Positions 1 through 64,000 of a stretch of DNA of 64,000 nt are shown here, in pieces. This DNA comes from a phage. The notes below the pieces were generated by a model. The model made no database searches. It was not told where the DNA came from and saw only the letters and a program-made list of their open reading frames with translations. Within the stretch, counting starts at the first letter, position 1; each line of letters opens with the position of its first letter. The stretch is taken from sequence record PZ445428.1, one strand, 5' to 3'. The position numbers were made by a program, and so were the translations under genes.

Positions 1-162
1 GTTTGTAAACTTGTATTCGGCATAATTTCGTAGACTTAAAATTCCTAGATATTCTGCCAGTTGTCTATTAGACAGTTTGCGTGGATTATCAACTATCGTT
101 GATTCATTCAAAATGAATGAGGAGCCGACCAGCAATTGGTGAGCATCAGGCTCTGCAAGCAT
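1..162 (-). CDS. hypothetical protein, partial (continues beyond window start); HTH-like segment LSNRQLAEYLGIL
   Basis: Minus-strand frame is stop-free from 258 down to 1; ATG at 162, or possible ATT start at 240 placed 9 nt after GAGGAG. Two tandem promoters lie upstream. Absent from ORF track because it is truncated. Confidence 0.4.
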   Translation of the reverse strand, partial: MLAEPDAHQLLVGSSFILNESTIVDNPRKLSNRQLAEYLGILSLRNYAEYKFTN

Positions 163-269
163 TCTATTAAATAACTTAACAATCAGGTCGGAATTTCCTC
201 TAGCTAGTAAGTATAGCTTTTCATAGTCGAAGAATTTAATTTTTGTTTTCTCCTCGAATTTATGTATAT

Positions 270-299
270 ATTATACTAGATTTCGAGAGAATTTAGCAA
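270..299 (-). promoter_or_regulatory. sigma70-type early promoter (TTGCTA-18-TATAAT)
   Basis: Reverse complement reads TTGCTAaattctctcgaaatctagTATAAT followed by ATAAATTCGAGGAG. Confidence 0.6.
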
Positions 300-370
300 G
301 TACAATTTTTATTTTTCTGCTTCGGACTTTCTTATCAATCCGAAACTTTCTCTCTCAAATTTATGTATAT

Positions 371-399
371 ATTATACAATAATTATGAACTGTTGCCAA
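371..399 (-). promoter_or_regulatory. sigma70-type promoter (TTGGCA-17-TATAAT), tandem with 270-299
   Basis: Reverse complement reads TTGGCAacagttcataattattgTATAAT; shares a 20-bp direct repeat (aatttatgtatatattatac) with the promoter at 241-260. Confidence 0.5.
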
Positions 400-1735
400 A
401 TGCAATTTTAGCTAACTGTACTGCTTTCTCCGGAGTCATAGTAATAGTTTTCCATGCATTATTGCGATACACGGCCATACGTCCGGAAGCCTGTCTTAAA
501 CCAGTGCCACCTTTCATAATTAGGTCTACTACTATCGGATCTAACTTCCCATCAACTATACGTTGTACACGACCTGCTAACTGTTCTATTAACGATTCGT
601 TATTAATGAGACTTCCCATTATTAAACAAGACAGCTCGTTAAGAGAAATACCTTCGGAGAAGATACTTTGTGCAGCAGCAAGACAACATGGACCACCTTC
701 TGCTACTTCCTTCTGGATTCGCAGACGATCATCGAGTGGAGTTGCACCAATAATCTCGTAGGTTGTAACACCTCGCTGAGACAGTGCTTCTAGTATCGTT
801 TGTATTAGTTCTGTCCTGTCACTCACAAACAGAACCTTATGTCCCATGTTCACATACAGATGCGCCAGATTAATAATAGTCTGACGATATTCAGGGTTAG
901 AATACACATCATTAGCACGTAAAGCCCACGGAACGTTCTGGTTTCCAGACAATTCAACCGGTACGGAGTACCTGTGGATTGTAGGAGCGACAGTATTATT
1001 AACCGGAGGGCTAAAGATCTTATATCCAAAGAAATCTTTGAACATAACCTGCAAACCATCCTTACGTTTTAACGTACCGGATAGCCCAATCTTGTAGCGG
1101 GCACAGGAAATTTCCAAGAAATTAGTAAATGTAGTTGCAACACAATGGTGAACTTCATCCACAATAACTGTTCCAAACACTTTGGACAGCTGATTAGCGT
1201 GTTTATTTACTGTTTGTATATTACTAACCACAATAGGTGGGTCAATATTATACTTTCCTGAACCAATAACTCCAGGTTCAAACCCAAACCATTTACGAAC
1301 TTCGGCCATCCACATTTCACGGATGGAAGTATTCGTACAGATTACCAGAGTTTTCTGTCCAAACTTATACGCAAGTGCTAATGCTAGGATAGTTTTACCA
1401 AATCCTGGCTTACCATTGATAATGCAGGTATCATCACACTCTTCATAAATAGGTAACTGATCTTCTTCACGCAGTTTAAAAGATGGTTCTGGAATATAAA
1501 CCGGAGCCAATGTGCGTTTATCAACCAGTTCGTACTTCACTCCCTTAGCATCTAGTAAATCCAGACGTGTAATGGGAATCCACTTAATCTCTTTAGCAAC
1601 AACACCGCTATTCTTATACATAATAGGGTATTTACTTGTCATTGTCTCGACATGGTAAGTGGTTTGCTTACTACAATAATCCCAAAGTTCATCATCGGGC
1701 TTGAAATAGGCTTTATTAGATATAACAACCTTCAT
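383..1735 (-). CDS. SF2 DNA helicase (T5 D10-like)
   Basis: Walker A GKPGFGKT and DEVH box VIVDEVHH in a 450-aa ORF adjacent to the DNA polymerase. Confidence 0.8.
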   Translation of the reverse strand: MKVVISNKAYFKPDDELWDYCSKQTTYHVETMTSKYPIMYKNSGVVAKEIKWIPITRLDLLDAKGVKYELVDKRTLAPVYIPEPSFKLREEDQLPIYEECDDTCIINGKPGFGKTILALALAYKFGQKTLVICTNTSIREMWMAEVRKWFGFEPGVIGSGKYNIDPPIVVSNIQTVNKHANQLSKVFGTVIVDEVHHCVATTFTNFLEISCARYKIGLSGTLKRKDGLQVMFKDFFGYKIFSPPVNNTVAPTIHRYSVPVELSGNQNVPWALRANDVYSNPEYRQTIINLAHLYVNMGHKVLFVSDRTELIQTILEALSQRGVTTYEIIGATPLDDRLRIQKEVAEGGPCCLAAAQSIFSEGISLNELSCLIMGSLINNESLIEQLAGRVQRIVDGKLDPIVVDLIMKGGTGLRQASGRMAVYRNNAWKTITMTPEKAVQLAKIAFGNSS

Positions 1736-2229
1736 AATTTTATTCTAAGTCTAGGAATTTCAGGCTCCTCTTGATGGACTTGATAAATAACAGGGCTATT
1801 ATTTACCAGAATATAGCTTATATAAGCTGGTACACTAGAAAGCACGAATGGATACGGAACCTTCGCTACGTAACATTGATACTTTCCATTATAAATTCTT
1901 GCAGAATGCAGAACTTTCGCAGTCACAACATCATAGAACGTAGTTTTCTTCCAGTTAATAAGATTTCCATCAGAATCTATAAACTGGGTACGTTTCGATC
2001 CCACTAACTGGGACAGCATTGATATTCTACCACGAATAGGATAGAGTTTGTAAGGTAATTCCTTTCGTTCCTCGTATAGAACAAGCCTACGTTGAGAAAA
2101 TGTGCCAGGCAACTTCCTGTTATCCAGCACATATTTGTTATATCTTGTAGTTATTACGGAATAATCACCTTCTTGCTCAATTCTTTCAAAAGCCCGCAGT
2201 GCGTATACGGGCAGTTTGAAATTAAGCAC
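1732..2229 (-). CDS. hypothetical protein
   Basis: 165-aa ORF between polymerase and helicase; stop/start overlaps with both neighbours. Confidence 0.55.
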   Translation of the reverse strand: MLNFKLPVYALRAFERIEQEGDYSVITTRYNKYVLDNRKLPGTFSQRRLVLYEERKELPYKLYPIRGRISMLSQLVGSKRTQFIDSDGNLINWKKTTFYDVVTAKVLHSARIYNGKYQCYVAKVPYPFVLSSVPAYISYILVNNSPVIYQVHQEEPEIPRLRIKL

Positions 2230-4789
2230 CGAGAATCCTTTTCACGTTATCCAGATCTTTACATACAGCGATAAACTTATCATCCTTGTACTTGCTGTGG
2301 TCTGGATGCTCTTTATCCATAGCTGCTAACTTCTTGTATTCGAAGTCTGCGTCTAATAATACACCCTTAACATAACGAGTATATTCATCATCATCGATAC
2401 ACGCAATAGACGGGTGCTGTTTCTTCATCTTACCGCAGGAGTAGTCACGAGAACCCCCAGCTTCGGAGTCAGAATCAATACCGATTGGGCAATCAGGAAT
2501 ACTGATACCACGGTCTTTCTGAATGTTACGAATCAGAATCTGGTTATACTGCTCAATCAGATCTTCACGTACAATGGCAACCACGGAGTCGTGAACCAAC
2601 ATGACGATCTTCATCTCCTTTCCTAGACCCAGGGACAGGATTTCTTCATCAGCATCAATAGCACCTAATAGGAGACTGTCAGAAGATGCAGACTGAATGA
2701 TTGCGTTAAATCCAGAACGGATTTCTTCACCCTGAACACCACGATCTTCGGAGTGGATGTTGTGAAGACGACGTTTACGACCAAAGTGACTATAGATGAA
2801 TCCAAAGTTCTTGATCTGATCGTGGCACTTATCAATCCAACGCTTAAGCTGAGGGAACTGACCGAAGTAAGTTTCGATGTAATCTTTCGCATCTGCAACA
2901 GTACATTCAGTGAACGGTTCACCAGTTTTAGCTGCTTGCTCAAGCAATGCTTCGTTAACAGAATGAGCTACCTTAGCTGGGCCAGAACCATACAGAATAC
3001 CGAAGGTAATTGCCTTAGCTGCCTGACGCAGGGCTGGGAACAGTTTCTTAACATCACGTGGTTCACAGGATAACTTAAATACCATGTGGGCGATGTTAGA
3101 GTGGAAGTCAGGATACTTATCCGGCTCATTTTTCATGTTGATGAATACTTGTTGCATGTTTCTGTCACCAGACAGTACAGCAGCATAGTAAACTTCAGCA
3201 GTTGTTAAGTCCCATGCGATTACACGATATCCAGGTGGTGCAACTACACAACCCTTGATAATAGATTCATCACGAGGTAACTGTTGCAAGTTCAGTTTAC
3301 CAGAAGAACTCAGACGACCAGAAGTAGTCATGTGTTCGTGGAAACCTGTACGGATGCAACCATCGGCATCGATACTCAGAAGAATCTTCTCAACATAAGT
3401 AGAGATCAGCTTAGTCAGCTTACGAATCTCTAGCAGAGTCTTAGCAATCGGATGTTGAGTTGCTAATTCATTCAGAGCTTCTGCGTTCGTAGAATCTGCA
3501 CCAGTATCCGTCAACTTACCAGTTGGAGCCAAACCAACATAATCGAACAGAAGAACACGGAGCTGCTTAACAGAGTTCGGGTTAAACGCTTCATTCTGAT
3601 CCTGTTCTAGTTGCTTAACTTCTGGATAAGTATACAGATGCTCACGAGCCTTATTCAGACGATGAGTCAATTGATACTGAGCTTCTTTCAGACGATCTAC
3701 GGAAATAGGTACACCACGATCTTCAACACGTTGCAGGAATACACAACCGGGCATCAGAACTTCGTAATACAGATCACGCAGTTTCTCGTTCTTCTCAATC
3801 TTCGGTAAGAAGAAATTGTGCAGACGCAGAGTCGCATCGGTATCCTTCGCAGCATATGGCCACATAATATCAAATGGAATCAGATCATAGCTGAAATCCT
3901 CTTTCTTGATCTTATGCGCTTTGCAATAATCGTCCTTGAACTTATCGAGTTCAAAGTCGTAGTCACCCATGTCAGTATACTTCATAGCCAAAGATTTCAG
4001 GCCGTGAGTACCACGACGTTCATCGAGAACATAGTGCTGTAACATGGTATCATGAAGTCTACGCTCTTTACTTGCTTTCTCGAAGGAAAGTCCTAGATGG
4101 TAGGAGTAAAAGTGCATATCGAACTTCAAGTTATGGAAAACAATGTCATGCTTCTCACTGTCCAGGATCTTCTGGAGATAATGGACTGTCACTTCCGTAA
4201 GCACATCGGCATCAATATAAACACCCTGATACTCTTGGTGAGAAATGGAAACACCAAGCAGATAACCATCACGGCAATACAGAGCCGAGGTTTCGGAGTC
4301 AAATGCGATCGGGCCGATAACCATGGTATACACCATCTTGATGTATTCTTCGGCTTCATCAGGATCTGTAATCGGGCGATAATCACCAGCTTTAGCAATT
4401 TTCTCCCGACCATTAATAATGTCATGAATGCTTTCAACAGTTGCTTCAAAGACTGGTTTCATTTCAGGTTTAAAGTGTAACTGGGCTGGACTAATACTTG
4501 CAATCCAGTTCGCATAGCCATTATGCTCTACACGTTTACCGGTATAATCACCAATACCTTTCTTGCCTGCAAAATACAGGAAAGGTTCAGCACCAACTAG
4601 TACAACAAAATCGTAATCATTCGGATCGAATGGATTCTCTGGAGTTCCAATGGTAATATGCTTTTTCAGCAAACGCCCAGATAACTTCTCGTTACACATA
4701 TGGAATACATCAACTTCCTCACCGTAAAGCTGGAAGTGTTTATCATAACGAGTATTATTTAGAGCTTTATCAACTACTGCAATTTTCAA
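2222..4789 (-). CDS. DNA polymerase, family A, with 3'-5' exonuclease domain
   Basis: 855 aa; exo motif FDSETSALY; Pol I-like motif B RQAAKAITFGILYGSG; motif C LVHDS. Confidence 0.95.
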   Translation of the reverse strand: MKIAVVDKALNNTRYDKHFQLYGEEVDVFHMCNEKLSGRLLKKHITIGTPENPFDPNDYDFVVLVGAEPFLYFAGKKGIGDYTGKRVEHNGYANWIASISPAQLHFKPEMKPVFEATVESIHDIINGREKIAKAGDYRPITDPDEAEEYIKMVYTMVIGPIAFDSETSALYCRDGYLLGVSISHQEYQGVYIDADVLTEVTVHYLQKILDSEKHDIVFHNLKFDMHFYSYHLGLSFEKASKERRLHDTMLQHYVLDERRGTHGLKSLAMKYTDMGDYDFELDKFKDDYCKAHKIKKEDFSYDLIPFDIMWPYAAKDTDATLRLHNFFLPKIEKNEKLRDLYYEVLMPGCVFLQRVEDRGVPISVDRLKEAQYQLTHRLNKAREHLYTYPEVKQLEQDQNEAFNPNSVKQLRVLLFDYVGLAPTGKLTDTGADSTNAEALNELATQHPIAKTLLEIRKLTKLISTYVEKILLSIDADGCIRTGFHEHMTTSGRLSSSGKLNLQQLPRDESIIKGCVVAPPGYRVIAWDLTTAEVYYAAVLSGDRNMQQVFINMKNEPDKYPDFHSNIAHMVFKLSCEPRDVKKLFPALRQAAKAITFGILYGSGPAKVAHSVNEALLEQAAKTGEPFTECTVADAKDYIETYFGQFPQLKRWIDKCHDQIKNFGFIYSHFGRKRRLHNIHSEDRGVQGEEIRSGFNAIIQSASSDSLLLGAIDADEEILSLGLGKEMKIVMLVHDSVVAIVREDLIEQYNQILIRNIQKDRGISIPDCPIGIDSDSEAGGSRDYSCGKMKKQHPSIACIDDDEYTRYVKGVLLDADFEYKKLAAMDKEHPDHSKYKDDKFIAVCKDLDNVKRILGA

Positions 4790-4851
4790 ATTTAGTCTCC
4801 TTTTGGTAAGTAAGTATAACTTCAGTGTTTCTTCTCTAACTTACCAATATA

Positions 4852-5742
4852 TTATACCAAATCTTTAAGCGATTCAGCAACTAAAATTTCAATACGTTGT
4901 GCTAACGTATCGATCTCTTCTTTATTAAGATCACCTGGGTCTTTTCCTTCAGGAAGAAGGAAGTTACCAACTACAGGTGTTAAACGTGTTTTTGTACGGA
5001 TTAATTTAGCCAATGCTTGGGCAGCTTTATTACCCGAAGCATCGTTATCTAGTAAGATAACTACTACTCTAACTCCAGCAATAATATATGGGCTGAACTT
5101 ATCTGCAATGTTATCAGAAGTAAACTGATGTGTACCAAAGCAACAAGAGGCATAGTTTATCCCATTATCTTCTAGGTTCAACATATCAAAGATGCCTTCA
5201 ACTAGAACGAGAACTGGAGTATTATATCGTACAGGAAAAATCGGGGGTGAAACTTGTTTAGGTTTTACTAAGTATTTAGGAGGGGCAGAACTGTTTATAG
5301 AACGACCCAGGAATAGGATATTACGTCCAACAGCATCTGTTATTGGGAACACGATTCTGCCTTCCCAGTCTGCTTGATGTTGGAAAGCAAAATATTTCTT
5401 CAAGGTCTTAGAACTGATACCTCGGAAATCACCTTCGAAAAGGTAAGCAGATTCAGGAATTGCAAGATTCGTAGATCCATTCCTGATCTCTGAAATCTTT
5501 TTACGTACTTGTGACAATCTTGGTGACTGTCTGTACTGAGTCTCATTAAAATAATGGTAAATGCTCGGTATACCTTTACCGAAGCCGCAACTCAAGCAAT
5601 GCATAACTCCTGATTCAGGATCAATACGTAAACTTGGGTGCTTATCATCATGATCTGGGTTGAGACAACAGATGAGGATGTCCCCACCTGTGTCTTTGTA
5701 TTCAATGCCTTTCAGATCAAGTAGTTCTGTTATCCTACTCAT
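4852..5742 (-). CDS. DNA primase (DnaG-like, zinc finger plus TOPRIM)
   Basis: Zinc-binding CLNPDHDDKHPS...HCLSCGFG; TOPRIM motifs VLVEGIFDMLN and ILLDNDASG. Confidence 0.85.
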   Translation of the reverse strand: MSRITELLDLKGIEYKDTGGDILICCLNPDHDDKHPSLRIDPESGVMHCLSCGFGKGIPSIYHYFNETQYRQSPRLSQVRKKISEIRNGSTNLAIPESAYLFEGDFRGISSKTLKKYFAFQHQADWEGRIVFPITDAVGRNILFLGRSINSSAPPKYLVKPKQVSPPIFPVRYNTPVLVLVEGIFDMLNLEDNGINYASCCFGTHQFTSDNIADKFSPYIIAGVRVVVILLDNDASGNKAAQALAKLIRTKTRLTPVVGNFLLPEGKDPGDLNKEEIDTLAQRIEILVAESLKDLV

Positions 5743-7211
5743 ATATCTTTGGCCTCTTCACCTGAGGAATTTTCTGGTTTTTCTTTCTTAGCACGTTTAG
5801 GTTGGGCTGGTTTATCCTTCTCGATCGGAATAACAAATTCAGCTTCCATTTGAGTGATATCTTCCATTGCCAAGTTAGTAGTGTTATCCATTCGTAGAGT
5901 TTCCCAGTTCATCTTAGGCATAAACTTCACACTATCAGAGGAACGAGTCTTAACGAAGTCAAACATAATAGCACCCTGACCATTATCAGCTTTAGCAGCA
6001 TTAAGGTTGGCAGCCATGTCTGCGGAATCAAGGATACCTTTAGACATACGAGTTCTACCGTCTTGATCAATCTGGTAAGGAGCTACACCAGCAACATTAT
6101 GTTTCTGGCATATAGATTTGAAAGATGAACTTACAACCATCTGCTCTTTCCAGTCATACATGTCAATGGTTTTGGAATCTGGAAGTCTAGTCTGGTTAAT
6201 GTAGTCCAGTAGAGCTACAGTAACTTTATCACCATACTTAGCAACTAGTTTGTTTAGTTCTACGTCTACTGTAGTAATGGAGAGTTCGGGATCATACACA
6301 ACGATCATTGGAGTATGTAACTCATGACTTTCTAACAGCTTACTTTCCATATCATAGAAGTCGCTCATTCTAGCCATTGTGTACTGCTTAACGAAGTTAT
6401 CGAAAAGTTCTTCACCACCATTAAACATTCTAGCCCTAGTTCTTGCTAATCTCAAAAGAGGAGCGCCATCAAGGGTGTTGTTACGCATTGCCAGTGCAGA
6501 TACACCAGCTAACATTGCTAAATTACGCCTAAACACTTCGTGCTCTTTCATCTCAATTGAGAAATATGGAGCAATGTCTCCATTCAAATATTGCTGAACC
6601 TGTATGTTTGAACAGATAATGGATTTACCAGTACCACGCCAACCACCAAGCAGTAACGTTTCTGTACGAGCTAAACCAATTTGCGCGTCGAACTCATTAC
6701 AAATACCAAGAGCAATCATGTTAAGTTTGGTATCTTCTTCTCTCTGGAAAATACGCATTGTGTCTGCGTTGAATACCTTTCCAGTATTCGTTACTTTCTC
6801 TTCTAATTTTAAGTGAAGGGAGGCAACCCTGTTGAGAATTTCTCCCTGATCCAGCATTGTTAAATCTTGAAGCACGTCTGTTTCTAGAAGTTTCAGGAAT
6901 AGATCCTGTGTATATTCAGCTTCTAGGACTTCAAGTGCCTGTTCCATGCTCACTTCTGGAATTTGAGTGTTAGCTAAGACGACTAGAGCTTGAGAAAGGC
7001 GGGCGTTCCTGTTGGCCTCAAGCATAAGTGCGTCAATGGACGGCATTGCGTTATATTTTTTATAATAATTCTGGACGGCTTGGTAAATTGAGGAGAAAGC
7101 GTCATTAAAATGATCTTTATGCAGTTTTGAGAATGTTTCCAATGCTATTTGTTTCTGTTCAGAAGCCAGAAGCATCTTCAACACTACAGCTTGCACGTTA
7201 AACAAGGTCAT
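5739..7211 (-). CDS. DnaB-like replicative helicase (RecA-fold ATPase)
   Basis: P-loop GGWRGTGKS; track start 7262 lies inside a terminator hairpin, so the start is moved to the Met at 7211 (AGGAG just upstream). Confidence 0.65.
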   Translation of the reverse strand: MTLFNVQAVVLKMLLASEQKQIALETFSKLHKDHFNDAFSSIYQAVQNYYKKYNAMPSIDALMLEANRNARLSQALVVLANTQIPEVSMEQALEVLEAEYTQDLFLKLLETDVLQDLTMLDQGEILNRVASLHLKLEEKVTNTGKVFNADTMRIFQREEDTKLNMIALGICNEFDAQIGLARTETLLLGGWRGTGKSIICSNIQVQQYLNGDIAPYFSIEMKEHEVFRRNLAMLAGVSALAMRNNTLDGAPLLRLARTRARMFNGGEELFDNFVKQYTMARMSDFYDMESKLLESHELHTPMIVVYDPELSITTVDVELNKLVAKYGDKVTVALLDYINQTRLPDSKTIDMYDWKEQMVVSSSFKSICQKHNVAGVAPYQIDQDGRTRMSKGILDSADMAANLNAAKADNGQGAIMFDFVKTRSSDSVKFMPKMNWETLRMDNTTNLAMEDITQMEAEFVIPIEKDKPAQPKRAKKEKPENSSGEEAKDI

Positions 7212-7244
7212 TCTCCTTTGCACGCTTTCGTGCCTTCTAAATGC

Positions 7245-7277
7245 AAAAAGGGGAAGGAGCATAGCCCCCTCCCCTTA
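7245..7277 (-). terminator. intrinsic terminator downstream of 7294-8061 gene
   Basis: Minus-strand RNA forms GGGGA...TCCCC stem followed by TTTTT. Confidence 0.5.
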
Positions 7278-7293
7278 GGTTTAATTTACCAGA

Positions 7294-8061
7294 TTATTCA
7301 GCAGCCGCAGCTTTTGCATCCAGTTTAGCACGCTTAGCAGCACCATCATAGTCCTTAGCAACCAGACCACGACGAGACAGCATAGATTTAACACCGCGCT
7401 CAGACTTACCAGTTTTCTCAGCGATATCAGCAACAGTCATGTTAGCCAGATCCAGACCTTCTAACAGATCTTCGCGAGTTTTAGCGCTTGAAGTTTCCTG
7501 TACCGGCATTGCAGCGATACGACCTTCACGAAGCAGGCTCAGAGCTTTACCACGGATCTGCTTGATATTGCGACCGAAGTGAGCAGCGATAGCTTCAATA
7601 GTTGCACCAGCAACAACCTGATTAACGAAATCAGTTTCTTCGTCAGGAGTGAAGGAACGAACGGCAGCAGCTTTTTCAGTTGGCTTAACAGCAGCAGTCA
7701 TTTCCAGACTCAGAATCTTACCCTGTACCTGCTTAGCACCGAACTGACCACCAGCTACAGCAGCAGCGATTTCAGCGTAGGTATACTGACCAGCATGAGA
7801 GTTCAGGAAATCAACCAGTTCAGCTTCCTGCTCAGGAGTCCACGGGGATTTCTGTACTTCGTTAGCTTTCTGTACTTCGAAGCCTTCTTTACGCAGCTTA
7901 GAACCAACAGAGCGGGCGGTTACGTCCTTGCCAGTTTCAGCAGCCAGTTCTACAGCGATAGCAGCAACTTGTTCTTGAGAGATTACAGCTACACCCAGAG
8001 CAACGGCTTTAGCTTTCAGAGACTCGGTTACACCTTCTACGTTCCAGTTCAGTTTAGACAT
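7294..8061 (-). CDS. DNA-binding protein with four tandem HTH-like repeats
   Basis: 255 aa, Ala-rich; four repeats of the form acidic-x-[TI]xxEIAxxxGxxxxxV[RK]xKxxSLxRxG. Confidence 0.6.
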   Translation of the reverse strand: MSKLNWNVEGVTESLKAKAVALGVAVISQEQVAAIAVELAAETGKDVTARSVGSKLRKEGFEVQKANEVQKSPWTPEQEAELVDFLNSHAGQYTYAEIAAAVAGGQFGAKQVQGKILSLEMTAAVKPTEKAAAVRSFTPDEETDFVNQVVAGATIEAIAAHFGRNIKQIRGKALSLLREGRIAAMPVQETSSAKTREDLLEGLDLANMTVADIAEKTGKSERGVKSMLSRRGLVAKDYDGAAKRAKLDAKAAAAE

Positions 8062-8063
8062 TA

Positions 8064-8837
8064 TTATTTTTTCTCCAATAGTTCTTTAATCGACAGGATT
8101 TCTATCCCATTCGTTTCGGCTTTCTTATAAGATGAGGAAGAACGCTTTGATTCATCCTCACAGATGAGGTAGTTTACGTCTTTGGTAACGGACTTCTTAA
8201 CCGTATATCCTAGACTTTCTAAGTAGTTTGTTGCATCCGTTCTATTTGCAAAATCTTGCAAAGAACCGGTAATACATACCACGATTCCGTTCGGTTGAGC
8301 AACTAAATCATCGATAAAGATGATATCAGCTTTTGTGCCCCGAATACCAGAACTAAATTTCCATGGTAGTTCGATAACATCCTTGCCTTGTGGGGAATTT
8401 AGCCAGGCTTTATAATTTTCTCCAGCTTTGCCGTCAGCCTTAACATCATTAAAACTAATGCAACCCTGGGATAGCTTTTTAGCAGCAACCTCTCCAATCA
8501 GAGGGATTCCTAAAGAACCGAGAACTGAACCAAAGTCAATGTCTCCGCGAACCTTAGTATTTAACTCGCTAATTAACTTAGCGGCAACCTTACTTCCCAC
8601 AGCTCCGACCAAATCTTCTTCGGTCAGGTAAAACAGTTCTGAGATCTTAGTCAGTTCCAGCTTTTCAATTGTTTTCGGGCCAAAGCCCTTTAACTTCATC
8701 TTTGTGCAGAAGTTCTCAATTAACTTACTTGACTGAGCTGGACAGTTGGACTTATTCCGACAGAATAATTGTCCGTTGACAAGATCTAGCTTAGAACCAC
8801 AAGAGGGACATTGTGTTGGAATTTCGATTTTCATCAA
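8064..8837 (-). CDS. ligB: NAD-dependent DNA ligase, C-terminal subunit (Zn finger, HhH, BRCT)
   Basis: CPSCGSKLDLVNGQLFCRNKSNCPAQ zinc finger followed by HhH-like and BRCT-like segments; located downstream of the adenylation subunit. Confidence 0.75.
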   Translation of the reverse strand: MMKIEIPTQCPSCGSKLDLVNGQLFCRNKSNCPAQSSKLIENFCTKMKLKGFGPKTIEKLELTKISELFYLTEEDLVGAVGSKVAAKLISELNTKVRGDIDFGSVLGSLGIPLIGEVAAKKLSQGCISFNDVKADGKAGENYKAWLNSPQGKDVIELPWKFSSGIRGTKADIIFIDDLVAQPNGIVVCITGSLQDFANRTDATNYLESLGYTVKKSVTKDVNYLICEDESKRSSSSYKKAETNGIEILSIKELLEKK

Positions 8838-8864
8838 ATTTCTTCCTTATCAATTTATATAACT

Positions 8865-8893
8865 ATTATAGCAAGTATTTAAGCATTTAGCAA
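8865..8893 (-). promoter_or_regulatory. sigma70 promoter between the two ligase genes
   Basis: Reverse complement reads TTGCTAaatgcttaaatacttgcTATAAT then ATAAATTGATAAGGAAG. Confidence 0.6.
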
Positions 8894-9040
8894 CTACAAT
8901 TTTAACTAACTTTGCTTACCCTCGCCATAACTTTCTATCCCTCAACTGAATGATAATAGTATATACCTAAGCGGCGAAAATGTCAATAACCACTTTATAA
9001 TTCCGACATGGGAAACGGGTAGCAAAGGGTTATGAATTAC

Positions 9041-10054
9041 TTAATCTACTCGCTCTACAATACATGGGATTACACCACCAGCACGAATCACTCGAATCTG
9101 GCAACCGATCTCTAAATCGAGAGCGTTAATGTAATCAACGTTATTGAGAGTTGCTTTAATAATCTTGGCATCGTCAATAATTACCGGTTCGAAATATCCA
9201 ACAGGAGTTACTTTACCAGAAGCCCCTACCTGCCACTCAACTTTGAGAAGAGTTGTAATTTCGCCTTCTTCATCTTGTTTAATTGCATAAGCACCACGAG
9301 GATGTTTATTTGTCCAACCTTCACGGAAGAATTTGTTGTTGTCATTAATACGAACAACTTTACCATCCATTGGATACCAGTTGAAGTAGTTTTTAATATT
9401 CAGTACAGTGATGAAATCTTCGTTAGCTAACCAAGACATATCATCTAAGTAAGAGCCTGTAATACCTACAGAATCTTCGGAACACTGAATACCATAAGCT
9501 ACAAAGATCAATCCACCTTCCGCAATACGTTCGATGAAGTCATCTTCTTCTTTTAAGTTAATAGCACCAGAAGCGTAGTTACGTTTGTTTTCTACTTCTT
9601 TAGTGATAAGAACTTCACCAGTGATTTGAGTTGGTACTTTCTGAGAAATCTTTTTCGGAATGTTCAGCAATCTAACGTTGCTTGTGACATCATTTCCTAG
9701 AATACCATTACCACGAGTTAACGCTTGAACAAACGTTCCGTCGATATACAACAGAGAAATTGCGCAACCGTCTAGCTTATCAGTTTCTACATCATCAAGA
9801 GTAGTGAATGGAGCTTTATCACCCCGATCGAAGTAAACTTTCTGCAAAGAATACATACGATACAGATGTGGGATATCACCTTTCGGACCGATGGCATCTT
9901 CCGCTGTTGGGAAACGTTTAAGCAGACGATCATACTCAGCATCAGAGATAATACTATAACCCTGATAATACGCTTCTTGACAACGTTGGATAAACTCTTT
10001 TACATTATTCATCGTCGGCGATTTCCATCTTGAGTTCTTTATTATACTGCGCAA
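9041..10054 (-). CDS. ligA: NAD-dependent DNA ligase, N-terminal adenylation/OB subunit
   Basis: KxDG adenylation motif in VETDKLDGCAISLLY; 337 aa. Confidence 0.8.
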   Translation of the reverse strand: MRSIIKNSRWKSPTMNNVKEFIQRCQEAYYQGYSIISDAEYDRLLKRFPTAEDAIGPKGDIPHLYRMYSLQKVYFDRGDKAPFTTLDDVETDKLDGCAISLLYIDGTFVQALTRGNGILGNDVTSNVRLLNIPKKISQKVPTQITGEVLITKEVENKRNYASGAINLKEEDDFIERIAEGGLIFVAYGIQCSEDSVGITGSYLDDMSWLANEDFITVLNIKNYFNWYPMDGKVVRINDNNKFFREGWTNKHPRGAYAIKQDEEGEITTLLKVEWQVGASGKVTPVGYFEPVIIDDAKIIKATLNNVDYINALDLEIGCQIRVIRAGGVIPCIVERVD

Positions 10055-10205
10055 CCATACCAGCTAAATCAGCAGATTCTTTCAGAAACGCATCTCTGTA
10101 CGCTTTTTGATTTACTGTGCCGATACTATCTTGATATTTAATGCGAGCCATTGAAAGCAAATTAAGTTTTGCTTGAATTTTGGGAAGTGTTACTGTCATT
10201 GCCAT
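10005..10205 (-). CDS. hypothetical small protein
   Basis: Start moved to ATG at 10205, 6 nt after GAGAGGA of the promoter module; overlaps the ligA start. Confidence 0.4.
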   Translation of the reverse strand: MAMTVTLPKIQAKLNLLSMARIKYQDSIGTVNQKAYRDAFLKESADLAGMVAQYNKELKMEIADDE

Positions 10206-10234
10206 AATTGATCCTCTCATCAATTTATATAAAT

Positions 10235-10263
10235 ATTATATATTAAAATTGAGCTGAAAGCAA
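10235..10263 (-). promoter_or_regulatory. sigma70 early promoter
   Basis: Reverse complement reads TTGCTTtcagctcaattttaataTATAAT then ATAAATTGATGAGAGGA. Confidence 0.6.
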
Positions 10264-10290
10264 GTACATTTATAAAGAAAAAGCCAAGAA

Positions 10291-10599
10291 CTATTCAGTC
10301 TTGGCTTTGAGTTCCTCAGCTCTTTTCTGAACTTCGGCAAGAACCTCAGATTCACTAAGGATTTGCGTAAAAGCATAGAATAGCTGTGAAGTAGTTTCTA
10401 GAGTGTACGGAAAAGAGAAGCCGGATTTCGTTGGAAACCATTCTCCAGTAATATCCTGGAGCCAATATCTAATTCCCATGTATAGATTCCCACGAAATTC
10501 AGATACTGTCAATCTTACTTGTTCACCTTCCTTTTCCCATAGAAGGATTGACTGATCATCAATGTGTCCTTCATAGTTTTGGTTTACCTGATCGCTCAT
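10291..10599 (-). CDS. hypothetical protein
   Basis: 102-aa ORF. Confidence 0.5.
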   Translation of the reverse strand: MSDQVNQNYEGHIDDQSILLWEKEGEQVRLTVSEFRGNLYMGIRYWLQDITGEWFPTKSGFSFPYTLETTSQLFYAFTQILSESEVLAEVQKRAEELKAKTE

Positions 10600-10649
10600 T
10601 TACGTTTCTCAAATAGACAAAAAGCCCCATATAGGGGCTAATTGCTTTC

Positions 10650-10946
10650 TTATCGGCCTACTGGAGAAGCACGATCTAACTCTGACTGAAGGCTCGTAAT
10701 GCGACGAACTTTCGCAACAGGAATGAAACGGAAGCTATCGTTAGTACGGGAGAAAACGAGGATCTCGTCGTCTTTATCCTTACGAATACGTTCACGTTTA
10801 ATGCGCTCTGCTAGGTATTTATCCTGAGCAGGATCAAACTCCATCGTACCCTGAAGATACGTGGTTCCTTTCTGACGCAGTTTCTCATAATGGAGATAAA
10901 ACTCACCAAATTTGTTGCATTGTGCAATGATTTCAGCTTTATTCAT
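10650..10946 (-). CDS. hypothetical protein
   Basis: 98-aa ORF. Confidence 0.5.
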   Translation of the reverse strand: MNKAEIIAQCNKFGEFYLHYEKLRQKGTTYLQGTMEFDPAQDKYLAERIKRERIRKDKDDEILVFSRTNDSFRFIPVAKVRRITSLQSELDRASPVGR

Positions 10947-10983
10947 AACTGTATTTCCTTGTGTGGTGGATTTATCTTGAGAA

Positions 10984-11394
10984 TTATTTAGTGATAGCTC
11001 GGACAGCTTCTGCCAGATGAGCAGCTGCTTTACCAGTCAGCTTGTCGATAATCGCTGAATCCAGGAAGTCTGGAGCCAGACCTGCATCAGAGAATGCAGA
11101 CAGAAGATCGGCATGAGCCTGAGCTTTAGAAGTACGAGAACCGCCAGAAGCTTTTTCTCCAGTAGATGCAGTTGATTTGGAAGCAGAGCCAGCAGCTTTC
11201 TTGATATACAGACCCGCTTTAGTCAACTTCATACGGAAGCCGTTCGGAGTTACACCGTTTTCCTGAGCGATTTCGCTAACAATTTCCATGCTAACGCCCG
11301 GACGCTCATCTTCTGGGAATTGCTCCATACGAGCAACGTAATCGGAAGACATTTTTTCGAACAGTTCATCAGTCCACTGAGTTGGAGTAGTCAT
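10984..11394 (-). CDS. hypothetical protein
   Basis: 136-aa ORF downstream of the promoter at 11453-11481. Confidence 0.5.
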   Translation of the reverse strand: MTTPTQWTDELFEKMSSDYVARMEQFPEDERPGVSMEIVSEIAQENGVTPNGFRMKLTKAGLYIKKAAGSASKSTASTGEKASGGSRTSKAQAHADLLSAFSDAGLAPDFLDSAIIDKLTGKAAAHLAEAVRAITK

Positions 11395-11452
11395 ATTTTT
11401 GAATTTCCTTAATTAAGAATTAAACAGAATAGTTCTTTCAAACTATGAGAAT

Positions 11453-11481
11453 ATTATATCAAGAATTACAGGATTAAGCAA
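11453..11481 (-). promoter_or_regulatory. sigma70 early promoter
   Basis: Reverse complement reads TTGCTTaatcctgtaattcttgaTATAAT. Confidence 0.55.
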
Positions 11482-11731
11482 CTGAAATTTTTCAGTAACT
11501 GCTACACATCAAGCTCAACGATCTCCCAATCATCGGCCAGTGCTTCTTCTAGGGTCAGCTCACACACTTCGTCACTAGGCATTAGTGACGTATCGGAGGG
11601 CATCCACACGTACTGGCGTACGGTGTTGCTATCTACGAAGAATTTCAGGATTACTGTGTAATCCTTGTTGTTTTCCCAACTAGTCCGCTGGAGATATTTT
11701 TACGTCTCTAGCTTTTAACAGATCAGTTAAT

Positions 11732-12436
11732 TTACTCGCTGCGTCTTCCTTTTTCTTTATCAAGTTTCAGGGCAGCCTTAACAGCTTCATTAACTAACGT
11801 GATTACTTCTTCACGAGTATATTTGAAACCTAAAGCCTTAACATCGACTCCCAGCTCTTGCAGATGTTTTACAGAAGCTAATTCGTAGTTCATATAATGA
11901 ACGTTCTGTTGTTTACCCTCGCTTAACAACCAAACACGATAAGCTCCTACCGGATTAGTCAATGCTTTCTTAACTTCACCGATACACTGATAGCCAGGAA
12001 CCCAAACAAGCTCACCAACTTCAAATTCTTCTGCCATTGCATCATCTGGAACCAGCGGTGGATTCAACGGATCAACGATATCATTGATACGAAGCAGAGC
12101 ACCATAACGTTCAAGGACAGATTTAACCATAGCTACAGAACGATAGTTACGATCGGCAATTTCTTCGAAAGAATCACCAGATAAATACTGTTCAATTACG
12201 TTTGCGAGCTCAACACCTTGAATTAGTGTGCCACGCTTCTTTTTCTTCATTTCCGCGACTTGAACTTGGCGATCCTGCCATTCTTCAATCATTCGTTCCA
12301 TCGTCGGGTTAGAAGAAACTCCCAGCATTTCACAAGCAGCTTTCTTCGTTCCACCGTTCTCTAGATGTTCAATAACCTTCTTGAATACATCATCGGAGAT
12401 TTCGTGGATTTGCTTTTTTCTACGAGAACCAGCCAT
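11732..12436 (-). CDS. hypothetical protein transcribed from N25-like promoter
   Basis: 234 aa beginning MAGSRRKKQ; start context matches the first gene downstream of T5 promoter N25. Confidence 0.6.
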   Translation of the reverse strand: MAGSRRKKQIHEISDDVFKKVIEHLENGGTKKAACEMLGVSSNPTMERMIEEWQDRQVQVAEMKKKKRGTLIQGVELANVIEQYLSGDSFEEIADRNYRSVAMVKSVLERYGALLRINDIVDPLNPPLVPDDAMAEEFEVGELVWVPGYQCIGEVKKALTNPVGAYRVWLLSEGKQQNVHYMNYELASVKHLQELGVDVKALGFKYTREEVITLVNEAVKAALKLDKEKGRRSE

Positions 12437-12467
12437 TTAAATACTCCTCTCTCAAATTTATGAATCT

Positions 12468-12496
12468 ATTATACAGAAAATTTTTGCAAGATGCAA
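12468..12496 (-). promoter_or_regulatory. T5 N25-like strong early promoter
   Basis: Reverse complement reads TTGCATcttgcaaaaattttctgTATAATAGATTCATAAATTTGAGAGAGAGGAG, nearly identical to the classical T5 PN25 sequence. Confidence 0.7.
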
Positions 12497-12504
12497 ATAA
12501 ATTT

Positions 12505-12738
12505 TTACGATTCCTTGAGCAAAGAAGCCAGCTCAGCATAAACTTTATCTAACTCAAATCCAACGCGAAGGGACACACGAGTCTTCCGTTGTTTCAGAAG
12601 CCATATAGATACGTTAGGGATACCAGCGAGACGAGGTGGTACAACCCTACATAACTTTTCCGCAGTGTCATATCCGGAACGTTTACTCTCTTTTACGGGG
12701 AACTTCCTTGTTTCCCATTTTTTATTCTTCGCTGTCAT
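12505..12738 (-). CDS. hypothetical basic protein
   Basis: Start moved to internal Met with GGGAG 6 nt upstream; the track start would overlap the upstream gene by 68 nt. Confidence 0.45.
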   Translation of the reverse strand: MTAKNKKWETRKFPVKESKRSGYDTAEKLCRVVPPRLAGIPNVSIWLLKQRKTRVSLRVGFELDKVYAELASLLKES

Positions 12739-15577
12739 TTCTAGCTCCCAGTTCTGCCAAAGCCTCTTCATGCATCTGACGTTCTTCATCAGTCATGAAC
12801 TTAACTGGAATCGGCATACACTCGATCTTACAGTAAGTTCTGTACCAGTCCACAATCTTTTCTGTATCCAAATCCTTTCCGATACCCATCATTCCCAAGT
12901 ACATACGAGCATACTTTGGGTTTGCACTCTGACCTGTTTTAAGGAAGAAATCTTTCTTCTTACCTTTCAGAGCTTCGATAAATGGTTTGATTGTGACATT
13001 TGAACACTTCTTAATATCTTCCCAGAACATCTCGTGCATCTTATGGAAGAATGCAGCCCGATCGTTTGGTTTATCCTTGATATACTGTTCAACATGTTCA
13101 ACTGTTACATCTTTAATAGAATCAAGATGATAGTAACGAACTAGCAGAAGTTTTGCTTCATAAGCATCAGCATGACGTGGTGCACAATAATCAGGAGTTG
13201 AGTGCAGGATAGCTTTAATTCGCTCTTCTGTGTACTCTTTGTTTGCACCTTCGATAGTCCCCCAGCTTTCACTGAAGATATCAATAGTCGCACCCTGATC
13301 AAGCAGATAATAGCGTAGAGTACTAGTATAATTCCTAGACTCCAGCTCACGACGACGTGCATAAAGTTGCTGTGCTAACTCAATCCAACCTTCGTCAATA
13401 TTATACTGCTCGGAACCCGCAGAAAATCCACTTGTAGACTTATCAATAAAGTAATAGATATTCTGAGCACCACGGTCGCGCCTGATTGCTTGAAAACGCA
13501 TGTTTGGCGCTTGGTTACTGGTTCGAGTAATAACGAATACGTTATCGAAATAGTTAAAGTCAACCCCACTCGTTACAGAGGGACTACATAATAAACAATC
13601 AATCTGCTGATCAATTAGCTCATTAGTTGTGTAATCCAGAATACGACGAATATCCACATCTGATGTGGAATTTGAGTGAATTTCTTTAACTAACGCACCA
13701 GTATTACGACGTAACGCCATACCTTTTTCGTTCAGTTCATCCGGACCACAGTCAGATACTAGGATAGATTTCTCACCCATCTCTAGAGATGTTTGTAAGG
13801 CAACCCAAATGCTGGATTCATCAGGGAACTCATAAGCATGAGCTTTTGCCAGCATTTTACGGTGATGATTATAGAACGCTACCGGTTTATCAAAGTCGAT
13901 CAGAGAGCCATAGGCTTCAATCGTTTCAGCACTAATATCACCATCAGACAGAATAACTGTTTTAGCTGTCATGAGAATATCACGAAGAACCTGAATACAT
14001 TCACGACGGTTCTTAACAACTGGAGCAAACAACAGGTCATTCATTACCGCGTCACATTCATCGATAAAGATTGTATCAATCTGACCAACAAAACTCTTGA
14101 ATTTATGGATTGAGTGAATCGTAGTTGACATACGATCAATCGCACCACGCTTGAAGTTCAGCATATCTACAGACTTATCATACTGACCAGCACTAAATTT
14201 CTTTGCGTTTGAAGATACCAGAGCACGAGTGTTTGTTACCGCGATGAAATTCCCAGGAAGAACGCCAGCATCCAGCCACTTCGTTACCGCCGTAGTTTTA
14301 CCTGTACCAAGACTTGCCTTAACAAATGTTAGGTGATCTTTTGGAGGTACAATGTTAATCTTCAGATATGGGACTTCCGCTGGAGAATCCGTATTTAACT
14401 GTTTTAGAGGAACACCTTTCAAGTTTTGTGGAATATCTCTACGACTATTGTTAACAAACGCTTTTAACGCCTGTTTACGACCGTTATTGAAGTAATCCTG
14501 AATATTACGACTATTATCTTTAGTTGCAATGTATTCAGACAAGGCAGGTTTAATCTCACGTTCTAACCACGCAAAATCAACACCATCCTCTAACGCTCGG
14601 TGATATAGTTTTGGAATAATACGCAGGTACACTCCATCCTCAGCTTCTTCTAATTCGCTGATGGTTTCCTCTACTTTTTCAGAAGCAGCCTTCTTACCTT
14701 TGATTTGATCGAGTAAAGAGTAGAACTCTTCTTTGAACTCACCCCTAGTTGTTTCATAGTCAACTAGGTTGTTTGGCAGATTTACTTTCGAACCCTTAAC
14801 ATACACAAGGCGTGGCTTATTCTCCGCTTTAAACGGATCAACTATACCATCGCTAAATAAAGGGTCGGCAAAATAGTGAAGCTGTACAGAAGAATAATAA
14901 GCTAAGTCAGCAATATCAAAACCATACTTTTGCTTACTACTATCGTTGATAGACGTAAATAAGAACTTTAACTGTCCCTGCGTCACCTTAACATTAGATT
15001 CCAGCATTAAGTGCATTCGGATACCTGATTTTAATCCAGCCGAAGACGATGCATGAGCAATAAACCCTGCATCAAGAGGAAACATATCCTCACTAATACT
15101 ATGTAACATCTTAATGATATGACGTGCCATGCCAACAAGATTAAACTTGTCGTAACCACCAGTATCCTGAATACCATCCACGTCCATTGCAATAATGTGA
15201 CTAGGATTAGAAACGTTAAAGTTTCCACGAGTACGACGGACATTATCCTTTGGAGCCAAACATTTACCACGAATAGCCACAATATGAGGATCTTGGGTTA
15301 GCCTACGCATAATAGGCAGCATTTCAGCAAGGCTTTGCGGGTCAAGCTCTTCAAGTACATCAAATTTGAAGGGCATGGAAGCTGGTTTACCTTCCGGATG
15401 CTCTTTCGAGAATCGCTTAGCAAAGGTGTAATCTTCCACTTTAATTTCTTTCCAGATGCCTGTTGCTTTATCTCTGGAAAATCCTGCATGACCTTGTAGG
15501 ATTGAGAACACAACAATACTCCTATGCTGGTTATTCGAATACTTTTCTTTAGGACTATTCAAAAAAGAATAGAACAA
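12722..15577 (-). CDS. large P-loop NTPase, helicase or replication-initiator-like
   Basis: 951 aa; Walker A LGTGKTTAV and Walker B FIDECDAV in the central region; N-terminal MDVDG segment may be primase-like. Confidence 0.65.
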   Translation of the reverse strand: MFYSFLNSPKEKYSNNQHRSIVVFSILQGHAGFSRDKATGIWKEIKVEDYTFAKRFSKEHPEGKPASMPFKFDVLEELDPQSLAEMLPIMRRLTQDPHIVAIRGKCLAPKDNVRRTRGNFNVSNPSHIIAMDVDGIQDTGGYDKFNLVGMARHIIKMLHSISEDMFPLDAGFIAHASSSAGLKSGIRMHLMLESNVKVTQGQLKFLFTSINDSSKQKYGFDIADLAYYSSVQLHYFADPLFSDGIVDPFKAENKPRLVYVKGSKVNLPNNLVDYETTRGEFKEEFYSLLDQIKGKKAASEKVEETISELEEAEDGVYLRIIPKLYHRALEDGVDFAWLEREIKPALSEYIATKDNSRNIQDYFNNGRKQALKAFVNNSRRDIPQNLKGVPLKQLNTDSPAEVPYLKINIVPPKDHLTFVKASLGTGKTTAVTKWLDAGVLPGNFIAVTNTRALVSSNAKKFSAGQYDKSVDMLNFKRGAIDRMSTTIHSIHKFKSFVGQIDTIFIDECDAVMNDLLFAPVVKNRRECIQVLRDILMTAKTVILSDGDISAETIEAYGSLIDFDKPVAFYNHHRKMLAKAHAYEFPDESSIWVALQTSLEMGEKSILVSDCGPDELNEKGMALRRNTGALVKEIHSNSTSDVDIRRILDYTTNELIDQQIDCLLCSPSVTSGVDFNYFDNVFVITRTSNQAPNMRFQAIRRDRGAQNIYYFIDKSTSGFSAGSEQYNIDEGWIELAQQLYARRRELESRNYTSTLRYYLLDQGATIDIFSESWGTIEGANKEYTEERIKAILHSTPDYCAPRHADAYEAKLLLVRYYHLDSIKDVTVEHVEQYIKDKPNDRAAFFHKMHEMFWEDIKKCSNVTIKPFIEALKGKKKDFFLKTGQSANPKYARMYLGMMGIGKDLDTEKIVDWYRTYCKIECMPIPVKFMTDEERQMHEEALAELGARNDSEE

Positions 15578-16010
15578 CTATTACTAACGTCAACACAAAT
15601 ATTAATCATCATCAAGCAGTATGGATAAGTTACCATACCTCAGTGCTGTGCTCTCTATACTCATATCCAGAATAGAAATTAGGTCTATCGGCCGCTAAGC
15701 CATTTCTATTTGTCCTCACTATCCTATTGGTAGGTGACTACTGGACGTGTTACCATTCGCAGCTCTTTTCGTTCGCACCCCCATAAAAGCCTCTCCCTAT
15801 CTAACGAAGCTAATATGCACGGTTTGGATTTACCTTTCCGAATTCAGGGTACACAGATCACTTAATTGACAACCAACTAATATCGTATAAACATTAGTAA
15901 TAGTTAAAACAACCTTTAATGGGGCAGCCGAACTGTTCCGTATTGCGGATTGTAAACAAGAAAAATTAGTAAAATCAATTTTTACTAATGTCTCTCAATT
16001 CAATATAAAT

Positions 16011-16040
16011 ATTATATCAACTTTTGGAGCATCCTGCAAG
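16011..16040 (-). promoter_or_regulatory. sigma70 promoter facing the ORF-free region 15578-16010
   Basis: Reverse complement reads TTGCAGgatgctccaaaagttgaTATAAT. Confidence 0.5.
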
Positions 16041-16130
16041 TAAAATTTTCCCGACGGTGCTATCAGTGGCCTTGAGTACGGAGAAAACCGAGCCAAAGTG
16101 ACTCGGTAATCAGGATTGTGCTAAGGAAAA

Positions 16131-16538
16131 TCAATCATCATTTAGACCTGGAACATAGATTCCAATACGGTTTAATTGATGTTTGGCTTCTTCGAGAATA
16201 TCTGGAGTGTACTCCCAAATATCATCTTCCACAAATAACAAATAAGGGGACTCACCTGTTTCGGGGTCACGTGTAATGGCGTAACCGCGTGGGTGGAACA
16301 GGGAGAAGTTTAGGGCAACAATAAGACCCATACGAGATAGCTCATTCCAGTGCATCTCAAAATCTACAGGAACATCATTTTGATCTCTACTGGTAACAAA
16401 GATTCCTAGACAAGGATCTGTCGGGTCAGTAAAGGGGAAAGTTACACTAACCTTTTCAACCCCCAACCAACGTGCAAGGAGCCCTTCAGCCCGCTCCACT
16501 AAACTAGGATCAATAAGACGCCAAGATACTTGTTCCAT
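16131..16538 (-). CDS. hypothetical protein, paralog of 16549-16977
   Basis: C-terminal half aligns with the neighbour: WNELSRMGLIVALNFSLF against WKELDYMGLVFALNYKLF, both ending IPGL/VPGL. Confidence 0.6.
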   Translation of the reverse strand: MEQVSWRLIDPSLVERAEGLLARWLGVEKVSVTFPFTDPTDPCLGIFVTSRDQNDVPVDFEMHWNELSRMGLIVALNFSLFHPRGYAITRDPETGESPYLLFVEDDIWEYTPDILEEAKHQLNRIGIYVPGLNDD

Positions 16539-16548
16539 TCTGCCTCCT

Positions 16549-16977
16549 TTAAGCAGTTAAACCAGGGATCTGATAGCCGAAATGACGCAGCTTCTGGATA
16601 CCCTCATTTATTTCTTCGGGCGAATAATGCCAGCCCTCACGTTCATTTACCTGGAAAGCCGGAGCCTCCCCATTACGATAGTTTACTATCAAACGATGTT
16701 TAATAGGCATGAACAGTTTGTAGTTCAATGCAAAAACCAATCCCATGTAGTCCAGTTCTTTCCAGTCTACAATCTCTTCTACCCCATCTTCCAACATTAC
16801 ACTGATACCAATGCAGCTAGCTTCATCAGAGTCTGAAGTAAACGCGAAAGCAATCTCATTATTCTCACACCAAATCTTGAGAGTATTAATGGCTTCCTCA
16901 AACAGATTATCCGGCAGAGAACGCCAGAAGTTGATAAGAAGTGGATTGATATTGGTTTCAAATAGGTTATTAAACAT
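16549..16977 (-). CDS. hypothetical protein, paralog of 16131-16538
   Basis: Tandem duplicate, 142 aa. Confidence 0.6.
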   Translation of the reverse strand: MFNNLFETNINPLLINFWRSLPDNLFEEAINTLKIWCENNEIAFAFTSDSDEASCIGISVMLEDGVEEIVDWKELDYMGLVFALNYKLFMPIKHRLIVNYRNGEAPAFQVNEREGWHYSPEEINEGIQKLRHFGYQIPGLTA

Positions 16978-16979
16978 AG

Positions 16980-17519
16980 CTATACCTTTAAGTTTTGAAG
17001 GGCTTTACACATTGCAAGATCAGGACTAAACTCCAGCATATAGCTGATAGCATTCAGATCCTGCATATTTATTCCAGTTCTACCATTGACAATAACTGTT
17101 GGATACTGGTACATCATAGCTCCAGCATCATCTAGGACACACCAGTGCTTGAGTTTGTACTTTTCCACAAACCGAAGAACAGAATTGCCTCTAGATAATC
17201 CACCACCAGTAAAATCAGTAGTACCAAGAAAACGATCAACCAGACCTAACGCGGTCATGATCTCAACATTCTCCACCTCGTTACGTACTGTAAACCATGA
17301 TGAAACCCCAACAATCATTATACCGGATGGTTTTAAGAAGTTCTGGAAAGCCTGTAGTAAAGGTTTGAAAACCCAGTCTCCACCAAAGAAGATCTTCTCT
17401 TCATCTGGAGCATGGTGGTGAGAGATGCTCGAATTGAGCACCCCATCAATATCCAGAAAAATAATTGGAGTATTACTTAGATCCACCGGATTTGTCCCAT
17501 TGCAGAGTTTTAGCTTCAT
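16980..17519 (-). CDS. HAD-superfamily phosphatase-like protein
   Basis: HAD motif I FLDIDGVL; motif II VGVSSW; later VLDDAG. Confidence 0.6.
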   Translation of the reverse strand: MKLKLCNGTNPVDLSNTPIIFLDIDGVLNSSISHHHAPDEEKIFFGGDWVFKPLLQAFQNFLKPSGIMIVGVSSWFTVRNEVENVEIMTALGLVDRFLGTTDFTGGGLSRGNSVLRFVEKYKLKHWCVLDDAGAMMYQYPTVIVNGRTGINMQDLNAISYMLEFSPDLAMCKALQNLKV

Positions 17520-17658
17520 CGGAGAAAGGAATATGGTAGTCTACCTTACCCTTACCAAACATAGCCGCCAAAAATACAGTATAGATAGTAATCATACCAA
17601 TCAGGTTTACAGTCCACACCAATACTTTCCAGATACCCTTAAAAATCTTCTTCACCAT
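17473..17658 (-). CDS. hypothetical small membrane protein
   Basis: 61 aa with one hydrophobic helix; overlaps the HAD gene start. Confidence 0.35.
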   Translation of the reverse strand: MVKKIFKGIWKVLVWTVNLIGMITIYTVFLAAMFGKGKVDYHIPFSDEAKTLQWDKSGGSK

Positions 17659-17821
17659 ATTCTTCCTCCTTAATCAGGAATTCTTTCCATTCTGCTGTAT
17701 CCTCATAGATAACGCAGAAATCATCACTCTTGCACGAGAAATCATCAGTAGCATATTCAAAACGGTAGCACCAACTACCATCTGGCCATACTAAAAGATC
17801 ACACATGCTTTTGCGGTGCAT
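17639..17821 (-). CDS. hypothetical small acidic protein
   Basis: 60-aa ORF overlapping neighbours by about 20 nt. Confidence 0.35.
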   Translation of the reverse strand: MHRKSMCDLLVWPDGSWCYRFEYATDDFSCKSDDFCVIYEDTAEWKEFLIKEEEYGEEDF

Positions 17822-18575
17822 AAATAGTTCCTTCCATAAAAGCCCCTACTTGGCCAATAAAGTGTTTGTTACCAAAAACTTCGGCAGCCCCAGCACGCCA
17901 TACAGTAACACCACGTTTCTCATACAAGGACTGTTCTAAGTAGTTGATAGTTGGGTTAACAACCATCATCTTAGTACCCCGTGCCACCGCAGGAAATAGT
18001 TCCCAGTTGAAGTTGATAACTTGGTTACTGCACCCAACCACGATAACCATATCATTAGCCGTAAGACTATCGAAAGTAGCGTTCATCAAAGCGTATTCAG
18101 GGGCTACTTCACCGAAGAATACAACGTTAGGCTTAGCCCAATAAAACTCATCAGGATCTATGGCAGTATAACCCACATCTAGGATATACTCTTTTCGATC
18201 TGGCAATTCCTTAATACGAACTTCTGGTAAATAACCATGAACGTGTAGAACTTCACTTTTTGGCACACCAGCCCTTTCCAGTAGATCATCCACGTTAGTA
18301 GTGATGTTCAGTACAGTCTCTGGATATCGTTGGAACCACTCCCCAATGCGGAGATGCGCAATGTTAGGTTCAACAGTCTGCAATTCCTGACGACGCTTGT
18401 TGTAGAACTCGTGGGTTTTCCAGTAGAACTGTCCACGGAAAGCATGAATATCACATACTTCTTCCAGATCGTATTCATCCCACATTGCCTTGCCACTAGC
18501 AGTATCTGTACGGAATGCACGGATACCACTATCAACACTTAAACCTGCACCACTAACAATAATTAGTCTACGCAT
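17799..18575 (-). CDS. SIR2-family (sirtuin-like) NAD-dependent protein
   Basis: N-terminal IVSGAGLSVDSGIRAFR matches the sirtuin GAGxSxxxGIPxFR NAD-binding motif. Confidence 0.65.
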   Translation of the reverse strand: MRRLIIVSGAGLSVDSGIRAFRTDTASGKAMWDEYDLEEVCDIHAFRGQFYWKTHEFYNKRRQELQTVEPNIAHLRIGEWFQRYPETVLNITTNVDDLLERAGVPKSEVLHVHGYLPEVRIKELPDRKEYILDVGYTAIDPDEFYWAKPNVVFFGEVAPEYALMNATFDSLTANDMVIVVGCSNQVINFNWELFPAVARGTKMMVVNPTINYLEQSLYEKRGVTVWRAGAAEVFGNKHFIGQVGAFMEGTIYAPQKHV

Positions 18576-18813
18576 TTTTCACCTGCTCTCGGAAATTTTG
18601 ACCAATACTATCTAATAGCTCAGCTAATTCTTTATTACCTTTTTCTACTAAGGTATTAGCAATAACTTCCAGCATAGTAGCACAAGATTCAACACCATCT
18701 TTGTAACCAGTTTCCCAGTGTTTCATTAAAACACCCTGAAACTCTTCATTGAGCTTGTTTAGGTCAATGAGGCTAACATTTTCACTTGGTAGCTTCTGAC
18801 TCGAGAATGCCAT
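18568..18813 (-). CDS. hypothetical protein
   Basis: Start moved to ATG at 18813, 9 nt after GGAGG; the upstream part of the track ORF looks non-coding. Confidence 0.45.
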   Translation of the reverse strand: MAFSSQKLPSENVSLIDLNKLNEEFQGVLMKHWETGYKDGVESCATMLEVIANTLVEKGNKELAELLDSIGQNFREQVKNA

Positions 18814-18985
18814 ACAGTTTGTCCTCCAGTTCCATAATACGATTTTCATAGGAAGCACGCAGCTTCTCGATGGATAAAGCACGAACCGTAACCTCATCTG
18901 AGTTAATCGCCAGTTGAGCGAGGTCTTCCGTTTCCATGCGGCCATTGTAAATTAAGCGATATTTAAGATGTTTTACGTTTTTCAT
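18782..18985 (-). CDS. hypothetical protein
   Basis: 67-aa ORF. Confidence 0.45.
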   Translation of the reverse strand: MKNVKHLKYRLIYNGRMETEDLAQLAINSDEVTVRALSIEKLRASYENRIMELEDKLYGILESEATK

Positions 18986-18994
18986 TCTTCTTCC

Positions 18995-19276
18995 TTAGTT
19001 CTGTACTGTAAATGCGTTTTTATCGGCATGAGCATTATAAGGATCATTCATGCGATAGATTTTCACAGCTTTAGTAGACCCTTTTGATTCTTCATAATCA
19101 ATCCAGAGCCACTTGTCTTTGCCTACATAATGTACCCGAAATTTCTTAACTTTCTTATCGTTCCACGTTGCTACAACTCTACGATAATCAAAGCCACCTA
19201 ACCAATCAAGAGCCTTACGTTCTTCACTAGGCTCTCCCAAATGTGAAACGTCCACTTTAGGAAGCAATTCGCTCAT
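18995..19276 (-). CDS. hypothetical protein
   Basis: 93 aa, downstream of the N25-like promoter at 19295-19323. Confidence 0.55.
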   Translation of the reverse strand: MSELLPKVDVSHLGEPSEERKALDWLGGFDYRRVVATWNDKKVKKFRVHYVGKDKWLWIDYEESKGSTKAVKIYRMNDPYNAHADKNAFTVQN

Positions 19277-19294
19277 AGCTTTCTCCTCTCAAAT

Positions 19295-19323
19295 TTATAA
19301 ATCTATTATACACAAATTTTTAG
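19295..19323 (-). promoter_or_regulatory. N25-like early promoter
   Basis: Reverse complement reads TTGCTTTCAGctaaaaatttgtgTATAATAGATTTATAAATTTGAGAGGAG. Confidence 0.65.
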
Positions 19324-19357
19324 CTGAAAGCAAATAAAATAAAAGCCAGGTCGACTA
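19322..19357 (-). terminator. intrinsic terminator after nrdD
   Basis: Minus-strand RNA forms AGCCAGGT...ACCTGGCT hairpin followed by TTTTATTTT. Confidence 0.6.
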
Positions 19358-19375
19358 GCAACCTGGCTGATTCAC

Positions 19376-21250
19376 TTATTTAGCGCGAACGTCTCTATGT
19401 TTCACTCGACCCATAACCTCATGTTGTTTACCAGGGTTAAAAGGACGTGCTCCTGGGTTCCCAAGATAACCACAAACTCGACGAGTTACCTCTAAAGTTT
19501 CAGGATCATGGTTTCCACAGATAGGACATTTGAATCCATCCTCAGAAGCGATAGTCTCACCCAAGAATCCACACTCACCACAGGAATCTACGGGGGTATT
19601 AATACCGAAGTAATGAACCTTACTTGCAGCATAATTAATAACCCATTCCAATGCATCAGGGAATTTCTTCATATCAGGTAATTCCACATAGGAAATGCAC
19701 CCACCAGAAGCAATTGGGGTAAAGTTAGACTCATAATCAAACTTCACGTTTGGAGCAACCTTACGTTCCACATCAAGGTGATGTGAGTTAGTATAGTATC
19801 CTTTACCAAGAATATCTTCATGCTCTGGGAAATATTCACGGTCTAGACGACAGAAGCGATCACATAGGGATTCAGAAGGCGTTGCATACAAACTGTACCC
19901 TAACTGAGTTTCTTCCTTCTTCTGATCTGCACGATCACGCATATATTGTAAAACACGCTGTACAAACTTAATGCAGGTGTCAGACATTGTATCTACATCC
20001 TTACCAAACATAAACTGTAACATTTCATGGCAGCCAATGTACCCTAGTGATACAGAAGCACGCTTGTAGAAATGATCAAACACATATTCATCGGGCCCCA
20101 GACGTAATCCAAAGGCTCCTGACATATAGAGGATGGGCGCAGCTTTAGCTTGAATGTATTTTAAGCGATCAACCCTCCACTCCAATGCTTTAAGTGCAGT
20201 ATCAACACGCAGCTCAAGCAGATCGAAAAACAGATCAATATCTCCATCGGCTTCGATAGCGATTCGAGGAAGGTTTACAGAAACGACACCTAAGTTATTA
20301 CGACCTGATGTTTCTCCATCTTCCGCAGCAGCTAAGAATGAGCGGCAGCCCATAGAAACTTTGTAGTCTCCAGTAACTTCAACTACCTTATCATAGCTGA
20401 TATAGTCAGGATACATACGTTCGGCAGTACACTTCATAGCTAACTTCTTGATATCGTAGTTTACATCACCAGGTTTCATATTAACGCCATCACGAAGTAC
20501 AAATACCAGTTTAGGGAAGATTGCAGTACGTTTATTGATACCCAGACCATCCATACGTACTTCTAGGATTGCTTTCTGTACAAGACGAGCTTCCCAAGAA
20601 GTTCCTAAACCAAAGCCAAAGGTGATAAAAGGACTCTGACCATTAGAGTTGAACATCGTATTGATCTCATACTCTAGACCCTGACAGGCGTCGTAAACTT
20701 CTTTCTCAGTCATTTCCGTAGCCATTACAGATGCTTTGGCTTCGTCCTTAGTCCAACGCTTAGCGAACGCATGGTTCTTATCATAAGATTTACGAACGTA
20801 AGGGGCTAATACTTCATCAAGACGGTCAACAGAAGTACCGCCATATTGATGGGAGCTAACCTGAGTAATAATCTGAGCTGTAATAGCAGCCGCAGTAGTG
20901 ATAGAATTTGGCGTACTGATTTCAGCATTACCAACCTTCATACCATTCTTCAACATATCTTCCAAAGCAACGAGGCAACAGTTAGTCATACCTAAAGCTG
21001 CATAGTCAGCATCGTGGAAGTGAATATCACCAATCATATGAGCATTTCGAATCTGAATCGGCATTTCTTCTAGAATCAGATACTTACTCAACTCACCTGC
21101 TAGCATATCCCTTTGAGTAGGGAAGCGTTCTGAAGGTTTATTGGCGTTATTAAACAGCAGCTCTTCATCTGCTGAACCTTCGATAATTTCCTTGCAGTTT
21201 GTAATTAAAGACTGCATTCTTTTAATCTTCATCTGATCATTGTGATTCAT
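19376..21250 (-). CDS. nrdD: anaerobic ribonucleoside-triphosphate reductase (class III)
   Basis: 624 aa; C-terminal Cys cluster and glycyl-radical motif RVCGYLG. Confidence 0.9.
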   Translation of the reverse strand: MNHNDQMKIKRMQSLITNCKEIIEGSADEELLFNNANKPSERFPTQRDMLAGELSKYLILEEMPIQIRNAHMIGDIHFHDADYAALGMTNCCLVALEDMLKNGMKVGNAEISTPNSITTAAAITAQIITQVSSHQYGGTSVDRLDEVLAPYVRKSYDKNHAFAKRWTKDEAKASVMATEMTEKEVYDACQGLEYEINTMFNSNGQSPFITFGFGLGTSWEARLVQKAILEVRMDGLGINKRTAIFPKLVFVLRDGVNMKPGDVNYDIKKLAMKCTAERMYPDYISYDKVVEVTGDYKVSMGCRSFLAAAEDGETSGRNNLGVVSVNLPRIAIEADGDIDLFFDLLELRVDTALKALEWRVDRLKYIQAKAAPILYMSGAFGLRLGPDEYVFDHFYKRASVSLGYIGCHEMLQFMFGKDVDTMSDTCIKFVQRVLQYMRDRADQKKEETQLGYSLYATPSESLCDRFCRLDREYFPEHEDILGKGYYTNSHHLDVERKVAPNVKFDYESNFTPIASGGCISYVELPDMKKFPDALEWVINYAASKVHYFGINTPVDSCGECGFLGETIASEDGFKCPICGNHDPETLEVTRRVCGYLGNPGARPFNPGKQHEVMGRVKHRDVRAK

Positions 21251-21279
21251 TATATTCTCCTTCTCTAACTAAGACTACT

Positions 21280-21308
21280 ATTATAGCTCATTTGAAGGCG
21301 TATGTCAA
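21280..21308 (-). promoter_or_regulatory. consensus sigma70 promoter for nrdD
   Basis: Reverse complement reads TTGACAtacgccttcaaatgagcTATAAT. Confidence 0.6.
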
Positions 21309-21366
21309 TATAAATTTTCTAAAGAGCTAAGTAACTTGATCTGGCTCAATTTTTGGAAAATTGTTG

Positions 21367-21396
21367 TTGACACCTTACCCTATTTTATACTATAAT
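21367..21396 (+). promoter_or_regulatory. consensus sigma70 promoter, divergent from the nrdD promoter
   Basis: TTGACAccttaccctattttatacTATAAT. Confidence 0.55.
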
Positions 21397-21508
21397 CCCG
21401 CGCCCATGTACGCGATATAAAATGATTATCTAGTATCATACATCTCCCTCTATAAGCAAGCAAATTTTTTATTTAACTGCAATGTCATAGGCTTATTTAA
21501 AATTGTAG

Positions 21509-21537
21509 TTGCTTTTTACTGTAGATATTGGTATAAT
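21509..21537 (+). promoter_or_regulatory. sigma70 promoter for phoH
   Basis: TTGCTTtttactgtagatattggTATAAT. Confidence 0.55.
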
Positions 21538-21610
21538 ATATTTGTAAGTTGATAAACAAGATCTTTTTGTTGATCCTCTGTTAGCGAAGTACACTATAGG
21601 AGTGTTATTT

Positions 21611-22360
21611 ATGGGAAAACTGCGTCAGAAAAGAGAAACCCGTAACGGGTCAAGAAAGCGTAACAGCAACTACGAAGATAACATTATTCAGGGAAACTTC
21701 TCTGATTTTGCTATTCCCGTTGCTAAGTCCCTAGAAGGTAAAAACAAAGAGCAAAAATCATATATCAATATGATCAAGAACAACACCATTACCGTTGGTA
21801 TTGGTGAACCAGGTACGGGTAAGACTTTTATCCCTTCCGTTCTTGCTGCTCAGGAACTTACTAATCCTCGCTCTAATATTGAGCAAGTGATTTTAGTGCG
21901 TCCTAACGAACCTCTAGGCAAATCTCTTGGGATGCTACCGGGTGACCTGGCTGAGAAGCTAGAACCTTGGCTGGAACCGATTGCAGATGGCATGAAATGG
22001 GCTATAGGTGATCAGGCATATAAAGGGTATGTAGAACGTCAGAAAGTTAAATTCCTGGCTATCGAGCATGCTCGTGGACGAACTTTCAACAACTCCTATG
22101 TGATTGTCGATGAAGCTCAGAATATCTCAGTCGAAGCAATGATCTGTCTCCTAACTCGTGTAGGACAAGATTGTCGCTTAGTCATTTGCGGAGATATCGC
22201 TCAGAAAGACATTAAGGGTGACTCAGGCTTAGCACTTCTAATGGAAGTGTATAAGAGGTATGATTACTCTCCATTCTCAATGATTGAACTTATTGAGAAC
22301 GTACGTTCCCGAGAATCTAAAGCATTCTATGACATCTTTAAAGAGATGGGGCTGGTGTAA
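21611..22360 (+). CDS. phoH: PhoH-like ATPase
   Basis: Walker A GIGEPGTGKTF and Walker B VIVDEAQN; start moved to ATG after TAGGAG. Confidence 0.85.
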   Translation: MGKLRQKRETRNGSRKRNSNYEDNIIQGNFSDFAIPVAKSLEGKNKEQKSYINMIKNNTITVGIGEPGTGKTFIPSVLAAQELTNPRSNIEQVILVRPNEPLGKSLGMLPGDLAEKLEPWLEPIADGMKWAIGDQAYKGYVERQKVKFLAIEHARGRTFNNSYVIVDEAQNISVEAMICLLTRVGQDCRLVICGDIAQKDIKGDSGLALLMEVYKRYDYSPFSMIELIENVRSRESKAFYDIFKEMGLV

Positions 22361-22361
22361 T

Positions 22362-22604
22362 ATGGGAAATGTCGTACATCTACATCGCAAAACTAAAATT
22401 CACCGCACTTCGCTGAGTGCTGCAAACATGATTACCCGTAAAGAGGGTGAAGAAAGTCCTAAGACTTCTCTAGCATGGAAAATTGTAGCCTCTAATCCAA
22501 ATCGACCGTTCAACTATAATGAATTGAATACTTCCGTAGATATTTTAATGGCTAAGGAAATACGAGAGAAATTAAGAGATATGGCCGATAAAATTAAACG
22601 GTAA
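22362..22604 (+). CDS. hypothetical protein
   Basis: 80 aa; ATG directly after phoH stop. Confidence 0.45.
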   Translation: MGNVVHLHRKTKIHRTSLSAANMITRKEGEESPKTSLAWKIVASNPNRPFNYNELNTSVDILMAKEIREKLRDMADKIKR

Positions 22605-22609
22605 GACAG

Positions 22610-22645
22610 ATGAGCCTGGGTATGAAAATATCCGGGCTCTTTTTA
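22610..22645 (+). terminator. intrinsic terminator
   Basis: GAGCCTGG...CCGGGCTC hairpin followed by TTTTTA. Confidence 0.5.
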
Positions 22646-22660
22646 TCTGTAAAATTGTAC

Positions 22661-22689
22661 TTGCATAATGACTCAAAACAAAGTAGAAT
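22661..22689 (+). promoter_or_regulatory. sigma70 promoter for nrdA
   Basis: TTGCATaatgactcaaaacaaagTAGAAT. Confidence 0.45.
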
Positions 22690-22727
22690 ATTTCCTAAAT
22701 CCTGAGAACTACAAAAAGGAAACTGCA

Positions 22728-25061
22728 ATGGACTTTCGAATCACAAAAGTAATTAAACGCGACGGTACGATCCAGGACTTTGCTCCTGAAAAACTCAACG
22801 ACTGGGCTGCGTGGGCATGTAAGAATGCTAACGTTAGCTGGTCTGCCGTAGTTATGGCTGCACTGAAAAATCTACCTAAAGGGGTTGTAGATTCCGATAC
22901 ACTTCAAGATGTATTAATCAAAGCAGCAGAAGGTTTGATCAAAGATAACCCTGCGTATGATGAAGTAGCGAAGGAATTACGTCTTGCACAGATGCGTAAA
23001 CGCCTGTATGATTCCTATGAACCACCTTCTTTACGTTTCTTCCATGACCACATGGTTAAAGTTGGGGCTTGGGAAGATATGAGTGCATGGATTTCCGATG
23101 AACAGTTTGACGCTTTGAATGGTGTTATTGATCATGAACGTGATCGTCTCTTCACTAGCGGTGGTCTGAAACAGTTCTTCGATAAGTATTCCCGTCGTAA
23201 TATCGCAACTGGCGAAATTTACGAAACCCCGCAATTTGCCTACATGGGTATGGCAATGGCGATGTTATCTCAACCTAACTGGACAATTCTGGATGCAATC
23301 GACCTCTACAATGCAATGTCGCTCCATAAAATCAACGTTCCTACTCCGCCACTGGTTGGTCTGCGCTCTAGTGACCGTGGATTTGCTAGTTGCTGCCTCG
23401 TGGATTCCACGGACACGCTGGATTCAATCGACACAGCCGAGCACATCGTTTTCAAAATGGTCGCAGCCAGAGCGGGAATCGGGTATCATCTTGAAAGCCG
23501 ATCAATTGCTGATCCGGTGCGAAATGGGGCGTTCCCGCATTCCGGAAAACTGCCATATTATAGACACATCGACCGTTCAGTAAAAGCGAACACTCAGCAA
23601 ACCCGTGGTGGTTCTGCTACTGTATCTTATCCGTACTTCGATCCTGAAATCATTCAGTTGATGCAGGTTAAACAGCAACGTGCTACAGACGAGAACAAAA
23701 TCGATAAGATGGACTACTCTCTGAGCTTTAACAACCTTCTATTGAAACGTTATCTGAAAAACGAAGATATTACGCTCATGTCTTACTTCTATGCACCAGA
23801 AGTCCACGAAGCGTTTTATGGGGAAGATGAGGCTAAGTTTGAAGAAATCTATGTGGCAGCGGAGAAACGTGTGGCATCTCTTACAAAGATCGACCACGAA
23901 GGAAAAACAATTCCAGCAGCTCCTAAAATCCCTGCAAAAGAAATCCTAGATACTTGGTTACGTATCCGTATGGAAACAGGTCGTATGTACGCTCATCACA
24001 TTGGGGAATCTAACCGTCATGGTAACTTCCTTGACCCGATTCGTATGACCAACCTTTGTGTAGAGATTACCCAGCCAACTCGTCCATTCCAGCACATTAC
24101 GGAACTGTACAAAACTCCAGATCAACTGGATGATATGCGTCCAGAAGATATTGGTGAAGTATCTCTGTGTAACCTGGGTGGTGTTGTTCTAGGCCGTATG
24201 AGTTCTCTGGCAGAATGGGAGAAAACTTGCTACATCCTTCTGAAATTCGTTGATACTATCATTGAAATTCAGGACTATCCGTTCCCAACTATGGAATACA
24301 CGGCTAAGAAGCGTCGTAACGTAGGTATTGGTCTGATGAATGCAGCAGGTGCAATGGCAGCAGAAGGTCTGGCTTACGAAGGTGAAGAAGCTCGTAACTG
24401 GATTCACCGTGAAGCTGAGAAGCTCTCTTACTTCCTGCATAAAGCCTCTGTACGTCTGGCAAAAGAACAAGGTGCATGTGATTGGTTTAACCGTACCAAA
24501 CCTTCTCAAGGAACTCTGGTAATCGACACCTATAAGAAAACTGTTGATGAACTGGTATCCGTAGGTCTAGAAATGGATTGGGAATCTCTGCGTGCAGATA
24601 TCCTGAAATACGGTATGCGTAACTCTGTTCTGACAGCTCAGATGCCTGGTGAAAGTTCTTCTGTACTGTTAGGTGTTACCAACTCAATTGAGCCACCTCG
24701 TAAGATTGTATCTATCAAGGGTAGTGCAGTGAACAAAGTAATTGCAATTGCTCCAGGTGCAACTGATTGGGATACTCTCATGAGCTATAAACTAGCCTAT
24801 GATGTAGATCGCATTGAGTGGATCAAGTGGGTAGCAACTATGCAGAAATTCTTCAGCCAGTCTATTAGTACGAACATGTACTATGACTACACCAAGTTTG
24901 AGAATGAAATCATTCCTGGCCCAGTAGTAGTTCGTGATTTCATGACTGCTGTTAAGTACGGATGGAAGACTTGGTACTACGCTAACTTCAACACTGAAAA
25001 CGGTGGTGGAGCAGGTGAAGAAGCCGCAGCTGGTTGTGCATCAGGTGGTTGCCAACTTTAA
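22728..25061 (+). CDS. nrdA: ribonucleoside-diphosphate reductase alpha subunit (class Ia)
   Basis: ATP-cone start MDFRITKVIKRDG; active-site TNLCVEI; C-terminal CASGGCQL. Confidence 0.9.
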   Translation: MDFRITKVIKRDGTIQDFAPEKLNDWAAWACKNANVSWSAVVMAALKNLPKGVVDSDTLQDVLIKAAEGLIKDNPAYDEVAKELRLAQMRKRLYDSYEPPSLRFFHDHMVKVGAWEDMSAWISDEQFDALNGVIDHERDRLFTSGGLKQFFDKYSRRNIATGEIYETPQFAYMGMAMAMLSQPNWTILDAIDLYNAMSLHKINVPTPPLVGLRSSDRGFASCCLVDSTDTLDSIDTAEHIVFKMVAARAGIGYHLESRSIADPVRNGAFPHSGKLPYYRHIDRSVKANTQQTRGGSATVSYPYFDPEIIQLMQVKQQRATDENKIDKMDYSLSFNNLLLKRYLKNEDITLMSYFYAPEVHEAFYGEDEAKFEEIYVAAEKRVASLTKIDHEGKTIPAAPKIPAKEILDTWLRIRMETGRMYAHHIGESNRHGNFLDPIRMTNLCVEITQPTRPFQHITELYKTPDQLDDMRPEDIGEVSLCNLGGVVLGRMSSLAEWEKTCYILLKFVDTIIEIQDYPFPTMEYTAKKRRNVGIGLMNAAGAMAAEGLAYEGEEARNWIHREAEKLSYFLHKASVRLAKEQGACDWFNRTKPSQGTLVIDTYKKTVDELVSVGLEMDWESLRADILKYGMRNSVLTAQMPGESSSVLLGVTNSIEPPRKIVSIKGSAVNKVIAIAPGATDWDTLMSYKLAYDVDRIEWIKWVATMQKFFSQSISTNMYYDYTKFENEIIPGPVVVRDFMTAVKYGWKTWYYANFNTENGGGAGEEAAAGCASGGCQL

Positions 25062-25069
25062 TAAAACTA

Positions 25070-25096
25070 AGGAGATCTTCGGGTCTCCTTTTTCTT
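25070..25096 (+). terminator. intrinsic terminator with UUCG tetraloop
   Basis: AGGAGATC-ttcg-GGTCTCCT followed by TTTTCTTT. Confidence 0.65.
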
Positions 25097-25107
25097 TGAA
25101 ATTTTAC

Positions 25108-25136
25108 TTGCTAATCGCGACCTGATTTGCTATAAT
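25108..25136 (+). promoter_or_regulatory. sigma70 promoter for the HNH endonuclease gene
   Basis: TTGCTAatcgcgacctgatttgcTATAAT. Confidence 0.6.
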
Positions 25137-25160
25137 ATCTCTATATTAAGGAGATATACT

Positions 25161-25679
25161 GTGAAACCTCAATTAACAAAAGAATTTCTAGAGAAATACC
25201 TAGAACTCAGAGAAGATACACTCTATTGGAAGCCAAGAGAAACTAACAAGGGTGGATTTAACACTAGATTTGCTGGAAAACCTGTAGGAGCCGTCAATGG
25301 AAATGGCTACCTATGCTTCCGACTTAATGTGGAAGGTTATAGATGGGAGTTAAGAAATCATGTAGTAATCTTCTGTCTCTATTATGGATATTACCCTACT
25401 AAGACAGTAGATCATAAAGATACAAATAAACTTAATAACCACCCTTTAAGTCTAAGGGAATCAACCGATGCTGGTAACGCCCAAAATAGAGGAGCTGGTA
25501 AAAACAATACTCATGGGCATAAAAACCTAGAGCCTCTTAGTTCAGGAAACTGGAGGGTTAGGATAACACACAACGGTACTGTTTATAGATCTTCCGCAAT
25601 GCCTTTAGAAAAAGCTCTAGAACATAGAGATATTAAACTTAAAGAATTTCATGGTGAATACGCTAATAATGGAGAATAA
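25161..25679 (+). CDS. HNH homing endonuclease, free-standing between nrdA and nrdB
   Basis: GTG start after AAGGAGA; NUMOD-like YWKPRE...GYLCFRL and HNH region TVDHKDTNKLNNHPLSLRE. Confidence 0.7.
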   Translation: MKPQLTKEFLEKYLELREDTLYWKPRETNKGGFNTRFAGKPVGAVNGNGYLCFRLNVEGYRWELRNHVVIFCLYYGYYPTKTVDHKDTNKLNNHPLSLRESTDAGNAQNRGAGKNNTHGHKNLEPLSSGNWRVRITHNGTVYRSSAMPLEKALEHRDIKLKEFHGEYANNGE

Positions 25680-25682
25680 TTA

Positions 25683-26828
25683 ATGACAACCTTACTAAAT
25701 CTGAACTGGAATCCTGATTCTGAAGAGCTATTTCTGGGTGATGCTTTGGGAGTAGCAGACTATGTTCGTGTTGCTCATCCAGAGCTAGAACGACTTGCAC
25801 TATTGCAGAGGAGCCAGTTTTGGACTGAAACAGAAATCAGTCTAGAAAGTGACAAAAAGCAATGGCCTAATCTCCCAAGAGAAATACAAGAAATCACTCT
25901 GCTGAATTTAGCTTGGCAGGTTCAAACAGATTCATTTATTAGTAGAGCACCAGAAGCCGCAGTACTTCCTTTGGTTAGTCGCCCTGAGTTAGAGGGAATG
26001 CTAAAGCAGTGGAGCTACTTCGAAGATCTGCACAGCCGTGCTTATAGCAACATTATCCGTAACGTTCTGACTGATCCAGCAGAATTTATCGATTCTGTTA
26101 CAAAAAACCAAGAAGCATTCGCACGTATCGCTGATTCCGTAGAACTGTTCGATGAACTGTATCAATTAGGTCAGTATTTCATCGCAGTACGTGACCATCG
26201 TGGTGACAATACTTATCCAGAAACCGAGTTTCCTGAAGTTAAACGTGAAACTCAGGCTAAACTGTTAGATGCCTATTTTGCAATCTATGGTCTGGAAGCA
26301 ATGCAGTTCTACGCATCTTTTGCTTGTACCTTTGCTCTAGCAGAAAACGATATTCTGCAAGGTATTGCTAAGAACCTGCAATTGATTGCTAAAGATGAAG
26401 CTCTGCATACTCAAATGTCCAAAGCAGTTATCCAGATCATGTTCCAGCAGTTCGACCAAGATCTGATTGATGAAGCTCTGGCTAAAGCACCAGCGCAGCT
26501 TTTGAAAACTCTGCAAACTGAAATCAACTGGGGCCACTTTATCTTTAAAGGCCGTAGTCTGATTGGTCTGAACGCAGAACTTCTGGAAGAATACCTTTAC
26601 TTTGTAGGACGTAACGCATTTATGCATATTGGCGTAGAATGGCCGAGCAATCTGCCAGTAATTACTAAGAACCCAATTCCGTGGATCATGAACTGGCTGG
26701 ATACTACCTCTTTACAACCTGCTCCACAGGAAATCCAGATTGGTGCAGCTTATCGTGTAGGTCAGGTAACTGAGACTTCAACTGATACCTTGAAAGACCT
26801 GGGTAATGAATTTGAGGGCATGTTCTAA
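25683..26828 (+). CDS. nrdB: ribonucleoside-diphosphate reductase beta subunit
   Basis: 381 aa; di-iron ligand motif KDEALHT. Confidence 0.9.
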   Translation: MTTLLNLNWNPDSEELFLGDALGVADYVRVAHPELERLALLQRSQFWTETEISLESDKKQWPNLPREIQEITLLNLAWQVQTDSFISRAPEAAVLPLVSRPELEGMLKQWSYFEDLHSRAYSNIIRNVLTDPAEFIDSVTKNQEAFARIADSVELFDELYQLGQYFIAVRDHRGDNTYPETEFPEVKRETQAKLLDAYFAIYGLEAMQFYASFACTFALAENDILQGIAKNLQLIAKDEALHTQMSKAVIQIMFQQFDQDLIDEALAKAPAQLLKTLQTEINWGHFIFKGRSLIGLNAELLEEYLYFVGRNAFMHIGVEWPSNLPVITKNPIPWIMNWLDTTSLQPAPQEIQIGAAYRVGQVTETSTDTLKDLGNEFEGMF

Positions 26829-27364
26829 TGATAGCAGCAATCTATGCAACTGGGCCGAAAGGGGAGTTCGGCCTCAATGGTAGACTCCCTTGGGGTTCCT
26901 TCAAAGAGGAACTAGATATATTTTATGCCACACTAGATTCTCTAGCACCTGATAACATCATCATTGGTGCAGGTACGTGGTTGGGCTTTCCTGAAACGCT
27001 TCAAAAGCGGATTTTAGGGGATTCTGATCTGTTTATTTATGCCAATGCCCACAAGCCTTTACCAGAAACTATTGGGTGCCCTACTCGAATTACTAGCATT
27101 GGGTATACTTTGCCTGAATTCTTTAAGGAAGAAGTAACAGTAGTATTGGGCGGAGCAGCTTTGCTCCTAGAGATGTATGCTAAAAATCACTTAGACATGG
27201 CATATGTTTCGACAATCGCATCAGCAACACCATTATCAGCTGATGTACACTTGCATCCACATATTACTATGACTAACTCGATGGCAACCAGAATGGAGTA
27301 TGCATCAGGGGAGAATGCGGATAAAACCCTTTCCTTCCTACAGGAGCTGGTAACGTTTAAATGA
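26828..27364 (+). CDS. folA: dihydrofolate reductase
   Basis: N-terminus [22 protein letters not shown] and VVLGGAALL resemble FolA; ATGA overlap with nrdB. Confidence 0.65.
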
Positions 27365-28215
27365 AACAATATATTGAAACAGGAAAACGTATTCTCGAAG
27401 AAGGTCAGTGGGTAACTAATCCTAGAACAGGTGTACGTTGCCTCACTATTATTGATGCAGATTTCACTTTTAATGTGGGGGCTAATGAATTTCCTCTTAT
27501 TACTACTCGTAAGGCATTTGCAAAACAAGCAATAATGGAAATGATTGGCTATCTACGTGGTTATGACTCCGCAGCACAATTCCGCGATATCGGGGTTAAT
27601 ACGTGGAACGCTAATGCAAATGAAAACCTTGCATGGTTGGATAATCCATATCGTAAAGGCGAGGATGATATGGGACGGGTCTATGGTGTTCAAGGACGTC
27701 ATTGGACAAACTCTGATGGTCTTATGTTTGACCAATTATCCAAGATCTATCGTAACCTGAAAAGAGGGATTGATGATCGTGGGGAAATTCTAACTTTCTG
27801 GAATCCGGGGGAGTTCTCAAAGGGCTGCTTGCGTCCTTGTATGCACACCCATCAGTTCTCTATTCTAGGTGATACCTTATATCTGAATTCATTTCAGAGG
27901 TCTAATGACTTCCTGCTAGGCCAGGTATTTAACATGGTTCAATGCTACGCTTTGCTTGCAATCATGGCTCAAATCACTGGATATAAACCTGGGATCGCTC
28001 GCCAAAAGATCGTGAATCTTCACATCTATGAGAATCAGTATGAAGTTCTAATGGAACACAAACAGTTTGATCGTGAACCTTTTGAGCCGCCTCATCTGAT
28101 TATTAATCCAGATATTCGAACTTTGGATGATGTATTAACTTGGGTAAGTAAGGATGATTTTACTGTTCGTGGCTATGAACATCATCCTGCTATTGCATAT
28201 CCATTTACGGTGTAA
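27361..28215 (+). CDS. thyA: thymidylate synthase
   Basis: [15 protein letters not shown] start, PLITTRK, and active-site Cys in [10 protein letters not shown] resemble ThyA. Confidence 0.85.
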
Positions 28216-28218
28216 CAT

Positions 28219-28572
28219 ATGTTAATTATACTATTATTTGTAATATTCTTTCTAAAACATTTTATGGCCGATTATCCTCTCCAAACACCATATATGCTAA
28301 GAAAGACTCATAAAATAGGGTGGAAACTTCCATTATTAACCCATTCTCTAGTACATGCTGTATTAACATTTGCAATTCTAATTCTATTCACATCACTAGG
28401 GATGGCTATAGCTTTAGCTATTATGGAATTAATTTTACACTTTATTATAGATTATTGGAAAGCACAACGCTGTAAGTACGCTATAAGCGATGCTAAGTTT
28501 TGGATAGCTTTAGGATTTGATCAGTTACTGCACTATCTGACATACGCCTTAATAATCTTGATTATAATCTAA
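28219..28572 (+). CDS. hypothetical integral membrane protein
   Basis: 117 aa, strongly hydrophobic. Confidence 0.5.
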   Translation: MLIILLFVIFFLKHFMADYPLQTPYMLRKTHKIGWKLPLLTHSLVHAVLTFAILILFTSLGMAIALAIMELILHFIIDYWKAQRCKYAISDAKFWIALGFDQLLHYLTYALIILIII

Positions 28573-28577
28573 CTCAA

Positions 28578-28601
28578 ATAGCCCTTCGGGGCTATTATAT
28601 T
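28578..28601 (+). terminator. intrinsic terminator with UUCG tetraloop
   Basis: ATAGCCC-ttcg-GGGCTAT followed by a T-rich run. Confidence 0.55.
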
Positions 28602-28611
28602 TAAATTTCAT

Positions 28612-28640
28612 TTGCTTACTGAGTGAAATTCAAATATAAT
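28612..28640 (+). promoter_or_regulatory. sigma70 early promoter
   Basis: TTGCTTactgagtgaaattcaaaTATAAT. Confidence 0.6.
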
Positions 28641-28664
28641 ATATTTTATAAATTGGAGACACCT

Positions 28665-28919
28665 ATGGGACTCTTTAAAAAGAAAGTTTATTTAACACAA
28701 AGTCAAGAACGCAGGTTCTTAACTCTGTCTCAGTATTATCACTTACCTTTCGATCATTTCGTAGAACGGGCGATAGAACAATTCCTAGAAAAGGAACTAA
28801 GGGCAATAAGACCCGAACCGCCAAGAGTACCCAATGATGCACAGAGAGGCCACCCACGTATTCCTCCTATGCCGCCAATTCCTCAGGCGACTAGGGTCAT
28901 TGTAGAGGGCGAAAAATAA
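28665..28919 (+). CDS. hypothetical protein
   Basis: Start moved to ATG after GGAGAC; the track start lies inside the promoter. Confidence 0.45.
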   Translation: MGLFKKKVYLTQSQERRFLTLSQYYHLPFDHFVERAIEQFLEKELRAIRPEPPRVPNDAQRGHPRIPPMPPIPQATRVIVEGEK

Positions 28920-29188
28920 TGTCTATTCTTTTATCTGCTTTAGAAGCAAAACAAAATACTATTGCTGTTATTAAACAGGAAGTAATTGACCTAGAATCAC
29001 TTATTGCCGTAGAGATTGATAAAGCAATCAAAGAAAAAGAATTTAACTGCCATATTCAGGGATTAACTGAATATTCAGAAAACGCCAGAAACAGCGTTAT
29101 GCAACGACTTACTAAACTAGGCTATATCGTAGAGGCTAAGTATGAGCAGCGTGAAGGTTTTTGGCTTGAAATTGACTGGAGCAAATAA
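28919..29188 (+). CDS. hypothetical protein
   Basis: 89-aa ORF with ATG overlapping the upstream stop. Confidence 0.5.
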   Translation: MSILLSALEAKQNTIAVIKQEVIDLESLIAVEIDKAIKEKEFNCHIQGLTEYSENARNSVMQRLTKLGYIVEAKYEQREGFWLEIDWSK

Positions 29189-29664
29189 TGTCGGTTTTCC
29201 ACATATATACAGATGGTGCATGTAAAGGTAATCCTGGGTTAGGCGCTTGGGGTTTTGTAGTATATGATCCTACTGATGAACGTTTAGGTTCTAAATCCGG
29301 TTTTAATCCAAAAACCACAAATAATGAGATGGAACTCACAGCTATTGTTGAAGTTCTACGTTGGGCTACTAAAAATGATAAGCGCCCAGCTATGATCTAC
29401 ACTGACTCTACATACTGTAAAAATGGCATGGAAAGCTGGGTTTTCTCCTGGCAGAAAAAAGGCTGGAAGAAAGCCGATGGAGAAGCCCCTCTTAACCTAG
29501 AGTTGTGGAAAGAAGCATTCTCATTACTACAAAAATACATAAACTTCCACGACACCACACCGACCTTCGTTAAAGTCAAGGGGCACTCAGGTGGTCCTAG
29601 AAATGACGAAGTAGACGCTCTATGTAATACAGTTATAACAGAGCAAGAGTTAGCTGAGATGTAA
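29188..29664 (+). CDS. rnhA: ribonuclease H
   Basis: FTDGACKGNPGLGAWG, TTNNEMEL, YTDSTY, KGHSG and DEVDALC align with E. coli RNase HI. Confidence 0.85.
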   Translation: MSVFHIYTDGACKGNPGLGAWGFVVYDPTDERLGSKSGFNPKTTNNEMELTAIVEVLRWATKNDKRPAMIYTDSTYCKNGMESWVFSWQKKGWKKADGEAPLNLELWKEAFSLLQKYINFHDTTPTFVKVKGHSGGPRNDEVDALCNTVITEQELAEM

Positions 29665-29684
29665 TAAATAAATTAAAAATTCAG

Positions 29685-29713
29685 TTGCTTAAAGCCCTCG
29701 ATTTTAGTATAAT
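29685..29713 (+). promoter_or_regulatory. sigma70 early promoter
   Basis: TTGCTTaaagccctcgattttagTATAAT; spacer GCCCTC is complementary to the downstream GAGGAGGGC. Confidence 0.6.
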
Positions 29714-29740
29714 ATTCATATTGAAAGTGAGGAGGGCTTT

Positions 29741-30019
29741 ATGCGAATTTATAACTCAAATTCATTAGGTTTCAAACCATTGAGAAAACGTGCACAATCT
29801 CCGCGTCAGATCAGAAAGGCTAATATCGGAGAACCAGAAACGCGTCTTCCGCCACCTCCTGAACAACGTTTAGTTTATCTAGACGAGGAATTGGCAGAAC
29901 GTGAACGTAAAGCTCAAGAAGAAATTGAGCGTAAGAAGATGTGTACTGCTCCGGCATATAATAAAGGTGCATATCAATACGTTTCTGATGAAGAACAAGC
30001 TAAGATGGTCGGCAGATAA
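29741..30019 (+). CDS. hypothetical protein
   Basis: 92-aa ORF. Confidence 0.5.
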   Translation: MRIYNSNSLGFKPLRKRAQSPRQIRKANIGEPETRLPPPPEQRLVYLDEELAERERKAQEEIERKKMCTAPAYNKGAYQYVSDEEQAKMVGR

Positions 30020-30035
30020 TTTTTAAAAAATTCAT

Positions 30036-30064
30036 TTGCTAAACGCTTCAAAATCTCGTATAAT
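30036..30064 (+). promoter_or_regulatory. sigma70 early promoter
   Basis: TTGCTAaacgcttcaaaatctcgTATAAT. Confidence 0.6.
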
Positions 30065-30102
30065 ATACTTCATAAATTGATCAACAAAAAGGAAAATAAA
30101 TA

Positions 30103-30618
30103 ATGGCTAAGCAGAAAAACGCAAAAACTCAGGCAGCTCCAGCAGTTAAGACTTTCCCGCAGACCGAAGCTAATCGTAAGGCTCGTCTGGAACGTCATCT
30201 GCGTAAGCATCCTGAAGATGTTCAGGCTGCACAAGCTCTGGGTCGTCCGGCTCCTGTTCGTCAGAAACCGAAGGCTAAAAACTCAACCCGAGCTGTAGCT
30301 AAACAGGTTGTGTTCATCAAAGGTGAAGGCCACAAGTCTGTACCTGTAACCCTGGGCTTCAACGGTGGAGCTGAAATGTTCTCCCGTAAGGACATGTCCC
30401 CGAAAGAGTACGAAAAAGCAGTTAATCAGAAACGTAAGCCAATGGCCGACGTATTCCGTGAAACTCGCGGCCAGTTCGGCTCTGTTAAACCGAATATCTT
30501 CGGTGTAGAGTATAGCCGTGACAACGTTCGCGCTCTGTGCTACGGCATTGGCATCAAGTTCACTGGTGCTTCTGATCGTAAATCCGCTAAACCGGCTCGT
30601 AAGCGTAAAGCGAAGTAA
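30103..30618 (+). CDS. hypothetical highly basic protein
   Basis: 171 aa, Lys/Arg-rich, possibly nucleic-acid binding. Confidence 0.55.
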   Translation: MAKQKNAKTQAAPAVKTFPQTEANRKARLERHLRKHPEDVQAAQALGRPAPVRQKPKAKNSTRAVAKQVVFIKGEGHKSVPVTLGFNGGAEMFSRKDMSPKEYEKAVNQKRKPMADVFRETRGQFGSVKPNIFGVEYSRDNVRALCYGIGIKFTGASDRKSAKPARKRKAK

Positions 30619-30676
30619 TGATTGATGGGGCGAAAGCCCCATATACTAACTCTCTTTCTAACTAAGGATATTTTTT

Positions 30677-30892
30677 ATGTTCTCTAAGAAACCACGTTCC
30701 GTTACTGAAATCGTTGCTTCCTTTACCACAATTACTGACGAACTTCAAGCTCGTATTGATGCTGATCAGAAAACCGCTGCTGAAATTCAGAAACAGCAGG
30801 AAGAACTTGCTCTGAAATTGGCTGAAACCAATAAGAGCGAAAAATCTGCTCAAACTATTAAGGAAAACATCCTTAAACTGCTGGGTAAGTAA
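30677..30892 (+). CDS. hypothetical protein
   Basis: 71-aa ORF, helical. Confidence 0.45.
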   Translation: MFSKKPRSVTEIVASFTTITDELQARIDADQKTAAEIQKQQEELALKLAETNKSEKSAQTIKENILKLLGK

Positions 30893-30893
30893 T

Positions 30894-31154
30894 ATGAGAC
30901 ATAATAACTCACGTATTATGTCTGGTATGCTTCAACGACTATTTAACGATGGAGCGGTGAGGGCTTATCGGACAGACATTACCAATATTTGGAAACTAGA
31001 GTTTAGGTTATCAGATGATTCCGAAGCCATAAACAACCGTACCTTTACTTGGTATGAATTTGAAGATGAAGTTCAGCAGTTTAGCGAGGGTTACTTTGTA
31101 ACACCTGGAGAAGCTCAGGCTGCCCTAGAGCACTACTGTAGGACTTATCTCTGA
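30894..31154 (+). CDS. hypothetical protein
   Basis: 86-aa ORF. Confidence 0.45.
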   Translation: MRHNNSRIMSGMLQRLFNDGAVRAYRTDITNIWKLEFRLSDDSEAINNRTFTWYEFEDEVQQFSEGYFVTPGEAQAALEHYCRTYL

Positions 31155-31193
31155 TATACTAGGGGGCGAAAGCCCCTCTCATTTGGAGAAACT

Positions 31194-31409
31194 ATGCGTA
31201 ACTTCGTTGCAAAGAATGATTTTAACCGTGCTAGCACTCATAAGTCTGCTAGAGATTATACTCGTCTTTCTAAACATGAGCTTCTAGAAGAAATCATGGA
31301 AGAAAACTGGGATGTTAATGAAAATGGAACAGACCTGTTTGAAGAAGAAGAAATTCCCTTGAAAGACCCCAAGCAGTGGGAGTCTAACAAAGAGACCACT
31401 CTTTGTTAG
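31194..31409 (+). CDS. hypothetical acidic protein
   Basis: 71-aa ORF. Confidence 0.45.
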   Translation: MRNFVAKNDFNRASTHKSARDYTRLSKHELLEEIMEENWDVNENGTDLFEEEEIPLKDPKQWESNKETTLC

Positions 31410-31433
31410 TTTTCTACACAATAAGGATAAGTT

Positions 31434-32135
31434 ATGAAAGTAAAACCATTTGGTATGCTGGACATTGAATCCCTAGGGACTCCAGATAACTGTGGAACAA
31501 CCCATATCGCAATGCCGTCTTTCGCTTTCGTAGCCATGCACGGAATTGATACAGACCCTGACCTGATCTTCGTAACCCTAGACGTTCAAGATCAACTTAA
31601 TGCAGGTGCTAAAGTTACTGCATCTACATTTGCTTTCTGGATGGATCAGGCTAAAAATAGCCCATCTGCCCTCCACATTATGGAAGCTTTACAAAGCAAA
31701 GGTGCAAAACTCATTGCATTCCGTGATGGTAAACACCAGTGCACTAATGAACTAGGTTCAAACTATGGAGCTTACCTCATGGCTAAGAACATGATGGAAA
31801 TCTTCCTAGACGAAAATGCACTGTACTACGGCAATGGCCCAGAATTTGATATGACTATCTACTCTGCTAATACGTTCCATGCTGGAACTAATGAAGCAGT
31901 CGTTCCATGGAAATTCTGGAATCTGGGTAACGTTCGTTCTTTCCGTAATCTGTGGATGCAAGCAGGTTATAATTACAAAGAACTGGAAGCCGAAGGTGCT
32001 AGCTGGGCTAAGGCTAAAATGGAGAAGATGGACACCATTCGTTATGGAATCTATCCAGTTAAGCATGATCCAGCATTCGATGCATTAGTTGAAAGTTACT
32101 GCGTTGCGCGCATGATCGAAAAAATCAAAATTTGA
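31434..32135 (+). CDS. putative DEDDh-type 3'-5' exonuclease
   Basis: N-terminal MLDIESLG (DxE) and C-terminal YPVKHDPAFDALVESY (H-x4-D). Confidence 0.5.
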   Translation: MKVKPFGMLDIESLGTPDNCGTTHIAMPSFAFVAMHGIDTDPDLIFVTLDVQDQLNAGAKVTASTFAFWMDQAKNSPSALHIMEALQSKGAKLIAFRDGKHQCTNELGSNYGAYLMAKNMMEIFLDENALYYGNGPEFDMTIYSANTFHAGTNEAVVPWKFWNLGNVRSFRNLWMQAGYNYKELEAEGASWAKAKMEKMDTIRYGIYPVKHDPAFDALVESYCVARMIEKIKI

Positions 32136-32136
32136 T

Positions 32137-32165
32137 TTGCTTTCAGCTCCAAAATTCTGTATAAT
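32137..32165 (+). promoter_or_regulatory. N25-like early promoter
   Basis: TTGCTTTCAGctccaaaattctgTATAAT then ATTCATAAATTTGAGA. Confidence 0.65.
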
Positions 32166-32205
32166 ATATTCATAAATTTGAGAAAACAAACAAAAGGAAA
32201 ACACA

Positions 32206-32388
32206 ATGCCAGTATCTAAAAACACTCGTAAAAATGGTAAGAAAGCTACTCGTAACCTGGGCCTGCGTCGTATGGCTGAACGTCAGTCCGGCATCCAGAA
32301 AATCTTTAACGTGCTGAATCGCGCTAATCCAAACATTGATAACAGTTCTGATACTGTTCTGCGCACTCTGCTGGCAATCGGTCTGTAA
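32206..32388 (+). CDS. hypothetical small basic protein
   Basis: 60-aa ORF downstream of promoter and SD. Confidence 0.4.
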   Translation: MPVSKNTRKNGKKATRNLGLRRMAERQSGIQKIFNVLNRANPNIDNSSDTVLRTLLAIGL

Positions 32389-32441
32389 TAGACCGCTTTT
32401 AAAACAAATTCAAATCTCAAACTTCATATAAGGAAGAAATA

Positions 32442-33080
32442 ATGACTACTCGTATGTCTAAAACTCGTGCTCTGGCAACCATCAAGTCTCTGGAAGCTAA
32501 AATCCGTAAAGCCACTGAACAACAGCTTCTGGTTGCAGTTGGTGAAGGTAAAGACCACAACCAAGTTGTTGTTGGTGCTGCAATCGAAGTAGATGCTCTG
32601 TCTACTCGTATTGCGAATGACTTCCAGTCTCTGCTGGATATGATGTCTCAGCGCGATCGCATCAAAGCTGCCCTGATTCAGAGCAACGCAGAAACGATTG
32701 TTGAAATCGGTTCTCGCAAAATGACCGTAGCGGAAGCTATCGAAGCCAAGCGTTCTATGGAACTCAAGGCACAGCTGTTGGCTAACATGCGTAAGCAGTT
32801 CCATGCTGCAACTGTTAAGTTCAACACTCAGAAAGCTCAATTTGATGCTAAGTACGAACGTCTTCAGGATAATATGTCCACCCGTGACAAGAAGACTTCC
32901 GAAGATGAAATCAAAATGCAGATCAACCTGCTGGAACTGAAGCACACTCCGTTCCTGATCGATCCTCTGGGTCTGGAAGCGTTGATCAAGCAGCATGACG
33001 AAGACTATCAGGACTTTGCAACTAACGTTGACTTTGTTCTGTCTGAGTCCAACGCCTCTACTTTCATCGAAGTAGAGTAA
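32442..33080 (+). CDS. hypothetical protein
   Basis: 212 aa; the opposite-strand ORF 32424-32996 is judged a shadow. Confidence 0.55.
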   Translation: MTTRMSKTRALATIKSLEAKIRKATEQQLLVAVGEGKDHNQVVVGAAIEVDALSTRIANDFQSLLDMMSQRDRIKAALIQSNAETIVEIGSRKMTVAEAIEAKRSMELKAQLLANMRKQFHAATVKFNTQKAQFDAKYERLQDNMSTRDKKTSEDEIKMQINLLELKHTPFLIDPLGLEALIKQHDEDYQDFATNVDFVLSESNASTFIEVE

Positions 33081-33463
33081 TGAATTAAAAGTCTAGCAAA
33101 TCGGTAGACGAAAGCCCAAGCATCTTACCTCGCAGCAGCGGTTGAAATACGAGGTTAAATAAGACCGCTGACCATACTATAAAGTATAATCTATTGGAGA
33201 TTATGTTTATTACATCAGACTCTTAATCTGACACGTAAAAACAAAGGTCGTTGGTAGTACCAACACAACTTCAAAGATCAACGCTCAAGTATGAAAGCTG
33301 AAAAGTTAAAAGCACTCAAACTTCTAACCTTCTAAAGCTAAAAGATGCAAAGTATTCGTTGATGATTCAAACCCTAGGTCAAAGGTACATGGCTCATAAG
33401 ATATGGCCTGTGGCGCCTCTAGGCTGTTTATCGGTTTGCTAGTCTCTCAATCTAAAAATGTAT

Positions 33464-33492
33464 TTGCGAAAACACTTTCACTTCTGTATAAT
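33464..33492 (+). promoter_or_regulatory. sigma70 early promoter
   Basis: TTGCGAaaacactttcacttctgTATAAT. Confidence 0.55.
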
Positions 33493-33522
33493 ATATTTTT
33501 AAATTGATGAGACGAGGCTATT

Positions 33523-33840
33523 ATGACTTTCCATATTCTGATTGATGATGTTCGTAACTTAAATGGAATGGATATTATCATTCGAACCCCCGAAGCCGCT
33601 GTTGAGTTTCTGAATACAACCGATACCACTGGTCATTTCGTTTATATGGACAACGATCTGGCTGTAGATGGTATGGAAGGTTATCAAATTCTTCGTTTAC
33701 TCTTAGAATTTGGCCAGAGACCCAAGAAAGTGGTACTAGTAACCTCTAACCCGGTAGCTAAAGAGACCATGCGTAATGATCTCCTAGACGAAGGGTATCA
33801 AGAAAGCCCTAATCGTATTGAGTACGATTGGCCGGAGTAA
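33523..33840 (+). CDS. hypothetical protein with receiver-domain-like acidic pocket
   Basis: ILIDDVR...VYMDNDL...VVLVTSNP arrangement is CheY-like; 105 aa. Confidence 0.45.
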   Translation: MTFHILIDDVRNLNGMDIIIRTPEAAVEFLNTTDTTGHFVYMDNDLAVDGMEGYQILRLLLEFGQRPKKVVLVTSNPVAKETMRNDLLDEGYQESPNRIEYDWPE

Positions 33841-33847
33841 ACAAAAG

Positions 33848-34297
33848 ATGAAGGCAGCACTGCTACTAACTGCTGCCCTAGCCTTTAGCTTTAATAGTCA
33901 TGCCACACATGATGCAAAAGAAATAGAATGTATTGCTAAAAACATCTATTTTGAGAGCCGAGGTGAGGGCACGAAGGGAATGCTCGCAGTTGCACAGGTT
34001 ACTAAAAACCGTGTTAACTCTGGTAAGTTCCCTGATACTTACTGTAAAGTAGTATATCAGTCTAACCAGTTTTCTTGGGTATCCAAGAACCCAAAAGTTG
34101 ATAAAACCGATGAGGCTTGGCAAGTTGCTAAGAATTTAGCTAGAGTGATATACTACGTTGATTTACCACAAGATCCAACACATGGAGCGTTATACTTCCA
34201 TAGTGGTAAAGACAAACCTTATTGGACTAAAGTATTTAAGAAAACAACTAAGATCAAAGGACACACGTTCTATAAACCTGTCTCCCAAGAAACTTAA
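33848..34297 (+). CDS. secreted cell-wall hydrolase (SleB/Hydrolase_2-like)
   Basis: Signal peptide MKAALLLTAALAFSFNSHA; NIYFESRGEGTKGMLAVAQVTKNR motif. Confidence 0.6.
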   Translation: MKAALLLTAALAFSFNSHATHDAKEIECIAKNIYFESRGEGTKGMLAVAQVTKNRVNSGKFPDTYCKVVYQSNQFSWVSKNPKVDKTDEAWQVAKNLARVIYYVDLPQDPTHGALYFHSGKDKPYWTKVFKKTTKIKGHTFYKPVSQET

Positions 34298-34305
34298 AAA
34301 TTCGG

Positions 34306-34334
34306 TTGCTTAATGCTTTAAAAACCTGTATAAT
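34306..34334 (+). promoter_or_regulatory. sigma70 early promoter
   Basis: TTGCTTaatgctttaaaaacctgTATAAT. Confidence 0.6.
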
Positions 34335-34365
34335 ACTTTCATAAATTAATGAGAGGAAGCGAAAC

Positions 34366-34536
34366 ATGAAATCAGTTGTAATTATTGGTGTTAATACTCG
34401 TGGTATTCGTACTACTAAAACTGTTAAAACTGCTAAGATTTCTGATGTTACATCAAACCCTAGCAAGTTTGATTTCGCTAAAGTCTCGGCAGTTATGACT
34501 GAAAAATCTTTTAATCAAACACTGGAAGCAAAATAA
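34366..34536 (+). CDS. hypothetical small protein (56 aa, not in ORF track)
   Basis: ATG after GAGAGGAAG; reads MKSVVIIGVNTRGIRTTK...; stop overlaps next ATG. Confidence 0.4.
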   Translation: MKSVVIIGVNTRGIRTTKTVKTAKISDVTSNPSKFDFAKVSAVMTEKSFNQTLEAK

Positions 34537-34979
34537 TGGAAGAGAATATCCTAGACGTTCTGCGTAGAGCTTTACAAGCATCTAAAGTAAATGGTTCTGA
34601 TAAAGAAGTAGTGAAGAGCTACCAGACTATAATTGGCGATCTTCAGCGGGTAGATAAAGACTTTATCACTTCTGAACAATTTGTAAATTATCTGAAAGCT
34701 CAGTTAAAGAGCATTGAAGCAACTAAAGCAAAACTGCAGGGTGCTGATCTGCAAAACTATAGTCTGCAATCTGCTCAGTATGAATATGTACTTAACAGTT
34801 ATTTAGAGAAGTATCTGCCTCCGCAGATGTCCTCTACTGAAATACGCAATTACTTTGCAGAATTAGTTAAACTGAATCCAGGTATTACCAAAGGTACCCT
34901 GATGAAAGCGATTAAGGAAGAATTTTCTGGTCGTTATGATGGTAAACTTGCAGCTCAAGTTGCTGGCGAATTTAATTAA
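34536..34979 (+). CDS. GatB/YqeY-domain protein
   Basis: C-terminal YLEKYLPPQMSSTEIRNYFAELV...GTLMKAIKEEFSGRYDGKLAAQVAGE resembles the YqeY family. Confidence 0.55.
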   Translation: MEENILDVLRRALQASKVNGSDKEVVKSYQTIIGDLQRVDKDFITSEQFVNYLKAQLKSIEATKAKLQGADLQNYSLQSAQYEYVLNSYLEKYLPPQMSSTEIRNYFAELVKLNPGITKGTLMKAIKEEFSGRYDGKLAAQVAGEFN

Positions 34980-34987
34980 AAATTGAT

Positions 34988-35016
34988 TTGCTAAATGCTT
35001 CAAAAGTTGATATAAT
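34988..35016 (+). promoter_or_regulatory. sigma70 early promoter driving the ORF-free structured region
   Basis: TTGCTAaatgcttcaaaagttgaTATAAT. Confidence 0.6.
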
Positions 35017-35021
35017 AGTTA

Positions 35022-36144
35022 CATAAATTAGAGAGAACAGCGAGCCGATTACGCTGAGTGCAGAATCCCAACCGGAGCGCATTGAATAGAGTCGGTGAGT
35101 TGTACTAGGATTCCTGATTAGAGAGGTTCCAGGCACCGCAGGGTTTACTCTGTACCGCTTCCAGCTATCGATATCAGGAATGAATAGTGCGCAAAACTCG
35201 GGAGCTGTCCCGAAACCTCGTAAACTCTTCTCTCTAATTTAATTAAACGATGGATCTCAGCACGAGCCAGTCACAGTGTGAAACATGGTGCGTGACCCAG
35301 GGGTAGAAGACTAGGAGTTGGCTTGAGAAACCCATGTAACTCCTAACGCTGACCCGTCTAGGTTGCAAATCGAGACATGTGTATATCACAATGAGGTAAG
35401 TGACCATCAAATAGTGGGTAGCGTAATTTTTAGGTGAATGATGGAGGTCTAACGACTGAGGGCATCATCTCGGGATTACCAGCCACGAAATAGTGGGGTG
35501 TCGAACTGACTTATGTAATAACACTGCCGTCCTAGTATAAACGGTAATATCAAGCCGTAACTGGTGGAAGATGTAGGTTCGAATCCTACGGTCGGTAAGA
35601 ATTAGATAACTCGGGCTTATACCGGATAAGCATTCGCTGCGGAAGTACATACTATGACGGTTCAGGAGGTACGCCGCCTGATCAGTATGAGGTTAGAATC
35701 GAAACCGCTAAACCACGAGGAAACCTGACGGCCTCAGCCAAACTCGGAAACTCAGGATCGCTGCTTAGTGCGTGCCCTGTTTTAACCTAGAGACTAAGCA
35801 CTCCAGCTTCGCATCGAAAATCGGAGGTGCGATTCTACTAGACCGCGTAACTATGAGAGGGGGAAATGCTCACATGAAACATGTGACTAATGGTGCACAA
35901 TAGAACAGGTAAACGCGATAAGTCCTGTTGAGTAGCAGCAGAAGGCTGGGAGTCATGACCTGAGCCTAACCGAGTTCTCCACATAGGGAGGACATAACCA
36001 CGAAGTCACCTTGACTTAAACTGGAAGATATTGTCTGACGGCAGGGCTGAAGAGCTTAATCTGAGGGGGCTGACCCTACCTACCGCCGGGTATCTTTAAG
36101 AGCTTTTGAGAGAGTTCTTAAAAATACCTAACAAAATCTATTTT
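35022..36144 (+). ncRNA. candidate structured stable RNA(s) or tRNA-like elements, about 1.1 kb ORF-free
   Basis: No ORF on either strand apart from one spurious minus ORF; higher GC; many hairpins (TAGGAGTT...AACTCCTA; AGAGAGAA...TTCTCTCT about 200 nt apart); T-arm-like GTAGGTTCGAATCCTAC at 35573-35589. Confidence 0.4.
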
Positions 36145-36219
36145 CGGGGTGTAGTCTAAGGGATAGGCAGGAGTCTTCTAAATTCCTTTATGCAGGTTCG
36201 AATCCTGTCACCTCGGCCA
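36145..36219 (+). tRNA. tRNA-Arg (anticodon TCT)
   Basis: Hand-folded cloverleaf: acceptor CGGGGTG/CACCTCG, anticodon loop CTTCTAA, T-arm GCAGG-TTCGAAT-CCTGT, encoded CCA. Confidence 0.8.
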
Positions 36220-36245
36220 ATTTTATTAACTAGTAGGAAAATAAA

Positions 36246-36446
36246 ATGAAAACACGATATATAGTAAAAGCAGTAGGTGAACATTCTCAAGTAAATACCA
36301 CTGATGTTACAGCACTAGCGTTTGAAGTAGTCTCCGGTATAGTTATATTTCATAATGGAGATATTAAAGCACCTGAATTTGCTGTGGATTCTGGCCTGTT
36401 TATTTCTGCCACTAAAGTAACTGTAGTATCTAACTCTTCTAAATAA
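36246..36446 (+). CDS. hypothetical protein
   Basis: 66-aa ORF. Confidence 0.4.
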   Translation: MKTRYIVKAVGEHSQVNTTDVTALAFEVVSGIVIFHNGDIKAPEFAVDSGLFISATKVTVVSNSSK

Positions 36447-36457
36447 TAAGGAAATAT

Positions 36458-37402
36458 ATGTTTACTAAAAACACTAAAGAACTAACTTCTGAACAAAAAG
36501 TAATTCGTACTATTAAACGTTGGGGTGTTGGTGCTGTAGTTGGTCTTGGTGCTCTTATTCTGGCTCTCAATTCCTATACAGTTGTTCAGGACGGTACTGT
36601 AAAGACTCAGACATTCTTGGGTAAAGTTAACCCGAACCCTGTACTGCCAGGGTTTCACATTGTCAACCCATTCGCTTCTTTTGATACTTTTAGTACGAAA
36701 GATATTTCCATGAAACTGGATAAGCTTCAGGTTCCTAGCCAGGATAAGTTTAAGTCCACTGTTGATATTACTGTTATGTTGCAGTTCGATGGTGCTAAAG
36801 CTCCGATGAACCGTGTTAACGCAGGTACTCAGGATCAGGCGCTGAACAAGTATGTTGAAGAGAAGATGCTGTCTACTATCCGTGAATTTGGTAAGTCTGT
36901 ACCGAAAGCACAGGATCTGTTCGACGCTAAGATTCAGGCACAGCTGCAAACTGCAATTCAGCAGGAAGTTGAAGAATATGCTCGTCCTTATGGTTACACC
37001 GTGAAGCAAGTATTCCTTCAGGATATTACACTTCCGCCAGTAATCATGGAACAGGTTCAGAACACAAAAGTTCGTGAAGAACAAGTTAACGCCGCTAAAG
37101 CTGAACTAGCTCGTGTTGAACAAGAAGCACAGCAGAAAGTTAAGCAAGCTGAAGCAGATCGTTCTGCTCGTGAAAACATGGCAGTAGCTAACGAACGTGA
37201 CGCAGATGCTAAACTGTACGCAGCTAAGAAAGAAGCTGAAGCTAACGCCGCACTGCAACGTACCATTACCCCTGAAATGATTCGTTGGAAACAGCTGGAA
37301 GTTGAAATGCTTCGTGCTGAGAAATATCAGGGTGGTGTACCGCAGACTGTAGTTGGTACTGGTTATGATGGCCAGATGATCATGGATATGCGTAACAAGT
37401 AA
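36458..37402 (+). CDS. SPFH/band-7 (stomatin/prohibitin-like) membrane protein
   Basis: N-terminal TM segment, SPFH-like core, long C-terminal coiled coil (EQEAQQKVKQAEADR). Confidence 0.6.
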   Translation: MFTKNTKELTSEQKVIRTIKRWGVGAVVGLGALILALNSYTVVQDGTVKTQTFLGKVNPNPVLPGFHIVNPFASFDTFSTKDISMKLDKLQVPSQDKFKSTVDITVMLQFDGAKAPMNRVNAGTQDQALNKYVEEKMLSTIREFGKSVPKAQDLFDAKIQAQLQTAIQQEVEEYARPYGYTVKQVFLQDITLPPVIMEQVQNTKVREEQVNAAKAELARVEQEAQQKVKQAEADRSARENMAVANERDADAKLYAAKKEAEANAALQRTITPEMIRWKQLEVEMLRAEKYQGGVPQTVVGTGYDGQMIMDMRNK

Positions 37403-37427
37403 TAGACATACGTAACATCTGAAGTAA

Positions 37428-37460
37428 GCCCGCGTTTCCTCCGAGAGCGCGGGCTTTTCT
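37428..37460 (+). terminator. intrinsic terminator after the SPFH gene
   Basis: GCCCGCG...CGCGGGC hairpin followed by TTTTCT. Confidence 0.65.
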
Positions 37461-37474
37461 GTATTTAAGGCAAA

Positions 37475-37510
37475 AGAAAAGCCCCTTACCTTTCGGCAGG
37501 GGCTTTGTTT
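37475..37510. terminator. bidirectional terminator at convergent junction
   Basis: GCCCCT...AGGGGC hairpin flanked by T-runs on both strands. Confidence 0.55.
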
Positions 37511-37720
37511 TTGGTTTAGAACCATACTCTCTTGTTACAGCAACCACCCATACGGGAGACCAATCTTGACTGAAAATCTACTCTAGGGGGCAGGATAAGA
37601 GTAGGCTTAAAGGCAAACGGATTGAACACCGGTATTTGCGTAAACATTGCTGGAGAGCAACAACGTGCTACAGGCATTGGGCAGCATGATGTAGGCTTTC
37701 TACAACACATTTAAACCTCC

Positions 37721-38149
37721 TTAGGAGTTATTCCCATTGTTTTGAGCTTTTGCAATCTGACTCTGGCAGTAGCTGTTAAACTTCCCCATGTAAGAGACAA
37801 GAAGCTTTCCATCCTCTGTTTTAGCGAATTCTTCGAAAAGGGACAATACGGCCTGTCCCTCAGCAGAAACTTGCTGTTGTTGAGGTTGTTGAACCTGCTG
37901 CTGTTGAGGCATTTGCATCTGCTGCTGAGGCTGCATTTGTTGAGGCATTTGCGGCTGCCCGCTCATTTGCTGCATCATCTGCATAGGGTTTACACTTCCA
38001 GGATTCTGCTGGAATTGCTGTTGCATATTCTGAGCTTCTGCCAAACGCTGTTGCAACTGCTGTAGGTAAGGGTTATCCAGACCCGGAACGGGCTGCTGGG
38101 AGCCCATTGGTTGATTAAATCCGTTGTTTACAAAACCATATTTACTCAT
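37721..38149 (-). CDS. Gln/Pro/Met-rich low-complexity protein
   Basis: 142 aa with a long QQMQPQQQMQMPQQQQVQQPQQQQ tract; on the opposite strand to all surrounding genes. Confidence 0.55.
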   Translation of the reverse strand: MSKYGFVNNGFNQPMGSQQPVPGLDNPYLQQLQQRLAEAQNMQQQFQQNPGSVNPMQMMQQMSGQPQMPQQMQPQQQMQMPQQQQVQQPQQQQVSAEGQAVLSLFEEFAKTEDGKLLVSYMGKFNSYCQSQIAKAQNNGNNS

Positions 38150-38170
38150 AATGGGCTCCTCCCCTTAATA

Positions 38171-39166
38171 TTAAGCTGGCAGCTTAGCTTGTAGGCCAGC
38201 CAGCGTCTGAGTGATAGCACCTAGGCTAACAGCGATCTGGTTGATTACCTGACCGTTTGCACCACTACCCTGAGCGATTGCTTCGCGTAGACGACATTCG
38301 TTCAGTTCGTCCTGGATACGCGCAGTAGTTACACCAGCGATCGCAGACTGAAGTTCACAGCAGCACTCAGCAATCTGACGTTCCAGAGAGTTCTGGTTAG
38401 CACACATCTGAGCCTGAACAGCGGCGAACTGGTTGTTTGTCTGGATAGACTGAGCAAAAGAGATCTGTGCAGCATCAAACTTGTCCTGTGCACGAGCGAT
38501 CTGGTTAGCAGCGAAAGCTTGATCCATCTGACGAGAAAGATCGAACTGACCCTGAATAACGTTACGAGTTTCCTGACAGATCTGGTTGGACAGGTTAGCA
38601 CCAGTACCATACACAGTAGTCAGAATCTGTTGAGTGCTAGAAGCTTGAGCAGCACCTACACCATTAACAGCGTTTAGAACAGCACCAGTACCTTGATTTG
38701 CTTCAGTACGAGTAGTGTTGATTGCAGCTAGAATACTTGCAGTATCCTGGTTGGAAAGGATAGCGTCCACAGCAGTTCCCTCAGTGGCAACACCAGCACC
38801 ACGACCTAAACCACCGAAACCACCGAATCCGCCTGTTAATAGAGCACCAATCAGGATAGCTCCGAATAGACCCATACCTTCACCACCGAAAGCACCCTGT
38901 GCAGCAGCTGGGTAACCACCCATCAGACCTGGGAAGCCGCTAGTGAATACGTTTACTGGTTCTTGCATTTTATGTTTCCTATGTTTATGACAGCCCTCAT
39001 GGTCGTCATCTTCTTCATCGTCATCATCGTGATCACGATGTTTCTTTTCGTAGGCTTTGACCTTCTCCCACTTATGTTTGTCTGATTCCTCATGACGTCT
39101 CAGTTCTGCTGCGACTTCACTTACGGTCTCAGGTTTCTTAGTTACTTCATCTGTCATTTTTGACAC
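38171..39166 (-). CDS. hypothetical protein: His/Asp-rich N-terminus, glycine-zipper hydrophobic segment, Ala/Gln-rich C-terminus
   Basis: 331 aa; HRDHDDDDEEDDDHEGCHKHRKHK, then GLFGAILIGALLTGGFGGFGGLG, then a Q/A-rich helical region with CCC cluster. Confidence 0.55.
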   Translation of the reverse strand: MSKMTDEVTKKPETVSEVAAELRRHEESDKHKWEKVKAYEKKHRDHDDDDEEDDDHEGCHKHRKHKMQEPVNVFTSGFPGLMGGYPAAAQGAFGGEGMGLFGAILIGALLTGGFGGFGGLGRGAGVATEGTAVDAILSNQDTASILAAINTTRTEANQGTGAVLNAVNGVGAAQASSTQQILTTVYGTGANLSNQICQETRNVIQGQFDLSRQMDQAFAANQIARAQDKFDAAQISFAQSIQTNNQFAAVQAQMCANQNSLERQIAECCCELQSAIAGVTTARIQDELNECRLREAIAQGSGANGQVINQIAVSLGAITQTLAGLQAKLPA

Positions 39167-39218
39167 CTCCTAGTATATAGAAAATGTGTGTCTCTTTGAT
39201 CACTCATCCATAACATAT

Positions 39219-39248
39219 ACTTTACACTACCCCAGCGAAAATGTCAAG
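39219..39248 (-). promoter_or_regulatory. atypical promoter for the minus-strand island (TTGACA-18-TAAAGT)
   Basis: Reverse complement reads TTGACAttttcgctggggtagtgTAAAGT; lacks the conserved early-promoter downstream box. Confidence 0.35.
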
Positions 39249-39364
39249 GGGTCTTTAAAAATTGCCCCCGGATTTTTATTGGGGTAATAATTTTGGGGTC
39301 TGCCCACTCACCTGCTACCCTTAAGTGCCCTACTATTTTCCTACAAAAAGTTTAAAAATTCGAT

Positions 39365-39392
39365 TGCTTGAACGCTAAATTCTCTGTATAAT
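39365..39392 (+). promoter_or_regulatory. sigma70 early promoter
   Basis: TTGCTTgaacgctaaattctctgTATAAT. Confidence 0.6.
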
Positions 39393-39423
39393 ATATTTAT
39401 AAATTAATGAGAAGGAAGTAAAT

Positions 39424-39888
39424 ATGAACAAGTTCAAAGGCATTCGAGTTATTCCTTGTCTTATTCCTAAAACCTTCAAAAGATTCGCTGAATGGCGTGG
39501 TGATGAAGAAGAACTTAGTCATTGCTTCCATAAATATAAAGAAATAGAGTGTGAACCACGTTTCAATCGTCCAGGTCTTTACATGGATCGTATTAACAAA
39601 GAAGCATGGTACGAACTAGAAATGCTTGATGGTACTATTCGAGCTTTCAGCACAGAATATGAGCATCAAGAATGGGTCTGGAAGTATAAGTACTCTCACG
39701 GTGATCGTATTCTGAACAAAGGCGAATATGAAGAAATGCGCCGTATGTTCCAACTATATAACGTGCCTCTAGAGCAGCAGCCAGATGTATACAGAGCTAG
39801 CCGTGAATACTGGCATGATAAAGCAATAGGACGAGATATGGAGTTGTGTTTACTTCGTTCTTCTAAACGAAAAGCTGAGAAGGAATAA
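39424..39888 (+). CDS. hypothetical protein
   Basis: 154-aa ORF. Confidence 0.5.
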   Translation: MNKFKGIRVIPCLIPKTFKRFAEWRGDEEELSHCFHKYKEIECEPRFNRPGLYMDRINKEAWYELEMLDGTIRAFSTEYEHQEWVWKYKYSHGDRILNKGEYEEMRRMFQLYNVPLEQQPDVYRASREYWHDKAIGRDMELCLLRSSKRKAEKE

Positions 39889-39893
39889 AAATA

Positions 39894-40184
39894 ATGAAAC
39901 ACTACGCAGAACGTGAAATTGATGAATTAGACTTTGCTGGCGGGTTTTATTCCACCCATGTTAGTGCTATGACCGCAGAAGGACTTAATTCTAAGTCGGC
40001 TATTGCGGCAGAATTAGCATTTCGTGATTTTACTATTGCTGAAATGCAAGAGCATATTATGCGACTAGAGAATCAGGTGGATGAACTCCTGAAGCACAAT
40101 GAGGAACTAGGTGAAGATCTCCATGAACTCACAGAAGAACGTGATACTCTTTACATGAAGTTAGCCGGTCATGAATCTTTTTAA
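39894..40184 (+). CDS. hypothetical protein
   Basis: 96-aa ORF. Confidence 0.5.
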   Translation: MKHYAEREIDELDFAGGFYSTHVSAMTAEGLNSKSAIAAELAFRDFTIAEMQEHIMRLENQVDELLKHNEELGEDLHELTEERDTLYMKLAGHESF

Positions 40185-40190
40185 ATTTAT

Positions 40191-40219
40191 TTGCTAAATA
40201 ACTTGAATTTCTATATAAT
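40191..40219 (+). promoter_or_regulatory. sigma70 early promoter
   Basis: TTGCTAaataacttgaatttctaTATAAT then ATAAATTTGAGAGAGGAAG. Confidence 0.6.
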
Positions 40220-40249
40220 ATACTTATAAATTTGAGAGAGGAAGCAAAT

Positions 40250-41314
40250 ATGATTAAGACTGGTCTAGTAATTGGTAAATTCGCACCATTAACTCGTGGT
40301 CATATCAACCTTATTAATACTGCGGCGACAATGTGTGAGCGCGTTATCGTTGTAGTTAGCCACGACAATCGTTGGCTGGATAAGCAAAACTCTAGGGATC
40401 AAGAAGTCCTACAGTTGAAGAATCGTTTACGATGGCTTGAGCAGACTTATGCAGATATTGAGCATGTGGAAATCCACGATCTTATCGAAGATGATATTCC
40501 TGAGTACCCTAATGGATGGGAAGCATATACCAAGATACTCCAGGAGTGTTATGGTATGTATCCTGAAATCACTATCTTTTCTAGTGAAATTGGGTATGAT
40601 GCGGAGTACAAAAAGTATCTGCCAAACTTCGGCCATTATATTGTAGACTCGGAACGCACTCGTGTACCAATCTCTGCTACTATGATTCGTGAGAATCTGA
40701 TGAAGTATTGGGAGTTCCTGCCTAGCATAGTTCGTAAAGACTATGTTCGCAAGGTAGTTGTTATCGGTACTGAAAGCTCTGGCAAGACAACTTTAACAAA
40801 GTATCTTGCGAAGTTATATAATACTTCATGGGTTGAAGAGTATGGTCGTACATACTGTGAAGTTGACTTAGTAGGCAACGAAAGCCTACTGACTAGCGAC
40901 GACTACACGAAGATTGCATTTAGGCACAAAGAGCTAGAGTTTGAAGCAGAATGTACTGCAAATAAGATCATGTTTGTGGATACCAATGCTTTCATTACTG
41001 AGTTCTACCATAGACTCTACGAACATCGTAAGAATCCTGTGGTTACGGCTATTGCGAAAGAAGAACATTACGATTTAGTTATTGTTCTAGCACCTACTGT
41101 GAAGTGGGTAGATGATGGTTTACGTATTAACTCAGATCGTTCTATTACTTCAGAACTATTCGAGCAGATGAAGGAGGAGTTCCCTAACCAATTCCCAGAG
41201 GGACGCACTGTTTATATCGACTCACCGGACTACAAAGTTCGTATGGACGAAGCTGTAAATGCTGTAGACTGGTTAATTCATTATGTTGACGCGGGAGCTA
41301 TCCAATATGACTAA
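40250..41314 (+). CDS. nadR: bifunctional NMN adenylyltransferase / ribosylnicotinamide kinase (NadR-like, no HTH)
   Basis: GKFAPLTRGHINLI, NRLRWL, YPNGWEAY, ISATMIRENLMKYWEFLP and kinase P-loop VVVIGTESSGKTTL align along E. coli NadR. Confidence 0.85.
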   Translation: MIKTGLVIGKFAPLTRGHINLINTAATMCERVIVVVSHDNRWLDKQNSRDQEVLQLKNRLRWLEQTYADIEHVEIHDLIEDDIPEYPNGWEAYTKILQECYGMYPEITIFSSEIGYDAEYKKYLPNFGHYIVDSERTRVPISATMIRENLMKYWEFLPSIVRKDYVRKVVVIGTESSGKTTLTKYLAKLYNTSWVEEYGRTYCEVDLVGNESLLTSDDYTKIAFRHKELEFEAECTANKIMFVDTNAFITEFYHRLYEHRKNPVVTAIAKEEHYDLVIVLAPTVKWVDDGLRINSDRSITSELFEQMKEEFPNQFPEGRTVYIDSPDYKVRMDEAVNAVDWLIHYVDAGAIQYD

Positions 41315-41984
41315 TTATCTTGTAAATGACTTTAAAAACTGGAAACCTCTGGAATATCTGTGGCTGTTCATTGCAGTGGCCTTCATTAGTTTGGCTAACT
41401 ATAATGGTACAGCACTAGATTGGGCAACAGCAATCACCAACGTTGTTTGTGTTATTCTGGTTGCAAAGGGGCGTGTTTCTAACTATGTCTGGGGTTTGGT
41501 AGGTGTTCTGACCTACGGAATTACAGCTCTAAATGCTGATCTTTATGGTAACGCAGCGCTAAACCTGTTGTACTACGTCCCTATGCAGTTCTACGGAATG
41601 TACTTGTGGCATAAAAATAAGCCAAGTAATCTGCCGGATGTTCCAACTAAAGTTCTGACAAAAGCTCAAGCTTTGCTGACTCTAGGGATTTTAGCAGTAG
41701 CAACATTAGGTTATGGTAGTTTCCTTGCTACTACGGCTGATCCATTCCCAATGTTAGACGCATTTACCGCGGTTGGCAGTGTGATTGCTATGTGGCTTAT
41801 GGTTAAGCAGTATGCTGAACAGTGGCTGATCTGGATTGCCATTAACTTTGGTACTGTGTACATCTGGCTTGTAACTGCCCAATCTACGGGTGCATCTTAC
41901 GCAATCCTGGCAATGTGGCTGGTATTCTTAGGTAACTCTATTATGGGAGCCTATAAAGGCTACTTTGTAAGAGTTAACAAGTAA
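41307..41984 (+). CDS. pnuC: nicotinamide riboside transporter PnuC
   Basis: Multi-TM protein; DAFTAVGSVIAMWLMVKQYAEQWLIWIAINFGTVYIWL matches the PnuC conserved core. Confidence 0.8.
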   Translation: MTNYLVNDFKNWKPLEYLWLFIAVAFISLANYNGTALDWATAITNVVCVILVAKGRVSNYVWGLVGVLTYGITALNADLYGNAALNLLYYVPMQFYGMYLWHKNKPSNLPDVPTKVLTKAQALLTLGILAVATLGYGSFLATTADPFPMLDAFTAVGSVIAMWLMVKQYAEQWLIWIAINFGTVYIWLVTAQSTGASYAILAMWLVFLGNSIMGAYKGYFVRVNK

Positions 41985-41993
41985 TTGAATTTA

Positions 41994-42014
41994 TAGCCCT
42001 CTACCTGAGGGCTA
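41994..42014 (+). terminator. hairpin after pnuC
   Basis: AGCCCTC-tacct-GAGGGCT with a weak T-run. Confidence 0.4.
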
Positions 42015-42033
42015 TTATACAGAAAATTTCACT

Positions 42034-42061
42034 TGCTAATTGCCGAAATTTTCTGTATAAT
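42034..42061 (+). promoter_or_regulatory. sigma70 promoter driving tRNAs
   Basis: TTGCTAattgccgaaattttctgTATAAT; tRNA-Ser starts about 15 nt downstream. Confidence 0.6.
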
Positions 42062-42075
42062 ATATTCATAAATTC

Positions 42076-42169
42076 GGAAGATTAACCCTAAAGGTAAGGG
42101 AGTTGTTTGCTAAACAACCAGTAGCTGTGGAGACACGGTGTATCAGTTCGAGTCTGGTATCTTCCTCCA
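42076..42169 (+). tRNA. tRNA-Ser (GCT)
   Basis: Acceptor GGAAGAT/ATCTTCC, anticodon loop TTGCTAA, long variable arm, T-arm ATCAG-TTCGAGT-CTGGT, CCA. Confidence 0.8.
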
Positions 42170-42176
42170 AATTCAT

Positions 42177-42254
42177 GGTTCCTTAGCTCAATCAGGTTAG
42201 AGCATTCCCCTCATAAGGGACAGGTTCTCGGATCATACCCGAGAGGAGCCACCA
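42177..42254 (+). tRNA. tRNA with CAT anticodon (Met or Ile2)
   Basis: Acceptor GGTTCCT/AGGAGCC, D-arm GCTC...GAGC, loop CTCATAA, atypical T-loop ATCATAC, CCA. Confidence 0.65.
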
Positions 42255-42271
42255 ATTAACTAGGAGACTTT

Positions 42272-42460
42272 ATGTCTAAATTCCAAGAACTAATGAGAGA
42301 GTTGGGTGAGCATCGCTGCAAGGATTGTTATGGGTCTGGAGAGCAAAACGATGCAGAGCCTGGAGATACTCGATTCAATAAGTGGACTTGTCCTACCTGC
42401 GAAGGTACAGGTATCAACCCTCTTTACACTATTTCTATCTACGTGGGAATTGCTAAATAA
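42272..42460 (+). CDS. zinc-ribbon small protein
   Basis: CKDCYGSG...CPTCEGTG; 62 aa. Confidence 0.45.
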   Translation: MSKFQELMRELGEHRCKDCYGSGEQNDAEPGDTRFNKWTCPTCEGTGINPLYTISIYVGIAK

Positions 42461-42798
42461 TGGATATTTTTACTACTCCAGCAGTCAACCTTTTAGGTGT
42501 AGGTCTGTTCCAAGCTACCATCTATCGTACTGATGATTCTACTGATGTGGTAATGTTCATCGTACCTGAATTCTTCCTAGAAAAGTTCTTTGAAGAGTTT
42601 GAGCAGTTCCGTGAAGAACATAATGCTCACTCCGATATGGAAGATCTAGCAGCTATGTTCCCTGCAGTTTACGGCTATATCTTTGAAAGTAATGGTCTGG
42701 ATCTTAATAAATCTGAGCTGGTCGAACTTAATTGGGGAATTAGTTTTGAAGTTGGCTCTCCATTCCCCCGATACTTCCAGGGTTTAGAGATCCGCTAA
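42460..42798 (+). CDS. hypothetical protein
   Basis: 112-aa ORF. Confidence 0.5.
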   Translation: MDIFTTPAVNLLGVGLFQATIYRTDDSTDVVMFIVPEFFLEKFFEEFEQFREEHNAHSDMEDLAAMFPAVYGYIFESNGLDLNKSELVELNWGISFEVGSPFPRYFQGLEIR

Positions 42799-42806
42799 GA
42801 TTACAT

Positions 42807-42883
42807 GGGGGTGTAATCGAATTGGCATAGGTACTGGACTTAAAATTCAGGTTTTGTGGGTTCGAATCCCACCACCCCTACCA
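42807..42883 (+). tRNA. tRNA with TAA anticodon (Leu by anticodon, short variable arm)
   Basis: Acceptor GGGGGTG/CACCCCT, loop CTTAAAA, T-arm GTGGG-TTCGAAT-CCCAC, CCA. Confidence 0.6.
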
Positions 42884-42900
42884 AATAAAAGGAAACTGAT

Positions 42901-43068
42901 ATGTATCAGAGACCGTCACCACCAGCTCGAAGATCAAGAGAAACTCTTTTGATGGAGTTGGCGAAAAACTTCAAGGCTAAACTTGAAGACGATAATTTTA
43001 CTACAGATGAAGATATTGACTTCATTTGCAAACTATTAAAAATGAAATTGGAGAAAAAACATGGCTAA
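42901..43068 (+). CDS. hypothetical small protein (55 aa, not in ORF track)
   Basis: ATG after AAAGGAAA; MYQRPSPPARRSRETLL... Confidence 0.35.
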   Translation: MYQRPSPPARRSRETLLMELAKNFKAKLEDDNFTTDEDIDFICKLLKMKLEKKHG

Positions 43069-43267
43069 TCCAGAAGTAGTTACACAGCGTTTGCTGATTA
43101 AAGGTGTAGTAGCTGAAGCAGGTCTTACCGAAGCTGTTGCAGATTTTCAGGCACAGTTCACAGCTATTCTCACCCAAGCTAAAGAAACTGGTGCGGAGGA
43201 GTATGCTGCTGCAACTCTAGCGCTCACGTTAGCTGGACTTGATCTGGCAGAAGAAGCCGGAGTTTAA
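43061..43267 (+). CDS. hypothetical protein
   Basis: 68-aa ORF. Confidence 0.4.
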   Translation: MANPEVVTQRLLIKGVVAEAGLTEAVADFQAQFTAILTQAKETGAEEYAAATLALTLAGLDLAEEAGV

Positions 43268-43297
43268 CTCCTCCAAGCAGAAATTTTAAAAATGTAC

Positions 43298-43327
43298 TTG
43301 CTTTTTACTTAAGATTTCTGCTATAAT
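43298..43327 (+). promoter_or_regulatory. sigma70 early promoter
   Basis: TTGCTT-18 nt-TATAAT. Confidence 0.55.
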
Positions 43328-43356
43328 AGTTATATAAATTGATGAGAGGAATCAGA

Positions 43357-43632
43357 ATGTCAAAACGTGTTACAGCAACTGGTATTGAAAGCTCAGTATG
43401 TAAATCCTGGGGTGGTTGGGAAGGTGAGATTGAATGGCTTTATTTCTACAATGTAGAACTTCTGCCTGAAATTAAAGCCCACTGTATCGAAGCTGGTATG
43501 TCTCCTGATGCTAAAGCAGATATCGAAATTACTATGACTAAACTAGAAGGTCGTGTAATTACTGTTAGTGATGAAGGTGAAGAGGTCTTCGAACTTCCAT
43601 TCACCTTGAAAGTCACTCCTTCGTTTGATTAA
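43357..43632 (+). CDS. hypothetical protein
   Basis: Start moved to ATG after GAGAGGAATCAGA. Confidence 0.5.
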   Translation: MSKRVTATGIESSVCKSWGGWEGEIEWLYFYNVELLPEIKAHCIEAGMSPDAKADIEITMTKLEGRVITVSDEGEEVFELPFTLKVTPSFD

Positions 43633-43640
43633 CTGATACA

Positions 43641-43679
43641 GCACTGAGCAAGTTCTTTAAAATTTGACTTGCTCAGTGC
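43641..43679 (+). terminator. 12-bp perfect inverted repeat overlapping the next promoter -35
   Basis: GCACTGAGCAAG...CTTGCTCAGTGC; the 3' arm contains the TTGCTC -35 element. Confidence 0.45.
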
Positions 43680-43698
43680 CTTAAAACTTGATATAATA
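43669..43698 (+). promoter_or_regulatory. sigma70 promoter driving a small RNA and tRNAs
   Basis: TTGCTCagtgccttaaaacttgaTATAAT. Confidence 0.55.
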
Positions 43699-43721
43699 GT
43701 TATCTAATTTGGAAAACATAT

Positions 43722-43820
43722 CTGAATGAGAAGTAACTAAGCGAGTTGCTTTGAGGGGTAAGGTCAGGATAGCCTGAAATATTCCACCTTGAGTTTAACC
43801 GACTTACTTTTCATTCAAAT
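43722..43820 (+). ncRNA. candidate about 100-nt structured RNA upstream of tRNA-Tyr
   Basis: Terminal stem GAATGAGAAGTAA...TTACTTTTCATTC enclosing about 75 nt; no ORF. Confidence 0.3.
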
Positions 43821-43902
43821 ATGTTGGATTAGTATCGTAGAGGTAGCGAAGCAGACTGTAAATCTGCCGACTCGGAAGGGTCTCGGGTGGTTCGACTCCA
43901 TC
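43812..43902 (+). tRNA. tRNA-Tyr (GTA)
   Basis: Acceptor GTTGGAT/ATCCAAC, anticodon arm GCAGA-CTGTAAA-TCTGC, long variable arm, CCA. Confidence 0.75.
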
Positions 43903-43921
43903 ATCCAACACCAAATTTAAT

Positions 43922-43996
43922 GCACCTATCGTCTATCGGTTAGGACATCAGGTTTTCAACCTGAGAAGCTCGGTTCGATTCCGTGTGGGTGTACCA
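43922..43996 (+). tRNA. tRNA-Glu (TTC)
   Basis: Acceptor GCACCTA/TGGGTGT, anticodon arm TCAGG-TTTTCAA-CCTGA, CCA. Confidence 0.7.
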
Positions 43997-44003
43997 AATT
44001 AAT

Positions 44004-44080
44004 GTTCTGCTAGACAAACAGGTAAAGTCCCTACCCTTTCAAGGTAGGGTTTGCGGGTTCGATCCCCGCACAGAACGCCA
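44004..44080 (+). tRNA. tRNA with TTC anticodon (second Glu-type)
   Basis: Anticodon arm CTACC-CTTTCAA-GGTAG, T-arm GCGGG-TTCGATC-CCCGC, CCA. Confidence 0.6.
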
Positions 44081-44088
44081 TATTCTGC

Positions 44089-44165
44089 ATTCCTAGAGTG
44101 TTACTGGACAGCATGTCGGTCTCCAAAACCGTACGGTCTAGGTTCGAGTCCTAGTAGGTTTGCCA
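44089..44165 (+). tRNA. tRNA-Trp (CCA), acceptor stem with U-U mismatches
   Basis: Anticodon loop CTCCAAA, T-arm CTAGG-TTCGAGT-CCTAG, CCA. Confidence 0.55.
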
Positions 44166-44171
44166 ATATTT

Positions 44172-44246
44172 GCACCTTTAGCTGAGATGGATTAGCGCTT
44201 GCCTGAAGAGCTTGAGAGGTTGGATCGTTACCAACGGGGTGCACCA
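44172..44246 (+). tRNA. tRNA-Phe (GAA)
   Basis: Acceptor GCACCTT/GGGGTGC, D-arm GCTG...TAGC, loop CTGAAGA, CCA. Confidence 0.6.
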
Positions 44247-44263
44247 ATTTGAAGGAGATGCTG

Positions 44264-44536
44264 ATGCATCCTGAAAACTTCTTTATATACTGTACTAGTC
44301 CTTTGCTTAAACGCCGGATTAATAAAGTATATCACTACAGAGCTAGTCAACAGCCTTATATTTATGATTCTAGTGGAGATCACATTCCACTTGAGCAACT
44401 AGGGACTGATTATATGGTTTTGAAGCACTTTAATGAGGCAAAGATCTCAAGCGTTCATAACCGACAAAACTCTAAAACGTGGTGGTATAAGAAGCGTAAG
44501 AAAGGCATCAAATTTCTGAAAAATGTAGTTGCTTAA
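44264..44536 (+). CDS. hypothetical protein
   Basis: Start moved to ATG 6 nt after AAGGAG; the track start is TTG. Confidence 0.45.
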   Translation: MHPENFFIYCTSPLLKRRINKVYHYRASQQPYIYDSSGDHIPLEQLGTDYMVLKHFNEAKISSVHNRQNSKTWWYKKRKKGIKFLKNVVA

Positions 44537-44585
44537 ATCCTTAAAGTTCTGTATAATTATTACATAAATTGAACTGGAGAACTAG

Positions 44586-44774
44586 ATGAAAGCACCTAAA
44601 CCGAAATTAGTTAAGTTCGACTGCTGTGACACTGAAATCTTATTTACTAAGTTTGGTGAATTTAAGATGTGTGAATGTGGAACATGTGGTTACGATCATG
44701 GTGATGGATATTATTGCAGAACCCTCGGGCCTTCTGAACTAATCCACTTCTCATGGCCGGAAAGTAAAGAATAA
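44586..44774 (+). CDS. Cys-rich small protein
   Basis: FDCCDTE...CECGTCGYDHGDGYYC; 62 aa. Confidence 0.45.
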   Translation: MKAPKPKLVKFDCCDTEILFTKFGEFKMCECGTCGYDHGDGYYCRTLGPSELIHFSWPESKE

Positions 44775-44776
44775 TA

Positions 44777-44852
44777 CGACCGTTGGCTGAATGGCTTAGG
44801 CGGGGGCCTGCAAAACCTCCTTATGTGAGTTCGAATCTCATGCGGTCGTCCA
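44777..44852 (+). tRNA. tRNA-Cys (GCA)
   Basis: Acceptor CGACCGT/GCGGTCG, loop CTGCAAA, T-arm GTGAG-TTCGAAT-CTCAT, CCA. Confidence 0.65.
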
Positions 44853-44859
44853 AATTTAT

Positions 44860-44942
44860 GGGTCGTTAGCCAAGCGGTTTGGCGGTGGACTGTTAATCCA
44901 TGTCGAAAGACAACGTAGGTTCGAATCCTGCACGGCCCGCCA
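44860..44942 (+). tRNA. tRNA with GTT anticodon (Asn) and extended variable arm
   Basis: Anticodon arm GTGGA-CTGTTAA-TCCAT, extra arm GTCGAAAGAC, T-arm GTAGG-TTCGAAT-CCTGC, CCA. Confidence 0.6.
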
Positions 44943-44970
44943 TTTTTCACTAAAAACTGAGGAAATAGAT

Positions 44971-45156
44971 ATGACAACTCATGCAATTGCTCGACTAGAA
45001 GCTGATCGCGATAGTATTAAGAACAATATTAAAGTTCGTGATCAAATCATTAAGGTTTTAAAGGCAGAACTGCTTGAAGAACTTCAACATCAAGTAGATC
45101 GTCGTGAGTCTTTAAAAGAAGTCGAGGAAGCTCTGTCTAAACTCAAAGCTGAATAA
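44971..45156 (+). CDS. hypothetical coiled-coil protein
   Basis: 61-aa ORF. Confidence 0.4.
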   Translation: MTTHAIARLEADRDSIKNNIKVRDQIIKVLKAELLEELQHQVDRRESLKEVEEALSKLKAE

Positions 45157-45165
45157 ACAAATTAT

Positions 45166-45242
45166 GCGATCGGGGCTGGCTTGGTAATGGTACTCCCCTG
45201 TCACGGGAGAGAATGTGGGTTCGAATCCCATCGGTCGCGCCA
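45166..45242 (+). tRNA. tRNA-Asp (GTC)
   Basis: Acceptor GCGATCG/CGGTCGC, anticodon arm CTCCC-CTGTCAC-GGGAG, CCA. Confidence 0.8.
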
Positions 45243-45248
45243 AATTAT

Positions 45249-45324
45249 ACATCCATAGCTCAATGGTTAGAGCTACCGCCTCTTAAGCGGAGGGTTCTAG
45301 GTTCAAGTCCTAGTGGGTGTACCA
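45249..45324 (+). tRNA. tRNA-Lys (CTT)
   Basis: Acceptor ACATCCA/TGGGTGT, D-arm GCTC...GAGC, loop CTCTTAA, T-arm CTAGG-TTCAAGT-CCTAG, CCA. Confidence 0.65.
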
Positions 45325-45329
45325 AATAC

Positions 45330-45668
45330 TGGGGTCTTAGCTAATCGGTTAAGCGTCATGGATAGCGGTGAATTCCGGCCTATGAAGGGAGTAACACGTA
45401 GTCTCCCAGACTCCACCAAATTTCAGTGCAGAACACGGAGCTAGCAATTCGGAAGTGCTGACGCGCGATAAGCTGCCTATGTACTTGCAAAGCGGACGTG
45501 TCCTAGACTCGGACTCTTGCACTGAAACCAATTAAACATTCTAGCGTGGTGGAGAGGGGACACCAGCTTGCCGAGGGTAGAAGCTCGTTCGATTCGAGTG
45601 AAAGAATGGTTCTCGTAAATCCGCACAAGTGATAGTAGGTTCAAGTCCTGCCTAGATTGACTTATTAT
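45330..45668 (+). ncRNA. cluster of tRNA-like / structured RNA elements, non-canonical
   Basis: Acceptor-like stems with encoded CCA (GGGGTCT...AGACTCCACCA; TTCAGTG...CACTGAAACCA) and T-arm-like motifs, but no canonical cloverleaf by hand folding. Confidence 0.35.
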
Positions 45669-45742
45669 GCGTCCATAGTTAAAAGGTATAATTTCTGGTT
45701 GCCAACCAGATGTTGAGAGTTCGATTCTCTCTGGCCGCACCA
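45669..45742 (+). tRNA. tRNA-Gly (GCC)
   Basis: Anticodon arm TCTGG-TTGCCAA-CCAGA, T-arm GAGAG-TTCGATT-CTCTC, CCA. Confidence 0.75.
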
Positions 45743-46050
45743 AATTTAGGTTTATGCTTCCTAGAGAACGTACTCCTAAATAAACAAGGCGATGAGTTTC
45801 CGGCCGGTTCTAGTCGCTGAAAATCCTCCCGACCAGGTAGGTGTAGGTAAACGAAAGTTTACTTATTAAGTAAGTCCGACACATCGGCGGGTGTGTTCTA
45901 GTATTTAAAGAAGGTCTCGCAAACTTTCTCGCTAGCATGAGTTCATAGCTCGGTGACTTACCTAATAAGTAAATTTATTAAAAATGTAATTGCTATTTAG
46001 CTTAATTCTCTGTATAATATATTTTATAAAGTGATGAGAAGGAAAGCAAA

Positions 46051-46209
46051 GTGAAATTAAAAATTGCAGATGTACTTATGTGTACTTGGGTAATTCCAAT
46101 CATAATTGTTGGTTTTAACGCAGATATACTTTCCACAGCGTGGAAGATTGTAGGGCTAAGTACAGGGTTCACAATGCTAGGGTTAAGCATGTTGTGGACG
46201 AAAAACTAA
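46051..46209 (+). CDS. hypothetical small hydrophobic peptide (GTG start)
   Basis: 52 codons after promoter and GAGAAGGAAAG; not in ORF track. Confidence 0.3.
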   Translation: MKLKIADVLMCTWVIPIIIVGFNADILSTAWKIVGLSTGFTMLGLSMLWTKN

Positions 46210-46213
46210 TATT

Positions 46214-46290
46214 CTCCGATTAGCTCAATTGGCTAGAGTACACCGTTTGGGGTGGTGGGGTTGAAGGTTCGAGTCCTTCATTGGAGACCA
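46214..46290 (+). tRNA. tRNA-Pro (TGG)
   Basis: Acceptor CTCCGAT/ATTGGAG, anticodon arm CACCG-TTTGGGG-TGGTG, T-arm GAAGG-TTCGAGT-CCTTC, CCA. Confidence 0.8.
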
Positions 46291-46305
46291 AATAAGAGGT
46301 TAATA

Positions 46306-46458
46306 ATGCGTCATTTAAATAGGCAAAAAACAAAAGCACCTAAAAGGTTTAAGACTTGGTGCGGTTGTGATAGAGAACTCGTTTCTCTAGGAGAGAAATG
46401 TTCTGTTTGTGGTGTACGCTTTGTTAAGTTCAAACAAAGATTTAAATTTGCGAGTTAG
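46306..46458 (+). CDS. zinc-ribbon small protein
   Basis: 50 aa, CGCDRE...CSVCG; its 3' end overlaps the 5' end of the next tRNA. Confidence 0.35.
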   Translation: MRHLNRQKTKAPKRFKTWCGCDRELVSLGEKCSVCGVRFVKFKQRFKFAS

Positions 46459-46526
46459 ATCTCTGGTAGAGATCACTAGTCTCATAAGCTAGTAAGAGGT
46501 CGGTTCGATTCCGACACTCGCATCCA
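46449..46526 (+). tRNA. tRNA with CAT anticodon (Met or Ile2)
   Basis: Acceptor TGCGAGT/ACTCGCA, D-arm GATC...GATC, anticodon arm CTAGT-CTCATAA-GCTAG, CCA. Confidence 0.75.
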
Positions 46527-46537
46527 AAAAGTATTAA

Positions 46538-46615
46538 GGGTTGCTAGCTCAACTGGTTTAGAGCACTGGTCTTTTAAACCATAGGTTACAGGTTCGAGTC
46601 CTGTGCAACCCACCA
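46538..46615 (+). tRNA. tRNA-Lys (TTT)
   Basis: Acceptor GGGTTGC/GCAACCC, loop CTTTTAA, T-arm ACAGG-TTCGAGT-CCTGT, CCA. Confidence 0.75.
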
Positions 46616-46619
46616 AATT

Positions 46620-46693
46620 GCTCGGTTAGTTTAATGGGAGAACCCCGTCTTTACACGGCGGTTGCGATAGTTCGATTCTATCACCGAGTACCA
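46620..46693 (+). tRNA. tRNA-Val (TAC)
   Basis: Anticodon arm CCGTC-TTTACAC-GGCGG, T-arm GATAG-TTCGATT-CTATC, CCA. Confidence 0.7.
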
Positions 46694-46717
46694 CTTAACT
46701 AAAATAAGGAATTGCAA

Positions 46718-47077
46718 ATGCAATTATCATCTAAAGTTCAAGGTTTCTTCACACATGCAACAGCAGAATTTGCTATTAGCAAGGGTTGGGACTTTGAGCA
46801 AGAACTTTCTGAGTTCTATAAAGATATAGATATGAATACACCATACATGGCCTTAGCTTCTGGACAAGAGTTCTCAGAAGGTGATCTTTTCAAGGCAAGT
46901 CAAGGCGAGGTAACGCCTGGTTTTGCCGCTTTTTGGAGTGGCTTCACAATTAAAGAAGAAGCTCCAGATGATGATGTATTTATGCAAAGCATGCACTCTG
47001 GGAGTTCTGATATGTTATTCGTTAAAGATGTACGACATATCCAAGAAGTGGTAAAAACGTATTTGCAAAATGCTTAA
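46718..47077 (+). CDS. hypothetical protein
   Basis: Start moved to ATG 7 nt after TAAGGA. Confidence 0.5.
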   Translation: MQLSSKVQGFFTHATAEFAISKGWDFEQELSEFYKDIDMNTPYMALASGQEFSEGDLFKASQGEVTPGFAAFWSGFTIKEEAPDDDVFMQSMHSGSSDMLFVKDVRHIQEVVKTYLQNA

Positions 47078-47331
47078 TTTCTTGTTATAATATTTATATA
47101 AATTGATGGGGAGAAATCCTCATCAAAGTTCACTAAGGTATTAGCTCGACCTAGGACTGGCTGCCACCAAGCACGATCCCTACGACTCGGGAGAAGTTCT
47201 AGATTAGTCCACTAGATTCAGCGGCAACTGAATAGTGTATCGGGTTTGTGAAGAGCGGGTATCCAAGCCTGGCTAATGGCACTGGGTATTACGCACACCG
47301 AGCTAATAGCCTTAGTAAACTTGAAGAATTT

Positions 47332-47406
47332 GGGCGAATAGTGTCAGCGGGAGCACACCAGACTTGCAATCTGGTAGGGAGGGTTCGAGTCCCTCTTTGT
47401 CCACCA
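47332..47406 (+). tRNA. tRNA-Ala (TGC)
   Basis: Acceptor GGGCGAA/TTTGTCC, anticodon arm CCAGA-CTTGCAA-TCTGG, T-arm GAGGG-TTCGAGT-CCCTC, CCA. Confidence 0.75.
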
Positions 47407-47412
47407 AATTTT

Positions 47413-47488
47413 GGGGTCATAGGTTATTTGGTTAAACTTACTGCCTTGCAAGCAGTAGAACTCAGTTCAATTCTGAGTGACTCCACCA
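47413..47488 (+). tRNA. tRNA with TGC anticodon (second Ala-type)
   Basis: Acceptor GGGGTCA/TGACTCC, anticodon arm ACTGC-CTTGCAA-GCAGT, T-arm CTCAG-TTCAATT-CTGAG, CCA. Confidence 0.6.
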
Positions 47489-47507
47489 AACAAATTAAGG
47501 AAATAAT

Positions 47508-47726
47508 ATGGTATTCTTAGCAGCCTCTGTAGTTCTTGCATCTTTAGCGTTAGCTATCTATTTTAGAACTGCTAAAGATTTATCTAAAGAAAAGAAAACT
47601 TTCTTTACTGATTACTCTTGGGGTGCTCCATACGCTATCAATTCTATCAGTCTAGAAGCTATGTTGATAATGGTATTCAGTGGTATAGGTTCTATCGTTG
47701 CTGGATTACTTTTTATTTCTAACTAA
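47508..47726 (+). CDS. hypothetical small membrane protein
   Basis: 72 aa, two hydrophobic segments; AAGGAAA upstream. Confidence 0.45.
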   Translation: MVFLAASVVLASLALAIYFRTAKDLSKEKKTFFTDYSWGAPYAINSISLEAMLIMVFSGIGSIVAGLLFISN

Positions 47727-47733
47727 ACAAAAT

Positions 47734-47814
47734 GGGGATGTGGCGAAATTGGCAGACGCGCTAGATTTAGGTTCTAGTCTTCGGGTGTGGGTTCGAGTCC
47801 CTCCATCCCTACCA
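47734..47814 (+). tRNA. tRNA-Leu (TAG)
   Basis: Acceptor GGGGATG/CATCCCT, anticodon arm CTAGA-TTTAGGT-TCTAG, extended variable arm, CCA. Confidence 0.7.
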
Positions 47815-47834
47815 TTTTAAAATAGGATTAATTA

Positions 47835-47999
47835 ATGTTAAAGATGCCAGTAAAACATATTTGGTTAGCTAGAAATAGGGCTACTAATGAATTTGTCTTT
47901 ATTGATACAGGAATGACATATGATCAACGAATATATGATCTTCTGTATTCCGTGTCTGCTGAAGAAGTACACAAATTAATTCTAAAAGATGCAACATAA
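47835..47999 (+). CDS. hypothetical small protein (54 aa, not in ORF track)
   Basis: ATG after TAGGA; the minus-strand track ORFs here overlap tRNAs and are rejected. Confidence 0.3.
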   Translation: MLKMPVKHIWLARNRATNEFVFIDTGMTYDQRIYDLLYSVSAEEVHKLILKDAT

Positions 48000-48001
48000 T
48001 T

Positions 48002-48094
48002 GGAAGAGCAAATCGACTTGGTGACGAAAACCGCTTGGAAAGTGGCTGACTTGTGAAAGCAGGCTTGAGAGTTCGAATCTCTCTTCTTCCGCCA
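48002..48094 (+). tRNA. class II tRNA, probably Ser (GGA)
   Basis: Acceptor GGAAGAG/TTCTTCC, candidate loop TTGGAAA, long variable arm, T-arm GAGAG-TTCGAAT-CTCTC, CCA; anticodon arm is imperfect. Confidence 0.5.
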
Positions 48095-48101
48095 AACAAT
48101 T

Positions 48102-48191
48102 GGAAGTACGGGCGTAGTGGTATGCAACTAGTCTTGAAAACTAGCCCGCTGTAGCGATATGGTGATGGTTCGACTCCATGTGCTTCCGCCA
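48102..48191 (+). tRNA. tRNA-Ser (TGA)
   Basis: Acceptor GGAAGTA/TGCTTCC, anticodon arm CTAGT-CTTGAAA-ACTAG, long variable arm, CCA. Confidence 0.7.
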
Positions 48192-48196
48192 AATCT

Positions 48197-48327
48197 TGGA
48201 ATATGCCGGAATTGGTAGACGGGACTGCCGAATAGGTTTACTAGGAACATCCACTCCTAGAAATATACCTTAAAAGCGGTTGAGTTAAATGGTCTAACTC
48301 GTGAAGGTTCAAGTCCTTCTATTCCTT
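48197..48327 (+). ncRNA. tRNA-like element, about 131 nt, non-canonical
   Basis: Perfect T-arm GAAGG-TTCAAGT-CCTTC and acceptor-like TGGAATA/TATTCCT, but no CCA and no canonical anticodon arm. Confidence 0.35.
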
Positions 48328-48434
48328 GATACATCAATGGCTCAAAGAGTAACGGTGCACCTTTCTAGAGAATTTCCTGGGCGAGAATCCAGGTGTAATC
48401 AACTAGTCGTTAGTGTGATGAGTTTCGGAGAGCC

Positions 48435-48581
48435 GCCACAATTGAAGATCATTGTCTGTTTGAGTCTACCATTTAGGGTCGTTACTTGTAGCGCCTATCT
48501 GCTAGGTCTAATCACTAGGTAAAGGCATGCAAGCTTCTAGTGTAGAGAGTTCGCTACTCCTCGATGGTTTTCAATTGTGGC
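48435..48581 (+). ncRNA. candidate structured RNA closed by a 12-bp long-range stem
   Basis: GCCACAATTGAA (48435-48446) pairs perfectly with TTCAATTGTGGC (48570-48581); the 3' arm overlaps the tRNA-His 5' end. Confidence 0.3.
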
Positions 48582-48653
48582 TATATCATAATTGGTTAAT
48601 GATCCTGATTGTGAATCAGGCCTATGTGGATTCGAGTTCCACTAGCCACCCCA
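48577..48653 (+). tRNA. tRNA-His (GTG)
   Basis: Acceptor GTGGCTA/TAGCCAC, D-arm TCAT...ATGA, anticodon arm CCTGA-TTGTGAA-TCAGG, CCA. Confidence 0.8.
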
Positions 48654-48659
48654 AATATT

Positions 48660-48734
48660 GCGTCCTTATTTCAACGGAAAGAATGTAAAGCTACGAACTT
48701 TACGATCGGGGTTCGATTCCCTGAGGATGCACCA
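48660..48734 (+). tRNA. tRNA-Arg (ACG)
   Basis: Acceptor GCGTCCT/AGGATGC, anticodon arm TAAAG-CTACGAA-CTTTA, T-arm CGGGG-TTCGATT-CCCTG, CCA. Confidence 0.8.
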
Positions 48735-48758
48735 ATTAACTTAAACAGGAAAATAATA

Positions 48759-48959
48759 ATGGCTGATTTCTGTAAAGAATGCTCTATCGATATGTGGGGC
48801 AAAGATACACAAGATCTTTCTGGTCTTATCACTGAAGCTGAAGTTAAAGAAGGCTATGGTGCTGTAGTAATCTGCGAAGGTTGTGGTATTATCCGTGTTG
48901 ATCATGAAGGCAAACGCCTTGAAGAACCTGAGCCAATCGCAACGGTTCCTGTAGAGTAA
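48759..48959 (+). CDS. zinc-ribbon small protein
   Basis: MADFCKECSID...CEGCG; start moved to ATG after AGGAAA. Confidence 0.45.
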   Translation: MADFCKECSIDMWGKDTQDLSGLITEAEVKEGYGAVVICEGCGIIRVDHEGKRLEEPEPIATVPVE

Positions 48960-48967
48960 CAAATTAT

Positions 48968-49043
48968 TGGGATGTAGATCAATTGGCAGATCGTCGGCCT
49001 CTGACTCCGAAGGTTCCTGGTTCGATCCCAGGCATCCCAGCCA
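48968..49043 (+). tRNA. tRNA-Gln (CTG)
   Basis: Acceptor TGGGATG/CATCCCA, D-arm GATC...GATC, loop CTCTGAC, T-arm CCTGG-TTCGATC-CCAGG, CCA. Confidence 0.7.
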
Positions 49044-49050
49044 AACAATT

Positions 49051-49125
49051 GGAGAATAGTGTAGTGGTTCGCACAACGGCCTTTGACTCCGTTAGTGGTA
49101 GGTTCAATTCCTCCTTCTCCTGCCA
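49051..49125 (+). tRNA. tRNA-Gln (TTG)
   Basis: Acceptor GGAGAAT/TTCTCCT, loop CTTTGAC, T-loop TTCAATT, CCA. Confidence 0.65.
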
Positions 49126-49131
49126 ATTTAT

Positions 49132-49206
49132 GCGTGATTAGTTCAGTGGCTAGAATAACTGGCTTCCAACCAGTAGACACGAGTTCGACTCTCGTATCCC
49201 GCACCA
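49132..49206 (+). tRNA. tRNA-Gly (TCC)
   Basis: Anticodon arm ACTGG-CTTCCAA-CCAGT, T-arm ACGAG-TTCGACT-CTCGT, CCA. Confidence 0.75.
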
Positions 49207-49220
49207 AATAAGGAAACGTT

Positions 49221-49442
49221 ATGCACGTTTTTGAGTTTCGTAATAAAAGCCCCAATAGACGCGTTTTGATTATTGGTGAAACATATCGAGCTTACGAGCA
49301 AGAAGATGGTTCAGTTTTACTAAACGATGAAAAGCAAGGTTATAGCTTTCATCCAGAAGAAACGTATGAAGAGTTTCGTACTAAGTTTCTTTTACCAGAC
49401 TGGCTAGCAGTAGCCGAGCAACGAGAATCCGAAGATGGCTGA
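49221..49442 (+). CDS. hypothetical protein
   Basis: 73-aa ORF after AAGGAAA. Confidence 0.45.
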   Translation: MHVFEFRNKSPNRRVLIIGETYRAYEQEDGSVLLNDEKQGYSFHPEETYEEFRTKFLLPDWLAVAEQRESEDG

Positions 49443-49599
49443 TAACCTGAAACTAAAGGTTGACAAACAGAAGAAACGTGTAGAGATTGAGCTTGGTGAC
49501 GAACGCCTAGCACTATCCTTCGAGTTTCTTCAGCAGTTGGCGATGACAGTAATGTCTGATAAGTCTCCTGTATTTGAAAAAGAAATCCCGTTGAAATGA
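49435..49599 (+). CDS. hypothetical small protein (54 aa, not in ORF track)
   Basis: ATG overlapping the upstream stop; MADNLKLKVDKQKK... Confidence 0.35.
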   Translation: MADNLKLKVDKQKKRVEIELGDERLALSFEFLQQLAMTVMSDKSPVFEKEIPLK

Positions 49600-49609
49600 C
49601 GGGTTTATT

Positions 49610-49684
49610 GCTCCTAAAGCATTGCTGGCGATGCAGTTGCCTTGTAAGCATCTGAACCGGGTTCGATTCCTGGTGGGAGCACCA
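49610..49684 (+). tRNA. tRNA-Thr (TGT)
   Basis: Acceptor GCTCCTA/TGGGAGC, D-arm GCAT...ATGC, loop CTTGTAA, T-arm CCGGG-TTCGATT-CCTGG, CCA. Confidence 0.75.
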
Positions 49685-49758
49685 AATTTAAAAATTCATT
49701 TGCCTTCTCTCTTATTTCTTGTTATAATATTTATATAAATTAATGAGAGGGAAACCAA

Positions 49759-50052
49759 ATGAAACGTTATCTTTCTGTCGTGTTCCAAACTGGTGGTCAG
49801 CGTTATACCTACGAATTTCCAGAGTCTTGGAAAATCAAAGAAGGTGATCAGGTTGTTGTACTGACACCGCGTGAAGGCTTCAAAGTGGTTACGGTTAAAC
49901 AAGTATTTCCTAAAGATCACGAACCATCTAAATCTATTAATTATAAGATGATTCATGGTCTGGTACGAAAAGTACCACGGACGGAAGTTGAAGTAGATAA
50001 AGATGGTGAAGCTAAATACCAGTATACTTCTTACCTAGACGAGATGCGATAA
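49759..50052 (+). CDS. hypothetical protein
   Basis: 97-aa ORF after promoter and GAGAGGGAAACC. Confidence 0.5.
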   Translation: MKRYLSVVFQTGGQRYTYEFPESWKIKEGDQVVVLTPREGFKVVTVKQVFPKDHEPSKSINYKMIHGLVRKVPRTEVEVDKDGEAKYQYTSYLDEMR

Positions 50053-50276
50053 TGAGAATTACCTTTACTGAGAAGATAATATGTAATGGGATTATGATCA
50101 TTACAGCGTGGGAAGGTAAACAATGGTGCAGTATAACGGGTCTTAAAGCAGAAGATCAAACACCAGAAAACATTCTCAAAATAAAACAAAACATGGCAAA
50201 ACATGCTAAACGTCCTGGTGCTCCTAGGAATGGCATACGTTTTGCAGCAAAATGCTCCGATAGTTCAAACGGTTAG
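50052..50276 (+). CDS. hypothetical protein; 3' end overlaps tRNA-Ile
   Basis: 74-aa ORF; last 7 codons overlap the tRNA 5' half. Confidence 0.4.
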   Translation: MRITFTEKIICNGIMIITAWEGKQWCSITGLKAEDQTPENILKIKQNMAKHAKRPGAPRNGIRFAAKCSDSSNG

Positions 50277-50329
50277 AACAGGCGACCGATAATCGTCAAA
50301 TCTTGGTTCGATCCCAAGTTGGAGTACCA
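50254..50329 (+). tRNA. tRNA-Ile (GAT)
   Basis: Acceptor GCTCCGA/TTGGAGT, D-arm GTTC...GAAC, anticodon arm GGCGA-CCGATAA-TCGTC, T-arm CTTGG-TTCGATC-CCAAG, CCA. Confidence 0.75.
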
Positions 50330-50373
50330 AAACAACGGAGAGTCACTACCGTAAGTGTGAAGTTGAAAAATAT

Positions 50374-50449
50374 AGTTAGTTGGCAGATCGGTTATGCACC
50401 TCCTTCATACGGAGCGATCAGAGTGGTTCGATTCCACTACTAACTACCA
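50374..50449 (+). tRNA. tRNA with CAT anticodon (third CAT tRNA)
   Basis: Acceptor AGTTAGT/ACTAACT, loop TTCATAC, T-arm AGTGG-TTCGATT-CCACT, CCA. Confidence 0.7.
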
Positions 50450-50818
50450 AACAGAAGATCAGGCCATAGTGCCAGATCCTGCTGAGAAGAGAGTCCACAT
50501 TCTATAAATGGACGGGCGTGACAGCAGGAAGTAGACTGCAACTCGATGCTATCTAAGAGTATAAATGTAGAAGCTAAGACTTTAGATAGTCATTGTCTTA
50601 GCGTGAGTAATCACGTAGTTGCAACAGACCAGGAAGATCGCAACGTTAAAATCAAAGCTCCTGTGCTTTTCTTCTTAATCGAGACCATCAATCTCACCGG
50701 AATGCTAGCACCCCAACAGTAGCTAGTGATTAAGAGAAAAGCAAACCTGCCTTCCAGTTTTTATCTTGCTTCTGGGTTATCAAAAAGCTGAGCCAATTTC
50801 TAACATCAGGGAGATCTA

Positions 50819-51187
50819 ATGAAAGCATATCAAAGTCTTAAATCCGGCGTAATTAACCTTGTTCATGACAATCAGATCATTCAGCTATACTCTAAAGACG
50901 GCGAACTTAAACAGAAAGTTCTAGTTGAAGATCTAGAAGGTATCACACCTCACTTTGATCCTGAAGCCTTCCGCATCGTGGATGTTAAAGTAGTTCCTCA
51001 AGTCGAGGGTGGTCAACACCTAAATGTCAACGTATTAAGTCGTGATCAGCTTTTGGATGCTCAGAAACATCCTGAAAAATATCCTCAGTTGACCATTCGT
51101 GTCTCTGGTTATGCTGTTCGATTTAATGCACTGACGCGTGAACAACAGAACGACGTTATTAGTCGTACATTTACTCAGGCGATCTAA
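50819..51187 (+). CDS. grcA: autonomous glycyl-radical cofactor (GrcA/YfiD-like)
   Basis: [12 protein letters not shown]...[37 protein letters not shown] is near-identical in pattern to E. coli GrcA, including the RVSGY glycyl-radical motif. Confidence 0.8.
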
Positions 51188-51268
51188 TGGGGTTTGGATA
51201 CGATTTCTCCCAGCTACGCAAGGTAGTCGAGCAAACTCCATTTATCTCCGAAGTTTTAGGAGAACTTA

Positions 51269-51568
51269 GTGGACAGAGCATTAAGACGTCACCACCGTCA
51301 ACGTGTCAAGAACAATCGCAAGAAGTATTGGACAGTCTTCCCTCATGAAGAAAGTCCTAAACGGTTAGGTATTATTACTACCACTCCTTGTATTTGCTCT
51401 TGCTGGATGTGTGGCAACCCACGCAAATACTATAAAAATAGTAAAGCAGCAATGAAAATCTCGGAGATTAAAAAGATGGATTCAGGATATAATGAAATCA
51501 CGTTTACAGGTGGTATCTCTGATGAGTTCGATGGTTTTGTATCACAAGACGTTATCGAAATTATCTAA
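51269..51568 (+). CDS. minimal radical-SAM activase, NrdG-like
   Basis: GTG start; FPHEESPKRLGIITTTPCICSCWMCGNP carries a CxxxCxxC cluster and aligns with the NrdG N-terminus; TFTGGISDEF resembles the SGGDP region. Confidence 0.5.
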   Translation: MDRALRRHHRQRVKNNRKKYWTVFPHEESPKRLGIITTTPCICSCWMCGNPRKYYKNSKAAMKISEIKKMDSGYNEITFTGGISDEFDGFVSQDVIEII

Positions 51569-51634
51569 TTAAATAACAAACCCCGGCTATTGAATAAGTA
51601 GTTGGGGTTTTCTTATATACACAGGATTTTCAAA

Positions 51635-51820
51635 ATGAAAATTTTTAAAGTGAACTACCGTGGACTATGGTTAGGTGGTACAGCTATTGTTGTTGCGGAA
51701 ACTGCGGAAAAAGCAATCGAACTGGCTAGAAACCATAGATCTTCTATAGAGTTTGAAGGTGTGACAGTAGAAGAACTCCCTAGCAGTGGGGTAGTATACA
51801 ACGATAACGGGAATTACTGA
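51635..51820 (+). CDS. hypothetical protein
   Basis: 61 aa from an internal Met. Confidence 0.4.
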   Translation: MKIFKVNYRGLWLGGTAIVVAETAEKAIELARNHRSSIEFEGVTVEELPSSGVVYNDNGNY

Positions 51821-51877
51821 TGTTATATTTTAAAGTTCGACCACATTAAGTTAATTCACAGACTTAATGGAGAAAAT

Positions 51878-52273
51878 ATGAGCCGTACTTATCGCAAACA
51901 ATCTGGAAATCATTACTGGCGTGACAAACATCGTTGCACTTATAACTTCCACAGCACTAATGTGCGTATTCCCTATGTTTACACAGATCGTGAAGGTAAA
52001 CAGTGGAAATACTACAAAGTTCGCTCTAATGAAGCATGGGCTATGTCTTGGGATGAAGTTGATGCAGAAATTCAGGAAGGCATCCTGAATAACGAAAAGA
52101 AAGATGGTCACTGGTGGGATTCTATCAACCAGAGTGTTAAATGGCACTCTAACAAAATGGTTCGACAGGGAAATCGCCGTGAGTTACATCGTGTAATGAA
52201 AGATCCAGAAAATTACGACTACAATCGAGATCACGACCTTCGTAAGAAAGGCATCTGGTGGATCTACGACTAA
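51878..52273 (+). CDS. hypothetical protein
   Basis: 131-aa ORF, Trp/His-rich. Confidence 0.5.
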   Translation: MSRTYRKQSGNHYWRDKHRCTYNFHSTNVRIPYVYTDREGKQWKYYKVRSNEAWAMSWDEVDAEIQEGILNNEKKDGHWWDSINQSVKWHSNKMVRQGNRRELHRVMKDPENYDYNRDHDLRKKGIWWIYD

Positions 52274-52349
52274 TTTCGTAAATAATTCATTTGCTAAAAC
52301 CCTCTCCTTTTGATATAATATTTATATAAATTGATGAGAGGGCTTTGAA

Positions 52350-52622
52350 ATGAAAGAAGCAGAAATTAATGAAATGGCTAGGGTTTTCGTAGTTTCCTAT
52401 ATGCAAGGTAGCTGCAATAGTCTTTTCGATTCAGCAGTAGTATTTCAGGAAGAATTAGCTGAGAAAGGTATACATATGGAAGATACTGAAATTGAGGATC
52501 TTCTGATGGAAGCTGCAAGTAGTGCAGAAGTATTCTTGTGTGATAATTGTGGTTGGTGGTGTCCTGAGCATGACCGTTCTGAAGAAGGCTCTTACTGTTC
52601 TGACTGTGAGGGAGAAGAATAA
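52350..52622 (+). CDS. acidic protein with C-terminal zinc ribbon
   Basis: CDNCGWWCPEH...CSDCEG; 90 aa. Confidence 0.5.
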   Translation: MKEAEINEMARVFVVSYMQGSCNSLFDSAVVFQEELAEKGIHMEDTEIEDLLMEAASSAEVFLCDNCGWWCPEHDRSEEGSYCSDCEGEE

Positions 52623-52918
52623 TGAATAAGTTTACTATTGCACTGATGATTTCCGCAGTTAGTTTCAGTTCTCTGGCATCCACCAAAGTTTCTATGAAAA
52701 ATGGTAATGTTAAAGTTCAGCAGAACGGCATTACCACTGAGTATGGTAAAGTCAGATTAGTAAAGGAGCGTAATGGTAATATAGAAATTATGACCAATAA
52801 AAACTTCTCTACTCCAGCTATTACCATTCAGCGTAACGGTAATATTACTACCCAACGTTCCAACAATTCTGACTCGTTTACTTGTCGTTATGATTGTGGT
52901 GTGGAAGTAGAAGAATGA
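52622..52918 (+). CDS. secreted small protein
   Basis: Signal peptide MNKFTIALMISAVSFSSLA; NGN repeats. Confidence 0.5.
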   Translation: MNKFTIALMISAVSFSSLASTKVSMKNGNVKVQQNGITTEYGKVRLVKERNGNIEIMTNKNFSTPAITIQRNGNITTQRSNNSDSFTCRYDCGVEVEE

Positions 52919-53442
52919 TTACTCAAGAAAGGTTAAAAGAACTGCTAGAGTATAATCCTGAGACAGGACAATTTACTAATAAAATCCTAAGAGGTAGACT
53001 AAAGGTAGGTGCATTTGCAGGCACGTTAAGGTCTGATGGGTATATCCAAATAAGGCTTGATAAAAAAGCATATTATGCACAACAACTAGCTTTCCTATAT
53101 ATGACAGGTATACTTCCAGAGGAAGTTGATCACATTAATAGGATTAGGTCGGATAACAGATGGGTTAATCTTAGAGAATCTAACAGACAAGAAAATAGTA
53201 GAAATCGTAAATCCACTAGTAACTCTGGATACTTAGGTGTGTCTTGGAATACAAAGGCACAGAAATGGCAAGTAATGGTGCGAAATTCCACGGGAAATAA
53301 TATATTTGGTGGTTATTTTAACTATGAAGATTTAGATTATGCCGTTGCTAAAGCTAATGGATTACGACTAGAATTGCATGGAACTCTAGCAGTTATCGAA
53401 GAGTTTAGCGGTTTTCCACAAGAAAGAGAGAGAAGAACGTGA
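52915..53442 (+). CDS. HNH homing endonuclease with AP2-like DNA-binding domain
   Basis: EVDHINRIRSDNRWVNLRESNRQEN (HNH) and YLGVSWNTKAQKWQVMV (AP2-like); start moved to ATG overlapping the upstream stop. Confidence 0.7.
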   Translation: MITQERLKELLEYNPETGQFTNKILRGRLKVGAFAGTLRSDGYIQIRLDKKAYYAQQLAFLYMTGILPEEVDHINRIRSDNRWVNLRESNRQENSRNRKSTSNSGYLGVSWNTKAQKWQVMVRNSTGNNIFGGYFNYEDLDYAVAKANGLRLELHGTLAVIEEFSGFPQERERRT

Positions 53443-53732
53443 AAGAAATAAACTTAAACAGTTACGCGAGGATTCTAGCGACGGAACCAGTTCTGGAGTT
53501 CCTTCGTAAAGAACATACTGAATTCTGGCAAGAGTACAGCTTTGAGCATGGTTCAGAAGCAGCCGCAGCCTTTGCTAGAAAAAGAATTGACGAGTATGTT
53601 GACCCAGTAATTACTGATGGATTTATCAAGATGCCCCTTTGGGATCTGATGCAAAAATTCGGTGACACAATGGTAATGGGACGAGTTCCTTACTTCACTG
53701 AAATCTACTTTGACGAAAAGGATATTAAATGA
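53439..53732 (+). CDS. hypothetical protein
   Basis: 97-aa ORF. Confidence 0.5.
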   Translation: MKEINLNSYARILATEPVLEFLRKEHTEFWQEYSFEHGSEAAAAFARKRIDEYVDPVITDGFIKMPLWDLMQKFGDTMVMGRVPYFTEIYFDEKDIK

Positions 53733-54013
53733 TTGTTTCTCCGTTTGCTCTTTGGTTTATTATTGGTGCAGTCGTTGCGATTTACAGCTGTGTTGACGAT
53801 GTGTTCTTCTCGAAAAACAAGGCTGTATTGTTAGAGCATATGCGGCGAACTTCCTCAGATATCTTAACCTTCTTTGGTGAGGAAAAGGCATACAAGATCG
53901 CTCTAGCAATATTTATTATATTTGACACATTATTCGGGCCGGTAGCTCTCTACGGATTCTATCGTAAAACCCGCAAGATGAAACAACTCAAAGCTGAATA
54001 CTTTGGGAAGTAA
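53729..54013 (+). CDS. hypothetical membrane protein
   Basis: 94 aa, two hydrophobic helices. Confidence 0.5.
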   Translation: MIVSPFALWFIIGAVVAIYSCVDDVFFSKNKAVLLEHMRRTSSDILTFFGEEKAYKIALAIFIIFDTLFGPVALYGFYRKTRKMKQLKAEYFGK

Positions 54014-54130
54014 AGAACTCGCGTAGGACCGAGTTAGTGTCACCTACTAACGTTACGGAGGGGAGTCGTGCCCCCGACAGGCAAAAGTGGTGAGTTGGTC
54101 GCTGACCTCAATTTTAACTTAGGAGCTAAC

Positions 54131-54475
54131 ATGACTTTTCTTTTAATTATTCTTGTTGCATGGCTGTTGATCGGAGCTGGTTATGCAATTGCACTTACTC
54201 GTCATCTTGATGAATACTCCGCTGAGTGGTTTGTAAAGTATCTACGACTAGACGATAAAGCTGAATCTTTTTCTAGTGAAGATGAACGAAAAGCTGTTAT
54301 GGAAATGACCCCGAAGCAATGTTTACGTTACATGCGTGTTGTTGGCTTCTTTGGTCTATTATTCCTTGGGCCGATTGGTACTACAATCGCCCCGTACAAA
54401 GAAACAGTTGCCGACATCAAACTATGGAGAACTGCTGGATCGCTACGTCGTGCTAGAGAATTGAGTACCAAATAA
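54131..54475 (+). CDS. hypothetical membrane protein
   Basis: Start moved to ATG after TTAGGAGCTAAC; N-terminal TM helix. Confidence 0.45.
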   Translation: MTFLLIILVAWLLIGAGYAIALTRHLDEYSAEWFVKYLRLDDKAESFSSEDERKAVMEMTPKQCLRYMRVVGFFGLLFLGPIGTTIAPYKETVADIKLWRTAGSLRRARELSTK

Positions 54476-54509
54476 GATTGATCTCAAATCAACTTACTAG
54501 CAAAACAAT

Positions 54510-54545
54510 AATGACAAAGCCCAGCCTGCACTTTTGCGACTGGGC
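54510..54545 (+). terminator. intrinsic terminator
   Basis: GCCCAG...CTGGGC hairpin followed by TATTTTT. Confidence 0.45.
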
Positions 54546-54627
54546 TATTTTTGTAATAAAATTTCAGTTGCGTAGATGCCCAAAGTCTTGTATAATATGT
54601 TTATAGATTGAGGCAAAAGGATAATTT

Positions 54628-55326
54628 ATGAGAATCATTTCAAAGTTTAATGATGTTTATGATTTACAGAACAGTTTATTTGACCCCGACCGTGTTTGGG
54701 AACGTAAATCAGACGAGATTCTGGTAAAAGTAACTGAAGATGTAGAAAAGAACATCGTTCATGATCGCCAAGTATTTCAAGAAGGCTCTATGTCCTTCCG
54801 CGGTGACTTCGAGTATCATGTAAATCCACTATTCGTTGCAGGTGAAGTGTACTGGTTACATGGGTTATACTGCTGGCATCCAAAATTCAGCTTCAAAACG
54901 TTTAATCTCGATGCAGTGTTCGACAAAATGGAAGAAATGGGATTACACGCTCGCTCTTACTTACTAGACAAAAGTCGTGGTGATGTTCGAGAATCCATGC
55001 GAGATATGCTGATTGAGGCAAAACCAAAAGCAGAACGTATCTTATCTGAGCTGAGAGTACCGATTGCGTATGTGAAGGGTATTAAGAAGAACGACAACGA
55101 TGATATTCGTAACTTCGTTATTCAGACCAACATTCGTTTCCATCAGTCAGGTATTCCGTGGCAGGAAATTGAAAGTAACTTATATCGTTTACACCAAGTT
55201 CTCGAACAGTATATCTTCGGAGTGCTAGGAACTGGTGAGCCTGATATGATCACCGTATCAGATAAAGACAGGTTAGCAGCTCATGGTTTCGATACAAAAA
55301 CTTCTTTCAGGAATATGGCAAGGTAA
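54628..55326 (+). CDS. hypothetical protein
   Basis: 232-aa ORF after promoter TTGCGT-17-TATAAT. Confidence 0.55.
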   Translation: MRIISKFNDVYDLQNSLFDPDRVWERKSDEILVKVTEDVEKNIVHDRQVFQEGSMSFRGDFEYHVNPLFVAGEVYWLHGLYCWHPKFSFKTFNLDAVFDKMEEMGLHARSYLLDKSRGDVRESMRDMLIEAKPKAERILSELRVPIAYVKGIKKNDNDDIRNFVIQTNIRFHQSGIPWQEIESNLYRLHQVLEQYIFGVLGTGEPDMITVSDKDRLAAHGFDTKTSFRNMAR

Positions 55327-55732
55327 GTGGTATATTCTGGGAGCTGGACTAGCGATAGGCATCGGATTTGGTGCTTATCATCTAGTAAATAAGGTAGAGA
55401 CTTTAGCAGGAGATCTAGCGGTAGCTACTAAAAAGATCTCAACTCTAGAAACTTCCTTAAACAAGGTGAAAGCAGAGAGTGAACAGCGTGAAACACGCAT
55501 GAATCAATACTTCACTTTCCACAACATTTCACAACAAGATCTTGATAAAAAGATCGCCCAGCTTGATAAAGCTCTTAGTCGTCAAGACATTATAGCTGCA
55601 AAGCCTGGACTGGTAACATTAATAGCTAAAAAGCAGAGTAAAGAGTTCGAGGAAAGATTAGCATGTTTAACTGGAAACTTGGAATACTGCTCGCAGCCGC
55701 AATCACCGTCACAGGCTGCGCAGAAACGGTAG
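55283..55732 (+). CDS. candidate i-spanin-like protein (N-terminal TM plus coiled coil)
   Basis: TM segment WYILGAGLAIGIGFGAYHLV followed by heptad-rich region; 3' end overlapped out-of-frame by the lipoprotein gene. Confidence 0.4.
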   Translation: MVSIQKLLSGIWQGKWYILGAGLAIGIGFGAYHLVNKVETLAGDLAVATKKISTLETSLNKVKAESEQRETRMNQYFTFHNISQQDLDKKIAQLDKALSRQDIIAAKPGLVTLIAKKQSKEFEERLACLTGNLEYCSQPQSPSQAAQKR

Positions 55733-56016
55733 TACCAGAGCCGTCACATGAGTTAAAGCAAGCCCATGTGGATTGGCCTAAAGGACTTCAGCCTTGTAGC
55801 TTTGATTTCAAATTCGAAAAGAAACTAGCTACAAATGGTGAAGATGGCGTAGTAGTTGTTGTACCGTATAAAGATTGGAATATGTTAGCGAAATGTCGTG
55901 AGGCAGAATTTTCGTATATTTCAAGACTGACTAGTATGGTTTGCTTCTACCGCCAAGATTTACAAGAACAACGTTGCTTAGTTTACTATCCACCCATTAC
56001 AAATAGGAAAGATTAA
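55663..56016 (+). CDS. lipoprotein, candidate o-spanin-like
   Basis: Signal peptide with lipobox LAAAITVTGC; five further Cys; overlaps the upstream gene by about 70 nt in another frame. Confidence 0.4.
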   Translation: MFNWKLGILLAAAITVTGCAETVVPEPSHELKQAHVDWPKGLQPCSFDFKFEKKLATNGEDGVVVVVPYKDWNMLAKCREAEFSYISRLTSMVCFYRQDLQEQRCLVYYPPITNRKD

Positions 56017-56762
56017 TGTCAGTATTAGTCGGTTTACATGGTGAGGCTGGTGCGGGGAAAGATACCGTAGCAAAATTGATGTTAGAATGGTGCAATGATA
56101 CGTTCCCAACGTATTTAGCCCGCCAATACAGTTTTGCTAAACCCGTTTACGAACTTGCATCCGTAATCCTCGGGGTAACTCCAGAGTTTCTGGGAGAGCG
56201 CAGGGGAAAAGAGGTTAGTCAATGGTTTAATGTGACTCAATCTCAATTGGAGCGAGCTAGGGATGTGTGGTTTAAATACGGAATCGACAAATATGAAGAC
56301 TTCTCGTACGTTTGGCCGATTTTTGAAGGAAAATACCTTGATCCTCAGCAGCTTATCAGTCAGGAGGAAGCACTATATAGTGTATTTATCTCCCCAAGAA
56401 AGATGCTACAGCTTGTAGGTACTGAGTTAGGAAGGCAGCTGGTGCATGAACGCATTTGGCTCATAATTCTGGAGCAATCCATCGCTAAAGACGACCCAGA
56501 CGTCGCCGTAGTAACAGATGTGAGATTCCCTAATGAAGGAGAGTTGATCAGAGAAACAAATCGTCTAGATATGGATTCTCTGTTAGTAAATGTCGTACCC
56601 GCGGAACGTGAATATACTATAAAGACAAACCATCCGTCAGAAAATGGTATTCCCGTTAAATACATTACTCACGAATTTGTTAATACATTCGAGGGTATGC
56701 ACAACCTTAAACTAGAAGTAAATAACTTCTGTGACTTAGAGCTAGAACCACTAGTTGGATAA
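56016..56762 (+). CDS. deoxynucleoside monophosphate kinase
   Basis: P-loop GLHGEAGAGKDT of the T4 gp1 type. Confidence 0.6.
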   Translation: MSVLVGLHGEAGAGKDTVAKLMLEWCNDTFPTYLARQYSFAKPVYELASVILGVTPEFLGERRGKEVSQWFNVTQSQLERARDVWFKYGIDKYEDFSYVWPIFEGKYLDPQQLISQEEALYSVFISPRKMLQLVGTELGRQLVHERIWLIILEQSIAKDDPDVAVVTDVRFPNEGELIRETNRLDMDSLLVNVVPAEREYTIKTNHPSENGIPVKYITHEFVNTFEGMHNLKLEVNNFCDLELEPLVG

Positions 56763-56775
56763 TTAAAGGATCACT

Positions 56776-57375
56776 ATGACTAATAAGAAAGAAGAGAAGA
56801 CTAACCTGTTTCACACTGTTCGCCAATCTAACGAATATACCTTTTTCTTTGACGAAGAATTAGGTTCACCAGATGAGTATCGTGATCTTTCAATGATACT
56901 GATGCAGGCTGGTGAAGAAGATGAAATTAATCTGATGATTAATGGGCCTGGTGGTTATGTTGATACTGCTGCACAGCTATCTAACCTGATTGCCAACTGT
57001 CGTGGAACGGTTATTGGACACCTGCTCGGTCCTAGTGCCTCTGCTTACTGCACAATCTTCCTGTCTTGCCACGGTTGGGTTGTACATCCACATGCTACGC
57101 TTATGGGACATACGTTCTCTGGCGGATTCTGTGAGAAAGGTCAAGAAATCAAGAAAGCCTATGAATCTTACAACCAGTTCGTAGAAGATATGATGCTCGA
57201 TGTTTACTTCCCGTTCTTCTCCATCGATGAAATCGAGGATATGGTAAAAGAGAATAAAAATATCTATCTCGACAGCAAAGAAATCAATAAGCGTATTGAA
57301 GTATTGGCGAACTATCGCAAAGAGCAGTACAGTAAAGCTCAATGCCCTCATCCAGAAGAACATGGAGAAGTGTAA
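56776..57375 (+). CDS. ClpP/S14-family peptidase-like protein
   Basis: INGPGGYVDTAAQLSNLI, GPSASAYCTIFL and MGHTFSGGF align with ClpP catalytic-core segments. Confidence 0.6.
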   Translation: MTNKKEEKTNLFHTVRQSNEYTFFFDEELGSPDEYRDLSMILMQAGEEDEINLMINGPGGYVDTAAQLSNLIANCRGTVIGHLLGPSASAYCTIFLSCHGWVVHPHATLMGHTFSGGFCEKGQEIKKAYESYNQFVEDMMLDVYFPFFSIDEIEDMVKENKNIYLDSKEINKRIEVLANYRKEQYSKAQCPHPEEHGEV

Positions 57376-57385
57376 GTAATTTTAA

Positions 57386-57416
57386 GCCAGAGTTTAACGA
57401 CTCTGGCTTTTCTTTT
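57386..57416 (+). terminator. intrinsic terminator
   Basis: GCCAGAG...CTCTGGC hairpin followed by TTTTCTTTT. Confidence 0.7.
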
Positions 57417-57531
57417 GCCTAAAATTCTTCTTGACAACGATAAAAAATTGTGCTCCAGAAGTGAACTTTAAAAACACGTTGTAATTTTCCTCTAGACTTA
57501 GTATAATGGTAATGGTTAGAGGAGGTTACAA

Positions 57532-58188
57532 GTGGAAAAGTTTCTACAACTATTAACGGTACTGCTCCAAGAAGCGAAAGATCCAGCTTCGCTTCTAAAA
57601 CGTCTGCTAACTATCTTAGTTGCTGTCATTATTTTCTTATTTGTTAGTAATACTAGCGAGGTGATGTCATTTTTAAAGACTTTCTCCACGTCTGCGGTTT
57701 TACAGGATGTTCAAACCCAAAGGATCGATAACTTTCCTAATATAGCTCGAGAAAAGAGTATGGTGCTTTTCTCGCAAACGGGTGCGGATGCTGTTTTTGT
57801 AGTCAAGTATAAACCCGATGCTATTAATGATTATTCCAACATTATCGCATGGGAGAGCAATGCGCAATTAGATAGGGCTGACTTGGCCGATAAAGCAGTA
57901 AATAAGACGTCTGAAATGTATAGACGTCACCTGGAAGGCTTTAACTACGCTTCGGACTTAACTGTAAAGATTAATAAATATATGGGGGCAAATATCCCTA
58001 CGTTTAAGAACGTTACATTTAATTATATTTACACGTGTCCGTATTTCAACCTGAATAATATCTACGCTGGATATGTAGGTATTGCATGGAAGGATAAACC
58101 CGTAGATACAGCTGACTCGGAACAATTTAACGAGTACTTAACAAAGCTTTGCTCACCGCAGCAAAGATCATTAGGTAGATCTATATGA
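57532..58188 (+). CDS. holin-like membrane protein
   Basis: GTG start; N-terminal TM LLTILVAVIIFLFV; immediately upstream of and overlapping the endolysin gene. Confidence 0.5.
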   Translation: MEKFLQLLTVLLQEAKDPASLLKRLLTILVAVIIFLFVSNTSEVMSFLKTFSTSAVLQDVQTQRIDNFPNIAREKSMVLFSQTGADAVFVVKYKPDAINDYSNIIAWESNAQLDRADLADKAVNKTSEMYRRHLEGFNYASDLTVKINKYMGANIPTFKNVTFNYIYTCPYFNLNNIYAGYVGIAWKDKPVDTADSEQFNEYLTKLCSPQQRSLGRSI

Positions 58189-58598
58189 GTTTTAAATTTG
58201 GTAAAAATAGCGAAAAACAACTTGCTACTGTAAAACCCGAGCTACAAAAGGTAGCTCGGAGAGCATTAGAACTGTCTCCTTACGATTTTACTATCGTTCA
58301 AGGGATTCGTACTGTTGCTCAAAGTGCCCAAAACATTGCTAATGGCACATCATTCCTCAAAGATCCTAGTAAGAGTAAACACGTTACTGGAGATGCAATC
58401 GATTTTGCACCATATATTAATGGTAAGATTGATTGGAACGATCTTGAGGCATTTTGGGCTGTTAAGAAGGCTTTCGAACAAGCTGGAAAAGAATTGGGCG
58501 TGAAACTTCGTTTCGGGGCTGACTGGAATGCATCTAACGATTATCGTGATGAAATTCAACGTGGTACCTACGACGGTGGTCATGTAGAATTGGTTTAA
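58185..58598 (+). CDS. endolysin, M15-family L-alanyl-D-glutamate peptidase
   Basis: 137 aa; zinc-ligand motifs SKHVTGDAIDF and DGGHVEL; matches the size and family of the T5 endolysin. Confidence 0.8.
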   Translation: MSFKFGKNSEKQLATVKPELQKVARRALELSPYDFTIVQGIRTVAQSAQNIANGTSFLKDPSKSKHVTGDAIDFAPYINGKIDWNDLEAFWAVKKAFEQAGKELGVKLRFGADWNASNDYRDEIQRGTYDGGHVELV

Positions 58599-58610
58599 AT
58601 AGTAAGGTAA

Positions 58611-58631
58611 GGCGGGGTTCTCCCGCCTTTT
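58611..58631 (+). terminator. intrinsic terminator after endolysin
   Basis: GGCGGG-gttct-CCCGCC followed by TTTT. Confidence 0.65.
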
Positions 58632-58673
58632 AAAGCAAAGGGGGCTTTAATAACTTAATGATAGGAGAAAGCC

Positions 58674-59090
58674 ATGTTTGCAGAACTATTCACAATGACG
58701 CTATTAGGTATCTGGAAAATAAGTCTGATAGTGTTCGTCTTAATGATAATTTTAACTATAGTCGCACTAGTCACCCAAAATGACCTACTAAAAAGAGTCA
58801 TCCAAGGGCTAGAGTATATAATTATGGGCACATTCGGTGTTTGCAAATGTAAATGCCAGAGGAATACGAAATATTGTTGGTTATGGATGGAATTAGAAAG
58901 CTGTCTATCTGTCGCCTTGGCTGTCTCATTCGGTATGATTCTTATGGCCCTTACTCTAGCACTGATACCATTAATGCTGGCTGGGGGAGTCACGGCTTAT
59001 TTCACTCTTTTCTCCCCTATACTTATGTATTCAATCTACCCAATCACTATGTTCTTAGTGAGGAAGAGATTCCCGCATATTGCACATTAA
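58674..59090 (+). CDS. hypothetical multi-pass membrane protein
   Basis: 138 aa, three or four TM segments; AGGAGAAAGCC upstream. Confidence 0.5.
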   Translation: MFAELFTMTLLGIWKISLIVFVLMIILTIVALVTQNDLLKRVIQGLEYIIMGTFGVCKCKCQRNTKYCWLWMELESCLSVALAVSFGMILMALTLALIPLMLAGGVTAYFTLFSPILMYSIYPITMFLVRKRFPHIAH

Positions 59091-59163
59091 GATAAAAAAG
59101 TAATTGACTTCCTGCTTAAATTTTTATATAATATATGTATAAATTGAATCAGAGGAGTTCACT

Positions 59164-59574
59164 ATGTCAGATCGTTTCTATACTCAGATGGCCAACCATT
59201 ACAATATGGCTCCGTATGAATTGAACATCGCATTACGTGACCTCGATTCACCAGAGCGTCAGAAACTTGAGAAAAAGGCGGGAATTCGTATGTCTAGCAA
59301 GGGCAAAAAACTTACTCGTATTGACTTAAATACTATGCTAATGGAAGAGCTTGGCAGAAACATTGAAGGTCAAAAACTGCCTCTCAATGTGTTAGAATTG
59401 ATGCTGGATAAAGTCAAGAAGAAAACTTATAAGAAAGTAGAAGTACCAGAAGGCAGGCTAAAAGCCCCTTATCAGGCTGCTGTATCCGAGTGCTTGGGAG
59501 CTACTTTAGATATGAGCACTGCGACTGTTAAAGTAATGAAGGCATTTTTGGAGGCCATTAATAAACATGAGTAA
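59164..59574 (+). CDS. hypothetical protein
   Basis: 136-aa ORF after promoter TTGACT...TATAAT. Confidence 0.5.
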   Translation: MSDRFYTQMANHYNMAPYELNIALRDLDSPERQKLEKKAGIRMSSKGKKLTRIDLNTMLMEELGRNIEGQKLPLNVLELMLDKVKKKTYKKVEVPEGRLKAPYQAAVSECLGATLDMSTATVKVMKAFLEAINKHE

Positions 59575-59857
59575 ATTAGTATATCTGTTAAAGGGATCTA
59601 CCTGCAATCCGTGCAAACTTTTCGAGCCTGTGTTCGATAAAGTAGTGGATGAATACAGTTTGGAAGTCCATAAGGAAACTGATAATACTGAGCTAATGCA
59701 GAAGTTTGGTGTACGCCAAGTTCCTGTTGTGGTTCTAGCAGATCGTCTCCCGAACGGTCGTATTGAGGCTAATCATATTATGGTTGGTCGTCAGCTTCGT
59801 AAAGAAACTATGCACGAGGCTATCAAAACATTCCTGGAAGATAATCCAGAAGATTAA
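59567..59857 (+). CDS. thioredoxin/glutaredoxin-like protein
   Basis: CNPC dithiol motif near N-terminus and later VPVVVL element; 96 aa. Confidence 0.5.
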   Translation: MSKLVYLLKGSTCNPCKLFEPVFDKVVDEYSLEVHKETDNTELMQKFGVRQVPVVVLADRLPNGRIEANHIMVGRQLRKETMHEAIKTFLEDNPED

Positions 59858-59864
59858 TAATTCA

Positions 59865-59896
59865 ACCCAGATCTTAGCTGATCTGGGTTTTTTATT
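59865..59896 (+). terminator. intrinsic terminator
   Basis: ACCCAGATC...GATCTGGGT hairpin followed by TTTTTTATT. Confidence 0.75.
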
Positions 59897-59961
59897 AGTT
59901 GCTAAACGCTAAAATTTTTGATATAATATACATATAAATTGATGAGAGGAGTATCAAATAA

Positions 59962-60342
59962 ATGAATTACGCTTACTTAATAATCCATAATAACGTAGTT
60001 TGTGGTACTCGCGCTGTCGAAATGGGTATCACAGAAGAAAAGTATAACTCTTTGTCTGAATCGGAGCAAGAATACTATGTCGAACAAGCTGCTTGGGAAT
60101 ATGCTGAAGCTTATCCCGAAGAACGTGAAGGCCGCGTTACTATTGTTGTGTCTTTGGGCTTGGTTGGCTGTGATACCGAAGTTGATACAGATTTAGAAAC
60201 GCTTGAAGAATGGGAAGAGCTAGATATTGGCGAACAAAACGCTATTATCAAAACATCTTTCTGGGAAGCAGTAGACTGCCATGTAGTCTTTGAGCCTAAC
60301 GATAACGAAGCTGAAAAGCACACTAATTGGATGACTCGATAA
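59962..60342 (+). CDS. hypothetical acidic protein
   Basis: 126-aa ORF after promoter TTGCTA-17-TATAAT. Confidence 0.5.
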   Translation: MNYAYLIIHNNVVCGTRAVEMGITEEKYNSLSESEQEYYVEQAAWEYAEAYPEEREGRVTIVVSLGLVGCDTEVDTDLETLEEWEELDIGEQNAIIKTSFWEAVDCHVVFEPNDNEAEKHTNWMTR

Positions 60343-61205
60343 TGAAAAAAGAATTTAATGTACATGAAACGCTGGTAGTTCCTGATACCGCTAACCTGTT
60401 CTTCGTAGGTGATATTCATGGTTGCCATGATATGCTGGAAGATGCACTCAAACTAGCAGGATACAAGGATCGTCGTGACTATGTTGTTTGCGTTGGTGAT
60501 CTAATCGACCGTGGTAAGCAGAATTTACAGGTTCTAGCGAAGTTCCTTTACAACCCACGTTTCCGCAGCGTTCGTGGCAATCATGATCAGTTTATGATTG
60601 GTGGCGACTATGCCAACTGGATGTACAACGGTGGTAGTTGGGCAATGAATGATATGGATACTGATACCATTAAGGGTATTGCAGCAGATATGGCTGAAAA
60701 ACTTCCAGTATTCATGACTATTCTGCATCGTGGCAAGAAGTATGGCGTAGTTCATGGTGGTGTCCCATTCCAATATAAGGATAATGGGAATGATGTACAT
60801 AAACCTAACTGGGATACTATCATTCAGACTATCGAAGCCAGCAAACTCGATAAGAATGATCATCCAGCATATTACATCGAGCCTTATCTGTGGGATCGTG
60901 ATGTAATTCAGGAAATTGGGTTCAATCTGGCACGTCAAGGTGCTACAGATGAGTATTTCCAGCGGTACGCTAGCTTTAAGGCAGAATTAGTAATGGAAGT
61001 ACCTCCGGTGGATGGTGTGGATTTCGTATTCCATGGTCATACTGGTGTTCCATATCCAATTCTGTACCAGAACCGTGTTTACCTCGATACTGGCGGTGTT
61101 TTCAACGGCAAGTTGACGGTTGCGCAAGTTAGTGATGATGCTAACAAAATTATAACGTTTACCACAGATCGTGATGATAGCTGTGGTGTGCAGAGGGTTC
61201 TCTAA
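60342..61205 (+). CDS. Ser/Thr protein phosphatase (calcineurin-like)
   Basis: GDIHGCHD, GDLIDRG and GNHD motifs. Confidence 0.75.
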   Translation: MKKEFNVHETLVVPDTANLFFVGDIHGCHDMLEDALKLAGYKDRRDYVVCVGDLIDRGKQNLQVLAKFLYNPRFRSVRGNHDQFMIGGDYANWMYNGGSWAMNDMDTDTIKGIAADMAEKLPVFMTILHRGKKYGVVHGGVPFQYKDNGNDVHKPNWDTIIQTIEASKLDKNDHPAYYIEPYLWDRDVIQEIGFNLARQGATDEYFQRYASFKAELVMEVPPVDGVDFVFHGHTGVPYPILYQNRVYLDTGGVFNGKLTVAQVSDDANKIITFTTDRDDSCGVQRVL

Positions 61206-61579
61206 TGGAACGCGAAGAACGTTACATAGTTATAAAGCTAGCCGATATTGAGAAAGCCCTAGAATTAGGGCATATCAATCAAAGCAACATTACTACGCTA
61301 GAGCATATCGTTACTAAGATATGGTATAGTCGTAATCAGCGTGGTAAAGAGGATCTCAAAACTGTCGTGGTAGAACAAGATTGGCCTGAATATGAAAAAG
61401 TTTGGGAAATGCTTGAAGAACGGGATGAAAAAGAAGACTATGCCAACTCTGAGTATAATAGTGGGTGGGATAATGCATTAATGCATATAGGTAGTGGCGA
61501 GAAACCTTACCTAATAAGAGGTATTAGCCCTTACGCTACAGGTTGGAATACTTATATGAAATCCTTGAGGAATGAATAA
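61205..61579 (+). CDS. hypothetical protein
   Basis: 124-aa ORF. Confidence 0.5.
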   Translation: MEREERYIVIKLADIEKALELGHINQSNITTLEHIVTKIWYSRNQRGKEDLKTVVVEQDWPEYEKVWEMLEERDEKEDYANSEYNSGWDNALMHIGSGEKPYLIRGISPYATGWNTYMKSLRNE

Positions 61580-62202
61580 TGAAAGTTAAATTCTGGTCGG
61601 ATTTGCACTTAGACCACCCAGGGACATTACGTTTCCGTCCATGGTTTAAGAACATGAAAGAGCACGATGAATATATTCTGGATACCCTATCCAAGCACAT
61701 CGGCAAGCGTACTAAGCTCGTCCTGCTAGGAGACATTGCAGTAGGTCGTGAAGGTCTGGCAAAATTAAAATCGGTTATCTACAACGTGCCGAACCAACTT
61801 ATCCTGGGCAACCATGATGCTGAACGTCAGGGTCTGCGTATTAAAGATCTTGTAGACGTTTACGATGATATTCAGGCTCTAGGTAAGCAGACTGGTGGTG
61901 GCAAGAAGTTCTGGCTGTCACACTGCCCATTGCACGAAGCTGAACTTCGGGGTAAGGTAAACATCCACGGACACGTTCACACCAATTCTGTACGTGACCA
62001 ACGTTATATCAACGTTTCATTTGAAATGAGCAAGACACCGATTACTCTAGAAGATATCGTGTCTGGTAAGTATCAGACGTGGAACAAGATTGTTGACCCA
62101 ATTACTGGTGTTGTATCTGAAATTAGCCAAGATATGGTTGATATCCTTAGTAAGGGGTTTACTTTCGCTGATGGACACCCTGTGAGGACTAACAATGTTT
62201 GA
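61579..62202 (+). CDS. calcineurin-like metallophosphoesterase
   Basis: DLHLDH, LGDIAVG, GNHD and GHVH motifs. Confidence 0.65.
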   Translation: MKVKFWSDLHLDHPGTLRFRPWFKNMKEHDEYILDTLSKHIGKRTKLVLLGDIAVGREGLAKLKSVIYNVPNQLILGNHDAERQGLRIKDLVDVYDDIQALGKQTGGGKKFWLSHCPLHEAELRGKVNIHGHVHTNSVRDQRYINVSFEMSKTPITLEDIVSGKYQTWNKIVDPITGVVSEISQDMVDILSKGFTFADGHPVRTNNV

Positions 62203-62296
62203 TTTTGATGGAATGGCTCGTGAAATATTTATTGCGATAGCAATAGTAGTTCTTATTTCTTTCTTCACTGGCCTAGGAATAGGCCTTTTATTTTAA
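62195..62296 (+). CDS. hypothetical 33-aa hydrophobic peptide
   Basis: MFDFDGMAREIFIAIAIVVLISFFTGLGIGLLF; below the ORF-track size cut-off. Confidence 0.25.
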   Translation: MFDFDGMAREIFIAIAIVVLISFFTGLGIGLLF

Positions 62297-62363
62297 AACT
62301 TCAGTTGCTAAAATGCTTTAATTTCTGTATAATTACTTTATAAATTGATGAGAAGGAATCAAA

Positions 62364-62795
62364 ATGCAAAAGGTTGATAAAGCACTCTTAATCGCAGCAG
62401 CAGATAAGTTTGAACAAGTTAAAGCTACTTTTAGAGCAGTCTTCCAGACCTATGTTCAAGACAAATCAAACCCTATTTCTGAACGTTTGATGATGTGGGA
62501 ATGTTTTGCTTGTAATGCTCTGCTAATTTCCGATTATAAGGGAGAAGTATCTGAGGAGTTACACGAGATCTTTATTAATGAAGATACTCCACGCTATCAG
62601 TTAGTGAACTTCCAAGATCTGGCTGAGCAAGTTATTCCTGATGATCTTTGGGACAAGTATTACGGTGATCCTGAAGAAGATGGTATGGAACCTGAGAAGT
62701 GCATCGAACTGATCTGTAAAGATCATCCGCATATTGCGGAAAAGTTTGAAGCGGTATTTGCTTCTGAGTTCTCCGGTTTTGTGAATGACTGGTAA
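62364..62795 (+). CDS. hypothetical protein
   Basis: 143-aa ORF after promoter TTGCTA...TATAAT. Confidence 0.5.
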   Translation: MQKVDKALLIAAADKFEQVKATFRAVFQTYVQDKSNPISERLMMWECFACNALLISDYKGEVSEELHEIFINEDTPRYQLVNFQDLAEQVIPDDLWDKYYGDPEEDGMEPEKCIELICKDHPHIAEKFEAVFASEFSGFVNDW

Positions 62796-62873
62796 TTAAT
62801 TTAAAAATTCACTTGCTTGATGCTTCAAAATGCTGTATAATAGCTTCATAAATTAATGAGAGAGGATTCAAAC

Positions 62874-63125
62874 ATGGAAAACATGACTAAAAACGAAATG
62901 GCAAACGTATTGGCTATCCTGCTGGATATGCAGGGTCTGGAAGGTCAGCTGATGAAGATGTCCATTCCGGCAATGAAGAAGATGTATGATTCTCTGAACA
63001 AGAACGCTATGGCATTCAACCTCGCTAAACAAGAAGCACGTTTTGCGAAAGAGCATCAGGCAACTGCCGAACGTCGTGCAGCTTCCTTTGAGCGTGAAGT
63101 TAAACAACTGAAAGGTAAGAAATAA
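62874..63125 (+). CDS. hypothetical protein
   Basis: Start moved to ATG after GAGAGGATTCAAAC. Confidence 0.45.
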   Translation: MENMTKNEMANVLAILLDMQGLEGQLMKMSIPAMKKMYDSLNKNAMAFNLAKQEARFAKEHQATAERRAASFEREVKQLKGKK

Positions 63126-63523
63126 TGACTAATGGAAAATTCTTACTTGTACTAGGGCTGAATGCTCTAGTTTCTATAGCTATCACACTCGGTGTTACTG
63201 ATTTTATGCTCAACCAACATGAGAAGAAGGAAGCACTTGAGCAAGTATATATTAGCCCTGAAATTAAAGCACAGGCAGAACGTAATAAAATGCTCGCAGA
63301 AGCAAACCTTGTGCTTAATCAAGCAGAGTTTGATAAAGCTCTCTCGATATATTCAGGTGCTAAAATAAAAGATGCGCATGTGCTAAAGGATTTAGAAGAA
63401 ATAAAGCATCAAATTGAAGAGGCCAAAAGATTTTGTAAATCAATTGACCAATCTTTAGAAAAAATCACGTTCTATAGAACTATAAGCCCATATATTGAGT
63501 GTGGTCATGGAGTAGTTAAATGA
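63125..63523 (+). CDS. hypothetical membrane-anchored protein
   Basis: 132 aa, N-terminal hydrophobic segment. Confidence 0.5.
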   Translation: MTNGKFLLVLGLNALVSIAITLGVTDFMLNQHEKKEALEQVYISPEIKAQAERNKMLAEANLVLNQAEFDKALSIYSGAKIKDAHVLKDLEEIKHQIEEAKRFCKSIDQSLEKITFYRTISPYIECGHGVVK

Positions 63524-63801
63524 TAACAGAAATTCTAATTGGATTGCTAGTAATTACAACGATAGCAGCAATCGGTGGTATAATTGGCATCATTAATGCC
63601 AGTAAAAATATGGAAGCTATGAAGCTTACTAATGAAGGGTTACACAAACGTCTGGTCGAACAAGAAGAAGCTATTGAAATGGCTCAGCGAAGATCAGATA
63701 TTCTTAAAGATAAACTAACAACTGTCGAGTCTCTGGCCGGAAACGTTAAACTGCCTGTTAAAATATTACGTGCACAGATTATTACGGAGATTAAGAAATG
63801 A
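63520..63801 (+). CDS. hypothetical membrane-anchored protein
   Basis: 93 aa, N-terminal TM helix. Confidence 0.5.
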   Translation: MITEILIGLLVITTIAAIGGIIGIINASKNMEAMKLTNEGLHKRLVEQEEAIEMAQRRSDILKDKLTTVESLAGNVKLPVKILRAQIITEIKK

Positions 63802-64000
63802 TTATGTTCCTCCTAGCGATGTATCTTGTTGTTATTGCGGTTCTGGTTCAAAAGTACCACACCTGGACTATTAAGAACGTTGCAAAAGTAGCACTGTTTA
63901 TTATTCCAGTTCCGGTTCTTATCGTTGCCTTAGTTCTCACGATGATTGCGGGTAAGATCACCAAGACTAACGTTAAACGTATTATCGACGAAATACAGCA
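63798..64000 (+). CDS. hypothetical membrane protein, partial (runs off window end)
   Basis: ATG overlapping upstream stop; MIMFLLAMYLVVIAVLV... Confidence 0.4.
   Translation, partial: MIMFLLAMYLVVIAVLVQKYHTWTIKNVAKVALFIIPVPVLIVALVLTMIAGKITKTNVKRIIDEIQ

Follow-up and report, generated by a model that had tools for sequence, protein, structure and literature searches.

Small cysteine-cluster genes and ORF-tRNA overlaps in the T5-type tRNA region of Escherichia phage TrudiGerster

A T5-type tRNA gene region with interleaved small ORFs

The window (the whole stretch of DNA that was analysed, 64,000 nucleotides) is from Escherichia phage TrudiGerster (Bas27), a T5-like phage. Megablast gave 100% identity to TrudiGerster and 87-88% identity to other Epseptimavirus phages across 80-85% of the query. 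The tRNA region and two of its landmarks are as follows.

42076..50449, + strand: T5-type tRNA gene region (ARAGORN, Rfam, synteny with T5-like phages)
42901..43632, + strand: three ORFs (42901-43068, 43061-43267 and 43357-43632) homologous to PhiSP15 ORF73, ORF72 and ORF71
45990..46018, + strand: promoter-like site matching 10/12 consensus positions, upstream of tRNA-Pro, ORF3 and tRNA(CAT)

Between 42 and 50.5 kb, ARAGORN and Rfam each detected 27 tRNAs, every one on the + strand; adding annotations found only in the record to those of ARAGORN brings the total up to 30. Sixteen annotated CDSs lie between the tRNAs, together with two unannotated ORFs (ORF3 and ORF6). The region is syntenic with those of T5, BF23, Eps7, rutana, phiR2-01 and SP15, and was matched gene by gene to the first five. 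By its synteny and nucleotide similarity, and with more than 20 co-oriented tRNAs and interleaved small ORFs, the locus is a T5-type tRNA gene region. Gene order, tRNAs and interleaved small ORFs are the same as in T5 (NC_005859.1, T5.054-T5.076) and BF23 (NC_042564.1, 'ORF trn 2.x'), where ORF4 is equivalent to T5.062 / trn 2.15, ORF5 to T5.053, ORF6 to trn 2.19.1 and ORF2 to trn 2.7*. TrudiGerster differs from both phages in having ORF1 at the hegA position, a unique insert carrying ORF3, and an ORF6 that has lost its stop.

Azam et al. (bioRxiv 10.1101/2023.03.15.532788) gave the tRNA region of T5 and BF23 the name 'Anti-Defense Island' and showed with the deletion mutants T5n and PhiSP15m that it is dispensable and contains anti-retron factors. 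The same study reported anti-retron Ec83 determinants among PhiSP15 ORF71-73. Like the T5/BF23 region, that of TrudiGerster carries homologs of these anti-Ec83 ORFs and the same kind of ORF-into-tRNA overlap. A T5 tRNA is also described as neutralizing the PARIS defence system (PMC11464382). The determinants with experimental anti-defence activity comprise Rad, ORF71-73 and tRNA-Tyr; TrudiGerster has a tRNA-Tyr at 43823. In contrast to the T5/BF23 island, no homolog of Rad (SP15 ORF75) was found when the entire window was searched, and the island is flanked instead by NadR/PnuC.

According to the T5 and BF23 annotation, the promoter-like site at 45990..46018 is syntenic with promoter P13a of these phages. 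Like this site, further promoter-like sites at 42033, 47062, 49700 and 52291 are consensus matches only, and the 30 such sites in total show no excess over the shuffled expectation of 24.5 +/- 5.4. A literature search for a ribosome-profiling paper found none.

Conservation and cysteine clusters of the small genes

The six ORFs listed in the earlier note, all of which were placed correctly, and one further gene are given below.

42272..42460, + strand: ORF1, 62 aa, two CxxCxGxG motifs; phrog_6060 at 1e-27
44586..44774, + strand: ORF2, 62 aa, CC...CxC; phrog_7042 at 2e-30; sub-threshold match to DUF7695 (Pfam)
46306..46458, + strand: ORF3, 50 aa, net charge +11, 4-Cys knuckle W-C-x-C-D ... K-C-x-x-C-G; unannotated in the record
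48759..48959, + strand: ORF4, 66 aa, acidic (net -9), MADFCxxCS...VICEGCG; phrog_2210
50052..50276, + strand: ORF6, 74 aa, not a zinc protein; phrog_9814 at 3e-37
51269..51568, + strand: sixth Cys-cluster mini-protein, 99 aa, GTG start; phrog_4499 at 8e-36 over residues 1-87
52350..52622, + strand: ORF5, 90 aa, very acidic (net -19), C-terminal CxxCxxxC..H...CxxC; phrog_2855

Relatives of the six listed ORFs occur in 11-836 phage records, their dN/dS values range from 0.04 to 0.17, and a Shine-Dalgarno sequence precedes all but ORF6; their conservation indicates that all six are genuine protein-coding genes under purifying selection. The claim that five of them carry paired CxxC motifs held strictly for ORF1, ORF4 and ORF5. 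ORF3 has one CxC and one CxxC, and the description fails for ORF2 (dN/dS 0.17) because its homologs keep only CC...CxC out of the CC, CxC and single CxxC that it contains. Four or more cysteines are kept across the homologs of ORF1, ORF3, ORF4 and ORF5, and with these conserved putative ligands the four proteins may be regarded as generic 4-Cys zinc ribbons or knuckles. They resemble such ribbons in having two family-invariant Cys pairs 10-30 residues apart and, in AF2 models of the mini-proteins, predicted short beta-hairpins. They differ in that, for ORF3, ORF4 and ORF5, no named zinc-ribbon family matched significantly in sequence or fold, and neither of the two structural searches returned an analog. 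Scoring as Cys-rich any ORF with at least four Cys in at least two close pairs, we counted 5 among the 25 small CDSs at 42-53 kb that are annotated or conserved, and 0 among 47 non-gene ORFs of at least 40 aa in that same stretch (Fisher p = 0.004). A second comparison, based on an approximate gene set, gave 5/26 for the region and 1/34 for the rest of the window (p = 0.049).

ORF1 has relatives in 296 phage records (dN/dS 0.17). Both CxxCxGxG motifs are kept in phiR2-01 and Eps7, and together they would form one putative zinc centre of the DnaJ / lambda Q zinc-finger type. The two motifs are spaced much as in lambda Q (PDB 4mo1), by 18-20 residues, which explains the label 'anti-termination protein Q-like' applied by other annotators. 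Residues 14-56 align weakly to lambda Q residues 79-123 (E = 0.85), and phrog_127 (Q-like, 253 positions) is matched at positions 162-209 only. ORF1 was nevertheless rejected as a lambda Q antiterminator, since it has 62 aa compared with about 200 aa and lacks the DNA-binding and RNAP-binding regions. The DnaJ cysteine-rich domain, for its part, has four motifs rather than two. Taking a score at or above the gathering threshold as the mark of Pfam membership, ORF1 also fell short of DnaJ_CXXCXGXG (PF00684; 24.8 bits against 32.7) and Anti-TRAP (PF15777; 25 against 32). We tentatively regard it as a free-standing zinc-finger module.

ORF3 (dN/dS 0.09) was searched exhaustively against 1.84 billion proteins and yielded 71 hits at E <= 0.001, about 65 of which are small proteins aligned nearly over their full length with W, C, C, D, C and C invariant; in the family the first pair reads C-x(1,2)-C. 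Together they appear to form a previously undescribed family of mini-proteins, very basic and with four Cys, that comprises about 65 clusters. No relative was found among PHROG, Pfam and NCBIfam models or in the PDB. The records of other phages do list ORF3 as a CDS. Given its net charge, ORF3 is probably a nucleic-acid binder, although we hold this assignment with low confidence. In T5-like and Stephanstirmvirinae phages, genes of the family have a tRNA within 12-43 nt, and one gene lies inside a third tRNA island, on contig L020; six of eight metagenomic contexts have no adjacent tRNA. Occurrence in three independent kinds of tRNA island is more than would be expected of a random small gene.

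ORF4 has the widest spread of the set (836 phage records) and a dN/dS of 0.04, and its C5xxC8 and C39xxC42 are invariant in the family. Its AF2 model (pLDDT 88.6) had no analog in the PDB, and a sequence search of the PDB also gave no match. An assignment of ORF4 to the RNase P protein Rpr2/Rpp21, taken from the label of one JGI source, was discarded, as Pfam Rpr2 matched 0 of 34 family members at E <= 1. ORF5 has relatives in 526 records (dN/dS 0.08) and a putative ligand set of C64xxC67 and C83xxC86 plus C70 and H73. It starts 1.9 kb past the last tRNA and hence lies outside the tRNA array, not interleaved with tRNAs as the earlier note had it. Because they are strongly acidic, ORF4 and ORF5 are unlikely RNA binders; a tentative suggestion is that they bind proteins or mimic nucleic acid. 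The protein encoded at 51269-51568 has an invariant P-C-x-C-S-C-x-M-C and is conserved over its full length in 7 islands; its gene is annotated too short, the record giving 51407-51568 only.

Overlaps between ORFs and tRNAs

Two overlaps in TrudiGerster, ORF3 with tRNA(CAT) and ORF6 with tRNA-Ile, had been reported, and both are real. They involve the following features.

46291..46448, + strand: 158-nt insert that takes the place of the 6-nt spacer AACAAT between tRNA-Pro and tRNA(CAT)
46449..46526, + strand: tRNA(CAT), first 10 nt in common with ORF3
50254..50329, + strand: tRNA-Ile(GAT), 5' part overlapped by ORF6

When the spacers of six phages were compared, AACAAT between tRNA-Pro and tRNA(CAT) was otherwise invariant. 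A Shine-Dalgarno sequence (AAGAGG, 46294-46299) and the coding sequence of ORF3 lie in the insert, which lacks a stop codon of its own; the stop (TAG, 46456-46458) is U8-A9-G10 of tRNA(CAT), which gives an overlap of 10 nt. This tRNA(CAT) is a diverged allele, with U1:A72 and A5:U68. In some 400 phage records that contain this tRNA(CAT), ORF3 is joined to it in TrudiGerster alone. Homologs of ORF3 have their own stop 12-43 nt ahead of the next tRNA or have no tRNA near, and the Klebsiella homolog occupies a different slot and has its own stop. Like T5 hegA-E and T4 segB (PMC2330249), ORF3 is a free-standing, phage-variable gene in a short inter-tRNA spacer, and the 3' ends of T5 hegC and hegD likewise overlap the next tRNA. 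Unlike these homing-endonuclease cassettes, it encodes a 50-aa non-nuclease and has no adjacent endonuclease gene.

ORF6, present in 278 records with a dN/dS of 0.11, starts on the stop of the upstream ORF (TAATG) and has no clear Shine-Dalgarno sequence. Its stop (50274-50276) sits 23 nt inside tRNA-Ile, whereas junction alignment placed a TAA 1 nt ahead of tRNA-Ile in the homologs of BF23, Eps7 and rutana. The original stop was lost through a deletion of about 5 nt, and this overlap, too, was found in TrudiGerster only.

Read-ins of this kind are routine in T5-like islands. Among 200 tRNAs in eight islands, 21 were read into by an ORF, 9 of the 21 by exactly 10 nt; each island examined has 1-4 overlaps, and TAG occurs at tRNA positions 8-10 in 17 of 29 tRNAs. 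Overlaps are already annotated in T5 (T5.057, hegC, hegD and T5.069) and in BF23 (trn 2.7*, 2.8, 2.12.1 and 2.20). At least two occur across genera, namely that of an ORF2-type gene with tRNA-Cys (14 nt) and that of a 157-aa ORF of the trn 2.12.1 type with tRNA-Lys(UUU) (10 nt). The former is kept in BF23, Eps7 and rutana and is absent in TrudiGerster, where ORF2 ends 2 nt short of tRNA-Cys. At the sites of these two shared overlaps, selection may have favoured overlapping.

The earlier note had proposed that processing and translation are coupled where ORF3 and ORF6 overlap tRNAs. As a selected device, the overlaps would tie RNase P processing of the tRNAs to translation of the mini-proteins, or vice versa; they might, for instance, set the timing of protein output or let ribosomes modulate tRNA maturation. 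That the stops of ORF3 and ORF6 truly lie inside tRNAs, that every island examined has overlaps and that some are conserved across genera would all fit such a device. However, neither the ORF3 nor the ORF6 overlap is matched in homologous loci, the ORF2 family alternates between overlapping and non-overlapping states, and overlap lengths are as predicted from the positions of stop triplets in the 5' halves of tRNAs. A selected coupling is therefore unlikely; the ORF3 and ORF6 overlaps are accidents of tight gene packing and not a conserved regulatory device.

A probable model: a packed tRNA region with cassette slots

An association of the mini-proteins with the tRNAs themselves was also considered. 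In such a scheme the zinc mini-proteins, ORF3 above all, would act on tRNAs or their precursors: they might chaperone the RNA, serve as cofactors in its processing or protect it from host defence nucleases that cleave tRNA, and the tRNA neighbourhood would be functional. The proximity of ORF3-family genes to tRNAs in several kinds of island, the extreme basicity of ORF3, the 'RNase P subunit RPR2' label on an ORF4 homolog, and the known ability of phage tRNA islands to counter tRNA-targeting defences are in keeping with this idea. On the other hand, most metagenomic ORF3-family genes have no tRNA beside them, relatives of ORF4 in Felixounavirus, Vequintavirus and a Stenotrophomonas phage lie away from tRNAs, the Rpr2 label found no backing in Pfam, searches turned up no similar RNA-binding fold, and the acidity of ORF4 and ORF5 is at odds with RNA binding. 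We consider a role of this kind quite unlikely, and the distribution of ORF4 does not appear to support a functional tie between zinc proteins and tRNAs. That 46306-46458 and 50052-50276 are untranslated chance frames, as could be read from their lack of annotation in NC_105114.1, the lack of any model match for ORF3 and the absence of a clear Shine-Dalgarno sequence before ORF6, is highly improbable and effectively refuted by conservation; against it stand the ORF3 hits, low dN/dS, strong Shine-Dalgarno and annotation as a CDS elsewhere, and the PHROG match, wide occurrence, low dN/dS and stop-start junction of ORF6.

The explanation that we favour, and consider probable, is a standard T5-like tRNA region with cassette slots, in which overlaps are a tolerated side effect of packing. 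The tRNA genes are tightly packed, with spacers of 5-9 nt, and some gaps would serve as slots for interchangeable small cassettes, each with its own ribosome-binding site; one slot holds ORF1, hegA or the unrelated ORF74, depending on the phage. As suggested by T5 and BF23 annotation, host RNA polymerase would most likely transcribe the region, starting at several early promoters, and the resulting mixed tRNA-mRNA precursors would be cut up by RNase P together with other tRNA-processing enzymes. With so little room between genes, an inserted sequence or a small deletion may easily strip an ORF of its own stop. The ORF would then read into the next tRNA and end within 10-24 nt, mostly at U8-A9-G10 (TAG). 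ORF3 would have taken this route when its cassette was inserted without a stop, and ORF6 when about 5 nt were deleted. Since both stops lie inside tRNAs, RNase P cleavage of a shared transcript would remove them and leave stopless messages, so that full-length protein would have to be made ahead of that cleavage. The phage seems simply to tolerate this loss; it does not look like a mechanism that was selected.

Roughly a fifth to a quarter of the mini-genes code for 50-100-aa proteins that a putative 4-Cys metal site would hold together. Such sites are likely there because proteins this small often cannot fold without a metal, and not for any action on tRNA. Most likely, though we say so with low confidence, the mini-proteins are accessory host-takeover or anti-defence factors. 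What is new here is modest: the unannotated ORF3, from an apparently undescribed family, and the gene at 51269-51568, which is annotated too short in the record.

Small cysteine-rich genes in a T5-type tRNA island

The 11-kb stretch matched Escherichia phage TrudiGerster (Bas27; NC_105114.1; Demerecviridae, Epseptimavirus) at 100% identity, and other T5-like phages matched it at 87-88% identity over approximately 80-85% of its length. The earlier note had described at least five small ORFs (ORF1 to ORF5) with paired CxxC motifs interleaved with tRNAs, and two ORFs (ORF3 and ORF6) running into tRNA 5′ ends; these observations held up for the most part, and all of the ORF coordinates proved correct. 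The cysteine motifs of the five ORFs, and a sixth cysteine-cluster ORF, are listed below.

Cysteine-cluster ORFs
ORF1, 42272-42460: CxxCxGxG, twice
ORF2, 44586-44774: CC...CxCxxC, of which CC...CxC alone is conserved among homologs
ORF3, 46306-46458: CxC...CxxC
ORF4, 48759-48959: C5xxC8 and C39xxC42
ORF5, 52350-52622: CxxCxxxC..H...CxxC
Sixth ORF, 51269-51568, plus strand: 99 aa, GTG start, good Shine-Dalgarno sequence, basic N-terminus

"Paired CxxC" was an apt description of ORF1, ORF4, and ORF5; ORF3 instead combines CxC with CxxC, and for ORF2 the term was too generous. Nor is ORF5 interleaved with tRNAs, as it starts 1.9 kb past the last one. Cysteine content was bimodal, with 4-6 Cys in the five proteins and 0-3 in every other CDS. 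At least two close Cys pairs were present in 5 of 25 small CDSs but in none of 47 non-gene ORFs of the same DNA (Fisher p = 0.004). When the gene set was approximated by a greedy selection, Cys-pair proteins numbered 5 of 26 in the region and 1 of 34 in the rest of the window (p = 0.049); the lone case outside the region is probably a spurious antisense ORF. The cysteine pattern of the five ORFs is not a product of chance.

Judged by comparative sequence analysis, all six ORFs are genes. ORF1, ORF2, ORF4, ORF5, and ORF6 matched PHROG families (E = 1e-24 to 1e-37), and tblastn recovered relatives of ORF1 to ORF6 in 296, 296, 11, 836, 526, and 278 phage records, respectively. When the ORFs were compared with their closer relatives (Nei-Gojobori), dN/dS values were 0.17, 0.17, 0.09, 0.04, 0.08, and 0.11, respectively. 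Shine-Dalgarno sequences precede five of the six, and ORF6 starts at the stop codon of the upstream ORF (TAATG). In ORF1, ORF3, ORF4, and ORF5, the Cys ligands were invariant across divergent homologs. No T5 ribosome-profiling study turned up in the literature searched; the phiR2-01 proteomics paper reports 90 phage proteins. In the deposited record, four of the five Cys-rich ORFs are present as hypothetical proteins, and the two ORFs that are absent, 46306-46458 (ORF3) and 50052-50276 (ORF6), are the two that overlap tRNAs. The sixth cysteine-cluster ORF is annotated too short, as its C-terminal 53 aa only (51407-51568); seven T5-like islands conserve it over the full length, and its P-C-x-C-S-C-x-M-C cluster is invariant among them.

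ARAGORN detected 29 tRNAs in the window, 27 of which lie in the same orientation within 42076-50449, and Rfam confirmed 27 tRNAs there. Between 41.9 and 53 kb, tRNAs were the only Rfam family found, so ORF3 does not correspond to a known RNA gene. Two tRNA-Ser genes of the deposited record (48002-48094 and 48102-48191) received no ARAGORN call and scored below the Rfam gathering score, and Rfam in turn missed the tRNA-His at 48577. Unannotated gaps of the window also hold homologs (83-96% identity) of the T5 "stable RNAs with unknown functions", which are not in Rfam.

Homologs of T5 stable RNAs
RNAX, 35490-36131
RNA2, 45537-45661
RNAIV (partial), 45875-45926
RNA2H, 47139-47251
RNA1, 48195-48338

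The locus is an ordinary T5-type tRNA island and, putatively, an anti-defence island. Azam et al. (bioRxiv 10.1101/2023.03.15.532788) reported that T5 and PhiSP15 remain viable after an approximately 8-kb deletion in the tRNA-rich region, which they named the Anti-Defense Island. It contains Rad (ORF75) and a tRNA-Tyr active against retron Ec78; activity against retron Ec83 is assigned to ORF71 plus ORF72 or to ORF72 plus ORF73, the text of that paper being inconsistent (bioRxiv 10.1101/2023.03.15.532788). Homologs of PhiSP15 ORF71, ORF72, and ORF73 were found in the window at 43357, 43061, and 42901, and no Rad homolog was found there. TrudiGerster carries NadR-like and PnuC-like genes at the island flank (40232-41984), whereas the corresponding position holds the primase-like T5.076 in T5 and Rad in PhiSP15. 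The slot at 42255-42806, between the tRNA(CAT) at 42177 and tRNA-Leu, contains ORF1 and a 112-aa ORF in TrudiGerster (compared with loci L011, L014, and L023). ORF1 itself occupies this slot in phiR2-01 and Eps7, and the rutana homolog is truncated to 24 aa; T5 and BF23 carry the homing endonuclease gene hegA there instead, and PhiSP15 carries the 62-aa ORF74. That this slot holds different genes in TrudiGerster, T5/BF23, and PhiSP15 supports a picture of interchangeable cassettes. ORF74 shares slot and length with ORF1 and was considered as its homolog, but translation showed the two to be unrelated.

Predicted zinc proteins and the ORF3 family

ORF1 is a single predicted zinc module of the kind seen in DnaJ and lambda Q. 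All of its Pfam matches were under threshold; comparison with lambda Q (4mo1) gave E = 0.85, the motifs being spaced alike. It does not amount to a complete Q protein. Both ORF4 and ORF5 are highly acidic (net charge -9 and -19, respectively). The ORF4 family carries the signature MADFCxxCS...VICEGCG; the AF2 model of ORF4 was confident (pLDDT 88.6), with no analog found in the PDB. A tie between ORF4 and tRNAs was rejected, because its 836 records include Felixounavirus, Vequintavirus, and a Stenotrophomonas phage, in which no tRNAs lie nearby. The source label "RNase P subunit RPR2" on one ORF4 homolog was likewise unsupported (Pfam Rpr2 was matched by 0 of 34 members).

ORF3 encodes a 50-aa protein with a net charge of +11. 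When 1.84 billion representatives were searched exhaustively with phmmer, 71 matches were returned, about 65 of which were proteins of 45-92 aa aligned over nearly their full length. They share the motif N-R-x-K-x3-P-[KR]-x4-5-W-C-x(1,2)-C-D-x2-[LIV]-V-x3-G-x-K-C-x2-C-G-x-R, followed by a Lys/Arg-rich tail. No relative was found in Pfam, PHROG, NCBIfam (noise only), or the PDB, where the ORF3 profile matched only the generic CxxC knuckles of C2H2 and RING fingers. A word-indexed protein search with ORF3 alone gave no matches, an IMG/VR pattern scan based on a 5-sequence alignment confirmed no relatives, and a structural search with the AF2 model (pLDDT 75.5) was without match. Family members reside in tRNA islands of T5-like phages, of Stephanstirmvirinae (L003-L005, L015), and of a 61-kb metagenomic contig (L020), and among ordinary small genes outside tRNA islands in six other lineages. 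These contexts are suggestive of a link to tRNAs that is not obligate.

In Stephanstirmvirinae, the ORF3-family genes lie just 3′ of an NAD-salvage gene (NAPRTase). In one of these phages, Klebsiella phage KP13-26 (L005), the homolog is 123 nt downstream of a tRNA with a CUA anticodon (1300-1374), of the amber-suppressor type and annotated "tRNA-Pyl".

Overlaps between ORFs and tRNAs

Both overlaps are real. ORF3 ends with a TAG stop at 46456-46458, 10 nt into tRNA(CAT) (46449-46526), and ORF6 with a TAG stop at 50274-50276, 23 nt into tRNA-Ile (50254-50329). When their conservation was checked, both turned out to be derived and specific to TrudiGerster; homologs elsewhere have stops of their own. 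The spacer between tRNA-Pro and tRNA(CAT) is an invariant 6 nt (AACAAT) in T5, BF23, phiR2-01, rutana, and Eps7; in TrudiGerster it is 158 nt, comprising a Shine-Dalgarno sequence (AAGAGG) and 47 codons without a stop of their own, and the frame terminates at tRNA positions 8-10 (U8-A9-G10). Among about 400 phage records with this tRNA(CAT), only TrudiGerster has ORF3 joined to it. The closest DNA relatives of ORF3 (70% identity), from three Klebsiella T5-like phages, occupy a different slot (tRNA-Leu, 14 nt, ORF, 43 nt, tRNA-Pro) and have their own stop; the Stephanstirmvirinae homolog ends 12-29 nt ahead of tRNA-Arg. For ORF6, homologs in BF23, Eps7, and rutana end with TAA 1 nt before tRNA-Ile, and TrudiGerster lacks about 5 nt including this TAA, so that the frame runs on to a TAG in the D-loop. 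ORF2 is the reverse case: it has its own TAA in TrudiGerster and phiR2-01, whereas in BF23, Eps7, and rutana its frame enters tRNA-Cys by 14 nt.

Positions 8-10 read TAG in 17 of the 29 window tRNAs, so that an ORF entering such a tRNA in that frame ends after exactly 10 nt. Across eight T5-like islands with 200 tRNAs, 21 ORFs of at least 40 aa read into tRNA 5′ ends (1-4 per island), nine of them with an overlap of exactly 10 nt. Overlaps are already annotated in the records of T5 (T5.057/tRNA-Met, hegD/tRNA-Gln, hegC/tRNA-Ser, and T5.069/tRNA-Asn) and BF23 (trn 2.7*, 2.8, 2.12.1, and 2.20). Because such read-ins are common and already annotated, the two overlaps in the window are ordinary in both number and length.

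On contig L020, a three-gene cassette including an ORF3-family gene lies between tRNA-Leu and tRNA-Ile (1722-2510), and its last gene (2173-2457) overlaps tRNA-Ile (2436-2510) by 22 nt. This read-in is of the same kind as in T5-like phages, though the tRNA island is unrelated.

The T5 and BF23 records map early promoters inside the region (P11, P13a, P13b, P14a, P14b, and P15a-c), and 10/12 matches to the promoter consensus were found at syntenic positions in the window (42033, 45990, 47062, 49700, and 52291); the total count of promoter-like sites in the window was not above shuffled expectation. If the ORFs lie on the same precursors as the tRNAs, RNase P would cut at 46449 and 50254 and the stops of ORF3 and ORF6 would be lost, as expected from the established action of this enzyme; a full-length product would then require translation ahead of processing. 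The earlier claim that the overlaps couple RNA processing and translation would hold only in this trivial physical sense; as a conserved mechanism, coupling is not supported. Because the overlaps are not conserved, we read the loss of these stops as a tolerated side effect rather than a selected mechanism. It is improbable, in our estimation, that the ORF3 family represents a previously undescribed phage class of RNA-/tRNA-binding zinc knuckles repeatedly recruited into tRNA islands, with TrudiGerster ORF3 as a stopless minimal cassette whose expression relies on translation outrunning RNase P and U8-A9-G10 as built-in stop codon and processing timer.

In the tRNA(CAT) beside ORF3, U1 pairs with A72, and there is a compensatory A5:U68. 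T5, BF23, phiR2-01, and Eps7 share an identical allele with a U1-U72 mismatch and G5:C68, annotated in T5 as initiator tRNA-fMet; the rutana allele differs from it by one T-stem base. Among 50,697 phage records, none contained an allele identical to that of TrudiGerster (93.8% at best). These changes may affect the initiator identity of this tRNA.

Significance for phage annotation and biology

The novelty of these results is minor: an unannotated gene (ORF3) from an undescribed family of basic predicted zinc-knuckle proteins, its mode of insertion without a stop codon, and a sixth Cys-cluster gene annotated too short. Where genes are packed into 6-nt tRNA spacers, overlaps with tRNAs are a by-product to be expected, with tRNA positions 8-10 providing a TAG stop codon already in place. 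Annotators can profit from this, since tRNA-overlapping ORFs tend to be dropped, as were ORF3 and ORF6 in this record; the BASEL reference phage gains one unannotated gene and one truncated-gene correction. Current understanding of phage biology is unchanged by these results. They define a family, so far uncharacterised, of very basic predicted zinc-knuckle mini-proteins that occur in diverse phages. Because the T5 tRNA region is known to contain anti-defence factors, the conserved mini-proteins described here are reasonable candidates for anti-defence or host-takeover screens.

What the first reader, a model, noticed from the sequence alone, without database searches (positions are those of the whole stretch)
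45330..45668. tRNA-like elements that do not fold as canonical tRNAs
Between tRNA-Lys(CTT) and tRNA-Gly(GCC) lie about 340 nt with no ORF. They contain 7-bp acceptor-like helices with encoded CCA (GGGGTCT...AGACTCC-A-CCA, about 92 nt; TTCAGTG...CACTGAA-A-CCA, about 115 nt) and T-arm-like motifs, but no standard D or anticodon arms. These may be processed tRNA-like RNAs, mimics or decoys for tRNA-targeting nucleases.
Basis: seen in the sequence. Interest (0 to 1): 0.55.

Follow-up and report, generated by a model that had tools for sequence, protein, structure and literature searches.

The report
Three tRNA-like RNAs in phage tRNA array
The gap between two tRNA genes of this T5-like phage holds three conserved tRNA-shaped RNA genes that cannot read codons: an alanine-type tRNA mimic, a structured spacer, and a tRNA frame carrying a conserved 55-base module found in many unrelated phages; none has a known function.

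Summary
The window is Escherichia phage TrudiGerster (Bas27), a T5-like phage. The helices, the CCA ends, the lack of an ORF and the failure of tRNA finders are all real. The 344 nt hold three separable modules, not two.

- **E1 (45331-45418):** a four-arm, tRNA-Ala-derived mimic. G1:C72, G2:C71, G3·U70, A73 and CCA are invariant in 10 variants from T5-like and N4-like phages, while the other stem pairs covary. It has no anticodon and an 11-nt non-T loop.
- **E2 (45421-45530):** an RNA closed by a 10-12 bp helix, found only in close T5 relatives. It shows no covariation, and its CCA occurs only in this phage.
- **E3 (45538-45662):** It is the homolog of T5 "RNA2", which the T5 record annotates as a stable RNA of unknown function. 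It is a canonical tRNA frame whose anticodon loop is replaced by a conserved 55-nt module: a second T-arm, a YGG triloop hairpin and a CGUAAnUCCGCA motif. A covariance model finds about 50 distinct members, mostly in phage tRNA arrays. They score 65-118 bits against 43 bits or less for real tRNAs, with strong covariation. The family is not in Rfam.

All three are probably excised like tRNAs. Their function is unknown, and the decoy idea is untested.

The parts
45331..45418 (+). E1: 88-nt tRNA-Ala-derived mimic. Acceptor 45331-45337 / 45408-45414 with G3·U70, then A73 at 45415 and CCA at 45416-45418. D-arm 45340-45354. Long middle arm 45356-45385. T-like arm 45387-45407 with the 11-nt loop UAACACGUAGU.
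   Evidence: Sequence. Model R2 scores it 112 bits, and four variants outside the seed score 58-64 bits, against 29 bits or less for tRNAs. 98.6% of cells are paired, 12 pairs change on both sides, and G1:C72, G2:C71 and G3·U70 are present in 10/10. The 5' 24 nt resemble the phage's tRNA-Ala(UGC) at 47413-47488.
45421..45530 (+). E2: 110-nt structured RNA closed by a terminal helix, 45421-45431 with 45517-45527, followed by CCA at 45528-45530. A possible internal hairpin is GUCC-7 nt-GGAC.
   Evidence: Fold (z = -1.1). It is 93.9% identical to an unannotated stretch just upstream of RNA2 in T5. There are 14 variants with 16 variable columns and no compensatory pair, and the CCA is found only in the window.
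45538..45662 (+). E3: homolog of T5 RNA2, a tRNA frame carrying a payload. Acceptor 45538-45544 / 45652-45658. D-arm 45547-45565. Anticodon stem 45566-45570 / 45626-45630. Variable loop 45631-45634. T-arm 45635-45651. No encoded CCA (tail GACU).
   Evidence: 88.8% identical to T5s06 over 125 nt. Scores 98.4 bits, E = 5e-22, with model R1. Family covariation is 0.817 against 0.178 in shuffles.
45571..45625 (+). E3 payload: 55 nt in place of the 7-nt anticodon loop. GGGU 45575-45578 is proposed to pair with AUCC 45619-45622. Inner T-arm 45583-45599 with loop UUCGAUU. Mini-hairpin with a UGG triloop at 45607-45609. Invariant CGUAAAUCCGCA at 45614-45625.
   Evidence: GGG, G49, GG and the T-loop are invariant in 50/50 representatives. 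The inner hairpin has 4/5 pairs with double-sided changes. For the GGGY/RUCC helix, C pairs with G in 18/18 cases and U pairs with A or U. The second pair of the mini-hairpin is UA 19, AU 15, CG 2. The payload is more conserved than the frame.
45249..45324 (+). Flanking tRNA-Lys(CUU), 6 nt upstream of E1.
   Evidence: ARAGORN and Rfam. Spacers between modules are 2-8 nt and AT-rich, as between real tRNAs.
45669..45742 (+). Flanking tRNA-Gly(GCC), 6 nt downstream of E3.
   Evidence: ARAGORN and Rfam.

Best explanation
The interval encodes three independent non-coding RNA genes embedded head-to-tail in the T5-type polycistronic tRNA operon.

**Shown here:** each is a separately inherited module. 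E1 and E3 are descended from tRNAs and keep tRNA-type helices under purifying selection, but neither has an anticodon loop, so neither can decode.

**Inferred:**

- Like their tRNA neighbours, they are probably cut out by the host tRNA-maturation enzymes: RNase P at the 5' side of the acceptor-like helix, and endo- and exonucleases at the 3' side. They would then accumulate as stable small RNAs, as the T5 record annotates for the E3 homolog RNA2.
- E1 keeps the complete alanine acceptor identity (G1:C72, G2:C71, G3·U70, A73, encoded CCA). It is therefore predicted to be charged by host AlaRS while being useless for decoding.
- E3 uses a generic tRNA body as a scaffold for processing, folding and stability. 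This parallels the engineered 'tRNA scaffold'. The scaffold displays a conserved 55-nt three-way-junction module, an extra T-arm plus a YGG triloop that could form a second tRNA-like elbow. That module is the selected, functional part and probably binds a protein.
- E2 is a structured spacer or by-product RNA, closed by a long helix, that is confined to close T5 relatives.

The cellular targets are unknown.
For: - **Modularity.** BLAST against phage genomes splits the interval into three blocks with different distributions.
- **E3 is T5 RNA2.** The T5 record annotates it as 'tRNA-like stable RNA with unknown functions'.
- **E3 family.** The motif occurs in IMG/VR, JGI metagenome and a few GTDB contigs. 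Model R1 separates 69 members (65-118 bits) from ordinary tRNAs (43 bits or less), with one copy per locus. 93.6% of cells are paired against 60.5% in shuffles, and the covariation score is 0.817 against 0.178. Acceptor (7/7 pairs), D-stem (3/3), anticodon stem (5/5), inner hairpin (4/5) and T-arm (4/5) all show double-sided changes. Members lie in phage tRNA arrays on the same strand as the tRNAs.
- **The payload, not the frame, is under selection.** Payload identity is 0.66, or 0.49 without the pattern-fixed columns, against 0.42 for the frame and 0.28 for the acceptor. The discriminator is A16/U16/C11/G7 and CCA is encoded in 3/50. The frames resemble no constant isotype, and no insert-free allele was found.
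- **E1.** Model R2 gives 58-112 bits for 10 variants, including four outside the seed and two from N4-like or roughly 70-kb Klebsiella phages, against 29 bits or less for tRNAs. The first three acceptor pairs, A73 and CCA are invariant while pairs 4-7 and the middle arm covary. Its acceptor and D-arm resemble the phage's own tRNA-Ala.
- **Packing.** Spacers of 2-8 nt match those between real tRNAs. There is no promoter or terminator inside the interval, and the next promoter-like site is downstream at 45990-46018.
Against: - No expression, end-mapping or aminoacylation data exist for this phage. Processing and charging are inferred from sequence and from the T5 annotation.
- E2 has no covariation and weak thermodynamic support (z = -1.1). 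It could be neutral spacer.
- MFE folding of single sequences does not recover the E3 structure (z = +0.7). The structure rests on comparative data.
- The GGGY/RUCC helix and the elbow-like fold of the payload are only partly supported: U·U occurs in 22/69 members, and the columns fixed by the search pattern cannot vary.
- The Acinetobacter phage 133 copy has a degenerate acceptor stem.
- Two phage tRNA-Arg genes also carry G3·U70, so that pair alone is not proof of alanine identity.
- No linked protein partner was found.
Confidence: 0.6

Rival explanations
1. Decoys or sponges for host tRNA-targeting defence nucleases or toxins. The mimics would soak up an enzyme that would otherwise cut or modify real tRNAs.
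For: They sit in phage tRNA arrays. Such arrays are known to counter tRNA-cleaving defences; for example, a T5 tRNA neutralises PARIS (title and abstract of PMC11464382, listed). E1 and E3 keep tRNA shape determinants. E1 moved between unrelated Klebsiella phage families, as accessory counter-defence genes often do.
Against: The characterised anticodon nucleases recognise the anticodon loop (own knowledge). E1 has a variable, non-conserved loop there, and E3 has a 55-nt module. No experiment bears on the idea, and no defence-linked gene is in the neighbourhood. A decoy for an acceptor- or elbow-directed enzyme is not excluded.
Confidence: 0.2
2. Non-functional debris: decaying tRNA pseudogenes and recombination scars in a mosaic tRNA region.
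For: T5-like arrays are mosaics with many odd tRNA-like pieces. Examples are the RNA1 homolog, whose 3' half scores 24 bits on the tRNA model, and the Kamaji pseudo-tRNA. E2 shows no compensatory change, and its CCA is unique to this phage. The phage 133 copy of E3 has lost its acceptor stem.
Against: E1 and E3 show strong covariation and invariant non-tRNA motifs across distant phages and environments. In E3, the payload is better conserved than the frame. This reading remains credible only for E2, at roughly one chance in three.
Confidence: 0.1
3. E3 is an intron-containing tRNA gene, and the 55-nt insert is spliced out to give a working tRNA.
For: The insert sits exactly where bacterial tRNA introns sit, inside the anticodon loop. 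Relaxed ARAGORN proposes intron-bearing models. Some GenBank records label part of it as tRNA-Arg(ccg).
Against: It is far too short for a group I intron, and Rfam gives no intron hit at E<=10. No U33 or anticodon context is left at either junction. The insert is the most conserved part, while acceptor stems and discriminators drift freely. No intron-less alleles occur among 583 tRNAs of the same loci. The phage already encodes tRNAs for all 20 amino acids.
Confidence: 0.05
4. E1 is a miniature tmRNA-like ribosome-rescue RNA.
For: Its GGGG...CUCCACCA end with G3·U70 matches the ends of tmRNA and tRNA-Ala (tmRNA sequence from own knowledge).
Against: It has no mRNA-like reading frame or pseudoknots. 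It is only 75-88 nt long and keeps a stable anticodon-like arm. ARAGORN's tmRNA mode finds nothing at default settings.
Confidence: 0.03

Closest known systems
Phage T5 stable RNAs of the tRNA region (RNA2/T5s06; also RNA1, RNAI, RNAIII, RNAIV, RNA2H, RNA3, RNAX in NC_005859)
   Same: E3 is the direct homolog of RNA2: 88.8% identity, at the syntenic position downstream of tRNA-Asp. E2 matches the unannotated 110 nt just upstream of RNA2. The window also carries homologs of RNA1, RNAIV, RNA2H and RNAI.
   Different: T5 has no E1; a CDS, T5.067, lies there instead. The T5 record gives no structure or function, does not annotate E2, and does not place RNA2 in a wider family.
Phage T4 species 1 and species 2 RNAs (rnaC, rnaD)
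   Same: They are small stable RNAs of unknown function encoded at the end of a phage tRNA cluster. rnaC ends in a T-arm plus an acceptor-like stem.
   Different: BLAST finds no sequence similarity, and the rnaC/rnaD region is absent from the 300 best R1 hits listed. They are a different family.
tRNA-Ala / alanine minihelix / tRNA-like domain of tmRNA
   Same: E1 has G1:C72, G2:C71, G3·U70, A73 and CCA. In the window it also has G4:C69. These are the acceptor determinants read by AlaRS (own knowledge of tRNA-Ala identity).
   Different: E1 has no anticodon and no canonical T-loop; its loop is the 11-nt UAACACGUAGU. It has no tmRNA coding part. Charging has not been tested.
Engineered 'tRNA scaffold' for expressing structured RNAs in E. 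coli (own knowledge: Ponchon and Dardel 2007)
   Same: E3 has the same design: a tRNA body with the anticodon loop replaced by a foreign structured RNA. This allows tRNA-type processing and stability.
   Different: E3 is natural, ancient and widespread. The cargo is one conserved module of unknown function.
Bacterial Y RNA-like YrlA (Rfam RF02553) and other tRNA mimics (plant-virus TLS, mascRNA)
   Same: They are non-decoding RNAs that copy the T-arm/D-arm elbow. YrlA-type RNAs occur with Ro (TROVE) proteins, which some jumbo phages encode (PMC7824862).
   Different: Rfam gives no match at E<=10. In YrlA the RNA ends lie in the Ro-binding stem, not in an acceptor stem. No Ro gene was found near E3.

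Membership tests
Canonical tRNA (Rfam RF00005) | Detected by tRNA models (ARAGORN, Rfam tRNA covariance model) | tested here: not met
   There is no call for 45325-45668 at default settings or with introns allowed. RF00005 gives no hit even at E<=10 on the 344 nt alone.
Canonical tRNA (Rfam RF00005) | 7-nt anticodon loop with U33 and an anticodon on a 5-bp stem | tested here: not met
   In E1 the middle arm is 6-13 bp long, with loops of 4-9 nt that are not conserved. In E3 a 51-65 nt insert replaces the loop. E2 has no such arm.
Canonical tRNA (Rfam RF00005) | Acceptor stem of 7 bp, D-arm with G18 and G19, T-arm with a UUCRANY loop | tested here: inconclusive
   E3 meets all three. E1 has the acceptor stem and D-arm but not the T-loop. 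E2 has only the terminal helix.
T5 RNA2 (T5s06) family | Sequence homology and synteny with T5 RNA2 | tested here: met
   E3 is 88.8% identical over 125 nt and lies downstream of tRNA-Asp in the same operon. Model R1 scores T5 at 110 bits and the window at 98 bits.
T5 RNA2 (T5s06) family | Accumulates as a discrete stable RNA in infected cells | not testable with these tools
   Only the wording of the T5 annotation ('stable RNA') is available. No RNA data are available for this phage.
Alanine-accepting tRNA-like RNA (AlaRS substrate) | G3·U70 with A73, G1:C72, G2:C71 and a 3' CCA | tested here: met
   Invariant in 10/10 E1 variants, while pairs 4-7 covary.
Alanine-accepting tRNA-like RNA (AlaRS substrate) | Is actually charged with alanine | not testable with these tools
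   This needs an AlaRS assay or acid-urea Northern blots.
tmRNA | tRNA-like domain plus a tag reading frame and pseudoknots | tested here: not met
   ARAGORN's tmRNA mode gives nothing at default settings, and only meaningless permuted calls at -ps70. E1 is 75-88 nt long with no ORF.
tRNA gene with a group I intron | Intron of 200 nt or more with a catalytic core, restoring an anticodon loop on splicing; intron-less alleles exist | tested here: not met
   The insert is 51-65 nt long. Rfam gives no intron hit. No anticodon context remains. No insert-free allele was found.
T4 rnaC / rnaD | Sequence or model similarity | tested here: not met
   BLAST finds only chance-level hits elsewhere in the window. 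The rnaC/rnaD region is absent from the 300 best R1 hits listed.
YrlA / Y RNA-like | Match to RF02553; Ro-binding stem | tested here: not met
   No hit in the interval at E<=10. The only YrlA hit, at 17 bits, lies over real tRNAs.

The most novel reading that the evidence does not exclude
E3 would represent a widespread, undescribed class of phage RNAs: a natural 'tRNA scaffold' in which a generic tRNA body delivers a conserved 55-nt module. The module is a second T-arm/GG 'elbow' plus a CGUAAnUCCGCA motif, and it would bind and manipulate a host translation or tRNA-metabolism factor. It might act on threonyl-tRNA biology, given the CGUAA motif and the frequent tRNA-Thr neighbours.

E1 would be a non-decoding, alanine-charged tRNA mimic that has been exchanged between T5-like and N4-like phages. 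Together they would show that phage 'tRNA arrays' also encode dedicated regulatory or counter-defence RNAs.
Probability: 0.35. Interest if true: 0.8.

Novelty: new variant of a known kind. Interest (0 to 1): 0.6.

Why it matters
Phage tRNA arrays are now read mainly as codon-supply or anti-defence tRNA sets. The unexplained 'stable RNAs' of T4 and T5 have been an open question since the 1970s and 1980s.

This analysis turns one of them, T5 RNA2, into a well-defined family. It has about 50 divergent members, a covariation-supported structure and a separable functional module. It also defines a second family, E1, with an explicit and cheap biochemical prediction: alanylation without decoding.

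Both families are absent from Rfam, and genome records mis-annotate them as tRNA-Arg, tRNA-Lys or hypothetical proteins. Covariance models now exist for finding them. T5 and the BASEL phage Bas27 are tractable systems for deletion, pull-down and charging experiments.

Tried and rejected
**No result:**

- Rfam, at gathering threshold and at E<=10 on 1.1 kb and on the 344 nt alone, finds nothing.
- ARAGORN with relaxed thresholds gives only mutually inconsistent calls: tRNA-Pro with an intron, tRNA-Arg(ccg), tRNA-Ile, and permuted tmRNAs. I rejected these.
- BLAST of the whole interval against 5,426 E. coli genomes finds no match, so these RNAs are not copies of host RNAs.
- The literature searches found no paper describing these RNAs beyond the T5 record.

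**Little or no support:**

- Single-sequence MFE folding does not help. Z-scores range from -1.6 to +0.7, and the MFE misses the comparative structure of E3.
- The E1 pattern scan in IMG/VR gave ten extra loci, all chance matches without tRNAs.
- The GTDB genome scan for the E3 motif was mostly chance hits. One Pseudobdellovibrionaceae MAG contig and one other are real.
- E3 frames match no constant tRNA isotype.
- No conserved protein neighbour emerged. The largest cluster covers 5 of 44 loci.
- E2 shows no covariation.
- T4 rnaC and rnaD show no similarity to any of the three modules.
- Reading the E3 junctions as a hidden anticodon (UCCGCA or CGUAA) fails, because U33 and purine-37 are not conserved.

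Full report
**Identity of the window and the observation**

The window is 100% identical to Escherichia phage TrudiGerster (Bas27, MZ501108; Demerecviridae, Epseptimavirus), a T5-like phage. The finding lies in its tRNA operon. It sits between tRNA-Lys(CUU) at 45249-45324 and tRNA-Gly(GCC) at 45669-45742, and the GenBank record annotates nothing there.

- GGGGTCT/AGACTCC-A-CCA spans 45331-45418 (88 nt).
- TTCAGTG/CACTGAA-A-CCA spans 45422-45530.
- Two T-loop-like motifs lie further on.
- No credible ORF overlaps the interval. Nothing exceeds 60 aa inside it and no ORF there starts with ATG.
- ARAGORN, with default settings and with introns allowed, calls nothing. Rfam calls nothing either, not even the tRNA model at E<=10 on the 344 nt alone.
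- The only promoter-like site nearby is at 45990-46018. It is downstream and corresponds to T5 P13a. No terminator-like site lies inside the interval.

**Three modules, not two**

BLAST against 50,697 phage records splits the interval into three blocks with different distributions.
- E1 occurs in 105 records, mostly Klebsiella T5-likes.
- E2 plus E3 occur together in most Tequintavirus and Epseptimavirus genomes.
- E3 alone occurs in about 500 records, with weak matches even in T4-like Acinetobacter phages 133 and Acj9.

The modules are packed head-to-tail. The spacers are 2-8 nt and AT-rich, the same spacing as between genuine tRNAs in this array.

**Link to what is already annotated in T5**

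The T5 reference record lists eight "stable RNAs" in the tRNA region. E3 is the homolog of RNA2 (T5s06), annotated as "tRNA-like stable RNA with unknown functions". It is 88.8% identical over 125 nt at the syntenic position. E2 matches, at 93.9%, the unannotated 110 nt immediately upstream of RNA2 in T5. E1 has no T5 counterpart; a CDS occupies that place. So part of the finding is already on record as a stable RNA, although its structure, family and function were never described there. I found no paper on these RNAs in the held library.

**E3: a tRNA frame with a payload**

Read by eye and then comparatively, E3 is a near-canonical tRNA body.
- It has a 7-bp acceptor stem and a D-arm with a GG loop.
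- It has a 5-bp anticodon stem and a 4-nt variable loop.
- It has a T-arm with the loop UUCAAGU.

The 7-nt anticodon loop is replaced by 55 nt (45571-45625). This insert contains GGGU, a second perfect T-arm (GCUCG-UUCGAUU-CGAGU), a small hairpin with a UGG triloop, and CGUAAAUCCGCA.

A motif scan (GTTCRATTC-N10-30-CGTAANTCCGCA) recovered 47 IMG/VR loci. They include contigs of 164-363 kb. The scan also recovered 95 or more metagenome loci and a few GTDB contigs.

A covariance model built from 37 diverse copies (R1) gave a clean split over all 178 loci.
- 69 family members score 65-118 bits. The window scores 98.4 bits, E = 5e-22.
- Ordinary tRNAs reach 43 bits at most, by deleting the insert.
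- There is one copy per locus.

On the 69-member alignment, 50 of which are below 90% identity, the structure is strongly supported.
- 93.6% of cells are paired, against 60.5% in shuffles.
- The covariation score is 0.817, against 0.178 in shuffles (0/500 reach it) and 0.15 or less for slid partners.
- Double-sided changes occur in 7/7 acceptor pairs, 3/3 D-stem pairs, 5/5 anticodon-stem pairs, 4/5 inner-hairpin pairs and 4/5 T-arm pairs.

Inside the payload, GGG, a further G, the GG of the triloop and the inner T-loop are invariant in 50/50 representatives. A GGGY/RUCC helix is suggested: C pairs with G in 18/18 cases, and U pairs with A (29) or U (22). The triloop hairpin shows UA/AU/CG exchange at its second pair.

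Most members lie inside phage tRNA arrays on the tRNA strand.

**What in E3 is under selection**

The payload is more conserved than the frame. Mean pairwise identity is 0.66 for the payload, or 0.49 without the columns fixed by the search pattern. It is 0.42 for the frame and only 0.27-0.28 for the acceptor strands.

Several results show the frame has no fixed identity.
- The discriminator is effectively random (A16, U16, C11, G7), and only 3/50 members encode CCA.
- By contrast, 27 of 29 real tRNAs in this phage encode CCA.
- The frames resemble no constant tRNA isotype, and no insert-free allele exists among 583 tRNAs of the same loci.
- The phage already has tRNAs for all 20 amino acids.

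This argues against an intron-bearing tRNA. It favours a generic tRNA body serving as a carrier for the 55-nt module, the same design as the engineered "tRNA scaffold" (own knowledge). I infer, but have not shown, that the inner T-loop and the invariant GG form a second tRNA-like elbow.

No protein family is consistently linked in 44 diverse loci. Neither E1-E3 nor the payload resembles anything in 5,426 E. coli genomes.

**E1: an alanine-type mimic**

Ten distinct E1 variants were collected. They come from:
- Salmonella and E. coli Epseptimavirus;
- Klebsiella Sugarlandvirus;
- Pectobacterium My1;
- NBSal003 and OSYSP;
- two phages of about 70 kb, including the N4-like Klebsiella phage MY01 (Schitoviridae).

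A model built from six of them (R2) finds the other four at 58-64 bits, against 29 bits or less for tRNAs. It finds no further copies in 0.5 Mb of phage tRNA arrays.

The four-arm structure is supported.
- 98.6% of cells are paired, against 83% in shuffles.
- 12 pairs change on both sides.
- The covariation score is 0.476, against 0.161 in shuffles and 0.11 or less for slid partners.

G1:C72, G2:C71, G3·U70, A73 and CCA are invariant in 10/10, whereas acceptor pairs 4-7 and all six basal pairs of the middle arm covary. The middle arm varies in length and loop, so there is no anticodon. The T-like arm carries an invariant 11-nt loop, UAACACGUAGU, instead of a T-loop.

The acceptor and D-arm closely resemble the phage's own tRNA-Ala(UGC) at 47413-47488 (GGGGTCA/TGACTCC-A-CCA). 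E1 is therefore best read as a tRNA-Ala descendant that kept the AlaRS identity set and lost decoding. Charging by AlaRS is a prediction, not a result. As a caveat, two phage tRNA-Arg genes also have G3·U70.

**E2: the weakest element**

The 10-12 bp terminal helix is real and unlikely by chance, and the sequence is about 94% conserved. But all 14 variants come from close relatives. Their 16 variable columns include no compensatory pair, and the fold is not better than shuffles (z = -1.1). E2 may be a structured spacer or a processing by-product. Neutral debris cannot be excluded.

**Mechanism, rivals and verdict**

The best-supported account is that the three modules are co-transcribed with the tRNAs and excised by the tRNA-maturation machinery. 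This is inferred from the packing, the acceptor-like helices and the T5 annotation.
- E1 would become an alanine-charged, non-decoding RNA.
- E3 would be a scaffolded display of a conserved module that probably binds a protein.

The decoy-for-nucleases idea is possible but unsupported, and it fits poorly with enzymes that read anticodon loops. Covariation excludes debris for E1 and E3. The intron and tmRNA readings fail their defining features.

The entity is partly known, as T5 RNA2. New here are the family-level architecture of E3, its breadth across unrelated phages, and the E1 family with its fixed alanine identity. I rate the finding as a new variant of a known kind, of moderate to high interest.

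Noticed in passing
window 45857-45965: Homolog of T5 'RNAIV' (83% identity over 45875-45926). Its terminal helix GTAAGTC/GACTTAC differs from T5's TGTAGG/CCTACA in a compensatory way. Fold z-score is -2.0.
   Followed up: partly
window 45744-45856: A 113-nt unannotated stretch between tRNA-Gly(GCC) and the RNAIV homolog. It has two predicted hairpins and no ORF.
   Followed up: no
window 48195-48338, 48339-48438 and 47139-47251: Homologs of T5 RNA1 (95.8% identity), RNAI (ends only) and RNA2H (partial). The 3' half of the RNA1 homolog (48259-48327) scores 24 bits on the Rfam tRNA model, below threshold.
   Followed up: partly
window 48002-48094, 48102-48191 and 44172-44243: Two tRNA-Ser genes annotated in GenBank are missed by ARAGORN and reach only 25-38 bits, on the tRNA-Sec model. 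tRNA-Phe at 44172-44243 is found by Rfam but not by ARAGORN.
   Followed up: partly
window 48660-48734 and 36145-36219: By a simple acceptor parse, the phage tRNA-Arg(ACG) and tRNA-Arg(UCU) also carry a G3·U70 pair, which is normally the alanine determinant.
   Followed up: no
L012 501-570 (Enterobacter phage KKP_3711) and several records: GenBank's 'tRNA-Arg(ccg)' is the 5' half of an E3-family RNA. That copy has a perfect acceptor stem GTTCTAG/CTAGAAC followed by G and CCA. Other records place 'hypothetical protein' or 'excisionase' CDSs over E2 and E3.
   Followed up: partly
L013 about 213-300 (Serratia phage Kamaji): Another unannotated tRNA-like element lies between tRNA-Ala and the E3 homolog. 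It has GCACCGT/ATGGTGC-A-CCA and a 7-nt loop ATCGTTA.
   Followed up: no
L020, L041, L052, L057, L097, L123, L129: E3-family genes are often immediately next to tRNA-Thr genes. The invariant CGUAA resembles positions 34-38 of the tRNA-Thr(CGU) anticodon loop. This may reflect ancestry or function, and it is unexplained.
   Followed up: partly
L021 8798-8913; L089 7557-7931: A 116-nt sequence in a 36-tRNA phage array hits the E3 model at only 34 bits and may be another long tRNA-like RNA. Separately, a phage contig carries its own tmRNA with the tag ANDTVYALAA.
   Followed up: no
L192 254-333 (Klebsiella phage MY01, N4-like): The E1 copy sits directly after a terminator-like hairpin and converges on the virion RNA polymerase gene. 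It lies outside any tRNA array, which suggests E1 is a self-contained transferable gene.
   Followed up: partly
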